Shown one piece after another: positions 1 through 30,128 of a stretch of 30,128 nt of DNA. The notes beneath the pieces were generated by a model. The model was not told the origin of the DNA. It did not search any database and saw only the letters and a list, made by a program, of their open reading frames with translations. Position 1 is the first letter of the stretch. The number at the start of each line of letters is the position of its first letter. The DNA is taken from positions 1-30,128 of IMG/VR virus record IMGVR_UViG_3300029905_000019; one strand, 5' to 3'. This stretch comes from a virus. The position numbers and the translations under genes were made by a program.

Positions 1-60
1 CCGTACCGCTGGCGAAAGCCTCTCCGTAGAAAGTTTCATTCTCATTCTCTTTAACTGTCG
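1..60. other. G+C-richer edge segment of unresolved nature (truncated gene end or RNA element)
   Basis: The first ~60 nt (ccgtaccgctggcgaaagcc...) are much less AT-rich than the pure A/T tract that follows. They contain a GGC-GAAA-GCC mini hairpin. Several frames stay open to the window edge, so no assignment is possible. Confidence 0.2.
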
Positions 61-61
61 C

Positions 62-131
62 ATTAAATAAAATAATATAATAATATATATTAATAAAATA
101 ATAAATTAAATATTAATATTATAATAATAAT
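62..131. repeat. 70-nt tract made only of A and T (low complexity, DNA-unwinding-element-like)
   Basis: By direct reading there is no G or C between c61 and c132. Confidence 0.6.
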
Positions 132-264
132 CTTAAGTACTAGATACTAGTGATTTTTTATAAATGTTGCCACAACTATGTCCATATCTCAATAAATAGT
201 ATTTTTAGACGATTTAAGACATTTTAAGTTCAAGATGGTATAAACTATCATAAATGAAATATAA

Positions 265-294
265 ATAAAAAAATGGCACTAAAAAGTGCCATTT
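265..294 (-). terminator. Rho-independent terminator after gene 303..764
   Basis: 10-bp stem 271-280/285-294 (aaatggcact/agtgccattt) with an aaaa loop, followed on the minus strand by a U-rich run. Confidence 0.7.
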
Positions 295-302
295 CTGATA
301 TA

Positions 303-764
303 TTAAGATATTGATATTGTTATTTCAGATTCACTTTCAACTATAATATCATATAGTTTTCTGAAGGTACTTGTACTATTAGTTACTTTACCCTTGACAG
401 AATTTGTTCCAACCAAAATGCAACCTGAACTATCTTCTTCATCATTTCCAATATGTATTAATACACCGTCAAAACCGGGTACATTTACTAATCTAGGTAA
501 ATATCCATCACAGAACTTATAAGCAGCATATTTTTTAAAATCACTAAATTTTGGAGATATTATGTCCAAACTTACCTGATATGTTCCTGTTGGAATTGCT
601 GTTTTTCCATATACCTTTATTTTATTAATCTCTTCAAGTGGCATATCCTGTGTCAATCCTCTATCTTTATCTTCCAATGTATCACAGAAATAAGAGCCAT
701 TTATATATAGTTTACCTATTGTATAATCATTACCTTTAAAAATCCTTTTAAGTTCAAGTTTCAT
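303..764 (-). CDS. DUF5675-like protein; candidate peptidoglycan-acting enzyme (endolysin candidate)
   Basis: 153-aa ORF. Motifs IPTGTY, SPKF, LPRLVNVPGFDGVLIHIGNDEEDSSGCILVG match my memory of the DUF5675 family. The His...Gly-Cys pair is reminiscent of Cys/His cell-wall enzymes. It is the last gene of the leftward operon, next to a membrane protein. Confidence 0.5.
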   Translation of the reverse strand: MKLELKRIFKGNDYTIGKLYINGSYFCDTLEDKDRGLTQDMPLEEINKIKVYGKTAIPTGTYQVSLDIISPKFSDFKKYAAYKFCDGYLPRLVNVPGFDGVLIHIGNDEEDSSGCILVGTNSVKGKVTNSTSTFRKLYDIIVESESEITISIS

Positions 765-774
765 TTGTTTTTTA

Positions 775-790
775 TTTATAAAAAATATAT
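775..790 (-). promoter_or_regulatory. Class-B late motif variant (tttataaaaaatatat) upstream of 303..764
   Basis: 16 of 17 match to the motif at 14197 and 17111, lying 11 nt from the start codon at 764. Confidence 0.35.
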
Positions 791-828
791 GTTTATAAAA
801 AACAGTTTATTCAAATAATAAAATACAA

Positions 829-1407
829 ATGGAAATAGAAGTATATAGAGATATTGAAGGTTATGAAGGTCTATATCAAGTTAGTAATTTAGGAAATGTT
901 AAATCATTAAATTATGGTAGAACAGGAAAAGAAAAATTATTAAAATTATATAAAGGAAACAATGGATATTTATATATAACTTTATATAAAAATAAAAAGC
1001 AAAAATTATCTCTAGTACACAGATTAGTAGCGTTAACATTTATTCCAAATCCTAATAATTTAAAGGAAATTAATCATAAAGATGAAAATCCTTTAAACAA
1101 TATGGTTGAAAACCTTGAATGGTGTGATAGGAAATATAATAATACTTATGGAAATAGAATAAAAAAATCAATTCAAACAAGTATAGAAAATAATTCATAT
1201 AATAAAGGTATTGAAATAAGACGGATTAATAATTCATTAAGAGAAAAACCTATTATTCAATATACTAAAAATATGATTGAAGTATGTAGATTTAAATCTA
1301 CTAAAGAAGCTGAACGAAAAACGGGTATTCCACATTCAAATATTTGTTATTGTTTAAAAGGTAAAAGAAATATAGCAGGCGGTTATATTTGGAAATATGC
1401 TATATAA
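829..1407 (+). CDS. HNH homing endonuclease (NUMOD4 - HNH_3 - NUMOD1-like HTH)
   Basis: The N-terminal YEGLYQVSNLGNVKS is a NUMOD4-type motif. HRLVALTF...INHKDENPLNNMVENLEW is the HNH core. The C-terminal STKEAERKTGIPHSNICYCLKGKRNIAGGYIWKYA is the NUMOD1-like DNA-binding tail. It lies on the opposite strand to its neighbours. Confidence 0.85.
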   Translation: MEIEVYRDIEGYEGLYQVSNLGNVKSLNYGRTGKEKLLKLYKGNNGYLYITLYKNKKQKLSLVHRLVALTFIPNPNNLKEINHKDENPLNNMVENLEWCDRKYNNTYGNRIKKSIQTSIENNSYNKGIEIRRINNSLREKPIIQYTKNMIEVCRFKSTKEAERKTGIPHSNICYCLKGKRNIAGGYIWKYAI

Positions 1408-1413
1408 AAATAG

Positions 1414-1432
1414 GGTAGTTTAATTAGCTACC
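1414..1432. terminator. Bidirectional hairpin terminator between convergent genes
   Basis: Stem ggtagtt/agctacc with a 5-nt loop, flanked by A-run and T-run. It sits between the stop at 1407 (+) and the stop at 1441 (-). Confidence 0.55.
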
Positions 1433-1440
1433 AATTTTAT

Positions 1441-2133
1441 TTATTTATCAATTAAACTTATAGTATTTATTGCGGCTGTTCGTAACTGTTTGCCAACAAC
1501 TTCTTTTTTTACTTGGGCTGAATCTGTATATGAAACACCAATTACACCTAGATAATGCTCCTGACCTTTTAATAAAATTAAAGCTATCCAACTCCCATTA
1601 TTTATTTTAATACGACTTGCAAGTCTCTTATCAATATTGGCAAGTTCATCAACTGTTCCATACCAAAATCCATCTTCAAATAACTTTTGTGAAATTGAAA
1701 ATCTTGATAGTGGAACATTTTGATATAATTCAGAAATGTATTCCAAATCATCATTAGATACTTCCTCATAGGTCATATCACCAAAAAGAAATGGCAAACC
1801 ATTTAAGTTATTCGTTCCATTATGAAACTCAATTATATAAGCTCTATTTGCTTTAGTTGTTAATAATAATTTATCTAAAATAATTTGTATCTTAGGTGAT
1901 ATCTCAAGCCTTTTATCAACTTCTTCTGTATGTTTCTTGTCCTTGAATTGCTCATATCTTTCAAGAAAATATGACGGATTTAAAAATATAAATAGTACAG
2001 CTGTACTTACCACTAAAGCAAATAGTCCTTTCAACATATCAATAAAAGAATATTTCTTACTCCAATCCACCGACTTTTGAAATATCCCAAATAAATTTGT
2101 CAAGATATTAATTTTTTGTTCTTGATTCGCCAT
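1441..2133 (-). CDS. Membrane-anchored protein with GAF-like C-terminal domain (function unknown; lysis-region neighbour)
   Basis: 230-aa ORF with one N-terminal hydrophobic helix (GLFALVVSTAVLFIFL). The C-terminal pattern ...SWIALILLKGQEHYLGVIGVSY resembles the last strands of a GAF fold (weak). Confidence 0.4.
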   Translation of the reverse strand: MANQEQKINILTNLFGIFQKSVDWSKKYSFIDMLKGLFALVVSTAVLFIFLNPSYFLERYEQFKDKKHTEEVDKRLEISPKIQIILDKLLLTTKANRAYIIEFHNGTNNLNGLPFLFGDMTYEEVSNDDLEYISELYQNVPLSRFSISQKLFEDGFWYGTVDELANIDKRLASRIKINNGSWIALILLKGQEHYLGVIGVSYTDSAQVKKEVVGKQLRTAAINTISLIDK

Positions 2134-2174
2134 CTTACCATCTTAATCTTTTTTCTTTTTATTTTTTTTGTTCT

Positions 2175-2591
2175 TTACTCATAGCATTCACCCATATTAT
2201 CAGTTTCAATTTGAACTACTGCAAATGCACCCGCACACTCATCAGCAAATCTTTGTAAAAATGTGGTAACTTGAATTGGAAAGTTTATTGAAACATCAGG
2301 ATATAATGAATTAAATTCATTAATAATATCCTTTAATATAGTTATTCCATCACTTTTTATTTTTAACTCATTGTCCTTATCTGCAGTTAATCTATCTACA
2401 TAAAATAGATTTAATGAATATGTATTCGTATCAATGTCAATATTATGTGTATTTTCAGTTATGAAAAATACCGAATATGCAATATCAGGTGTTGAATTAA
2501 GTTTATAAATATCACCGTCACCAACATAATTTATATTATTTTTGGTGATAGCTATATTTTTTAAATTATCTATAACTTCATATAATGTCAT
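2175..2591 (-). CDS. Hypothetical virion-module protein
   Basis: 138-aa ORF tightly packed in the structural operon. No motif recognised. Confidence 0.5.
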   Translation of the reverse strand: MTLYEVIDNLKNIAITKNNINYVGDGDIYKLNSTPDIAYSVFFITENTHNIDIDTNTYSLNLFYVDRLTADKDNELKIKSDGITILKDIINEFNSLYPDVSINFPIQVTTFLQRFADECAGAFAVVQIETDNMGECYE

Positions 2592-2602
2592 ATATCAAGA
2601 TA

Positions 2603-3220
2603 TTATTTTTTATTATTAGAGCTTGGAAAATTATATTTATATTTCAGATAATCGCCTTTATTGATAGGGTAGAATGATTTAGAACGGGCACCACCTAACC
2701 AAATAGGACATCCTGCAGCACTATATAGATTCTGCCTTAAATCCTCAATTCCTTTATATGAAAGTAGTTCAGGGAATTGTGAATAATTTTCAACTACATA
2801 TAACTGCATTCTGTACTTATAATAATTAGCATAGTGTCTATAGTAGTTTTTAACTTGTCCTACTTCAGCAAATGACACTGAATATTGTTTTTCATCATCA
2901 GTTCTACTTACTCCAAAATTATTTAGCTTAAAGCTTATTTGAAGTGTAAGATTAGATATTACTGTATAACATAGAAACGGCTGCACATAGTTATTTAATA
3001 GGTCAGCATAATATTCATTACCTTTTGATTCAACCTGATTTGAAAATACAAGCTGTTGAAGTTTGTGAACTAATGCCGTTCCTAGCGTCTCTTCCAATTC
3101 AATATCCTGTGCTAATTTGATAGCGGGTAATATATAGTCTCCTGCAGTATTATCTGATATATTTGAAGTCGTTTTTATATAATCTTCACTTATTAATAAA
3201 ACATCTCTAAATGTTGCCAT
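2603..3220 (-). CDS. Putative head-tail connector (gp6-like N-terminus)
   Basis: 205-aa ORF immediately downstream of the portal. The N-terminal LLISEDYIKTTSNISDNTAGDYILPAIKLAQDIELEETLG resembles the gp6-like connector signature. It is preceded by the late motif at 3227-3241. Confidence 0.4.
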   Translation of the reverse strand: MATFRDVLLISEDYIKTTSNISDNTAGDYILPAIKLAQDIELEETLGTALVHKLQQLVFSNQVESKGNEYYADLLNNYVQPFLCYTVISNLTLQISFKLNNFGVSRTDDEKQYSVSFAEVGQVKNYYRHYANYYKYRMQLYVVENYSQFPELLSYKGIEDLRQNLYSAAGCPIWLGGARSKSFYPINKGDYLKYKYNFPSSNNKK

Positions 3221-3226
3221 ATTATT

Positions 3227-3241
3227 TTTTAATAAAATATA
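3227..3241 (-). promoter_or_regulatory. Class-A late motif TTTTAATAAAATATA (gene sense TATATTTTATTAAAA)
   Basis: Exact 15-mer, with 10 nt between its core and the ATG at 3220. Confidence 0.55.
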
Positions 3242-3261
3242 TTATACTATTGATAAGTTCA

Positions 3262-3292
3262 TAAAAAAAGGACTGATTTTTATTCAGTCCTT
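3262..3292 (-). terminator. Rho-independent terminator overlapping the portal stop codon
   Basis: Stem 3269-3276/3284-3291 (aggactga/tcagtcct), followed by a U-run on the minus strand. The stop codon 3280-3282 lies in the loop. Confidence 0.65.
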
Positions 3293-4386
3293 GTTATTTC
3301 AGTTTTATCTGATTGTTCTAAACTAAATGGCCTAATAGATATTGAATCTTTTGTATTAAATATCTTATCAAAAGATTTTATAATATTTTTCTGTACAGGT
3401 TGAATAACAGTTCTATTAAATAGTTTAAATGCATCTGCATATTCCTGCGAATTGAACCCTGTCGTTTGGTCAGGGTAGCCAATTAAATTAGGGGTGCATC
3501 TAAAAGCCACAAATAATTGAGATTTTGAACGTTCTGAAAGTGCCGTATATCTTTCATCAAAATCATCTTGTGATAAATCAGATACCGTTGCAGCATTATC
3601 AGCGTTTTCATTAAAAATTATCATTAGTCTACCTGCATTGTCTTTGCCGCTGAACTTTTCATTAATATTTTTTTCAATTTCTTCTTTTAAATTGTCGTCG
3701 GGAACACCGTTGTTCAAATTGATAATTTTACTTGTTAAAAAGTTATTATTAATTTCATTTAGATGAAACTCATTTATACTTTTTTCAATTTCTGCTGCAA
3801 TTACAGAACTTTCCCAAATTGGATTGCCATATGTAGTTATAGCGGTATTATCCTTGAAATAAAAAATACTTGTAGCATTTTCATCCCCAAATTGATATTT
3901 GGGATAAACTATATATTTAACCCTGCCATATGATTTTGACCAATCATCACTATAAAAAAATACGCTGTTATCTTCGTTGCTTCTCAATCTCAATATTGGT
4001 ATATGATATAATTCTGTGATATTACCTAAAAAGTCTTTAATAACCTGTATTGCAAAACTTCCAAATATCCAATAATCCAAAGATATTTTATCTATCAGGT
4101 CATCAATAGTTTCACCCTTTTCATTTATAGTGAAACTTAAAGACTGAATATTACAAATTACGCCGTTTCCCTTTGTATAATCACTGCAGGCATTTATGAT
4201 ACTTCCAAGTGTTGGTACTTTTTTATATAAAGAATATAAATAGTTTGGATATGCATTATCTTCACCCCAACTAATGAAGTCTTTGCCACTTATTTTTTTC
4301 TCTACGTTCTCAACAATATTTGTTGTTAGATATGGGTCTAATGCTGCAAATGCGACTTTTATATTACTTGTATTATTGTTTTCCAT
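3280..4386 (-). CDS. Portal protein (putative)
   Basis: 368-aa ORF. The N-terminal WGEDNAYPNYLYSLYKKVPTLGSIINACSDYTKGNG and the later FHLNEINNNFLTSKIINLNNG...GKDNAGRLMIIF...LFVAFRCTPNLIG follow the pattern I associate with small HK97-type portals. Confidence 0.6.
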   Translation of the reverse strand: MENNNTSNIKVAFAALDPYLTTNIVENVEKKISGKDFISWGEDNAYPNYLYSLYKKVPTLGSIINACSDYTKGNGVICNIQSLSFTINEKGETIDDLIDKISLDYWIFGSFAIQVIKDFLGNITELYHIPILRLRSNEDNSVFFYSDDWSKSYGRVKYIVYPKYQFGDENATSIFYFKDNTAITTYGNPIWESSVIAAEIEKSINEFHLNEINNNFLTSKIINLNNGVPDDNLKEEIEKNINEKFSGKDNAGRLMIIFNENADNAATVSDLSQDDFDERYTALSERSKSQLFVAFRCTPNLIGYPDQTTGFNSQEYADAFKLFNRTVIQPVQKNIIKSFDKIFNTKDSISIRPFSLEQSDKTEITRTE

Positions 4387-4780
4387 ATTGTATAAAATTT
4401 TGTGATTTATTATATGAAGTTGAATTTGAGGTATAGTTACCTATCCTTACTAATTCTGTGCATATTATATCAATTGGTTCTTGATATTCTGTATCTGAAC
4501 TAACCAATAAAATATTATCTTTATTTAGTAAAATATTGGTCTTACAAATAAGAATATATTTGTTAGTTGATATTGTACTTTTTTTAACATTATTTTGATT
4601 AATGACAATAGGTAAATTATCAGGATTTTCAATTAAATATAATTTATATTCTCCATCAGGTAATTTTGATACATCTATATCAAAAGAATAATATATACTA
4701 CTATCATCCGCTGTATTTTCAGTAGTATATGTATATATAGTTTTATCAACAGTATTTTGCAAAATGATTGAATATTGCAT
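4373..4780 (-). CDS. Hypothetical structural-module protein
   Basis: 135-aa ORF with a 14-nt overlap onto the portal start. Confidence 0.5.
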   Translation of the reverse strand: MQYSIILQNTVDKTIYTYTTENTADDSSIYYSFDIDVSKLPDGEYKLYLIENPDNLPIVINQNNVKKSTISTNKYILICKTNILLNKDNILLVSSDTEYQEPIDIICTELVRIGNYTSNSTSYNKSQNFIQYGKQ

Positions 4781-4833
4781 AAAGTTTAGTTTATTTTAAA
4801 TATAATTTAGGGTAAATATGTACCAAAATGACA

Positions 4834-4864
4834 TAAAAAAAGGTTATCTTTAAATAAGATAACC
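4834..4864 (-). terminator. Rho-independent terminator after fibre gene 4889..6352
   Basis: 9-bp stem 4842-4850/4856-4864 (ggttatctt/aagataacc) followed by a U-run on the minus strand. Confidence 0.65.
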
Positions 4865-4888
4865 CAAACTATTAGATATGTATTTAAA

Positions 4889-6352
4889 CTATGCTAATAT
4901 CCAATTCTTATTTGTTGCTACCGCTTTTTGCTCTTCAGATAATTTTGCAAGATTAGTACTACCTAAAGTTAATGTTTTACTTGATTGTCCTGTAAGGTCA
5001 ACAAGAACTGATATTACATTAACAAGACTATCTACTGTAATAATATCAGAATATGATAATCTTAAATCACAATTTAATGTACCTGTTAAAGTTATATTTG
5101 TTAATTGGCCGCAAGAAGTAAACATACCATCAGCACTTCTTAAACTTGATAAATCACTTGTAAATGAAGTTAATTTATAATTATATTGAAACATATAATT
5201 AGAAACTTCTAATAGTGGCATATTACTTGTAAATGTTTCTAATTTAGAACAGCTGCTAAACATTCTATTTGCAAATATTACATTTGGTAAATCAGTATCC
5301 CAACTTGCTAATTTGTTACACCCACTAAACATATCGTTGCCATTAGTTAATTTTGGTAAATCAATATTCCAACTCGTTAAACTAGTACAACTATCAAACA
5401 TACTTCCGCCTTCTTCTAAATTAGGTAATGCCGTATTAAAATCTTTTAAATAATAGCAATTATAAAACATACCATTTCCTTTAACTAATTTATCTAAATT
5501 AGTAGTTTGAAATGATGATAAATTAGATTGATAGAATAGTCCATAAGTTAAATTAGATGAAGTGGAATTACCATTTTCAATTAGATTTGATAAATCACCT
5601 GAAAATGTTTGTAATTTTGAAAAATTAAATAATCCTTTTGCATATTGTAAATTAGTTAAATTATTGTTAAAACTTGCTATATTACTAAATTGACATTTAA
5701 AATCTCCACTAGTTAATTTTTCCCATCCTGTAACAAAAGATGGAACTTCTGTTAGTGTACTATATGATAAACTTACATAAGGTAATGATATGTCATATGT
5801 AGTAGGAGGATTAGATATTGATACACTAATATCAACTTTACTTAATCCATCATATTCACTATCAGGTGTTACAGATGATTGACCATTTTGTGATATACTT
5901 ACTGATTTTTCTTGTAACGTTGGTGATGGGGTAGGTACATTAACTGATATAGTACCACCACTTATACCACCAAATCCCGAATCAGGAGATATTACAGTAT
6001 TACCATTGGTTACTATACTATAATCTTTGGATTGTAGTTGTGGAATAGGTACATTAACACTAATAGTACCACCTGTAATGCCGTCATAACCTTCATCAAC
6101 AGTTATTGTAGTATTTCCATTACTTGTAATATTATAATTCTTGGATTGTGAAGTATATGTTGGAATAGGTACAGCAACATTTATTGAAACTTCTGAAAGT
6201 CCATCATATTCAGCATCAGGTGATACTGTAGATGGTCCATTTTCAGTAATTTCAACTGATTTTTCTTGTGTTTTATATTCGGGGCAAGGTGGACAAATAC
6301 CACCACTACCCGCAAAATTTATTTTACTTATATTTATTTCCATATATTTCAA
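4889..6352 (-). CDS. Tail fibre / receptor-binding protein: four ~39-aa beta repeats plus BspA/DUF285-type leucine-rich repeats
   Basis: 487 aa. Four repeats of the type I(T/S)xNGxxx(V/I)xPDxxYDG(L/I)SxVxIxVxVP. These are followed by ~24-aa repeats of the type GMFxxCxxLxSFxxDLxxL, and then a C-terminal tail shared with 6975..7829. Confidence 0.7.
   Translation of the reverse strand: MKYMEINISKINFAGSGGICPPCPEYKTQEKSVEITENGPSTVSPDAEYDGLSEVSINVAVPIPTYTSQSKNYNITSNGNTTITVDEGYDGITGGTISVNVPIPQLQSKDYSIVTNGNTVISPDSGFGGISGGTISVNVPTPSPTLQEKSVSISQNGQSSVTPDSEYDGLSKVDISVSISNPPTTYDISLPYVSLSYSTLTEVPSFVTGWEKLTSGDFKCQFSNIASFNNNLTNLQYAKGLFNFSKLQTFSGDLSNLIENGNSTSSNLTYGLFYQSNLSSFQTTNLDKLVKGNGMFYNCYYLKDFNTALPNLEEGGSMFDSCTSLTSWNIDLPKLTNGNDMFSGCNKLASWDTDLPNVIFANRMFSSCSKLETFTSNMPLLEVSNYMFQYNYKLTSFTSDLSSLRSADGMFTSCGQLTNITLTGTLNCDLRLSYSDIITVDSLVNVISVLVDLTGQSSKTLTLGSTNLAKLSEEQKAVATNKNWILA
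4895..5040. repeat. Copy 1 of ~146-nt direct repeat (3' ends of the two fibre genes)
   Basis: Aligns without gaps to 6981-7126 at an offset of 2086, including a 39-nt exact run 5002-5040 = 7088-7126. Confidence 0.85.
5816..6268 (-). repeat. Four tandem ~39-aa coding repeats in the fibre N-terminal half
   Basis: The NG dipeptide recurs at residues 38, 78, 116 and 156 with conserved flanks. Confidence 0.7.
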
Positions 6353-6370
6353 TGATTTAATAGTTATTAA

Positions 6371-6610
6371 TTAAAGTAATACAGTAATAGTATCACTTAT
6401 GCCGCTAATTTTGAAATATGTACCCGGTGTAGCTCCATTTACAACTAATAAATCATTCCCTGAAATATTTGAAGTGCTGCCATCGGTATATGTATAGTAT
6501 GTAACACCATCTACAGAATATGATAGGGTATATGTACCTGCAGGAAGCTGCGCAGTAAATGAACTATTTAAGCATTGAAAAGGCTGATTGTTTGATATTA
6601 TTTTTTTCAT
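6371..6610 (-). CDS. Small beta-rich hypothetical protein (fibre module)
   Basis: 79-aa ORF with Gly/Thr/Ser/Tyr-rich composition, lying between the two fibre genes. Confidence 0.5.
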   Translation of the reverse strand: MKKIISNNQPFQCLNSSFTAQLPAGTYTLSYSVDGVTYYTYTDGSTSNISGNDLLVVNGATPGTYFKISGISDTITVLL

Positions 6611-6680
6611 TTCTTATCTAATTTTGGTTTAATTATTTTGATATTTGCAATATTTGCTTTATCGGCTATTATTATCATAG

Positions 6681-6929
6681 TTATATCATTTTTTTAAGAT
6701 TTTCAGATTCTTTTCTTTCGAAATATTCTTTTTGCTCAGCAACATATTTATCATATTCTGCTTTATCAATTTCTCTAAAAATTGAAGTATCAAAATCCTT
6801 TGGACAATATGTAATGGTTGTTGCATAAAATGATTCAATATCATCACCTTCTCTATATTTGGTAATGTATTTATTTGTATCACTTTCTATTTTTATGAAT
6901 TTTAATTCATCGTTATTTGTTATTTTCAT
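6681..6929 (-). CDS. Small acidic hypothetical protein (fibre module)
   Basis: 82-aa ORF. The overlapping 6686..6883 ORF in another frame has a low-complexity Ile/Leu/Lys/Gln-rich composition and is taken as spurious. Confidence 0.5.
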   Translation of the reverse strand: MKITNNDELKFIKIESDTNKYITKYREGDDIESFYATTITYCPKDFDTSIFREIDKAEYDKYVAEQKEYFERKESENLKKMI

Positions 6930-6974
6930 ACTTATTTTTTTATTAAATATATTATTATTGATATTAGTATATTG

Positions 6975-7829
6975 TTAAGATAATATCCAATTCTTATTAG
7001 TCGCTACCGCTTTTTGTTCATCAGTTAGTTTTGCAAGATTGGTACTACCTAAAATTAATGTTTTACTACTTTGTCCTGTTAAATCAGCAAGAACTGATAT
7101 TACATTAACAAGACTATCTACTGTAAGATTAGTAGAAACTGATAAATTAAAATTATCACAATTTAAAGTGCCACTTAAAGTAAAGTTTTCAAGTGCTGTA
7201 CAACCACTAAACATAGTATTGTCTGAATAAAGGGGTGTTTCTGTTAAATTAGATAAATTACTAATAAATGTTTGTAAGTTACTACATCCTTGAAACATAC
7301 TTAATCCATTATTTAAATTAGGTAAATCTATATTCCAATTAGTTAAACCAATGCAATATAGAAACATATTAGTACCATTAGTTAATGATGATAAATCACT
7401 TGAAAAATTAATTAATTGTGAACATCTTGCAAACATTACAGTACCAGTTGTTAGATTTGTTAAATTGCTTGTAAAATTTGTTAAACTTGTACAATTCTTA
7501 AATCCGGTATAACATACAATGTTACCACTTTCATAAGTACTTCCACCGCCAATTGTTGTTGCTGAACTATTTCCAAATTGTGTAGAAGTAGTTATATTTG
7601 AAAAATCATAACTATCATTAATAGTTGTAATATTATTATTAAATACTAAAACGTCACTTCCTACAACTGCTTTTTGAATAGTTCCACCTGTTTCAATTTC
7701 ACCTATTTTATCTGCATAACTTGCAAAAGAATCACTATCAGATACTGAAACACCTTTTTCAATTATGGCATTTTTGATAGCTGATTTTGTGCTTTGTAAT
7801 AAATCTAAATTTTCTTGAATTGTTGCCAT
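6975..7829 (-). CDS. Second BspA/DUF285-type LRR tail fibre protein
   Basis: 284 aa. N-terminal [29 protein letters not shown] units (MFxxCxxLxNFxSxLSxLTxG), and a C-terminal ~45 aa nearly identical to that of 4889..6352. Confidence 0.7.
6981..7126. repeat. Copy 2 of ~146-nt direct repeat (3' ends of the two fibre genes)
   Basis: See 4895-5040. Confidence 0.85.
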
Positions 7830-7831
7830 AA

Positions 7832-8374
7832 TTATCCATTTATTTCAGTTAATGTATTATTAATATTGCCAATAGTCGCATTAATACTATTTATAGATGC
7901 GGCTATTACTTTGTTTTGTACTGGATTTTCAGAAGTAGTTGATAATTCAGAATCTACTGTAACAGTTGCATCACTTCCAGCTGGTCCTGTTGGTCCCATT
8001 GGTCCTTGTGGACCTGTATCACCTTTAGGTCCTGTTTCACCTTGTGGTCCTGTTTCACCTTGTGGTCCTGTTGGTCCTTGTGGTCCTTGTGGTCCTTGTG
8101 GTCCTGTAGGACCTACTGCGCCATCTTTACCATCTGCTCCAGCTGGTCCTGTTGGTCCCATTGGTCCTTGTGGTCCTTGTGGTCCTGTTTCACCTTGTGG
8201 TCCTGTTGGTCCCATTGGTCCCTGCGGTCCTGTTTCACCTTGAGGTCCCTGTGGACCTGTAATGCCTGATATTTGGCTAATTATTATATCATTATTTTCA
8301 TCAAGTCCAACAACATTTTTTAGTTGTTCACTTGGTGATATTGGTAATGTACTTAAATCTATGTAATTTGCCAT
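7832..8374 (-). CDS. Collagen-like tail fibre protein
   Basis: 180 aa with about 33 uninterrupted Gly-X-Y triplets ([19 protein letters not shown]...). Its stop is 2 nt from the start of the LRR fibre gene. Confidence 0.9.
7970..8266 (-). repeat. Gly-X-Y triplet-repeat coding region
   Basis: 9-nt periodic ggtcc(t/c)tgt/ggacc units on the plus strand. Confidence 0.9.
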
Positions 8375-8385
8375 TTTATTTTATT

Positions 8386-8400
8386 TTTTAATAAAATATA
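8386..8400 (-). promoter_or_regulatory. Class-A late motif TTTTAATAAAATATA
   Basis: Exact 15-mer, with 15 nt between its core and the ATG at 8374. Confidence 0.55.
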
Positions 8401-8430
8401 AAAAAATAAACCGCAGTTTATTTGCGGTTT
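8401..8430 (-). terminator. Rho-independent terminator after 8458..8982
   Basis: 8-bp stem aaaccgca/tgcggttt (8408-8415/8423-8430) followed by a U-run on the minus strand. Confidence 0.7.
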
Positions 8431-8457
8431 ATTCTTACTTAAAGATTATTATATTAA

Positions 8458-8982
8458 TTATGCAATTATTCCTGCTAATACACTTTCATCAACCTCATAG
8501 GGGAACGAATCAGATTCATCAGTTAATTCAACGGTGTAGTTGTTTGAGTCACCTTTTGCAGTACCCGTATTTCCTGAACCGTTGGTCGCACTTACATAAT
8601 CATTGTATCCCAAATACCATAATTTGTTGTTGGAATCTCTTACAATTACAGCTAATTGACCTACTGCAAGTGCTGCAACTTCAATACGTTTTGCAGTTTC
8701 CATTTTCGTAAACACCAAGCTTAATACGGTGCTTACATAGTTAGTACCTGCAGTTGCGTCAACATTAAGCGTTGAAGTCATCGAACCCGTTTGTTTACGG
8801 AATTGATAGGTATGAAACTTTGCTTCAGCATTCATAGTAATAGCTGATATTATTCCATCGTCACCAACAGTAACAGATTCAACATCTTCATAGTTAGCTA
8901 TATAAGCTGCTCGTATTCCACCAATTGAACTTGAGCAATCATTAGTAATCCCTGAAAGTACTTGCAAACAGTTTGTTGCCAT
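8458..8982 (-). CDS. Putative major tail tube protein (alternative: head decoration protein)
   Basis: 174-aa ORF bracketed by its own late motif and a strong terminator, which suggests high expression. The pattern ...VIVRDSNNKLWYLGYNDYVSATNGSGNTGTAKGDSNNYTVEL resembles tail tube proteins. It sits just downstream of the capsid gene. Confidence 0.45.
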   Translation of the reverse strand: MATNCLQVLSGITNDCSSSIGGIRAAYIANYEDVESVTVGDDGIISAITMNAEAKFHTYQFRKQTGSMTSTLNVDATAGTNYVSTVLSLVFTKMETAKRIEVAALAVGQLAVIVRDSNNKLWYLGYNDYVSATNGSGNTGTAKGDSNNYTVELTDESDSFPYEVDESVLAGIIA

Positions 8983-9006
8983 ATTTATTATATATTTTTA
9001 TTCTTA

Positions 9007-9021
9007 TTTTAATAAAATATA
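9007..9021 (-). promoter_or_regulatory. Class-A late motif TTTTAATAAAATATA
   Basis: Exact 15-mer with the extended context tattcttattttaataaaatata, upstream of the ATG at 8982. Confidence 0.55.
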
Positions 9022-9102
9022 TTTAATTATAATTTTGTTTTATTCATATAAAAAATGTATTTTTAATAAGAATAAAATATTTATATATAAACTAAAATAA
9101 AT

Positions 9103-9744
9103 ATGGAAATAGAAATATTTAGAGATATACCAAATTATGAAGGTATATATCAAATATCAAATCTTGGTAATGTAAAATCATTAAACTATAATAAAACAGG
9201 TAAAGAAAAATTATTAAAGCCTACTAAAAATGTATTTGGCTATTTATATGTTAATCTTTTTAAAGATAAAAGGCATAAAATGTATAGAGTACACCGATTA
9301 GTAGCATTAACATTCATTCCAAATCCTAATAAGTTAAAGGAAATTAATCATAAGGATGAAAATCCTTTAAATAATTGTGTACATAATTTAGAATGGTGTG
9401 ATAGGAAATATAATAATACTTATGGAAATAGAATAAAAAAGTCAATCCAAACAAGACGGATTAATGACCCTAACAACGAATCTTATAAAAAAATGATTGA
9501 AACAAGACGGATTAATGACCCAAATAATGAATGGTGTAAAAAAGCGATTGAAACTAAACGGATTAATAATTTATTAGGCGAAAAACCTATTATTCAATAT
9601 ACTAAAGAAGGCGTTGAATTAGGAATATATAGTGGAACAAGAGAAGCAGAACGACAAACAGGTATTCCACATTCAAATATTTCTTATTGTTGCAAAGGTA
9701 GATATAAATCTGCAGGGGGCTTTATTTGGAAATATGCTATATAA
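9103..9744 (+). CDS. HNH homing endonuclease (NUMOD4 - HNH_3 - repeated linker - NUMOD1-like HTH)
   Basis: Paralog of 829..1407, including a 50-nt exact match (9391-9440 = 1117-1166). It has the same motif order plus a 17-aa linker unit repeated about 2.5 times. Confidence 0.85.
   Translation: MEIEIFRDIPNYEGIYQISNLGNVKSLNYNKTGKEKLLKPTKNVFGYLYVNLFKDKRHKMYRVHRLVALTFIPNPNKLKEINHKDENPLNNCVHNLEWCDRKYNNTYGNRIKKSIQTRRINDPNNESYKKMIETRRINDPNNEWCKKAIETKRINNLLGEKPIIQYTKEGVELGIYSGTREAERQTGIPHSNISYCCKGRYKSAGGFIWKYAI
9451..9580 (+). repeat. 51-nt (17-aa) tandem coding repeat, about 2.5 units
   Basis: Units start at 9451, 9502 and 9553 (acaagacggattaatgacc...), encoding TRRINDPNNESYKKMIE / TRRINDPNNEWCKKAIE / TKRINN... 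Confidence 0.8.
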
Positions 9745-9750
9745 ATAAAA

Positions 9751-9774
9751 AAAGTGGTCAAAATTGACCACTTT
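9751..9774. terminator. Bidirectional hairpin terminator between convergent HNH and capsid genes
   Basis: 10-bp stem aaagtggtca/tgaccacttt with a 4-nt loop, A-run on one side and T-rich sequence on the other. Confidence 0.65.
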
Positions 9775-9795
9775 AATTAATTAATATATTGTTTA

Positions 9796-10716
9796 CTACT
9801 CGGTTGCAATCACACCTTTTACAACCTCATTTGGCCAGGCGATTTGCACTCCCGCTACGAACTCAATAGCTAATCTGAACTCATTAAAATCTTTGCTATA
9901 CCATAAATCAAATTTCTCTTCATCGTTCATCATATCGCAGCCATAGTAAAGGTTCATCGGGTCAGCGGCTACAATAGTGTTAGTGCCATTTAAACCATTA
10001 ACTGCTATAACTTTGGTGTTGGTACCCGGTAAAATAAACTCTTCTGAAGGCATACCATCAGCAGGATAATGATAGTAGTTTTTAGCAACCATCTCAACCA
10101 TAAAATTGCGGAATAAATCAGCTCCAACAAATATTACAGCTTTGTCTAATACTTTTTCAGGAATAGCCAAATAAACTTTTGTAATAGCATCATAAGCAGA
10201 AGTACCTGATGCGCTATCAGCTTCAACAACATCTTCGGCCTCACCTAAAATCTTAATTAAGCCATCAAACCATTTTAAATCATTTGCGGTTGCACCGGTG
10301 GCTTCAGTATCACCCTGCCAAATTAATTTCTCAATTTTTTCTTTTACTTTTTCAACAATTAAACTTGTAAAATCTTCCTCAAATGGTAATGTTTTTTGGC
10401 CTGCTGCTACTTTTACTTGATAACCTGTCCAATATTTTAAGAAGTTCTTATCGCAGAAAGATTGGTTAACTTTAATTGTGCCTGTAGTTAAAATACGCTG
10501 TGATAAAGTGGTAGTACCTGAATCTGTCCAACCGCAAGCGGAACCATCTTGTAACTCAACATCAGTAGCTAAAAGGTTTAAAGCGGCTTGATATTTAATA
10601 TCAGTCTGTAAGTTCATTAAGCTTGCAGATTTAGCTGATAAAACAGCTTCTTTAATCAAAGGAAGTCTGCGTTGCTCAACATATAAAGGCAGACTTGTCA
10701 TTACGGGATTTGCCAT
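9796..10716 (-). CDS. Major capsid protein
   Basis: 306-aa ORF directly after the protease and scaffold genes. LIWQGDTEATG...WFDGLIKIL and the C-terminal FRLAIEFVAGVQIAWP are typical of HK97-fold capsid families. It has its own late motif and is flanked by terminators. Confidence 0.75.
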   Translation of the reverse strand: MANPVMTSLPLYVEQRRLPLIKEAVLSAKSASLMNLQTDIKYQAALNLLATDVELQDGSACGWTDSGTTTLSQRILTTGTIKVNQSFCDKNFLKYWTGYQVKVAAGQKTLPFEEDFTSLIVEKVKEKIEKLIWQGDTEATGATANDLKWFDGLIKILGEAEDVVEADSASGTSAYDAITKVYLAIPEKVLDKAVIFVGADLFRNFMVEMVAKNYYHYPADGMPSEEFILPGTNTKVIAVNGLNGTNTIVAADPMNLYYGCDMMNDEEKFDLWYSKDFNEFRLAIEFVAGVQIAWPNEVVKGVIATE

Positions 10717-10741
10717 ATTTTATTATTTTTTTATTCTTATT

Positions 10742-10756
10742 TTTTAATAAAATATA
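10742..10756 (-). promoter_or_regulatory. Class-A late motif TTTTAATAAAATATA
   Basis: Exact 15-mer with context tattcttatttttaataaaatata. It lies between the terminator at 10789-10818 and the ATG at 10716. Confidence 0.6.
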
Positions 10757-10788
10757 GGCTATTAATAACTTGTTAATTTTTCATAAAA

Positions 10789-10818
10789 TAAAAAAAGAGC
10801 AACTAATATTAGTTGCTC
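10789..10818 (-). terminator. Rho-independent terminator after the scaffold gene
   Basis: Stem gagcaacta/tagttgctc (10797-10805/10810-10818) followed by a U-run on the minus strand. Confidence 0.7.
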
Positions 10819-10845
10819 AAAAATGACTATGGAAAAGAATATTTA

Positions 10846-11421
10846 TTATTTGAAATGCTGTCTGAACATCTCTAATTTTTTATCACCTGCGGTTTCAACT
10901 GTGACAGTCTTTTTAATTTCATCTTCAGCAGGTTTTGCAGCAGACATTTTTTCAATTTTTGAAAGTCTTTCATCAGCTTCTTTACGGCTTTCACCAATTT
11001 TATTTAGAACTGCATCAACTATTTTATAAAGCTCATTAACTTCTTTGCGTAATTCCTCAATAGCTTTATTTACATCTTCTTTGCTGCCATCAGGATTTTC
11101 TACCATTGGTTCTGCATCTTCTGCGCAAGCTTGTTTATCAGTTTCTGCACATTTGGTTTTTTCAGCTGCATCAACTTCTGCAGCAGCATCTACAATACTT
11201 TCAACTTTGCCATCTTTAACAACAATAGTTTTTCCATCTTCCGTTGCATATTCTCCATCTTCTGCAGGTTTTCTTTCACCATCTACATCAACATAGACAC
11301 TATATCCCGCTTTTAAATCTTCTTCAGAATCCCATACTAAAACAGCTTTATCAGTTTTTACTGCGCCACATTCTACTAATAAATTAGCTAATCTTTTTCT
11401 AATTTTATCTAATTTGGTCAT
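10846..11421 (-). CDS. Scaffolding protein (putative)
   Basis: 191 aa, highly acidic, Ala/Glu/Lys/Asp-rich with helical character, positioned between the protease and the capsid gene. Confidence 0.6.
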   Translation of the reverse strand: MTKLDKIRKRLANLLVECGAVKTDKAVLVWDSEEDLKAGYSVYVDVDGERKPAEDGEYATEDGKTIVVKDGKVESIVDAAAEVDAAEKTKCAETDKQACAEDAEPMVENPDGSKEDVNKAIEELRKEVNELYKIVDAVLNKIGESRKEADERLSKIEKMSAAKPAEDEIKKTVTVETAGDKKLEMFRQHFK

Positions 11422-11431
11422 ATTCTTATTT

Positions 11432-11446
11432 TTTTAATAAAATATA
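11432..11446 (-). promoter_or_regulatory. Class-A late motif TTTTAATAAAATATA
   Basis: Exact 15-mer, with 14 nt between its core and the ATG at 11421. Confidence 0.55.
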
Positions 11447-11453
11447 TTATTTA

Positions 11454-12065
11454 TTATTTTTGTTTTAGGTAGTTAATTTGATTTTGGATGATTGTTAGAT
11501 ATTCTTCAATATCAGTATCTTCAATATTATCATTTTCTTTTAATGCTAAATCAAAATAGCCCTCAAACGAAATACCTATATTATCACCATTTTCAACTTT
11601 TTCCCATATTTTAGGATTTTCTACATCAAACACCCCAAATAAACTACCATTTTCAATATCTTCAAATCCAACAGGATTAATTCCTTTATCAGTATCTTTA
11701 ATGAATATTTCCAAATAATATACACCATCTAATTTATTGGATGATTGGTGTTCAATATTATATCTGTTTAGTTTACCATCTTCAAGCATTTTTTTAGCTA
11801 TTTTTTCAATGGTTTGTCTGTCATAAATTATATAATATTCACCCAAATCTGAATCTTTGCGGTAAATTGGAAAATTACAACGGCAAATAGGGGCTATTAC
11901 TCTATGATGAACATTATCTAATACACTATAATATTTTTGTTTATCTTGTTTTGAAAACTTCATTAGATTAACTTCCATCGCAGGTTTTTCAACAAAACTT
12001 ATACAGTCTATACCTTGTGTTTCTTCATTAAGTTGTGCAAAATATATTGGTAATCTGTTATCCAT
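11454..12065 (-). CDS. XkdF-like prohead serine protease (putative)
   Basis: 203 aa. ISFVEKPAMEVNLMKF and VIAPICRCNFPIYRKDSDLGEYYIIYDRQTIEKIAKKM...NIEHQ follow the XkdF-type pattern. It is upstream of the scaffold and capsid genes. Confidence 0.55.
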   Translation of the reverse strand: MDNRLPIYFAQLNEETQGIDCISFVEKPAMEVNLMKFSKQDKQKYYSVLDNVHHRVIAPICRCNFPIYRKDSDLGEYYIIYDRQTIEKIAKKMLEDGKLNRYNIEHQSSNKLDGVYYLEIFIKDTDKGINPVGFEDIENGSLFGVFDVENPKIWEKVENGDNIGISFEGYFDLALKENDNIEDTDIEEYLTIIQNQINYLKQK

Positions 12066-12076
12066 TTTATTTTAAT

Positions 12077-12091
12077 TTTTAATAAAATATA
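12077..12091 (-). promoter_or_regulatory. Class-A late motif TTTTAATAAAATATA
   Basis: Exact 15-mer, with 15 nt between its core and the ATG at 12065. Confidence 0.55.
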
Positions 12092-12099
12092 ATTATTTA

Positions 12100-14187
12100 T
12101 TAGAATGTAGCATTAGTTTCAACAACACTTACTTTATTTTGAACATTTGTAATGTCACTTTCAACTACATATACGCGCTGTGAATTATTTAATTCTGTTG
12201 TTTCAGAATCTGACAATAAATTACGGGTATATTCAACAGGTAGATTTCGAGATATATCTAACGATGGTGTTACAGCTGCAGCAGTAGATGAACTACCTGT
12301 ACCTGTTTCAGTATTTATTGACATAATACTTTTGACATTTGCAAGTCCTGTTGCAATTGCAGCGGCCATATAAACGGCACCTAGTGCAGGTGACCATACA
12401 CCACCGGGGTTAAAAGCTGCTCGATATGCTTCTTCTGCGGAAGCCCAAGTATTAATTAGGGTACTTGCAACGGCTGCTGCTTTACCTGCTTTTGTGTTTT
12501 CTCCAATTAAAGTAGCTGTTGCTGAAAGTATAGTTGATAAGCCATTATATGTGGCTTTTCGAGCTGCCAATTTTTTTTGCTCGCATTGTATTTCGTTATC
12601 TCGTTCTTTATTTTGTAATTCAATTATTTTATTTGTATGTTCATTTTCTATTTCCTCCAATCTATTCATAAGTTCTACTTTAACATCAAAATAAAGCGAC
12701 TCATCATTTATTCTTTCGTTTAATATTTCTTTTTGTTGAGAATTAATATATTGTTCAAGTTCAATTAATTTATCGTAATATGATTTTTGTAAATTATATT
12801 TATCTTCAGGCCTAACATATCCATTACTTTCCAATGAAAACATTTTATTAGCATAATCCGTTTCATTAAAAGATTTATATGATTCATAAAAATCACTTAA
12901 CATTGATAAATGCGTATCAATATTCATTAACATAATTTCTTTTTGTGACTCAATATTATCTTTTAGATTTTCATTTTGAATTTTAGCTATATCATCGTTA
13001 TATTCTTTAATTAGTCCTGTAATATCTTGTCCCGCCTGTCTGAATAATTCTTTTTCTTGCTCAAACTGTTTTGTACGCAATTCAATTTGCGTCATACCCT
13101 GTTCTTCAATACGTTTTTTTATGGCTTCAATTTGTTTAGTATCAATAGCGGAACTATTATCATTTAATATGTCATTAGTTTTTTGTATTTCTTTGTTAAA
13201 TGTTTTAGCAGCTTTAGCCCCTTCTAAATATCCTTTATTTATTAAGTTTTGATATTGAAAACTTAATTTAGTAACAGTTTCATTAGTTTCTCCAAGTTGT
13301 TTATTTATTTGAATGTATTCATCACTTTCTTTTTTACCTTGTTGTAATAATTCATTTCTTATATCTAATAATTTAGATGATTGTTCTTTAGCCTCTTCTA
13401 ATTTTTTTGATATTGATTCTAATTCATTATTTCGTAAAGTTTCTTGATATTCTTTTGTAGCTTTATCAATCGCCTCAGTATTATTTCTCGCTTCTGCTAA
13501 TGCTTCGTTATATTTTTTAAGAGCTTTTAGATTTTGCTGTTGTAAATAAAAATCTAAACCATCTAATGCATTCTTCAAACGTTCAACAGCCGCTGTTGCC
13601 TCATCTTGTGGTGAAGTATCTTTCCATAGCTGCGATATTTTGTCCCAATTTGCGATAACTTCGCCAATTGCAACTACTAATATTCCTAAACCTGTGGCAA
13701 GTAATGCTTTTTTAATACCACTTAACCCCACAATAAATCCTTTTACCGCAGTTGTAGCGCTTCTGAATTGAATACTTGCAGCTTTAATATCTTTGCTTAA
13801 ACCTTCTAAACCCTGTAATCCCTGTACTAACGCGATAACACCCTGTAGTCTTACCATAGTTTTTTCAACGGTTTCTGATTCACTGCCAAAAATAACCATA
13901 GCTCCCTGTACTGCACCAAAACCACTTGCAAGACCTGTTGCAAGACGATTTACAGTTGCTATTTGTTCACCTAAATCAGCGGCTGAATAACGTACAAGTT
14001 CATTCATATCTCGCATAGCGAATGTTCTATCTGCTAACGCTCCTAATACTTGATTGTATTCTTGGCTACTTTCATCGAGATTTAATAATTCATCTTTTAA
14101 TAGCTTTATCTCTTTTCGTAACTGTTTTACTGAAGTATTTGAATCGCCTGCGTCAACGCTCAATATTTTAACAATTTCTTCTGTCAT
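12100..14187 (-). CDS. Tape measure protein
   Basis: 695 aa with a long coiled-coil centre. There are Gly/Ala-rich hydrophobic segments near the N-terminus (GLASGFGAVQGAMVIFG, GLGILVVAIGEVIANW) and the C-terminus (ALGAVYMAAAIATGLANV). Confidence 0.75.
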   Translation of the reverse strand: MTEEIVKILSVDAGDSNTSVKQLRKEIKLLKDELLNLDESSQEYNQVLGALADRTFAMRDMNELVRYSAADLGEQIATVNRLATGLASGFGAVQGAMVIFGSESETVEKTMVRLQGVIALVQGLQGLEGLSKDIKAASIQFRSATTAVKGFIVGLSGIKKALLATGLGILVVAIGEVIANWDKISQLWKDTSPQDEATAAVERLKNALDGLDFYLQQQNLKALKKYNEALAEARNNTEAIDKATKEYQETLRNNELESISKKLEEAKEQSSKLLDIRNELLQQGKKESDEYIQINKQLGETNETVTKLSFQYQNLINKGYLEGAKAAKTFNKEIQKTNDILNDNSSAIDTKQIEAIKKRIEEQGMTQIELRTKQFEQEKELFRQAGQDITGLIKEYNDDIAKIQNENLKDNIESQKEIMLMNIDTHLSMLSDFYESYKSFNETDYANKMFSLESNGYVRPEDKYNLQKSYYDKLIELEQYINSQQKEILNERINDESLYFDVKVELMNRLEEIENEHTNKIIELQNKERDNEIQCEQKKLAARKATYNGLSTILSATATLIGENTKAGKAAAVASTLINTWASAEEAYRAAFNPGGVWSPALGAVYMAAAIATGLANVKSIMSINTETGTGSSSTAAAVTPSLDISRNLPVEYTRNLLSDSETTELNNSQRVYVVESDITNVQNKVSVVETNATF

Positions 14188-14196
14188 TTCAATATA

Positions 14197-14213
14197 TTTT
14201 ATAAAAAATATAT
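14197..14213 (-). promoter_or_regulatory. Class-B late motif TTTTATAAAAAATATAT
   Basis: 17-mer identical to 17111-17127, lying 9 nt from the ATG at 14187. Confidence 0.5.
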
Positions 14214-14232
14214 TGATAAATGGTTGAGTATT

Positions 14233-14266
14233 TATAAAAAAATATTCTGTGTATGCACAGAATATT
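14233..14266 (-). terminator. Rho-independent terminator after 14291..17104
   Basis: 11-bp stem aatattctgtg/cacagaatatt (14241-14251/14256-14266) followed by a U-run on the minus strand. Confidence 0.7.
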
Positions 14267-14290
14267 TAATAAATCAATATTAATAGTATC

Positions 14291-17104
14291 TTAAATTGTT
14301 TGGCTTTGCAAATAGCTATTCATATCTATTACTTTTATGAACTCGCATTGTACGGTTTTATTTGAATTAATATCATAATTATTAATTTTATTTAAAATCC
14401 AAATGCAATTATTGAAATAATAAAAGTTTTTTAATAAATCTGAATTAACCTTAAAATTACTTAAGTTAACATAACAAGTAATTTTTTTATTATTAACGTT
14501 AAATTGGTCTGTTAAATATGATTCCCAAAACTTATGGTATATAGTAGAAGTATTATCATAATTTAAATCTTGTACATATAATTCTAAGGGTTGTTCAAAG
14601 TCATAACTATATTTTATTACATTATTTTCAGATATATAACGCGAAAAATGCGGAAGATAATTTAACTTGATAGCTATTGTACTACCTGCGGCATTTTTTG
14701 AGTTTTCGCAAAACAAATAGCAGGGTCCGCCATTTAGTTTATACATTTCATTTACATCATCACTTAATTGATATGGTATTTGTCTGCCATCGCTATCTAA
14801 CAAGTGTACATTGCCATCAAATAAAATTAAGCTATTACTAATGTCTGAAAGATTTTTTACATTATTTTCAAGTGTAAAAAAAACAGGTTTATCAAACAAA
14901 TCATAGCCATTTCGCGTATATTCAGTAGTTTTAGATAAATCAATTATATTTGCGCCTGAAATATCTATACTTGTACTATTATCCCCATTAAATAATTGAT
15001 ATTTTAAATTATCTACTAAAAATGTGGGGCAATTATAATAATTACTATTAAAAAAGTTTCTATAATATACACTATTATCTGTTAGTTGTATAACATTTTC
15101 ATAAATATTATCAGATAATATATCATTGGTTTCATTATTAAAATTATACCCTGTTTTTAACCTTTTTTGACCATATGAAACACCATAGTCATTATTATAT
15201 TTTTTTATCAAGTAATTTTCTTCATCTTCATCATATTTTAATCTTAAAAACTTACTTGAAAATAACAATGGCTGTATTTTCATTTCTTGCGAATAGTCAA
15301 TTAAGTTATTTATATCTTTTACAGTATTATTAAAATAGTTATTTTTTGATAGTATTTTAATTTTTTTAGGATTTTGACTATCATATTCATAATTCAAATT
15401 AAACATTTTGGTAAAACTTAATAAGTAATCCAAAGGTGTATTTTCATTTTTTAATAATTTATCTTTTGTTAAACGCGAGCCACTACCTAGATTATCATTA
15501 TATTTTAATGTAATATTAGAAGTATCAAGTTCAATTATGGCATTACCTAAAACTGAATTATTAATATACTCATTATATGTTATATCTTGCGCCGCATTTA
15601 ATCCGCGGGCCACATCATTAAAATGTGCTATTATCTGAATATATAATTTGTTGGATACTTTAATATCTTCCAAACTTATGTTAAATGTATTATTTCCATT
15701 TTCAGAAAAATAATAAAAATCTCCATTTTCAATTTTTTTAAAATATCCCTTAAATACATTATTAGCCGGTGTATAAATTATATTAACCAAAGAGTTCAAC
15801 GTCGCATAGTTATTGGCGATTATATTGCTATTTTCGTCTAGTATATTTATAGAAATAGCTACCGCATTATTACCCCAAATTGGATAAGGAGCATTTTTTA
15901 CGTAATATCCATTATATAATATATCAGCATTATTTGCTATTTCTAAATTGGTTTCAGGAACAAATTTTACCGAGAAATTAAATGATAGCGACATTGAATA
16001 TTGATTAATTGAAAGCGTTGCCAAATCAACTTCGTATGTTTTTGTATTGTAATTAAATATATCATTATTATTAACACCCAAATAAAAAGTTTCTGAAACG
16101 TCAGGATAACCAACACTATAATCAAAAGGAGGTACTTTTATTAATTGGGTTTCAGAAGTTTGATTTTCATTTTCAATATAATTTGTAGAAAAAGTTGGTA
16201 ATAATATATAGCTTTTACTAAAATACGGATTATTTGTATTAAAAAAATCGCTATCTAATTCAATGTCATATCCACCATTATTTTCAGGATTGCATATTGC
16301 ACTAATAAACTTATCTAATTTTAATGCGGGGCGCTGTTTATAACTTCGCAAATCTCTTATCTGCCATTCATCGTACTCCTTATTTAATTCTCCTAATGCA
16401 TATCCATTAACTGTAGTATATGTAGTATCATTTTCAGTAATAGAAGTTGTTGGAAATAATAAACTACTATTGGTATTTATTAATACTTTATTATTATCAA
16501 AATCTTCATATATGCCATTATAACTTGGAACAAATGTAATTGTATTATATATTGTATTTGTTCCGTCATTTATATGCTGCCAACAATTATTTACAAAATC
16601 TTTGTCAAGTGTGAAATCCATTTCAGATTCTGATGGTAATGTATTGCCGCTTTCATCAACAATTCCATATGTTAAATCTTTTAAGAACTTTTCATTACCA
16701 TCATCATCATAAGCCAAATTATAAAAAAAGTCTCCTAAACCTCCATATAACGTTGTTTCATAAATTATAACTTTATTTTTGATTGATATACTATTTAATT
16801 GCATATATCCCGTTTCAACTAACTCAGAATTATTAAAAAGTTGAAAAGGTGTTCTTTTCGATGGGTCAAAATATGCACCTAATATATAATTTTCATCATA
16901 TAGCAGATTTTTATCTAAATTATATATTTCACCAAATATTTTATTATTATTTTTGGTAGATGGTATTGTTATATTTTTTGTAAAGCTATTTTTAACTGCA
17001 GCAGGACTGCTTGTATCTTCAAGCTGATAAGTAAACGGTATTGATATTTCATCTGAAAAATCAACTAAATTATTTTCAATATACAACTTTATATCTTGTT
17101 TCAT
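14291..17104 (-). CDS. Large tail/baseplate structural protein
   Basis: 937-aa Asn/Tyr/Ser-rich ORF. The N-terminal IKLYIENNLVDFSDEISIPFTYQLEDTSSPAAVKNSFTKNITIPSTKNNNKIFG resembles the N-termini of phage tail tip or distal tail proteins. Confidence 0.55.
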   Translation of the reverse strand: MKQDIKLYIENNLVDFSDEISIPFTYQLEDTSSPAAVKNSFTKNITIPSTKNNNKIFGEIYNLDKNLLYDENYILGAYFDPSKRTPFQLFNNSELVETGYMQLNSISIKNKVIIYETTLYGGLGDFFYNLAYDDDGNEKFLKDLTYGIVDESGNTLPSESEMDFTLDKDFVNNCWQHINDGTNTIYNTITFVPSYNGIYEDFDNNKVLINTNSSLLFPTTSITENDTTYTTVNGYALGELNKEYDEWQIRDLRSYKQRPALKLDKFISAICNPENNGGYDIELDSDFFNTNNPYFSKSYILLPTFSTNYIENENQTSETQLIKVPPFDYSVGYPDVSETFYLGVNNNDIFNYNTKTYEVDLATLSINQYSMSLSFNFSVKFVPETNLEIANNADILYNGYYVKNAPYPIWGNNAVAISINILDENSNIIANNYATLNSLVNIIYTPANNVFKGYFKKIENGDFYYFSENGNNTFNISLEDIKVSNKLYIQIIAHFNDVARGLNAAQDITYNEYINNSVLGNAIIELDTSNITLKYNDNLGSGSRLTKDKLLKNENTPLDYLLSFTKMFNLNYEYDSQNPKKIKILSKNNYFNNTVKDINNLIDYSQEMKIQPLLFSSKFLRLKYDEDEENYLIKKYNNDYGVSYGQKRLKTGYNFNNETNDILSDNIYENVIQLTDNSVYYRNFFNSNYYNCPTFLVDNLKYQLFNGDNSTSIDISGANIIDLSKTTEYTRNGYDLFDKPVFFTLENNVKNLSDISNSLILFDGNVHLLDSDGRQIPYQLSDDVNEMYKLNGGPCYLFCENSKNAAGSTIAIKLNYLPHFSRYISENNVIKYSYDFEQPLELYVQDLNYDNTSTIYHKFWESYLTDQFNVNNKKITCYVNLSNFKVNSDLLKNFYYFNNCIWILNKINNYDINSNKTVQCEFIKVIDMNSYLQSQTI

Positions 17105-17110
17105 ATATTT

Positions 17111-17127
17111 TTTTATAAAAAATATAT
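17111..17127 (-). promoter_or_regulatory. Class-B late motif TTTTATAAAAAATATAT
   Basis: Identical 17-mer to 14197-14213, lying 6 nt from the ATG at 17104. Confidence 0.5.
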
Positions 17128-17160
17128 AAAAAAAAAGGTAAGTAATTAAATACTTACCTT
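17127..17160 (-). terminator. Rho-independent terminator overlapping the stop of 17154..19313
   Basis: 10-bp stem aaggtaagta/tacttacctt (17135-17144/17151-17160) followed by a U-run on the minus strand. Confidence 0.7.
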
Positions 17161-19313
17161 CTTATTTTACCTTGTGATTCTTCTACATTAATTTCATAGT
17201 AGAACTTTTTGCGTTGTTGATTGGTAAATGTCTTATATTCAAAACTTGTATCAGTAATATTTACAGGTTTTATAACATTAGTTGATAAATTATGCAAATA
17301 AACTTCATTACTTTCAATAAGATTATACATTCTACTTGCTTGTTCATCTGTTAAATAGCTTGTATAAAACTTATAACTTGAAGTAATTATATTTAAATAA
17401 TTCTTTTTTTCAAACTCTATAGTAGTATTATTAAACGATTTATTATAAAAGTTTTGTGATATATCATCTGTCTTAATATTATTACCCGTTATTAATAACG
17501 AATCCCAACCACCCGATGCATTTAAATAATACAAACAATATTCCGCACAACTATCTACTATTTTATATGTATCACCATTTATTTCAATAGTATCAAAATC
17601 AGGGTATTGAAATAAAGTATTATCAATTAATAGATATTCACCCAAATCAGATATTGGTGTACTTAATAATATTTGTTCATTGCCATTTTTGCTATTTTTT
17701 AATTTATATGTTAGTGTAACGGGCGTATCTAAATCATATTGCTGAAATAAAGTATATAAGAAATATTGTCTACGGTCAATTTCATATTTTACAGGGTGAC
17801 TTATCACAATATTGTTATACATATTAATTTTGCTATTCAAATCTGAAAAATCGTAATCATAACTATTATAAAAAACATAGCTTCCGATTAATGAATTACC
17901 TGCAGTTGTTGTTAAATCAAACTCTGTTGCATAGTTATTTAGTTTGAATATATTTGTTGAATATCCGTTAAATGGGAAATCATCAGGTAAATTACTATTC
18001 AAAAAATTATAACATACTTTATTTAAATAAAATGAAATATTATTTGAATCGGGATATTTATATGATTTTCCACTATATATAATATTATTATTTACACTAA
18101 TATTATATTCTAAAAAGCTTTCATTTGACGCATAATTAACAAGTACATCTTGTACAATCGGAAATATATTATATGCTAATTGTTGTACAGTAAGCGTATC
18201 AGATACTTCATTACCTTCAAAATCAGTTCCACTTAATGTTATGATACCTGTTCTGATTGTGTCAGTAAAGTTTTTAGAACAAGTATATGAAACTATATTA
18301 GCCGAATATGATGCATTTAACCAATCAGAATCACTTGAAGCAGTTAAAGTAGTTGCAATGTTCATTAATAAAACGCTCGATTGGCCACTTGTGACATCAA
18401 AATTAATAATTTGAAAATCATTTTGTATATTTATACTACCTGTGTTTCCGGCGGCTTGCGTTATTGGGTAATTTATACTGTAATTATCGTATGTAATTAT
18501 TATATTACCACTTCTTTCTGTACTTCCTGAGTTTTTATTTACTTCAATTATTATATTAGCGCTTTGATTATTTATTTTGCTTACTGCAATACTATTAACA
18601 AATGAAGTTGCCGCAGAATCAGCAACAGCTGTAAAATTGCTCAAATTGGTAATATTTGTTGATACTGTAACTGTCTTTTGAGATTGCGAACTCGGAAATG
18701 ATAATGAAGTTGGATTGCAAGTAATAATCCTATTGCCCGCAATACTAATAACATATCCTAATGTTATATTAGTCCCATCAAGATAAAATAATTTAATTGA
18801 AGCCGATGCATTAATATCATCAGGTAAATTATTATTATTGATACCTAAATTAAATGATATACTATTATTTGCAATAATTAAATTATTATAATAAAGTAAA
18901 TTATTAGAATTATTAAATGTTATTTGAGCATTTGAGATTGTCTTATTGGCTACATAATATATAGTATAATTACCTCCCGACGCAGGCGCAGATATGGAAG
19001 TAGGAAAAAATCCATTTGAAATAGGTAATACCGAAACTTCAAAATCTACTGTTAAGGGCCTTAGGTCACTTCCCATAGAAAAACTGCCTATGTAATTTTT
19101 TACTGAATAACCTGAATAACTATTGCTTGTAACATTAATTGTACAGCTTGTTGCAGTTTGATTAACAATATTTCCTGATAATTGCCCATCTGCAGGAGAA
19201 AATGATAAATCACCCCAATTACCATTACCTCCAATATCATTAGTATAATTTATCGCTTGCGAGCTATTATTATTTCCAAATATTAATTTCTTAGGTGTAA
19301 ATCCTGTTGCCAT
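17154..19313 (-). CDS. Tail protein with N-terminal BACON-like Ig repeats
   Basis: 719 aa. Repeats end in ...NKNSGSTERSGNIIITYDNYSINYPITQAAG and ...SDSDWLNASYS...NFTDTIRTGIITLSG...TLTVQQLA, matching the BACON signature (W-L, N-x-x-x-R, I-T-V-x-Q). Confidence 0.55.
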   Translation of the reverse strand: MATGFTPKKLIFGNNNSSQAINYTNDIGGNGNWGDLSFSPADGQLSGNIVNQTATSCTINVTSNSYSGYSVKNYIGSFSMGSDLRPLTVDFEVSVLPISNGFFPTSISAPASGGNYTIYYVANKTISNAQITFNNSNNLLYYNNLIIANNSISFNLGINNNNLPDDINASASIKLFYLDGTNITLGYVISIAGNRIITCNPTSLSFPSSQSQKTVTVSTNITNLSNFTAVADSAATSFVNSIAVSKINNQSANIIIEVNKNSGSTERSGNIIITYDNYSINYPITQAAGNTGSINIQNDFQIINFDVTSGQSSVLLMNIATTLTASSDSDWLNASYSANIVSYTCSKNFTDTIRTGIITLSGTDFEGNEVSDTLTVQQLAYNIFPIVQDVLVNYASNESFLEYNISVNNNIIYSGKSYKYPDSNNISFYLNKVCYNFLNSNLPDDFPFNGYSTNIFKLNNYATEFDLTTTAGNSLIGSYVFYNSYDYDFSDLNSKINMYNNIVISHPVKYEIDRRQYFLYTLFQQYDLDTPVTLTYKLKNSKNGNEQILLSTPISDLGEYLLIDNTLFQYPDFDTIEINGDTYKIVDSCAEYCLYYLNASGGWDSLLITGNNIKTDDISQNFYNKSFNNTTIEFEKKNYLNIITSSYKFYTSYLTDEQASRMYNLIESNEVYLHNLSTNVIKPVNITDTSFEYKTFTNQQRKKFYYEINVEESQGKIRR

Positions 19314-19320
19314 ATTATTT

Positions 19321-19335
19321 TTTTAATAAAATATA
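19321..19335 (-). promoter_or_regulatory. Class-A late motif TTTTAATAAAATATA
   Basis: Exact 15-mer, with 11 nt between its core and the ATG at 19313. Confidence 0.55.
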
Positions 19336-19340
19336 TTATA

Positions 19341-19368
19341 AAAAAAAGCGGTTATTGTAAACCGCTTT
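19341..19368 (-). terminator. Rho-independent terminator overlapping the stop of 19352..19858
   Basis: 9-bp stem aaagcggtt/aaccgcttt (19345-19353/19360-19368) followed by a U-run on the minus strand. Confidence 0.7.
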
Positions 19369-19858
19369 TAATATGCAATATGGCAAACATATCATCAAAC
19401 TCTTTTTGTAAATCAATGCTTAACGCTTCTTCTATCTTATCAAAATATATTCTGTTTAATTCTTCAATTGAATTAGCTAATAATGGCCTTGGCTGAATAC
19501 CTTTTCTTGCTATTTTACGCGCTATTAAATACGCTAATTGTTTTTCTGTTGGTAATTTACCCTGATATGCTGTTGGTAAAATATGTTTAACCTTTACCCA
19601 ATTCTCAATCTTTGAAATTGGTGGAAACTTACCCGCTTTTCTACCATTTTCTACATATTTCCAATAATCAGCTAATTCTAAATCTATTTCATATATATTA
19701 TTCTTATTTTTTAATAAATATTTTACAGAATTGGATAATTCGCCACTTGCATTAACATTATTGGCAGCTAATTTATTCTTATATAAATTAACTAATTCCT
19801 GTCCGTACTCATTTAGTACTCTTATTAGATTCTCATATTTTAATGTTTCCGCTTCCAT
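19352..19858 (-). CDS. HK97 gp10-like head-tail joining / tail completion protein (putative)
   Basis: 168 aa. ASGELSNSVKY...IYEIDLELADYWKYVENGRKAG follows the gp10-family pattern (tG-L-x-x-S ... Y-a-x-x-V-E-x-G). Confidence 0.4.
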   Translation of the reverse strand: MEAETLKYENLIRVLNEYGQELVNLYKNKLAANNVNASGELSNSVKYLLKNKNNIYEIDLELADYWKYVENGRKAGKFPPISKIENWVKVKHILPTAYQGKLPTEKQLAYLIARKIARKGIQPRPLLANSIEELNRIYFDKIEEALSIDLQKEFDDMFAILHIKSGLQ

Positions 19859-20181
19859 TCTTCAATTTCTCTTTTTTCTTTGGCATTCTTATCTTTTATG
19901 TAACATATAATATTAAAAAAACTATATATGTTCATTTTATACACTGTTTCCCAACTACTCCTTGTGCATTCACTTACAATGTCTATATAGTATATCCACC
20001 CCCATTTTTTACCAAATTCTTCATTTGGTTCATTTGGATAATCGCCCTGCCGATTTTGATTTTCAGTATCTTGTCCTTCGTTTTCCTCATCTCCTTTTTC
20101 ATTTTGGAGATTGAATAAGTTAGAATACCCTGCATTAAAGCGCGATATGACATCACAAAAAAAAACATAATAGATTCTGCA
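19840..20181 (-). CDS. -1 frame extension ORF (no ATG of its own until near its end); candidate frameshift product C-terminus
   Basis: 114 codons are open in the -1 frame relative to 19983..20627. The frame opens 5 codons upstream of a U9 run and fills the otherwise non-coding gap 19859-19982. It encodes ...EKGDEENEGQDTENQNRQGDYPNEPNEEFGKKWGWIYYIDIVSECTRSSWETVYKMNIYSFFNIICYIKDKNAKEKREIEEWKRKH. Confidence 0.5.
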   Translation of the reverse strand, partial: CRIYYVFFCDVISRFNAGYSNLFNLQNEKGDEENEGQDTENQNRQGDYPNEPNEEFGKKWGWIYYIDIVSECTRSSWETVYKMNIYSFFNIICYIKDKNAKEKREIEEWKRKH

Positions 20182-20627
20182 TCAGCTATTGATAAGTGCC
20201 TATACAATTCATCTGCAACTTCATCAATATCATAATCTCCATATTCCTTACCATCGGGTATTAGAAATACAGCTAACAAATATTTTAGATTTTTATTATA
20301 ATTCTTTTGCAAGGTTTGAAAATCTATATATTGTGCGGTGGTCATCTTTTTTAAACTTGTAAATACATTATACTTTTTTCCATTGATAATATATTTATCT
20401 TTAATTTCCACTTTGGGCATTTCATTTAAAAAAGCGGTTTGTTCAACTAATTTGCTGAATTGTGCTATTGGTAAATTACTTATTTCATCTTCATCTTTTT
20501 CACATAATATTGAAACTATGCTAATATTTTTATCAATATCTTCAATACCTTTTTTATTTAAAACTTCTTTAATCTTATCAAATAATTCAACGCTTATATC
20601 ATCCCATTTTTTATATTTCAATTCCAT
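19983..20627 (-). CDS. Hypothetical protein, short (frame 0) form of a dual-frame gene; tail-assembly-chaperone-like logic
   Basis: 214-aa ORF immediately after terL. It contains the T9 run (A9 on the plus strand, 20157-20165) at codons 155-157. Confidence 0.6.
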   Translation of the reverse strand: MELKYKKWDDISVELFDKIKEVLNKKGIEDIDKNISIVSILCEKDEDEISNLPIAQFSKLVEQTAFLNEMPKVEIKDKYIINGKKYNVFTSLKKMTTAQYIDFQTLQKNYNKNLKYLLAVFLIPDGKEYGDYDIDEVADELYRHLSIADAESIMFFFVMSYRALMQGILTYSISKMKKEMRKTKDKILKIKIGRAIIQMNQMKNLVKNGGGYTI

Positions 20628-20632
20628 ATTCT

Positions 20633-21907
20633 TTATACTATTAAATAATTATAATTACCCCTTGTATTTTTTTCATAATAAGCCTGTAACGCAAGCATTA
20701 AAGCAATACACATATCATCATTTCCGCCTTGAGGCGCATTATATGTAATGTTACCCGTTTTAGAATTGTATTTGGCTTCGTAGAAACTCAATTCTGCCTG
20801 CTGTTGTTCATCATCAAGTATTTGTATTTTTCTTTGTTCAAAGTATACTTGAAGCTTATTAACAATATCAGTCTTACTTTTGTTAGTTGTTACAAACTCA
20901 TTAACTATTCCCTTTTTAGGTAATTGGTGACGTAACATATTCACCATCGGTTTACCCATACCATTATTTTCACATAAAATATTTTTGATTTTAGGCAAAT
21001 ATGGTTTCAGATATTCAACAATATATTTAATTTGTTCTGTTGTGCTTTTATTTCTAAAATGTAATAGAAATACTTGCTGTTTAAACTCATTCAGAGCCGT
21101 CACAACAGTTTCATCACCTCCAACACCGCTGCCCCAATCAACTCCCACAAATAATTTTTCGTATTTTTCATTAATATTATTTGATATACATTCTTTGAAA
21201 TGCCCAAAAACAACACTATCACTATCCAAAAAGTCACCTAAATATTCTGTAATGAACTGATTTCTTGGTAATGTTTGTCTATACATTTCTAATGTTTCAG
21301 GCGATAATAGGGCACTTGTATCATATTTACATAAATCATAGCTTGTAATAGTATCTTTATATTTATCCATTAGCCCATAATTATATGTTTCATAGAAAAA
21401 TCCTATTCTAAACTTTGGAGTTGATACCATTAAAATAGGACATCGCCAAACATCAGTAGATGGTTTTATTATAGAATATACCTCATCGGGTATATATGCT
21501 GCTTCGTCTATGCATAGTATACCTGAAAAGGTATAACCTCTTAAATTGTCTCTTTGTTCTGCGGATTTGAATAATATGCTGCTGCCGTTTATAAACTCTA
21601 TTTCAAGCAGACTATCATTCTTTTTTCTTAATACGCCTGTTTGCTCAACACTTTTAAGAATCTGTTTATATATCTTCCTTGATTGATTAAGTGTTGGAGA
21701 TAAACAGCCATTTACAGTATCACTATAGTTTATGGCAAATCTTAATAGTTCATTGATAATTATATATGATTTACCAATTTGTCGCTTCGCTTTAACACAA
21801 TGAATGTGCCCACTATTTTTACCAAACTTGGATAATCCATTGTGTACTGCTAACTGCCATTCAAAAGGCGTATATCCAACAAATGTTTTTTCATTATTTT
21901 TACTCAT
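20633..21907 (-). CDS. terL: Terminase large subunit
   Basis: 424 aa with Walker A-like KAKRQIGKS, Walker B ILCIDEAAYI and coupling motif MVSTP. The nuclease-domain acidic residues appear in VGVDWGSGVGGDETV and GGNDDMCIALMLA. Confidence 0.9.
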   Translation of the reverse strand: MSKNNEKTFVGYTPFEWQLAVHNGLSKFGKNSGHIHCVKAKRQIGKSYIIINELLRFAINYSDTVNGCLSPTLNQSRKIYKQILKSVEQTGVLRKKNDSLLEIEFINGSSILFKSAEQRDNLRGYTFSGILCIDEAAYIPDEVYSIIKPSTDVWRCPILMVSTPKFRIGFFYETYNYGLMDKYKDTITSYDLCKYDTSALLSPETLEMYRQTLPRNQFITEYLGDFLDSDSVVFGHFKECISNNINEKYEKLFVGVDWGSGVGGDETVVTALNEFKQQVFLLHFRNKSTTEQIKYIVEYLKPYLPKIKNILCENNGMGKPMVNMLRHQLPKKGIVNEFVTTNKSKTDIVNKLQVYFEQRKIQILDDEQQQAELSFYEAKYNSKTGNITYNAPQGGNDDMCIALMLALQAYYEKNTRGNYNYLIV

Positions 21908-22340
21908 CTAATTCATAATCATCTTCTTCATTATTTTCTGATACTTGGTCAGCTTCTTGTGGCTGATTAGTAATATCAGTTCCGCCAAACTTGAAGTGAA
22001 TTACATTATCTGATAATTCAACTTTAGTTTTAATTTCATATAATGCAAATGTTTTGTTAATTGTGTCAGCAATTGAATTAGCTGTTTTCCAATCTTCCTT
22101 TTCAATTGCTTTTTGCAACATATACTCAAGTCTTTCCAATTGAATACGTCTCAAGTTCTTTATAAAGGCTTCATCCCCTGATGCCATATATTTATAAGTT
22201 TCTCGAATCCATATTGCTGCAGCTTGTGGCTTTATATCCCATCTTTTAGCAATATCTTCAGCTATGGATAGTTTAGATATGCCTTTTCTAAATTGGCTTG
22301 CAATATATTGCAGACGAACTTTTCGTTCATCCGCACTCAT
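21900..22340 (-). CDS. Terminase small subunit (putative)
   Basis: HTH-like N-terminus (ISKLSIAEDIAKRWDIKPQAAAIWIRE) and an acidic C-terminal tail, with an 8-nt overlap onto the terL start. The ORF is open to 22406, but the ATG at 22340 lies 1 nt after the stop of the upstream gene, so I prefer it. Confidence 0.5.
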   Translation of the reverse strand: MSADERKVRLQYIASQFRKGISKLSIAEDIAKRWDIKPQAAAIWIRETYKYMASGDEAFIKNLRRIQLERLEYMLQKAIEKEDWKTANSIADTINKTFALYEIKTKVELSDNVIHFKFGGTDITNQPQEADQVSENNEEDDYELDE

Positions 22341-22341
22341 T

Positions 22342-22635
22342 TTACCCCTTTTTTGTACGTTTTTTATTGGCATAATCTTTATTATTTTTTTCTTTATTAT
22401 TTTCAATTTCAGCTTTATCTATAAAATAAAACTTACCAATAGCTTTTGCAAACTTTAAAATTGAACTTGAACAATGCTTGCATAAATTATAATTAGGTTC
22501 AATTTTTTTATAGATTTTCAGTAATTCATCAATCGCACAATTTGCAAATGGTAAACAATAATTACTGTTAATCGCTCTTCGCAAATTATCTTCAAACTTT
22601 GAAATATATTCAAATTCTTCTTTTGTAAAATACAT
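22342..22635 (-). CDS. Hypothetical Cys-containing protein
   Basis: 97-aa ORF with four Cys (including CKHC) and a basic C-terminal tail. Confidence 0.5.
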   Translation of the reverse strand: MYFTKEEFEYISKFEDNLRRAINSNYCLPFANCAIDELLKIYKKIEPNYNLCKHCSSSILKFAKAIGKFYFIDKAEIENNKEKNNKDYANKKRTKKG

Positions 22636-22656
22636 ATTTATTTATTTTAAATATAG

Positions 22657-22995
22657 TTATTTATTTAACAGTTTATATAAACTTGTTATCAGCCAATTAA
22701 ATAAGTCTTGAACTAACATTATTAAGTTGCCTAACTGATTTGTTAAACTTGCTAATATGCAAACAACCAATATATTTAATATACTAAATTGTCCAACACA
22801 TATTAGAAAGATTAAGCCTATCCAAAAAGTCATACATAAACTGCAATCCAACGGTTTTAAACTGTATTCTTGATATGGCTTATTTTTTCCAAACACCCAT
22901 TTCCATATCAATCTTTTAATATTATTAACAACACCGCTAATATCAATGATAAACACTATTATCAAGGTTAGCATAATCAAATTTAGATATATCAT
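22657..22995 (-). CDS. Small integral membrane protein (DUF1360-like CxxC...W motif)
   Basis: 112 aa with about three hydrophobic helices. KPLDCSLCMTFWIGLIF resembles the DUF1360 signature. Confidence 0.45.
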   Translation of the reverse strand: MIYLNLIMLTLIIVFIIDISGVVNNIKRLIWKWVFGKNKPYQEYSLKPLDCSLCMTFWIGLIFLICVGQFSILNILVVCILASLTNQLGNLIMLVQDLFNWLITSLYKLLNK

Positions 22996-23263
22996 TTTCT
23001 TCTAATTTTTTTATTATATTATATATTTCTTCCCTGATTCGTTTAATCTCTTTATATATTATAGTATGACTTATACCCAATTCTTTACCAACTTTTCTTA
23101 AACTACCTAATTCAGCGTATAACAAGATTATTATATGGTCACTTTGTGAAAGCTGTTTAATAGCTTGTTTGGTAAATATCAGCCTATTGTCATCTTCATC
23201 AAATATATCTAACTCTTTGAAATTATATTCATTTATAATTCTTTTGTAAATATCATTATTCAT
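22943..23263 (-). CDS. Sigma-70 region-4-like HTH protein (C-terminal half of a split ECF-type sigma factor)
   Basis: 106 aa. LSQSDHIIILLYAELGSLRKVGKELGISHTIIYKEIKRIREEI aligns position by position with ECF sigma region 4 (compare RpoE LPEDLRMAITLRELDGLSYEEIAAIMDCPVGTVRSRIFRAREAI). Confidence 0.6.
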   Translation of the reverse strand: MNNDIYKRIINEYNFKELDIFDEDDNRLIFTKQAIKQLSQSDHIIILLYAELGSLRKVGKELGISHTIIYKEIKRIREEIYNIIKKLEENDISKFDYANLDNSVYH

Positions 23264-23564
23264 CCTCTATTTCTGTATTAATCTTTTTATTTTCATCAAT
23301 TAATTTATAATACTTCTTATATTTAGTATAAAATGGACTATTTTTACTAAAGTATTGGTTTTGAATAATTCTTACAATAAAGAACTTCAATTGATTATTA
23401 TTATACAGTTTTATTATTTTATTTTCATCATACTCAAGCAATACCAAATATATTTCCTGTAGTAAGTCATCTTTATCATTAGCTTTAATTCCCATATTTT
23501 TTATAAGTTCTTCAATTAACTTATTTCTTGCAATTTCTTCTATTATATCATTTTTGTTACACAT
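23256..23564 (-). CDS. Sigma-70 region-2-like protein (N-terminal half of a split ECF-type sigma factor)
   Basis: 102 aa. DKDDLLQEIYLVLLEY...LKFFIVRIIQNQYF matches ECF region 2 (compare RpoE DVPDVVQEAFIKAYRAL...FYTWLYRIAVNTAKNYL). Its stop overlaps the next ORF's start by 8 nt. Confidence 0.55.
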   Translation of the reverse strand: MCNKNDIIEEIARNKLIEELIKNMGIKANDKDDLLQEIYLVLLEYDENKIIKLYNNNQLKFFIVRIIQNQYFSKNSPFYTKYKKYYKLIDENKKINTEIEDE

Positions 23565-23998
23565 ACTGCATCACTTACTTTTAAAGCATTTTTATTTTCA
23601 ATATATTTTTCACTTTCAACTACTGTATATTTATTATATACCTTTTCACCTAACTTTTCTAACTGATTGTCCTTTGACAAATCCCATATAATTATCCAAC
23701 CATCATCAAAACTATTCAGATATAATGGTTTATACTTAGAATCTTCCATTAGATATTTTTCCTTATTTTTTTCAAGTATATAATTATCATATCTTGTGTG
23801 TGGCATTCGTCTATGTTTACATTCAACCGCATAATAATATTCAGTACCATTTTTTGTAGTAGCTGTGAAATAAATGTCTATATGACCATAATCTGTTATA
23901 TGTTGGTCAATATTCAAATCGCATTTCCTGAATAAATATTTAAGCGTTGGTAATATCTTTTCCTGTCCAATTTTATCTGCTTCATTAAACTTATTCAT
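23543..23998 (-). CDS. PD-(D/E)XK-family nuclease (putative)
   Basis: 151 aa with GHIDIYF...(13 aa)...YAVECKHR, a D...ExK motif, plus an upstream Glu (GQEK). Confidence 0.5.
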   Translation of the reverse strand: MNKFNEADKIGQEKILPTLKYLFRKCDLNIDQHITDYGHIDIYFTATTKNGTEYYYAVECKHRRMPHTRYDNYILEKNKEKYLMEDSKYKPLYLNSFDDGWIIIWDLSKDNQLEKLGEKVYNKYTVVESEKYIENKNALKVSDAVCVTKMI

Positions 23999-24006
23999 AA
24001 TGTCTA

Positions 24007-24025
24007 TTTATATATTTTTATTTAT
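24007..24025 (-). promoter_or_regulatory. 19-nt motif tttatatatttttatttat (copy 1), upstream of 23543..23998
   Basis: Identical 19-mer at 27097-27115. Both copies begin within 10 nt of a minus-strand ATG. Confidence 0.45.
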
Positions 24026-24060
24026 ATATAAATATCACCTAACTTTCAAAAAGTTATATT

Positions 24061-24075
24061 TTTTATAAAAAATAT
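24061..24075 (+). promoter_or_regulatory. Class-B-like motif TTTTATAAAAAATAT just upstream of the plus-strand lipoprotein gene
   Basis: Same 15-mer as at 14197 and 17111, lying 5 nt before the ATG at 24081. Its orientation relative to the gene is opposite to the late genes, so its significance is uncertain. Confidence 0.25.
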
Positions 24076-24080
24076 TTATT

Positions 24081-24560
24081 ATGAATAAAATGAAAATAGT
24101 TATATTGCTTTTATGTTTGATATTTGCAAATTGTGCTGTTAATAAAAACATAAAAACCAATCAACAGAATAGATTGATAGATAGCACCTATTCAGTTAAA
24201 ACAGATAGTACTATTCTTAATTCAAATAAAATTGAAAAAGATAATAGTACAGAAAATACTGAAATTAAGATTGAAGAAAATATATCTGAAATTATTGCTG
24301 ATAGTGTTAATCGGACTTCTACACAACGTACTGTTAATAAAATAACAATAATAACTAAAAATAAAAAAAATGATATAGTAAAATCAGATACTATATCATC
24401 AACTTCTATTAAAATAGATACACTTGCAAATATCAAAAAAGATAATTCAACTATTGATAGTAAAGTAGTTGAAAAAGAATCTCAATCTTTAAAATGGATT
24501 ATGTATATTGTTATATCAATTTCAATAGTCGCTGTTATCCTATTTTTGAAATTTAAATAA
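24081..24560 (+). CDS. Secreted or lipid-anchored protein with C-terminal transmembrane helix (lipoprotein candidate)
   Basis: 159 aa with signal peptide MNKMKIVILLLCLIFANC (Cys at position 18, atypical Asn at -1), an Asn/Ser/Thr/Lys-rich middle and a C-terminal WIMYIVISISIVAVILFLKF. Confidence 0.6.
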   Translation: MNKMKIVILLLCLIFANCAVNKNIKTNQQNRLIDSTYSVKTDSTILNSNKIEKDNSTENTEIKIEENISEIIADSVNRTSTQRTVNKITIITKNKKNDIVKSDTISSTSIKIDTLANIKKDNSTIDSKVVEKESQSLKWIMYIVISISIVAVILFLKFK

Positions 24561-24585
24561 TAATTCATATTATTATAAAAATAAT

Positions 24586-25044
24586 ATGAATATGGAAATA
24601 TGGAAAAAAATTAAAGATTATGATAATTATTATATTTCAAATCTTGGAAATGTTAGATATAACTATTGTAAATTGAAACTATATAAAGATAAGGATGGTT
24701 ATTTACAGGTATATTTAAATCATAAACTATTTAAGGTTCATAGATTAGTTGCATTAGCATTTCTTCCAAATCCTGATAATTTGGAAGAAGTTAATCACAT
24801 TAACCAAATCAAAAATGATAATAGAGTTGAAAACCTTGAATGGATTAATCATAAAGATAATACGCAATATTCTTGCGCACATAAAGTTTCACAATATTCA
24901 TTATCAGGTGTACTACTTAATACATTCAACAGTATTAGAGATGCTGCTACTTTAACAGGTACAGATAGAAAATCTATTGCATTATGTTGTAAATGCGCAA
25001 AGAATTACAAAACCGCTAATGGCTTTATTTGGAAATATGCTTAA
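24586..25044 (+). CDS. HNH homing endonuclease (NUMOD4 - HNH_3 - NUMOD1-like HTH), short form
   Basis: YDNYYISNLGNVRY, HRLVALAFLPNPDNLEEVNHINQIKNDNRVENLEW and RDAATLTGTDRKSIALCCKCAKNYKTANGFIWKYA. The homologous start MEIW at 24592 matches the MEIE starts of the two paralogs. Confidence 0.8.
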   Translation: MNMEIWKKIKDYDNYYISNLGNVRYNYCKLKLYKDKDGYLQVYLNHKLFKVHRLVALAFLPNPDNLEEVNHINQIKNDNRVENLEWINHKDNTQYSCAHKVSQYSLSGVLLNTFNSIRDAATLTGTDRKSIALCCKCAKNYKTANGFIWKYA

Positions 25045-25056
25045 CTATTTGCTTTA

Positions 25057-25197
25057 TTAAATTATATGCTTATATTTGCCTTTGAAATGCTTGAATTGTG
25101 CGAGTTCATCAACCAACTTTGCAAAGGTGTAGTTATTTAATAAATACTCCTTTACTTGTTCCACATTTTCAAATACCTGCTTTTTAGTTCTTGCCAT
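25057..25197 (-). CDS. Small ORF (46 aa) not in the supplied track
   Basis: My own translation is MARTKKQVFENVEQVKEYLLNNYTFAKLVDELAQFKHFKGKYKHII. The composition is non-low-complexity and locally G+C-richer, and the region upstream has a terminator followed by a promoter-like stretch. Confidence 0.4.
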   Translation of the reverse strand: MARTKKQVFENVEQVKEYLLNNYTFAKLVDELAQFKHFKGKYKHII

Positions 25198-25223
25198 AAC
25201 TTTTTTATTTTTAAGGTTAATAA

Positions 25224-25237
25224 ATATTTGCAAATAT
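25224..25237. promoter_or_regulatory. Perfect 14-bp palindrome ATATTTGCAAATAT (operator-like)
   Basis: Read directly. It lies 27-40 nt upstream of the ATG at 25197 and is adjacent, on the minus strand, to TATATTTG, an exact match to the Bacteroidota -7 consensus TAnnTTTG. Confidence 0.35.
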
Positions 25238-25402
25238 CAAATATATTACGAAGTTAGAAAATAAAAAAATAATAAACAAACAATAAAGGCTGAAATAAAG
25301 CAAATAGATAATAGTAAATATCAAATAAATAAATATACTGTTATTTTTATAACAATAATATTTATCGAAAAACGATATATAATTATCGAAAAACAATAAA
25401 AA

Positions 25403-25431
25403 ATAAGATACTTTTATTAAAAGCATCTTAT
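25403..25431 (-). terminator. Rho-independent terminator after 25454..26029
   Basis: Hairpin ataagata-ctttt att aaaag-c-atcttat (one A.C mismatch) followed by tttttattg on the minus strand. Confidence 0.55.
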
Positions 25432-25453
25432 CTAAAAATATGAAAAACATTTA

Positions 25454-26029
25454 TCAAGAAATAATATAATCATTATTTAATCGCTTATTCAGATATTCTA
25501 CCAATTGAGATTGCAGTTTAGATAGATTATCTATTTTAGATTTTACTACATCAGATATATCAGTATTTACAGTATCATCATTAATATAATCTTTGATAGC
25601 CAATAATAGGTTTTTATTACTATCCAAAATATCAAGTACAGATTGGATTGACATATTATTCAGGTTATCTTTAGATTTGACGTATTGATACATATTATAG
25701 TTTAGTGATTCTGTAATAGCTTTATTAAGGTTAGACATATCATTTAGTTTAATTTGGGCTCTTATTTTTTTAATAATATCCCTGCCTACTTGTAATATTT
25801 CATTTTTCTTTGGCAGGAATGAATTAGCCACATCTAAATCTGTTAATTGTTTGAATAGTGGTATTAGTTCATTCTGAAGTGAATTCAGGTAATATTTGAA
25901 TGCATATTTTTTAGAGTATTTGAATAGTGCATCATTAATTTTATAGTGAATATCCTTTAGTTTATCTGATGTAGGTTTATTATTACATTTGATACAGGAC
26001 ATTCCAATTATATCTTCTATTTTCTTCAT
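25454..26029 (-). CDS. Hypothetical early protein; paralog of the N-terminal domain of 28424..29353
   Basis: 191 aa. ELIPLFKQL...KKNEILQVGRDIIKKIRAQI parallels ALVPIFREI...VKKDILKQAKTIIRILTAEL in the other protein. Confidence 0.55.
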   Translation of the reverse strand: MKKIEDIIGMSCIKCNNKPTSDKLKDIHYKINDALFKYSKKYAFKYYLNSLQNELIPLFKQLTDLDVANSFLPKKNEILQVGRDIIKKIRAQIKLNDMSNLNKAITESLNYNMYQYVKSKDNLNNMSIQSVLDILDSNKNLLLAIKDYINDDTVNTDISDVVKSKIDNLSKLQSQLVEYLNKRLNNDYIIS

Positions 26030-26047
26030 ATATTAATTTTAGTTAAA

Positions 26048-26458
26048 TTAGAAATTATCTTCTATATTTTGTATTGTGTTCATTATTTGTTCATATAATT
26101 CATCAGCCGTTTCATTAGGTTGGTCAGGATAATAGTATGTTTCATATTCATCTAATAGCTCTCGGAATGCTATTAAATTATGATATAAATCTTCAATATA
26201 CTTATCATCATTAAGTTTTTCTTGAGTTGGTATTTTAATAACAGTAGTAATATCTCTTAAATCATAATGATTTGAAGATAGTACAAATGCTTGATATTTC
26301 ATATCATTTAGGAAAATAGGTTTTATTCTTAAATCTAAATAATATGCCAAATTAGAAATTGGTCCATATTCATATATTTCTATTTCATTGGTAGGTGTTT
26401 CCTCTATATAATTAACAGCATCTGTTAAGTATTCTTTAAAATCATTAAAATCTCTCAT
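26048..26458 (-). CDS. Hypothetical acidic early protein
   Basis: 136-aa ORF. No motif recognised. Confidence 0.55.
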   Translation of the reverse strand: MRDFNDFKEYLTDAVNYIEETPTNEIEIYEYGPISNLAYYLDLRIKPIFLNDMKYQAFVLSSNHYDLRDITTVIKIPTQEKLNDDKYIEDLYHNLIAFRELLDEYETYYYPDQPNETADELYEQIMNTIQNIEDNF

Positions 26459-26479
26459 AGTTTATTTTTTTTTATTTTA

Positions 26480-26578
26480 TTATTTAGTTTTACTTGAAAA
26501 GTGCTTATATGCATTATAAATTTCTGATATTGTTAAAATAATCAGTAATGACAGGATAATATAGTGTAGTGTAATCAT
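26480..26578 (-). CDS. Possible 32-aa single-pass membrane peptide (not in track)
   Basis: My own translation is MITLHYIILSLLIILTISEIYNAYKHFSSKTK. It fills an otherwise empty gap in the operon. Confidence 0.3.
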   Translation of the reverse strand: MITLHYIILSLLIILTISEIYNAYKHFSSKTK

Positions 26579-26600
26579 AGTCTTAATGTTTTTTAATTAG

Positions 26601-26744
26601 TTATTTATATTTATTATATTCGTTATTTATATTATCTAAATTGTCATAATAATCAGATGACTCTTCTTTCCATTTACTGTAAAAGTACTCGTTGTCTAAA
26701 TAATTATCATTCTCATCATATATATCTATATCATCAATATACAT
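26601..26744 (-). CDS. Possible 47-aa highly acidic protein (not in track)
   Basis: My own translation is MYIDDIDIYDENDNYLDNEYFYSKWKEESSDYYDNLDNINNEYNKYK. Its ATG is 2 nt after the stop of 26746..27093. Confidence 0.4.
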   Translation of the reverse strand: MYIDDIDIYDENDNYLDNEYFYSKWKEESSDYYDNLDNINNEYNKYK

Positions 26745-26745
26745 A

Positions 26746-27093
26746 TTATTCAAATAGTTTAATTAATTCATTATTAGATAATTTTTCCAAATCTTCAAAT
26801 AAGATTGGAAAAGGTTTTTTTAATTTACCATTATCAAAGCCGATAAACAGTATTCCTGCACAGAAGCCTTTAGATAATATAAACATACACAAGTAATGAA
26901 TATCTATTTTAATATCCAAGTAATCCATTAGTGGTTGAATATACGTATATTTAAAATCAACATCCTCATCACTAATTGCTTCTATATATCTTCTATAGTC
27001 ACTTTTGCGTAAATCATTTAATTCATCATCAATTTTTCCTAATAAGTCTCTTAAGGTAAGAGCGTCATTTTCATTAAATCTCATATTTTCCAT
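26746..27093 (-). CDS. Hypothetical early protein
   Basis: 115-aa ORF preceded by the 19-nt motif at 27097-27115. Confidence 0.55.
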   Translation of the reverse strand: MENMRFNENDALTLRDLLGKIDDELNDLRKSDYRRYIEAISDEDVDFKYTYIQPLMDYLDIKIDIHYLCMFILSKGFCAGILFIGFDNGKLKKPFPILFEDLEKLSNNELIKLFE

Positions 27094-27096
27094 ATT

Positions 27097-27115
27097 TTTA
27101 TATATTTTTATTTAT
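27097..27115 (-). promoter_or_regulatory. 19-nt motif tttatatatttttatttat (copy 2), upstream of 26746..27093
   Basis: Identical to 24007-24025. Confidence 0.45.
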
Positions 27116-27129
27116 TTATTATTCATTAA

Positions 27130-27405
27130 TTATATTATTACATAAAATAATGTATTGGGGTAGGTTTTTGCTAATGATATTAACGCGCTAGCGCTATATT
27201 TTGACAAATGCCGTAAAACATTATTTATACTAACGCTGTATTTTATATTATTATAATATCTTATAAAATTATTTTGAGATGCTGTTATTGTATTTTTATT
27301 TGAATAGTAGCGTTTGATTTTTAATACAACTGTACCATCTTCATTTGTTTCGACGTAATTAACCGTTTTATATACTTTTAACATTTCAATTATTTCTTGT
27401 TCCAT
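27130..27405 (-). CDS. Hypothetical early protein
   Basis: 91-aa ORF. Confidence 0.5.
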   Translation of the reverse strand: MEQEIIEMLKVYKTVNYVETNEDGTVVLKIKRYYSNKNTITASQNNFIRYYNNIKYSVSINNVLRHLSKYSASALISLAKTYPNTLFYVII

Positions 27406-27415
27406 AGTATTTTTA

Positions 27416-27940
27416 TTATATTAATATTATTATTTCTTTTTCATTTCTATTATTGGAATAGTATAATATATCATCTTTATTAATGGTTTTTGATATAACC
27501 GTTTTCTTGTATTTTGCAGTATCATAATTTCTCATATAGTTATATGCGAAGAATTCAGCAACATTTTTATCAAGTGTCCAACTAACACCATATTGTTTAT
27601 TTCTTGATTCTGCTTTTGTCATTCCTCTATATACTTTAATATATTGTGGAAGACTGATTATATCGCCATCAATTATTTTTGAACCTGATTCATCTATTAA
27701 TGATTTATACCATTCAAAAGCTGTTCTTACTAAATCCCTATATTTATATAGATTATCAGACATTGTATAAGCATCTATTAGATTATCTATATATTGCTTA
27801 CGACTTATTATTCCTTCCATATATAGTTTAACAAATGCGGGAAATCTGTTAAAACTATCTTGAACTGTAATAAAATGGTCTAATTCATTATCAGTCATTT
27901 GCGGCTCCTTATTTACTATTGTTAAATTAACATTTCTCAT
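27416..27940 (-). CDS. ADP-ribosyltransferase-like early protein (R-S-ExE candidate)
   Basis: 174 aa with VYRG, then GVSWTLDKNVAEFFA, then a C-terminal NEKEIIILI. The order and local context are those of the Arg / Ser-x-Thr / Glu-x-Glu triad of Alt/Mod-type ARTs. The Arg-to-Ser spacing (14 aa) is shorter than in classical members. Confidence 0.35.
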   Translation of the reverse strand: MRNVNLTIVNKEPQMTDNELDHFITVQDSFNRFPAFVKLYMEGIISRKQYIDNLIDAYTMSDNLYKYRDLVRTAFEWYKSLIDESGSKIIDGDIISLPQYIKVYRGMTKAESRNKQYGVSWTLDKNVAEFFAYNYMRNYDTAKYKKTVISKTINKDDILYYSNNRNEKEIIILI

Positions 27941-27968
27941 AGTCTATTATATTTTATTTTATTATTCT

Positions 27969-27999
27969 AAAAAAAAATAACGGCTTGATAACTGCCGCC
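27969..27999 (-). terminator. Weak terminator candidate
   Basis: On the minus strand, a 4 G-C bp stem (plus 2 G.U pairs) in ggcggcag-ttatcaa-gccg is followed by ttaT9. Confidence 0.3.
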
Positions 28000-28127
28000 T
28001 TACTTGCAAATCATCAAACCGCTATTTGGAAAGTATATTAAATTATTTTTATGGGAATAAGAAAACTTCCAATTTATTATGTTTGACAAATATTAGTAAG
28101 GCTTAATATCTATCTTAATTACACCGC

Positions 28128-28148
28128 AAATATATAAATTATTTTTTT
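28128..28148. repeat. 21-nt direct repeat aaatatataaattattttttt (copy 1)
   Basis: Identical copy at 28375-28395. Confidence 0.7.
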
Positions 28149-28374
28149 AATTACCAAATTATTTTTAAAAATAATTTAAATATTTTTATTTTTTATATAT
28201 AAATATATCAAAGTTTTAAAAAGTACAAATTATTTTAATATTTTTTTATTTTTTTGTTGAATTTGGGAATCAGATATATAATATCCAATTCCCGTTTTCA
28301 ACGTCAAATAATAATAAAATAAAAACTAATATAAATAACAATGAAAGAACAAGACAATATCCAAAACTTTTTAT

Positions 28375-28395
28375 AAATATATAAATTATTTTTTT
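28375..28395. repeat. 21-nt direct repeat aaatatataaattattttttt (copy 2)
   Basis: Identical to 28128-28148. Confidence 0.7.
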
Positions 28396-28423
28396 TAAAA
28401 ACAAATTTTATTATTTTTTTGTT

Positions 28424-29353
28424 TTATATATAACGCCAAATATAGCCGCCACAGCTTTTTAACTTACCTTTACAACAAGAACAAATGTTTGATTGTGCAA
28501 TACCTGTTTGCCTTTCAGCTTCTCTACTACTTTTAAATTTTCTTATTAGTTCGCCATTTTTGCTAAATTGACCTATTTCTACTGTGTTGTCATTTTCTAT
28601 AGTGTTGTCATTTTCTACTGTGTTGTCATTTTCTACTGTGTTGTCATTTTCTATAGTGTTGTCATTTTCTACTGTGCTGTCATTATTATATTCATCGCTC
28701 ATTGCAATTGGCATATCTTTTTTAGCTTTTGGATATATTGGTTCAAGTGAATCCTTTATTTTTTGGCTATATTTTAGTAATGGTTCAACAAAAGGTTTAT
28801 CTATTTTATTAAGATAGACATTTAATATATTTTCAAAGACATATAATACATTTTGGGTCATTGGCAAATTATCGAAATGGTTATTATTTAATTCAATATA
28901 TCTTTTAATTCCGTTATAAATTGACAATCCTCGTTTTATATTATATCTAATTAAATCATTATCTCTTTTAACTTCATCAACATATAATGCGATTTCATTT
29001 AATACTTCATCATCACTAATAAATATTTTGTCTTTATAAAGTTCAGCTGTCAATATTCTAATGATTGTTTTAGCTTGTTTTAATATATCCTTTTTCACTA
29101 CATTATCATCAGTTGATTCTGTATTATAATATTTTATTTCTCGGAAAATAGGAACTAATGCTACATATAGGTATTTGCAATTATTAGCACTTGCATCATC
29201 TTGTAATTTACTTTTAATTATATCATTAGCTTTACCAAGTAAAGAGATTAATTCTTTATCAAATGTCTTTTTTTCAGTAAAAATAGTTGAGATGTTGTCT
29301 TTAAACTTACCTTGAAGTTTAATAAACTGTAATTCATTGTTATACATAATCAT
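28424..29353 (-). CDS. DNA-binding protein: unknown N-terminal domain + (ENDNT[VI])x6 linker + NUMOD1-like HTH, with no nuclease domain
   Basis: 309 aa. The C-terminal FKSSREAERQTGIAQSNICSCCKGKLKSCGGYIWRYI is the same module as the C-termini of the three HNH endonucleases. NUMOD4 and HNH motifs are absent. Confidence 0.6.
   Translation of the reverse strand: MIMYNNELQFIKLQGKFKDNISTIFTEKKTFDKELISLLGKANDIIKSKLQDDASANNCKYLYVALVPIFREIKYYNTESTDDNVVKKDILKQAKTIIRILTAELYKDKIFISDDEVLNEIALYVDEVKRDNDLIRYNIKRGLSIYNGIKRYIELNNNHFDNLPMTQNVLYVFENILNVYLNKIDKPFVEPLLKYSQKIKDSLEPIYPKAKKDMPIAMSDEYNNDSTVENDNTIENDNTVENDNTVENDNTIENDNTVEIGQFSKNGELIRKFKSSREAERQTGIAQSNICSCCKGKLKSCGGYIWRYI
28579..28686 (-). repeat. Six tandem 18-nt coding repeats (ctac/ctat tgtgttgtcatttt)
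   Basis: Units start at 28579, 28597, 28615, 28633, 28651 and 28669 in an ABAABA' pattern. The last unit is degenerate. Confidence 0.9.
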
Positions 29354-29569
29354 TTTATTTTTAATTATAAATATCTTGTATTTCTAAAAAATACCATTTT
29401 TTAGTAAAAATATTTTTATTTTTAATAAAAAACAAATTATTTTTAAAAAAAATAATAACTTTTTAAACTAATGTGATATTTATTATATGAATAACCTAAA
29501 TAAAGGTTGTTTTTTAATATAAAAAAATATATATTTATATAAAAAGAGATTGTAAATCTTATTTTAACG

Positions 29570-29930
29570 TTCTTTGGAAACTTTACACATATCAAACAGG
29601 AAATGATGCTTGTTAATCTGTTTGATATAGAACGAGCCTTAAACCCACTGTAACGAGTAATAGGGAAGGTTCAGACATCGGGTGTGGTCTTCATAAATAT
29701 TGATAGAGCACTTGCTACAAACCCCGATAGTGTAGAAAATGATAGAGGTGATGAAGTTGAATTGTTATCCATTTGCAAGCTTTGAGGAAAATGGATACTT
29801 CTTATAGGTTGAGGAATCTATAAGATTTGGTAATACTGACGTAAATTAGACTCACAATTCAATAAGACCTACTATTGAGTAGCCGTTTGAGATTGCATTA
29901 AGGGGTTTTGTATCTATACCTGAAGTACTT
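29570..29930. ncRNA. Candidate structured RNA or cis-acting element (class unknown)
   Basis: A G+C-elevated island inside a 775-nt ORF-free region. Perfect helices: 29589-29599/29618-29628 (11 bp), 29766-29774/29789-29797 (9 bp), 29800-29807/29818-29825 (8 bp) and 29677-29682/29723-29728 (6 bp). One stacked helix needs a G.U pair that exists only in the plus sense. Confidence 0.3.
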
Positions 29931-30047
29931 AAAGATATTCTAAGTATTAAATATCATATAATATATAATAAATTGAATTAAATTATATTTTATGATAGAT
30001 TAAGAAAAAAGAAAAGACAATTCAATTCAATTCTATACAATATCCAA

Positions 30048-30116
30048 TACCTATTGGAACAATCATTAAAGATAATTATAACTTAATGCAACCTTATAAG
30101 ATAATTCCAATAGGTA
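30048..30116. repeat. 12-bp inverted repeat tacctattggaa / ttccaataggta separated by 45 nt
   Basis: Read directly: 30048-30059 against 30105-30116. The left arm is itself part of the near-palindrome ccaata-cc-tattgg (30044-30057). Confidence 0.6.
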
Positions 30117-30128
30117 ATAATTATTACT

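Follow-up and report, generated by a model that had tools for sequence, protein, structure and literature searches.

Can a phage encode one sigma factor as two separate, overlapping genes? The question is raised by a locus in IMG/VR virus record IMGVR_UViG_3300029905_000019, positions 1 to 30,128, a stretch of 30,128 nucleotides that we refer to as the window. The original prediction, made from the sequence alone, was that two short ORFs, here called ORF1 and ORF2, carry region 2 and region 4 of an ECF-type sigma factor on different polypeptides. Judged by sequence comparison, we give a probability of roughly 70% to the reading that they are the two halves of one ECF-like sigma factor, highly diverged and naturally broken in its linker, and that they jointly drive late promoters. 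The positions and lengths of both ORFs were exactly as claimed and the quoted peptides were found, as were the 8-nt overlap, the +1 frame of ORF2 with respect to that of ORF1, and the location of the pair upstream of the large terminase gene (20633..21907) and the structural genes (Table 1). In the window the order ORF0-ORF1-ORF2-ORF3 makes up one operon, and no terminator-like site was found within 22300-24200.

Table 1. Positions in the window of the operon carrying the putative split sigma factor and of the candidate late elements.
Feature	Position	Strand	Length	Remarks
ORF0	23543..23998	minus	151 aa	First gene of the operon; 22-nt overlap with ORF1
ORF1	23256..23564	minus	102 aa	Putative sigma2-like half: equivalent of regions 2.1-2.4 and first part of the linker
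ORF1/ORF2 overlap, ATGAATAA	23256..23263	minus	8 nt	ORF2 start within the ORF1 stop region
ORF2	22943..23263	minus	106 aa	N-terminal linker peptide, then sigma4-like HTH (residues ~26-87)
ORF3	22657..22995	minus	about 105-112 aa	Small, hydrophobic, CxxC conserved
Operon upstream region	23999..24080	minus		GATATTTAT element in common with relatives; late AC-N15 form absent
First late-type motif (AC-N15-TATATTT)	22649..22672	minus		Just past ORF3, upstream of 22342..22635
Late motif	19329..19352	minus		Upstream of 17154..19313; overlaps terminator hairpin
Late motif	17120..17143	minus		Upstream of 14291..17104
Late motif	14206..14229	minus		Upstream of 12100..14187 (tape measure)
Late motif	12085..12108	minus		Upstream of 11454..12065
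Late motif	11440..11463	minus		Upstream of 10846..11421
Late motif	10750..10773	minus		Upstream of 9796..10716 (virion structural protein)
Late motif	9015..9038	minus		Upstream of 8458..8982
Late motif	8394..8417	minus		Upstream of 7832..8374; overlaps terminator hairpin
Late motif	6945..6968	minus		Upstream of 6681..6929
Late motif, variant	4798..4821	minus		Upstream of 4373..4780
Late motif	3235..3258	minus		Upstream of 2603..3220
Late motif	783..806	minus		Upstream of 303..764

The region-4 helix-turn-helix (HTH) predicted in ORF2 is borne out both by structure and by profile alignment, and ORF2 has the sigma4 domain expected of an ECF sigma factor. The top PDB matches of its structural model in Foldseek are ECF sigma4 domains (3hug, 2h27, 2o8x, 3vep and 5fgm; probability 0.99-1.00, TMt 0.69-0.76, rmsd 1.6 A), and its sequence aligns to positions 108-163 of TIGR02937, the NCBIfam sigma70-ECF model (E 1.4e-4, 21.5 bits). 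ORF2 has 1,334 related clusters; PF08281 is present in its relatives, among which K32 and, within the recognition helix, S65, H66, Y70 and K71 are invariant, and the N-terminal peptide is conserved as (E/D)Y-x-[PF]-x3-I-[FWM]-x-[ED]-D, with Y13 invariant and I20 nearly so. In Pfam, Sigma70_r4 was not above threshold and the sole match above cutoff was the generic HTH_50 (27.6 bits), which would also suit an explanation that we consider unlikely, namely that no sigma factor is formed, ORF2 being a lone HTH regulator or activator (TyrR/Fis-like HTH_50) and ORF1 a protein apart that binds RNA polymerase or serves as a decoy, such as an appropriator resembling sigma2 or a factor of anti-sigma type, with adjacency reflecting co-regulation only. 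The fold of ORF2, closest to ECF sigma4 domains, argues against this explanation.

The region-2 signature predicted in ORF1 stands when approached through intermediate sequences and fails when the window protein is compared directly. ORF1 alone matched nothing in Pfam or NCBIfam, so its assignment as a sigma2 domain runs through its relatives, a family of 1,928 cluster representatives. Among 119 short relatives, 22 match Sigma70_r2 (PF04542), the top Pfam family there, and 14 match TIGR02937; the best BFVD matches of the AF2 model of ORF1 (pLDDT 89.6) are the N-domains of phage sigma factors (probability 1.0, TMq 0.6-0.8). Direct comparisons with PDB gave 0 matches for the ORF1 family profile against its sequences and none of significance for the model in Foldseek (E at least 4.5, TM about 0.4). 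Sigma factors account for 7 of the 15 Foldseek matches at E <= 10, all non-significant, and are no more than suggestive. When the family was aligned to Escherichia coli RpoE with hhalign, the DxxQE stretch alone was aligned, at a probability below 1%, which does not count as evidence. This want of a direct sigma match for ORF1 is a further point for the view that ORF1 and ORF2 make up no sigma factor.

The two halves are tied together by relatives that carry both domains in one polypeptide. ORF1 aligns to residues 2-92 of one such protein of 192 aa, P0086 (52% identity, E 4e-30), and ORF2 to its residues 138-183 (58% identity, E 2e-13) as well as to the C-terminus of a second, P0196 (E 5e-16); because both align colinearly to single fused proteins, the match is far beyond chance. 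P0086 in turn aligns over residues 15-184 to positions 6-164 of the 165 in TIGR02937 (43.2 bits, E 3e-11) and is the one to pass the curated cutoff of 42.9 bits, which the window proteins do not reach: a virtual ORF1+ORF2 fusion aligns to positions 21-163 with 25.4 bits. TIGR02937 is matched by 16 of the 29 fused family members and Pfam Sigma70_r2 is found in one of them, Pfam being insensitive on fused forms. A sister pair locates the break: the split proteins of L013 map onto residues 2-90 and 124-208 of the fused P0196, either side of a variable linker (~91-123), in which the break thus lies. The predicted cut of an ECF-type sigma between sigma2 and sigma4 is thus supported by fused relatives with the same domain order, and the sigma profile and Foldseek searches proposed as a means of refuting it left it standing, through the relatives, the fused forms and the ORF2 match. 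For two independent proteins rather than a sigma factor, one can point to the best PDB sequence match of the fused profile, a TyrR-type HTH (E 0.0017) slightly ahead of SigW, and to the complete small sigma already encoded just upstream in two relatives (L001 and L003); the sole PDB alignment of P0086 by sequence was to SigW sigma4. That explanation has to contend with single polypeptides, common in the family, that carry the two domains in the order of the split pair and match the full-length sigma70-ECF model, and with a pair that is always adjacent and overlapping over deep divergence.

In place of the one-polypeptide linker of an ECF sigma factor, the locus has two ORFs with their own starts and stops, in different frames, and this arrangement is kept in relatives. 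A search for fused and split versions in related phages, as the original prediction had called for, found the split in all ten relatives inspected with both genes readable (L001, L003, L005, L006, L009, L010, L011, L013, L014 and L016), and fused forms also exist. Among the best 150 of the 1,928 ORF1 cluster representatives, lengths are bimodal, with about 120 short and 29 long proteins, and on a rough tree fused forms appear in several branches, with at least eight changes between the split and fused states. The close homologues of ORF1 (n=47, to 51% identity) are all of 75-117 aa, the best 120 of the 1,334 ORF2 relatives are of 93-125 aa, and purifying selection is clear on both halves in the alignments. 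The existence of fused homologues is what could suggest that an otherwise normal sigma gene is interrupted here, either by a sequencing or assembly error of 1 nt or by a frameshift that has recently made it a pseudogene. That has next to no probability given the uniformly short homologues, the selection on both halves and the ten independent loci, from different samples, that are split with different junction sequences; since related loci are also split, a 1-nt assembly error, or this window as the lone exception among continuous genes, is ruled out. By these comparisons the split is deeply conserved and a genuine two-piece arrangement. The remark that a clean natural split would be unusual holds for sigma factors generally and not inside this phage family, where the split is the majority state. 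Deposited phage genomes gave no matches to the region by megablast or to ORF1 and P0086 by tblastn.

Programmed +1 frameshifting by the ribosome in the overlap would yield a single fused sigma factor and turn the two ORFs into one recoded gene. This is very improbable, even with ORF2 in the +1 frame at nine of the ten measured junctions and, in the window, a Shine-Dalgarno (SD)-like GAGG a few nt ahead of the stop that is superficially prfB-like. This GAGG codes for Glu-Asp of ORF1 and adjoins the ORF2 ATG with zero spacer, so it is not placed like a Shine-Dalgarno site, and SD pairing is little used by Bacteroidota. Every ORF2 has its own ATG, and in the window, L003, L005 and L013 an ORF2-frame stop lies 0-3 nt upstream of it (in the window an in-frame TAG 3 nt upstream, which confines any frameshift to the 8-nt overlap), so that the windows for a shift are just 8-34 nt. 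The overlaps vary (8, 8, 8, 11, 11, 14, 20, 23, 32 and 34 nt), L005 has ORF2 in the other frame, and the junctions have no common slippery sequence.

ORF0 had no family match in Pfam, PHROGs or PDB; it is homologous to ORF0 of L005 (E 1e-10) and, by eye, resembles that of L006, and in L001 and L003 its place is taken by a complete ECF-like sigma of 163 aa; a profile comparison of the L001 protein with the split family, as possible paralogues, gave no significant match. A PD-(D/E)xK nuclease, guessed for ORF0 from a D...ECK motif, was supported neither by Pfam, PHROGs or PDB nor by comparison with a DUF559 protein of L011, and was rejected. ORF3, which lies directly downstream of split and of fused sigma genes alike, is small and hydrophobic, probably a membrane protein. 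ECF sigma factors often, though not always, come with a co-encoded cognate anti-sigma. D18, S20, G21, K47, P48, C51, C54 and W58 are invariant in its alignment; it matched no family, anti-sigma families included, and the His of the HxxxCxxC motif is absent.

The candidate target of the putative sigma factor is a bipartite element, (A/T)AC-N15-TATATTTT(A/T)T(T/A)AAAA, located 6-25 nt ahead of the start codons of late genes. The form (A/T)AC-N15-TATATTTT precedes most late genes; the motif has 19 matches against 1.9 expected, and AC is invariant at 11 of 11 sites with a fixed 15-nt spacing. AC-N15-TATATTT has 17 matches against 2.5 expected, a number reached in none of 100 shuffles, and an AAC-N15-TATATTTTATTAAAA form is exemplified within 19300-19360. 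Homologous sites in the relative L006/L026 also carry the motif, including the one just past ORF3, which is found there at the same position. A generic sigma-70 promoter scan of this 27% GC DNA gave no more than shuffles did. The link between the motif and the split sigma is circumstantial, and it is possible, if less probable than our main reading, that the split sigma is real but uses other promoters, the late elements serving the host primary sigma or another phage factor or, as a variant, acting as RNA-level translation or processing signals. The Bacteroidota -7 box is TAnnTTTG, and because TATATTTT resembles it, the host sigma could read that part of the element. The short distance to the start codons would suit such readings too, as would the relative L027, in which AC-N15-TATATTT is absent and a GATATTTA-type element is present instead, despite a nearly identical sigma4 recognition helix. 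Against them, this AT-rich genome keeps an AC invariant at a fixed 15 nt, as suits a bipartite promoter whose -35 core is an AAC of the ECF kind, the motif comes after terminator hairpins and mostly on the late-gene strand (14/17), and it is missing upstream of the sigma operon itself.

The host is probably a member of the Bacteroidota, which we infer only because relatives carry an Arm-DNA-bind_5 integrase type and BACON domains. Another host lead, Acutalibacteraceae, came from a prophage scan of bacterial genomes that yielded one MAG contig's bin; it was uninformative and was dropped.

In the model that we favour, a split sigma acting on the late elements, coupled translation would supply ORF1 and ORF2 in roughly equal amounts. 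ORF1 would dock on the beta-prime clamp helices and ORF2 on the beta flap of the host (probably Bacteroidota) RNA polymerase, and the two would assemble as a non-covalent two-subunit sigma that steers the polymerase to the late promoters before the packaging, head and tail genes, with the AAC box, which is like an ECF -35 core, read by ORF2 and the TATATTTT box by ORF1. The lack of the late element in the operon's own upstream region suggests a cascade, from host sigma to split sigma to late genes, and not autoregulation. Two-input control of late transcription, which the original prediction had proposed, is not supported: as the genes overlap with no terminator between them, ORF1 and ORF2 should be co-expressed. 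The linker of ECF sigma factors, in the holoenzyme structures that have been solved, passes through the active-site cleft and RNA exit channel. More tentatively, the sigma2-sigma4 linker might not need to be continuous at all if the halves assemble non-covalently on RNA polymerase; the N-terminal peptide of ORF2 could then either act in trans as linker or ‘sigma finger’ or be the element on which ORF1 docks.

Among known systems, canonical group 4 ECF sigma factors, such as E. coli sigmaE, Bacillus subtilis SigW and Mycobacterium tuberculosis SigL, consist of sigma2, linker and sigma4 with no sigma1.1 or sigma3, as here, and the AAC box of the candidate promoter is similar to ECF -35 elements. 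The phage pair differs in that its domains are not covalently joined, its window sequences are very diverged and below curated cutoffs, its -10-like box is AT-rich (TATATTTT) and not CGT-type, and no recognisable anti-sigma lies alongside. In B. subtilis SigO-RsoA (formerly YvrI-YvrHa), sigma4 and sigma2 functions reside on two polypeptides that come from a single operon and work jointly (PMC8103513, PMC7826278). In the phage, too, the sigma2-like module and the sigma4-like one are encoded by different genes of the same operon, a likeness in architecture. SigO-RsoA is ECF-like, hard to classify and cellular, with one Bacillus system described, whereas the phage-borne pair comprises well over 1,000 sequence clusters and has close fused orthologues. 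The order of SigO-RsoA, as it appears from the operon name yvrI-yvrHa, is sigma4 then sigma2; the phage genes overlap and run from sigma2 to sigma4, as in an unbroken sigma gene. By analogy, both phage halves may act together as SigO-RsoA-type subunits, and their invariable adjacency and the fused orthologues speak indirectly for this.

The precedent originally offered was T4 gp55 with gp33, which holds in so far as sigma functions are divided in a phage; SigO-RsoA is closer. T4 gp33 is not known to be homologous to sigma4 or to read a -35 element, and the T4 system needs the gp45 sliding clamp. Its late-promoter sigma functions are spread over two small RNA-polymerase-binding proteins and have been termed ‘split sigma’ (10.1101/2025.01.04.631326, 10.1101/2024.09.12.612765). 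ORF2, unlike gp33, has a complete sigma4 HTH fold with an invariant recognition helix, and the phage pair gave no indication of clamp dependence. Engineered split ECF halves are reportedly re-ligated by inteins in split-intein logic gates; the natural phage halves have no intein and are presumably held together non-covalently. Such synthetic AND gates were built from ECF sigmas divided between their sigma2 and sigma4 domains, and the term ‘split ECF’ occurs in PMC7090010.

What does the finding mean for sigma factors and for these phages? To our knowledge, a sigma factor is nearly always one polypeptide, SigO-RsoA being the sole characterised cellular two-subunit sigma. Here a large family, known solely from uncultured phages, appears to encode an ECF-like sigma routinely as two overlapping genes, with fused and split orthologues interleaved on the tree. 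This is a test, set up by nature, of whether initiation requires sigma2 and sigma4 to be covalently linked and the linker to thread through RNA polymerase; if the reading is true, the repeated splitting and fusion would be a natural experiment on linker connectivity in initiation and promoter escape. It would also provide a defined pair of small proteins with a candidate cognate promoter for Bacteroidota-type systems and, for synthetic biology, naturally evolved split-sigma parts. For annotation, stand-alone pairs of ~100-aa genes labelled HTH_50 or hypothetical upstream of the terminase in such phages would best be named sigma halves.

Both halves of the putative ECF-like sigma factor, ORF1 (sigma2-like) and ORF2 (sigma4-like), are present at 22943-23564 with the sizes, the 8-nt overlap (ATGAATAA) and the +1 frame of ORF2 relative to ORF1 described in the original prediction, and the ORF2 ATG lies 5 nt ahead of the ORF1 TAA. 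ORF1 overlaps the upstream gene ORF0, ORF2 is followed by ORF3, and, as no terminator-like site is found within 22300-24200, the four genes look like one transcription unit. The large terminase, tape-measure protein, structural protein and portal genes lie downstream on the same strand. The GC content of the window is 27%, and the window is apparently an entire contig, as the longest ORF1-bearing contig measures 30,128 bp.

Coordinates of the sigma gene pair, its neighbours and candidate promoter elements in the window and in loci of related phages
Feature	Locus	Coordinates	Strand	Remark
ORF0	window	23543..23998		22-nt overlap with ORF1
ORF1	window	23256..23564	minus	102 aa
ORF2	window	22943..23263	minus	106 aa
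ORF3	window	22657-22995	minus	~110 aa, small, hydrophobic
Large terminase	window	20633..21907	as sigma pair	
Two plus-strand genes	window	24081-24560, 24586-25044	plus	
Bipartite element	window	783-806, 3235-3258, 4798-4821, 6945-6968, 8394-8417, 9015-9038, 10750-10773, 11440-11463, 12085-12108, 14206-14229, 17120-17143, 19329-19352, 28201-28224	minus	
First bipartite copy	window	22649-22672	minus	right after ORF3
AT palindrome TATATTTTTTATAAAAAATATA	window	14193-14212, 17104-17126, 24055-24074	both	
GATATTTAT element	window	24000-24045	minus	
GATATTTAT element	relatives	L001:3495-3531, L003:3500-3540, L005:3470-3501, L006:3530-3563		
ORF3 homologues	relatives	L005:4584-4919, L006:4564-4899, L013:2576-2905, L007:1226-1555		
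ECF-like sigma in ORF0 slot	relatives	L001:3532-4023, L003:3541-4032		163 aa
ORF1 homologue with in-frame stop, followed by GIY-YIG-like ORF	L012	534-1225		

ORF2 is sigma4-like. In Pfam, it exceeds the cutoff solely for the generic HTH_50 family (27.6 bits), and it matches the C-terminal third of the NCBIfam sigma70-ECF model (positions 108-163 of 165, E 1.4e-4) and positions 153-219 of PHROG 1740, ‘RNA polymerase sigma factor’ (E 1.3e-5). The best structural matches of its model (pLDDT 76, core 87-90) are ECF sigma4 domains (prob 0.99-1.00, TMt about 0.7), including those of M. tuberculosis SigL (rmsd 1.6 A), SigC, SigD and SigR, and E. coli sigmaE region 4 on -35 DNA. These profile and structural matches bear out the region-4 HTH originally assigned to ORF2. 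Its family comprises 1,334 clusters, the best 120 of which are all 93-125 aa long.

ORF1 alone gave no significant match in Pfam, NCBIfam or PDB sequence searches, the sole hint being a weak match to PHROG 1740 (profile positions 69-123) that is colinear with that of ORF2. Since these direct searches did not confirm the proposed region 2, the assignment was tested through relatives, which uphold it. All 47 of the close ORF1 homologues (identity of 51% or more) are 75-117 aa long, and an exhaustive profile search returned 1,928 cluster representatives (E <= 1e-3). When 119 short ORF1-type proteins were scanned one by one, the families matched by most of them were Sigma70_r2 in Pfam (22 of 119, best E 8.9e-6) and TIGR02937 in NCBIfam (14 of 119). 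The six-helix structure model of ORF1 has high confidence (pLDDT 89.6); nothing significant was found in the PDB, where sigma factors make up 7 of the 15 matches with E <= 10, and the best 12 matches in BFVD are phage proteins of 160-232 aa (prob 0.91-1.00, TMq 0.56-0.80), some of them named sigma-70 region 2, RpoE or sigma24 homologues.

The best 150 of the 1,928 ORF1 relatives show a bimodal length distribution, with approximately 120 short (83-142 aa) and 29 long proteins (170-237 aa), the latter composed of an N-terminal ORF1-like domain and a C-terminal HTH clearly resembling ORF2, joined by a linker that varies and is often acidic. In the fused, 192-aa protein P0086, encoded on two independent contigs, ORF1 aligns to residues 2-92 (52% identity, E 4e-30) and ORF2 to residues 138-183 (58% identity, E 2e-13); ORF2 also matches the C-terminus of the fused P0196 (52% identity, E 5e-16). 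Residues 15-184 of P0086 align to positions 6-164 of 165 of the NCBIfam sigma70-ECF model TIGR02937 at 43.2 bits, above the curated cutoff of 42.9 (E 3e-11), which supports the region-2 reading of ORF1. TIGR02937 is matched by 16 of the 29 fused members and a Bacteroidota sigma-70 subfamily model by 5. Virtual ORF1+ORF2 concatenations from the window (residues 24-184 to model positions 21-163, E 9e-6) and from the related locus L001 (E 5e-9) cover nearly the whole sigma model, yet stay under the curated cutoff. ORF1 is thus sigma2-like, and the ORF1/ORF2 family represents an ECF-like lineage that has diverged very strongly.

The split is real and conserved, as the two-ORF layout is seen in all related loci inspected where both genes are readable. 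The overlap is 8 nt in L006 and L014, as in the window, 11 nt in L013 and L016, 14 nt in L003, 20 nt in L001, 23 nt in L011 and 32 nt in L010, always with ORF2 in the +1 frame, and 34 nt in L005, where ORF2 is in the other frame (+2); L009, outside this overlap series, likewise carries two ORFs. This conservation excludes an assembly error, which the original prediction had raised. Programmed frameshifting, which would join ORF1 and ORF2, is unlikely: a stop in the ORF2 frame lies 0-3 nt upstream of the ORF2 ATG (window, L003, L005 and L013), and no slippery sequence is common to the junctions. On a rough neighbour-joining tree, every member of the clade containing the window is split. One large clade is fused, and, because lone fused forms (P0086, P0196, P0206, P0152, P0129 and P0174) nest among split ones, at least 8 changes of state are required, a count that is only indicative on so crude a tree. 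Within one sister pair, the split L013 halves map to residues 2-90 and 124-208 of the fused P0196, so the break falls within the variable linker, immediately ahead of the conserved peptide at the ORF2 N-terminus. In the distant relative L012, the exception, the ORF1 homologue has an in-frame stop and a GIY-YIG-like (homing-endonuclease-type) ORF lies where the sigma4 ORF is expected; a mobile element may have inserted at the sigma2/sigma4 junction.

ORF3 homologues, probably membrane proteins, immediately follow the sigma genes, whether split or fused, and share the invariant motifs D-x-S-G and K-P-x-x-C-x-x-C-x-x-x-W (CxxC). ORF3 matches no known family; judging by where it lies, it is a possible anti-sigma-like or regulatory partner. 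Because ORF3 as annotated begins within ORF2 and shares 53 nt with it, translation may in fact start at an internal Met. The ORF0 slot holds an unrelated protein of 151-169 aa in the window, L005 and L006, and a complete ECF-like sigma (TIGR02937, E 2.4e-5, full length) in L001 and L003, so some relatives may carry one whole and one split sigma in tandem. Two plus-strand genes, one a lipoprotein-like ORF (signal peptide with Cys) and the other an HNH endonuclease (PHROG 59, E 6e-42), break the otherwise minus-strand genome where relatives carry an integrase; none was seen within the examined parts of the window.

The motif TATATTTT(A/T)T(T/A)AAAA occurs 19 times (<= 1 mismatch) versus 1.9 expected (0 of 100 shuffles reach 19), mostly on the late-gene strand, 6-25 nt ahead of late start codons. 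It often directly follows or overlaps the terminator hairpin of the preceding gene, giving a terminator-promoter cassette that repeats gene by gene. The leaders implied are very short, which is unusual. Eleven aligned sites share an invariant AC, mostly inside AAC, exactly 15 nt upstream of the TATATTTT box, and AC-N15-TATATTT is found 17 times (14 on the minus strand) versus 2.5 expected (0 of 100 shuffles). The full bipartite element, (A/T)AC-N15-TATATTTT(A/T)T(T/A)AAAA, precedes most late-gene starts. A T-rich variant is a perfect AT palindrome, one copy of which falls where the sigma operon and the plus-strand genes diverge. An AAC core is a hallmark of ECF -35 elements and fits a sigma4-type reader. 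In favour of a link between this element and the split sigma, it recurs at homologous sites in L006/L026, the closest AT-rich relative; its absence from the upstream region of the sigma operon itself is consistent with a regulatory cascade. Evidence against the link comes from the relative L027, which lacks the motif and has a GATATTTA-type element instead, despite an almost identical sigma4 recognition helix. Reading of the late motif by the split sigma is thus plausible but unproven. The GATATTTAT element upstream of the sigma operon is common to the window and four relatives, and L027 has a similar (A)TGATATTTA that is also found ahead of late genes; these phages may use the element as an early or host-type promoter.

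The gene structure, the homology, the conserved split and the motif enrichment are observed; in the mechanism we propose, coupled translation would yield near-equimolar halves, ORF1 would sit on the beta-prime clamp helices, reading or melting the TATATTTT box, ORF2 would sit on the beta flap, reading AAC, and both together would direct the host polymerase to late genes. The two-input control once envisaged for the two proteins is unsupported, because their genes overlap and are co-transcribed in every relative. The closest precedent is Bacillus subtilis SigO-RsoA, with sigma4 (SigO) and sigma2 (RsoA) on separate proteins (PMC8103513, PMC7826278); T4 gp55/gp33, the precedent originally cited, holds as a looser analogue, and engineered split ECF sigmas in synthetic biology are likewise divided. 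As our literature search turned up no account of a split sigma in such phages, and 50,697 deposited phage genomes contain no detectable homologue, we rate it as a new variant: a phage-borne, widespread form of the known two-part kind of sigma factor rather than a new category.

Follow-up and report, generated by a model that had tools for sequence, protein, structure and literature searches.

A plus-strand structured RNA in the ORF-free region of an uncultured AT-rich phage, very likely the product of a new non-coding RNA gene

The window analysed here, that is the whole 30,128-nt stretch of IMG/VR record IMGVR_UViG_3300029905_000019, derives from an uncultured, AT-rich phage lineage of ~30 kb, whose large terminase is at most 27% identical to its nearest counterpart in GenBank phages and whose hosts are likely Bacteroidales. 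The right end of the window, from 29354 to 30128, contains no ORF longer than 50 aa; six ORFs of 20-50 aa overlap it, every frame is interrupted by stops, and the pieces that remain open vary among homologues. Within this sole long ORF-free region, beside repeats and where assemblies break, lies an island (29570-29930) with a G+C content of 36% (0.357), compared with 8-18% in its flanks and 0.27 in the genome. In 100-nt windows, G+C ranges from 0.31 to 0.41 across 29550-29949, from 0.08 to 0.18 upstream and from 0.14 to 0.22 downstream. This enrichment is raised rather than unique, as the island sits at about the 94th percentile of 360-nt genome windows and inside the upper range for coding DNA of the same genome. 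The GC skew of the island is positive (+0.15 to +0.44); that of the genome is negative in all 2-kb bins except one.

The original prediction, made from sequence alone, had stated that no ORF lies to the right of 29353 and that the stretch at ~29570-29930 is richer in G+C than its A/T flanks. Both statements held, although other windows as rich exist; the 33-aa ATG ORF that had been reported is nested in a 35-aa TTG ORF (29671-29778, minus strand), and the longest overall, of 50 aa, also starts with TTG. It had further been claimed that, on a circular molecule, the region would continue into the other contig end and include a second G+C-rich piece at 1-60. The adjacency held: a gap of ~1.3 kb separates the DUF5675 gene from the early genes in relatives. 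In particular, positions 4572-5273 of the related phage L019 align with window 766-67 and positions 5514-5732 with window 30126-29909, some 240 nt of AT-rich DNA being absent from the window relative to L019, in which the terminator of the DUF5675 gene is also called. The second G+C-rich piece failed as a part of the region. Positions 1-54 are foreign Bacteroidales DNA: they are identical to a Bacteroidales coding sequence and are missing from the homologous gaps of L019 and of another relative, L022, and therefore lie outside the element; a contig of the same phage (L004) ends at window 62.

Upstream of the island lies a promoter-like motif, TTG-N20-TAnnTTTR (Table 1), which resembles the Bacteroides TTTG / TAnnTTTG consensus. 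The same motif occurs in the right orientation upstream of five protein-coding starts (765-795, 9035-9065, 28127-57, 28374-404 and 29405-35), and the block at 29507-37 is conserved in the relatives L017, L019, L022 and L038. The motif shows no statistical enrichment, as this AT-rich genome contains 7 copies where 3.8±1.7 are expected, and its assignment as a phage-type promoter for the RNA is an inference from the motif, without transcription data. To the left, an AT-rich block from 29354-29506 has further copies at 24018-24104 and 28371-28412. Directly upstream, positions 29494-29515 form a small hairpin that has a T-run.

On the other side of the island, terminator prediction for the RNA strand gave nothing 3' of the core, whether in the window, in L019 or in L038. 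The AT-rich DNA that follows corresponds in position, in L019, L022 and L038, to iteron-like direct repeats together with 87-95-nt AT-rich tandem repeats; repeats occupy 100-500 nt beyond the RNA in every relative, and most assemblies break there. From its composition and repeats, 29940-30128 is inferred to be a presumptive origin and/or genome end, a packaging site or genome ends being equally compatible. An ori/att-type element, which had been proposed at the outset as the alternative to an RNA, is not excluded for this DNA, but fails to explain the island.

Table 1. Features of the ORF-free region and of the opposite contig end (window coordinates)
Feature	Coordinates	Strand	Description
Foreign G+C-rich piece	1-54		100% identical to Bacteroidales MAG CALVAG010000006.1, within an 813-aa ORF
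Same intergenic gap, other contig end	62-302		AT-rich DNA; conserved block ~150-266; DUF5675-gene terminator hairpin 267-295
Divergent early-promoter region for the 309-aa gene	29354-29506	-	Promoter-like motif 29405-29435 (-)
Promoter-like motif	29507-29537	+	TTGTTTTTT-N14-TATATTTA (TTG-N20-TAnnTTTR); ~45 nt 5' of P0
Structured RNA core P0-P9	29582-29876 (~295 nt)	+	Covariance-model match spans 29579-29882
P0, 5' strand	29582-29588	+	UUUACAC; pairs with 29730-29736 GUGUAGA; closes four-way junction P0/P1/P2/P3
P1 hairpin	29589-29628	+	12 bp (29589-29600 with 29617-29628), 16-nt loop L1
L1 segment	29608-29613	+	GCUUGU; proposed loop-loop partner of L8 29775-29780 GCAAGC
P2 three-tier hairpin	29634-29672	+	P2a 29634-40/29666-72; P2b 29644-46/29663-65; P2c 29647-49/29656-58
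P3-P4-P5 arm	29677-29728	+	P3 29677-82/29723-28; P4 29683-86/29709-12; P5 29688-93/29701-07
P0, 3' strand	29730-29736	+	GUGUAGA; partner of 29582-29588
3' domain	29741-29876	+	P6 29741-49/29867-76; P7 29757-65/29854-62; P8 29766-74/29789-97; P9 29800-10/29815-25
L8, conserved P8 loop	29775-29788	+	GCAAGCUUUGAGGA; first six bases are the proposed kissing partner of L1
3' tail	29877-29939	+	Conserved sequence blocks, structure unresolved
AT-rich DNA, truncated by contig end	29940-30128		Two AAGATAATT repeats; imperfect inverted repeat 30039-30125

Metagenome assemblies from ENA and Logan contain related phages of ~30 kb, from which four diverged homologues of the island (L017, L038, L019 and L022) were recovered. 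The phage is present in the samples ERZ27239275-97, SRR4096739, ERZ28594820, ERZ28656384 and SRR7685252. The comparison is thus one of five distinct sequences, the window (W) included, which form two clades within one narrow phage lineage and carry the RNA at the same intergenic site. Identity between the RNA clades is ~57%, and the RNA types are mosaic with respect to their flanks: W and L019 are 86-88% identical in the flanks and 57% in the core, W and L038 60-62% in the flanks and 77% in the core. The search by BLASTN and nhmmer that had been proposed with the original prediction was empty in GenBank phages and in IMG/VR. Specifically, BLASTN with the region, 25 kb of the window and the L019 gap gave no match in 50,697 GenBank phages; the 309-aa protein and the terminase found zero relatives in IMG/VR; exact and degenerate DNA patterns of the conserved core detected no true homologue in IMG/VR, JGI metagenomes or GTDB genomes, the gapped-pattern matches (L025-L036) being rejected as coding sequences of unrelated genes. 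Among 77 IMG/VR loci with DUF5675 relatives, mostly contigs of ~50-100 kb, neither nhmmer nor the covariance model identified an RNA homologue, and two 16-bit matches (L044 and L048) were judged to be due to chance. In other DUF5675 relatives (L021 and L039-L043, ~70% identity) the gap is wholly missing.

The evidence that the island encodes a structured RNA is based on compensatory substitutions. The fold derived from the window by itself accounts for 7 compensatory pairs in L017, with 0.44 expected, and for 14 in L038, with 2.3 expected; with other references the counts are 20 vs 1.95 (L038 as reference) and 12 vs 1.5 (L019 vs L022). In these pairwise tests the observed count was reached by none of 5000 random placements, and compensatory substitutions amount to 6-16 times expectation. 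Moreover, a covariance model trained on one clade (W, L017 and L038) detects the members of the other, L019 and L022, over their full length (98-99 bits, E~1e-25). In the five-sequence covariance-model alignment, whose 11 helices total 86 base pairs (96.7% of cells paired), both sides have changed in 43 pairs, compared with 21.9±3.2 after shuffling (reached in 0 of 500) and 3-10 in slid controls, and the covariation score is 0.626 vs 0.24 (shuffled) and 0.07-0.11 (slid). It could be objected that the structure itself guided this alignment, a flaw that the unbiased pairwise tests do not have.

The strand and the non-coding nature of the island are supported by separate observations. Folding compared with shuffled sequences gives z = -3.3 for the plus strand and z = -2.2 for the minus strand; G·U cells number 30 on the plus strand vs 1 on the minus strand, and canonical cells amount to 98.9% vs 91.3%. 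The positive GC skew of the island in an otherwise negative genome is counted as further evidence on the strand. The generic criteria for a structured RNA, namely compensatory helices beyond controls and a strand-specific G·U signal, are met. ORFs, codon periodicity and protein homologues provided no coding signal in the island: substitutions are without 3-base periodicity (8/10/9 and 21/30/26), and no protein match to the island was found among 7231 ORF pieces. ARAGORN called no tRNA or tmRNA in the window, and a 10-aa ORF behind the SD-like GAGGA of L8 is not conserved, its AUG being absent in L022. In other words, the island is a plus-strand structured non-coding RNA, and its secondary structure, its strand, its non-coding status and its absence from Rfam are all shown. 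That 29582-29876 is the gene for a new, independently transcribed plus-strand non-coding RNA is very likely (a probability of about 0.9), with the reservation that expression data are lacking and that the promoter and the transcript ends are inferred. We consider the gene to be real because eleven helices are preserved by matching mutations across related phages.

The RNA is organised in two domains: domain 1 forms a four-way junction, with P0 enclosing P1, P2 and a stacked P3-P4-P5 arm, and domain 2 consists of a P6-P7 stem that opens into P8, P9 and a long conserved single strand. The register of P0 is constant in the five sequences, while its letters differ (L038 UUAUGC/GCAUAG, L019 UGAUCU/AGAUCA, L022 UUGAACC/GGUUCAA), with both sides changed in four of seven pairs. 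In P1 the same applies to 9 of 12 pairs, three of which are compensatory against L017 alone. P2a changes from GAGCCUU/AAGGUUC to UACAAGU/GCUUGUA in L019, and P2c from ACU/AGU to ACC/GGU in L038. Along the third arm, P3 replaces U-A by G-C in L038 and G-C by U-A in L022, P4 replaces G-C by A-U in L017 and by C-G in L038, and P5 replaces C-G by G-C in L017; the loop UAAAUAU (L5) and J4/3 UGCUACAAAC of this arm are conserved. In the 3' domain, the pairs changed on both sides are 5 in P7, 3 in P8 and 8 in P9, and P6 is almost invariant, with one compensatory pair. Conserved unpaired bases cluster in junctions and loops, that is J3/6 (AAAAU), J6/7 (GAU(G)AA), J9/7 (UUUGGUAA at 29826-33 ... AGAC), L5 and L8. 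The most conserved nucleotides are those of the domain 2 junction, and the peripheral helices vary freely. A contact between J4/3 and J9/7 (CAAA/UUUG) is also possible; both of its sides are invariant, so covariation offers no evidence on it.

The two domains appear to be connected through the loops of P1 and P8. The complementary segments of L1 and L8 read GCUUAU/GUAAGC in L017, where G29612A is compensated by C29776U, CCUGU/GCAGG in L019 and UAACCUG/CAGGUUG in L022, always involving the 5' end of L8. From this covarying complementarity it is inferred that the loops likely dock, linking the domains either within one molecule or between molecules. The 3' tail is less well defined, as a consensus helix common to both clades was not found; a hairpin at 29881-29909 followed by U4-5 is present only in the window's clade and could possibly act as a weak terminator. 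A long-range pairing of 29678-87 with 29914-23, suggested by the window MFE and by two-sequence RNAalifold, was dropped, given that L038, L019 and L022 favour the local P3/P4. No consistent covariation was detected for a closing helix of 5' leader and 3' tail, for a P10 hairpin or for an AAGACCU/AGGGG alternative to P6.

The main claim of the original prediction, a large plus-strand structured RNA, is supported by covariation in four independent homologues, by the strand asymmetry of wobble pairs and by the upstream promoter motif. The prediction had listed six helices, all of which are present where they had been placed, and four of the six are backed by compensatory changes: 29589-99/29618-28 (P1), 29677-82/29723-28 (P3), 29766-74/29789-97 (P8) and 29800-07/29818-25 (P9, lengthened to 11 bp). 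The remaining two failed. The pairing tgtgg/ctaca is broken in L017 and L038 and gives way to P4, in which G29684A is compensated by C29711U, and the long-range closing helix ccttaa/ttaagg clashes with the covarying P2a. An intact protein gene at the same place in relatives, which would have counted as a refutation, was not found at the loci examined.

As for function, which is only inferred, our preferred reading ties the RNA to the adjacent AT-rich, repeat-bearing, origin-like region. This is a tentative proposal to which we assign less than even odds, and the origin itself is a guess made from composition and repeats. Transcription would start at ~29543, at a promoter of the kind used by the phage genes, and would run rightwards, opposite to almost all genes, passing without a recognisable terminator into the AT-rich, ORF-free repeats between the early and late operons. 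The folded RNA would then act as a pre-primer or activator of the replication origin, its fold deciding whether the AT-rich repeats are opened or primed, following a logic likened to that of ColE1 RNA II or of the transcript-primed origins of T4 and T7. Ten proteins of the early region were compared with polymerase, primase, helicase and initiator families, without a hit; many proteins of this region lack annotation, and a replication initiator could possibly be among them. The reshuffling of RNA types would be expected if the RNA determined specificity, as replication-control RNAs do. Neither an antisense partner nor an RNase H-type feature nor a DnaA box was found, and cumulative GC skew shows no sign of an origin, owing to the location of nearly all genes on the same strand. 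In addition, the conserved junction of domain 2 is just as compatible with a core that binds protein, ligand or RNA as with a role at an origin.

The main rival, which remains possible, is that the same RNA acts in trans and independently of any origin, as a scaffold or decoy for proteins (takeover or anti-defence) or by self-assembly through L1 and L8. In favour of this explanation, conserved bases in junctions and loops combined with variable peripheral helices are what a binding or tertiary core would show, the covarying L1-L8 complementarity could be intermolecular, and the RNA would have its own early-type promoter motif. Moreover, the multimers of ROOL, GOLLD and OLE employ covarying kissing loops (bioRxiv 10.1101/2024.12.08.627333). 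Against it, no partner has been identified, no terminator delimits a discrete RNA and no gene is constantly linked to it, the adjacent 309-aa gene being absent from L022; with ~300 nt the RNA is far smaller than ROOL or GOLLD and is unmatched to either.

A ribozyme, or a self-processing or mobile RNA, such as an ORF-less intron remnant or a self-cleaving element associated with HNH/NUMOD endonucleases, is unlikely. The compact two-domain fold, the probable long-range tertiary contact and the conserved junction core would suit it, and the phage encodes three or more HNH/NUMOD endonucleases, with a NUMOD-like domain in the neighbouring gene. However, group I and II introns and self-cleaving ribozyme families are unmatched even at E<=10, the helix order lacks a P3/P7-type pseudoknot, and the flanks are conserved AT-rich non-coding DNA instead of exons, with the RNA at the same site in all five relatives.

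Two further explanations are very unlikely. The first is a cis-acting leader or antisense regulator of a downstream plus-strand element, or a shield of the early promoters against read-through. The early promoter region and the RNA adjoin back to back, and the hairpin and T-run lie upstream of the RNA; however, the interval from the RNA to the terminator at 267-295 contains no plus-strand ORF, whether in the window or in relatives, there is no antisense overlap with a gene, and an RNA of ~300 nt that has 11 helices and a tertiary contact far exceeds the needs of such roles. The second is a DNA-level element without a functional RNA, that is a single-stranded fold or cruciform serving as origin, packaging or attachment site, as could be suggested by the location of the island in the only long ORF-free region, near repeats and assembly breaks. 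Against this possibility are the one-sided G·U-type pairs (30 on one strand vs 1 on the other), the nested helices that span 100-150 nt and the loop-loop contact, which are unlike cruciforms, and a large terminase typical for double-stranded DNA packaging; furthermore, protein-binding palindromes keep their sequence, whereas the stems described here change sequence and keep pairing. Finally, a decayed pseudogene or chance hairpins in AT-rich DNA are all but excluded: the island's G+C does fall within the upper coding range, but stops interrupt all frames, neither codon periodicity nor a related protein at the loci examined is seen, and compensatory substitutions exceed expectation 6-16 times.

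A bolder reading is also possible, namely that the RNA represents a new functional class, either a multimer linked through the P1 and P8 loops, as a small counterpart of ROOL/GOLLD cages or of the pRNA ring, or the first folded origin RNA of a phage, replacing missing replication proteins. If either form were true, the two interchangeable RNA 'alleles' would represent specificity types of phages that otherwise resemble each other. Large RNAs that adopt complex, conserved folds are uncommon, and the majority of those characterised proved fundamental in role. For five sequences, the comparative signal is unusually clean, with eleven helices, a four-way junction, a probable contact between loops of different domains and a conserved junction core. 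A size of ~300 nt makes the RNA tractable for chemical probing, cryo-EM and mutational work, and the covariance model obtained here can be used to mine read archives for further members. If the preferred link to the origin-like repeats were confirmed, the RNA would reveal how a minimal phage begins replication; if it proved to be trans-acting or self-assembling, it would be a tractable addition to the unexplained ornate RNAs of phages.

With regard to known families, no Rfam 15 model (4227 models, including GOLLD, ROOL, raiA, OLE, HEARO, 6S, RNase P, tmRNA, pRNA and plasmid RNAI) matched the whole window at the gathering score; at E<=10 only three chance matches were obtained in 29300-30128, all outside the island, and at E<=1 the four homologous loci gave none. 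The classes proposed with the original prediction (GOLLD, ROOL, introns and ribozymes) were all unmatched by cmscan against Rfam. A group I intron was rejected on the lack of an RF00028 match, on helices that are nested apart from the L1-L8 contact and on non-coding flanks. Group II introns, retrons and omega RNAs were likewise rejected, the neighbours encoding a DUF5675 protein and a 309-aa NUMOD-like protein; reverse transcriptase, IscB and TnpB were not found in the early region. Candidate structured RNAs of a comparable nature, namely covarying motifs from intergenic regions of the gut or of phages, have been listed in large comparative screens (Genome Biol 2021, PMC8040213; Comput Struct Biotechnol J 2023, PMC10690425). 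The characteristic 11-15-mers of the RNA are absent from 200 supplementary files of PMC8040213, and no description of it was found in the literature searched. We regard the RNA as previously undescribed and new to Rfam, a prior listing in such screens not being excluded.

ROOL and GOLLD resemble the RNA in being phage-borne, stand-alone, heavily structured, of unknown function and defined by covariation. ROOL, GOLLD and OLE form RNA-only multimers via kissing loops, with intermolecular contacts that covary (bioRxiv 10.1101/2024.12.08.627333). ROOL measures roughly 580 nt and GOLLD roughly 800 nt, and both often lie next to tRNA genes. In contrast, the RNA described here has ~300 nt, matches neither in sequence or structure, is confined to one narrow lineage and comes without multimerisation data; membership of these families (RF01998/RF03087) was rejected on its core of ~295 nt, the absence of tRNA genes from the window and the lack of an Rfam match. 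The phi29 pRNA is a structured phage RNA from a genome end, whose two mutually complementary loops covary among relatives. The L1-L8 complementarity is comparable to these loops, but the RNA is about twice as long, has another architecture and belongs to a phage with a conventional large terminase; a phi29-type pRNA was rejected, as RF00044 is unmatched and a Terminase_6N/6C large subunit is present where a phi29-type packaging ATPase would be expected. ColE1 RNA II is a long, specifically folded RNA whose fold decides whether priming occurs, its further traits being R-loop formation, processing by RNase H and control by an antisense RNA. No homology links it to the RNA, Rfam plasmid RNA families are unmatched and an RNA I-like antisense partner was not found. 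The likeness to ColE1 RNA II and to the origins of T4 (oriF/oriG), T7 and lambda, which concerns layout and logic only as long as origin and transcript are unmapped, resides in a putative promoter directed towards an AT-rich, origin-like region with no intervening terminator.

The G+C-rich, almost gene-free right end of the window (29354-30128) had been put forward in the original prediction as a candidate structured RNA, and this interpretation is supported by our analysis. Just six ORFs of 20-50 aa lie within it, the longest starting with TTG; the 33-aa ATG ORF noticed earlier is present, nested inside one of them. The claim of a G+C island also held, with 100-nt windows at 0.31-0.41 across 29550-29949, 0.08-0.18 upstream and 0.14-0.22 downstream. 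The 35.7% G+C of the island, compared with 27% for the genome, reaches only about the 94th percentile among 360-nt windows, and is thus raised, yet not unique in the genome. GC skew is positive in the island (+0.15 to +0.44) and negative in all but one of the 2-kb genome bins; the minus strand carries almost all genes of the window. The plus-strand fold is better than that of dinucleotide shuffles (z = -3.3), with a less clear result for the minus strand (z = -2.2).

Exact-protein look-ups found the same phage in fragments in a number of assemblies from ENA, Logan and JGI. With the neighbouring 309-aa protein (gene at 28424-29353, minus strand) as query, one diverged relative came up, P0002 (52% identity), whose 1.6-kb contig, L017, holds the entire island at ~93% identity; searching with the protein of the DUF5675 gene (303-764) led to three longer contigs, L019, L022 and L038. 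In these, ~1.3 kb without ORFs lie between the DUF5675 gene and the early genes, and each such gap contains an island homologue, oriented against the genes. Since these gaps connect DUF5675 and early genes, the two ends of the window adjoin in the real genome. Specifically, L019 positions 5273 and 5514 correspond to window 67 and 30126, so that the window is without ~240 nt of AT-rich DNA between its ends. The five RNAs fall into a window/L017/L038 clade and an L019/L022 clade, with a between-clade identity of ~57%. A further non-coding segment, window 150-266, lies between the AT-rich repeats and the terminator of DUF5675 and is conserved, with identities of 90% to L019 and 78% to L022.

The structure tested first was predicted from the window alone, blind to homologues. 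The 27 substitutions separating L017 from the window yield 7 compensatory pairs, against a random mean of 0.44 and a maximum of 4 in 5000 trials. L038 placed on the window structure gives 14 (2.3 at random), L038 as reference 20 (1.95), and L019 against L022 12 (1.5); in every pairwise test, zero random placements matched the observed count. A hand-curated alignment of the five sequences comprises 81 pairs with 374/378 canonical cells. Helix P0, found by searching for complementary unpaired segments, keeps an identical register in all five RNAs though the sequences are wholly different. Moreover, a covariance model built from the window's clade only (303 positions, 86 pairs) finds the RNAs of L019 and L022 in full length, with scores of 98-99 bits. 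In the model-based alignment 96.7% of cells are paired (78% in shuffles), 43 pairs are changed on both sides (21.9±3.2 in shuffles, 0/500 as high; 3-10 in slid controls), and the covariation score is 0.626 (0.24 shuffled, 0.07-0.11 slid). At least one two-sided change is seen in 10 of 11 helices, the exception being the 3-bp P2b. A caveat is that the structure itself guided this alignment, which does not apply to the pairwise tests. As for the strand, the plus-strand reading of the consensus has 30 G·U cells and the minus-strand reading 1, and canonical cells amount to 98.9% and 91.3%, respectively.

Helices of the RNA, promoter-like motifs and repeat DNA (window positions unless a contig is named)
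Feature	Location	Strand	Remark
P0	29582-88/29730-36	+	closes four-way junction with arms P1, P2, P3-P4-P5
P1	29589-600/29617-28	+	junction arm
P2	29634-72	+	junction arm, three tiers
P3	29677-82/29723-28	+	part of P3-P4-P5 arm
P4	29683-86/29709-12	+	part of P3-P4-P5 arm
P5	29688-93/29701-07	+	part of P3-P4-P5 arm
P6	29741-49/29867-76	+	preceded by AAAAU
P7	29757-65/29854-62	+	next after P6; opens into P8, P9, single strand
P8	29766-74/29789-97	+	inside P7
P9	29800-10/29815-25	+	inside P7
Promoter-like motif	29507-37	+	upstream of RNA; sixth intergenic occurrence
Promoter-like motif	765-795	+	upstream of gene
Promoter-like motif	9035-9065	+	upstream of gene
Promoter-like motif	28127-57	-	upstream of gene
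Promoter-like motif	28374-404	-	upstream of gene
Promoter-like motif	29405-35	-	upstream of gene
Tandem repeat	L038		87 nt x 2.7
Tandem repeat	L022		95 nt x 2.2
Tandem repeat	L019		29-33 nt x 3
AT-rich repeat DNA	L019 5036-5700; L022 4217-4690; L038 3454-4170		would bridge window 30128 to 62

The single strand within the P7 opening is a conserved 28-nt segment beginning UUUGGUAA. Conservation is highest in P6 and its surrounding junctions, the P5 loop (UAAAUAU), J4/3 and the P8 loop; sequence changes freely in P1, P2a, P7, P8 and P9. Bases 29608-13 of the P1 loop (GCUUGU) are complementary to those that open the P8 loop (29775-80, GCAAGC). The sole changes of L017 in these segments, G29612A and C29776U, compensate each other, and in the L019/L022 clade CCUG(U)/(G)CAGG stands in this place. 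From this complementarity and compensation we infer that the two loops probably make contact, either tertiary or intermolecular. In the 3' tail (29877-29939) blocks of sequence are conserved, yet the two clades have no helix in common there.

All six helices originally listed do exist in the sequence at the coordinates given for them, and two of them failed as parts of the fold: tgtgg/ctaca (29683-87/29715-19) is disrupted in both L017 and L038, with P4 in its place, and ccttaa/ttaagg (29637-42/29898-903) clashes with the covarying P2a. Inclusion of a second G+C-rich piece at 1-60 failed as well. Window 1-54 (48% G+C) matches a stretch of an 813-aa ORF of the Bacteroidales MAG CALVAG010000006.1 at 100% identity and is missing from the gaps of related phages, and another assembly of the same phage stops at window 62; an assembly chimera or host junction is the likely origin of these bases.

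The motif TTG-N20-TAnnTTTR occurs 7 times in the window, with 3.8±1.7 expected, a count that is not significant. Six occurrences are intergenic and aimed at the next feature, five preceding protein starts, and the motif block near the RNA is conserved in all relatives. In the recurrent form of the motif, TTGTTTT...TAnnTTT[AG], the spacer is always 20 nt and the orientation is correct for the genes. Bacteroides promoters have the consensus TTTG / TAnnTTTG at -33/-7, which the phage motif resembles. A Bacteroidales host would fit this resemblance and is hinted at, no more, by weak BACON matches, the foreign 54 nt, and DUF5675 relatives sitting on large IMG/VR viral contigs, mostly of 50-100 kb. 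Past the 3' end of the core, terminator calling gave nothing on the strand of the RNA in the window, L019 or L038.

Another 483-nt region without ORFs (27941-28423) separates the 309-aa gene from the next early genes. It contains a strong hairpin on the minus strand that runs into U9 (~27975-28025), a 13-bp hairpin (~28262-28305) and three repeated promoter-like units, has a fold z-score of -6.4 and is conserved in L019 and L022; judged by these features alone, it resembles a terminator-plus-promoter region.

The 309-aa protein has a NUMOD-like DNA-binding domain at its end and also an ENDNT[VI] tandem repeat; L022 lacks its gene, and a relative, P0001, is shorter by 20 aa. The genes of three free-standing homing endonucleases of the HNH/NUMOD kind (829-1407, 9103-9744 and 24586-25044) are all on the plus strand, against the direction of the other genes; nucleotide identity between the first and the second is ~80%. 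Two paralogous LRR_5/DUF285-type (BspA-like) proteins with near-identical C-termini and an adjoining collagen-like G-X-Y repeat protein (4889-6352, 6975-7829, 7832-8374) are likely tail-fibre or receptor-binding modules.

No Rfam 15 family matched at gathering score over the whole window, at E<=10 in the island, or at E<=1 in the four homologous loci, and ARAGORN found no tRNA or tmRNA. No GenBank phage is similar at the DNA level. The large terminase is <=27% identical to theirs, which places the phage in an uncultured lineage. No additional member came from scanning IMG/VR, JGI metagenomes and GTDB genomes for patterns, or from searching 88 related loci with nhmmer and the covariance model; absence from the scans is weak evidence, as they require near-exact matches. 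The RNA was not found described in the literature searched. It represents a new family inside a known broad category, that of stand-alone structured phage RNAs.

In every relative, 100-500 nt of extremely AT-rich DNA lie 3' of the RNA, with iteron-like direct repeats and tandem repeats. These are the break point of most assemblies, the window included, and could be an origin, a packaging site or a genome end. Across window 29440-30126, identity to L019 is 86-88% in the flanks and 57% in the core, and to L038 60-62% and 77%, respectively. RNA core and flanks have different histories, which suggests an exchange of RNA types among phage backbones by recombination. None of ten early proteins examined matches replication enzymes; one has a helix-turn-helix domain. 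On account of the AT-rich repeats, the lack of replication enzymes among these proteins and the reshuffled RNA types, our preferred role is an origin-linked RNA, an inference resting on analogy of layout, to which we assign a probability of only about 0.4.

The main rival, possible and ranked below it, is an RNA that acts in trans as a scaffold or decoy, or that assembles with itself, for which the RNA-only multimers of ROOL, GOLLD and OLE are a precedent (bioRxiv 10.1101/2024.12.08.627333). A ribozyme or intron, for which no family match was obtained, is improbable, and so is a cis-leader. A DNA-level element is doubtful beside the plus-strand G·U excess; single-stranded DNA is not formally excluded, but unlikely for a terminase-packaged double-stranded DNA phage. 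A pseudogene or chance is also hard to sustain: ORF pieces from all loci showed no match to the island above chance, and its substitutions no codon periodicity.

Under the origin-linked reading, the folded transcript would start from an early-type promoter and run into the AT-rich repeats, where it may prime or activate replication. In principle, this would liken the RNA to ColE1 RNA II and to the T4/T7 origin transcripts, in which a transcript primes or activates replication.
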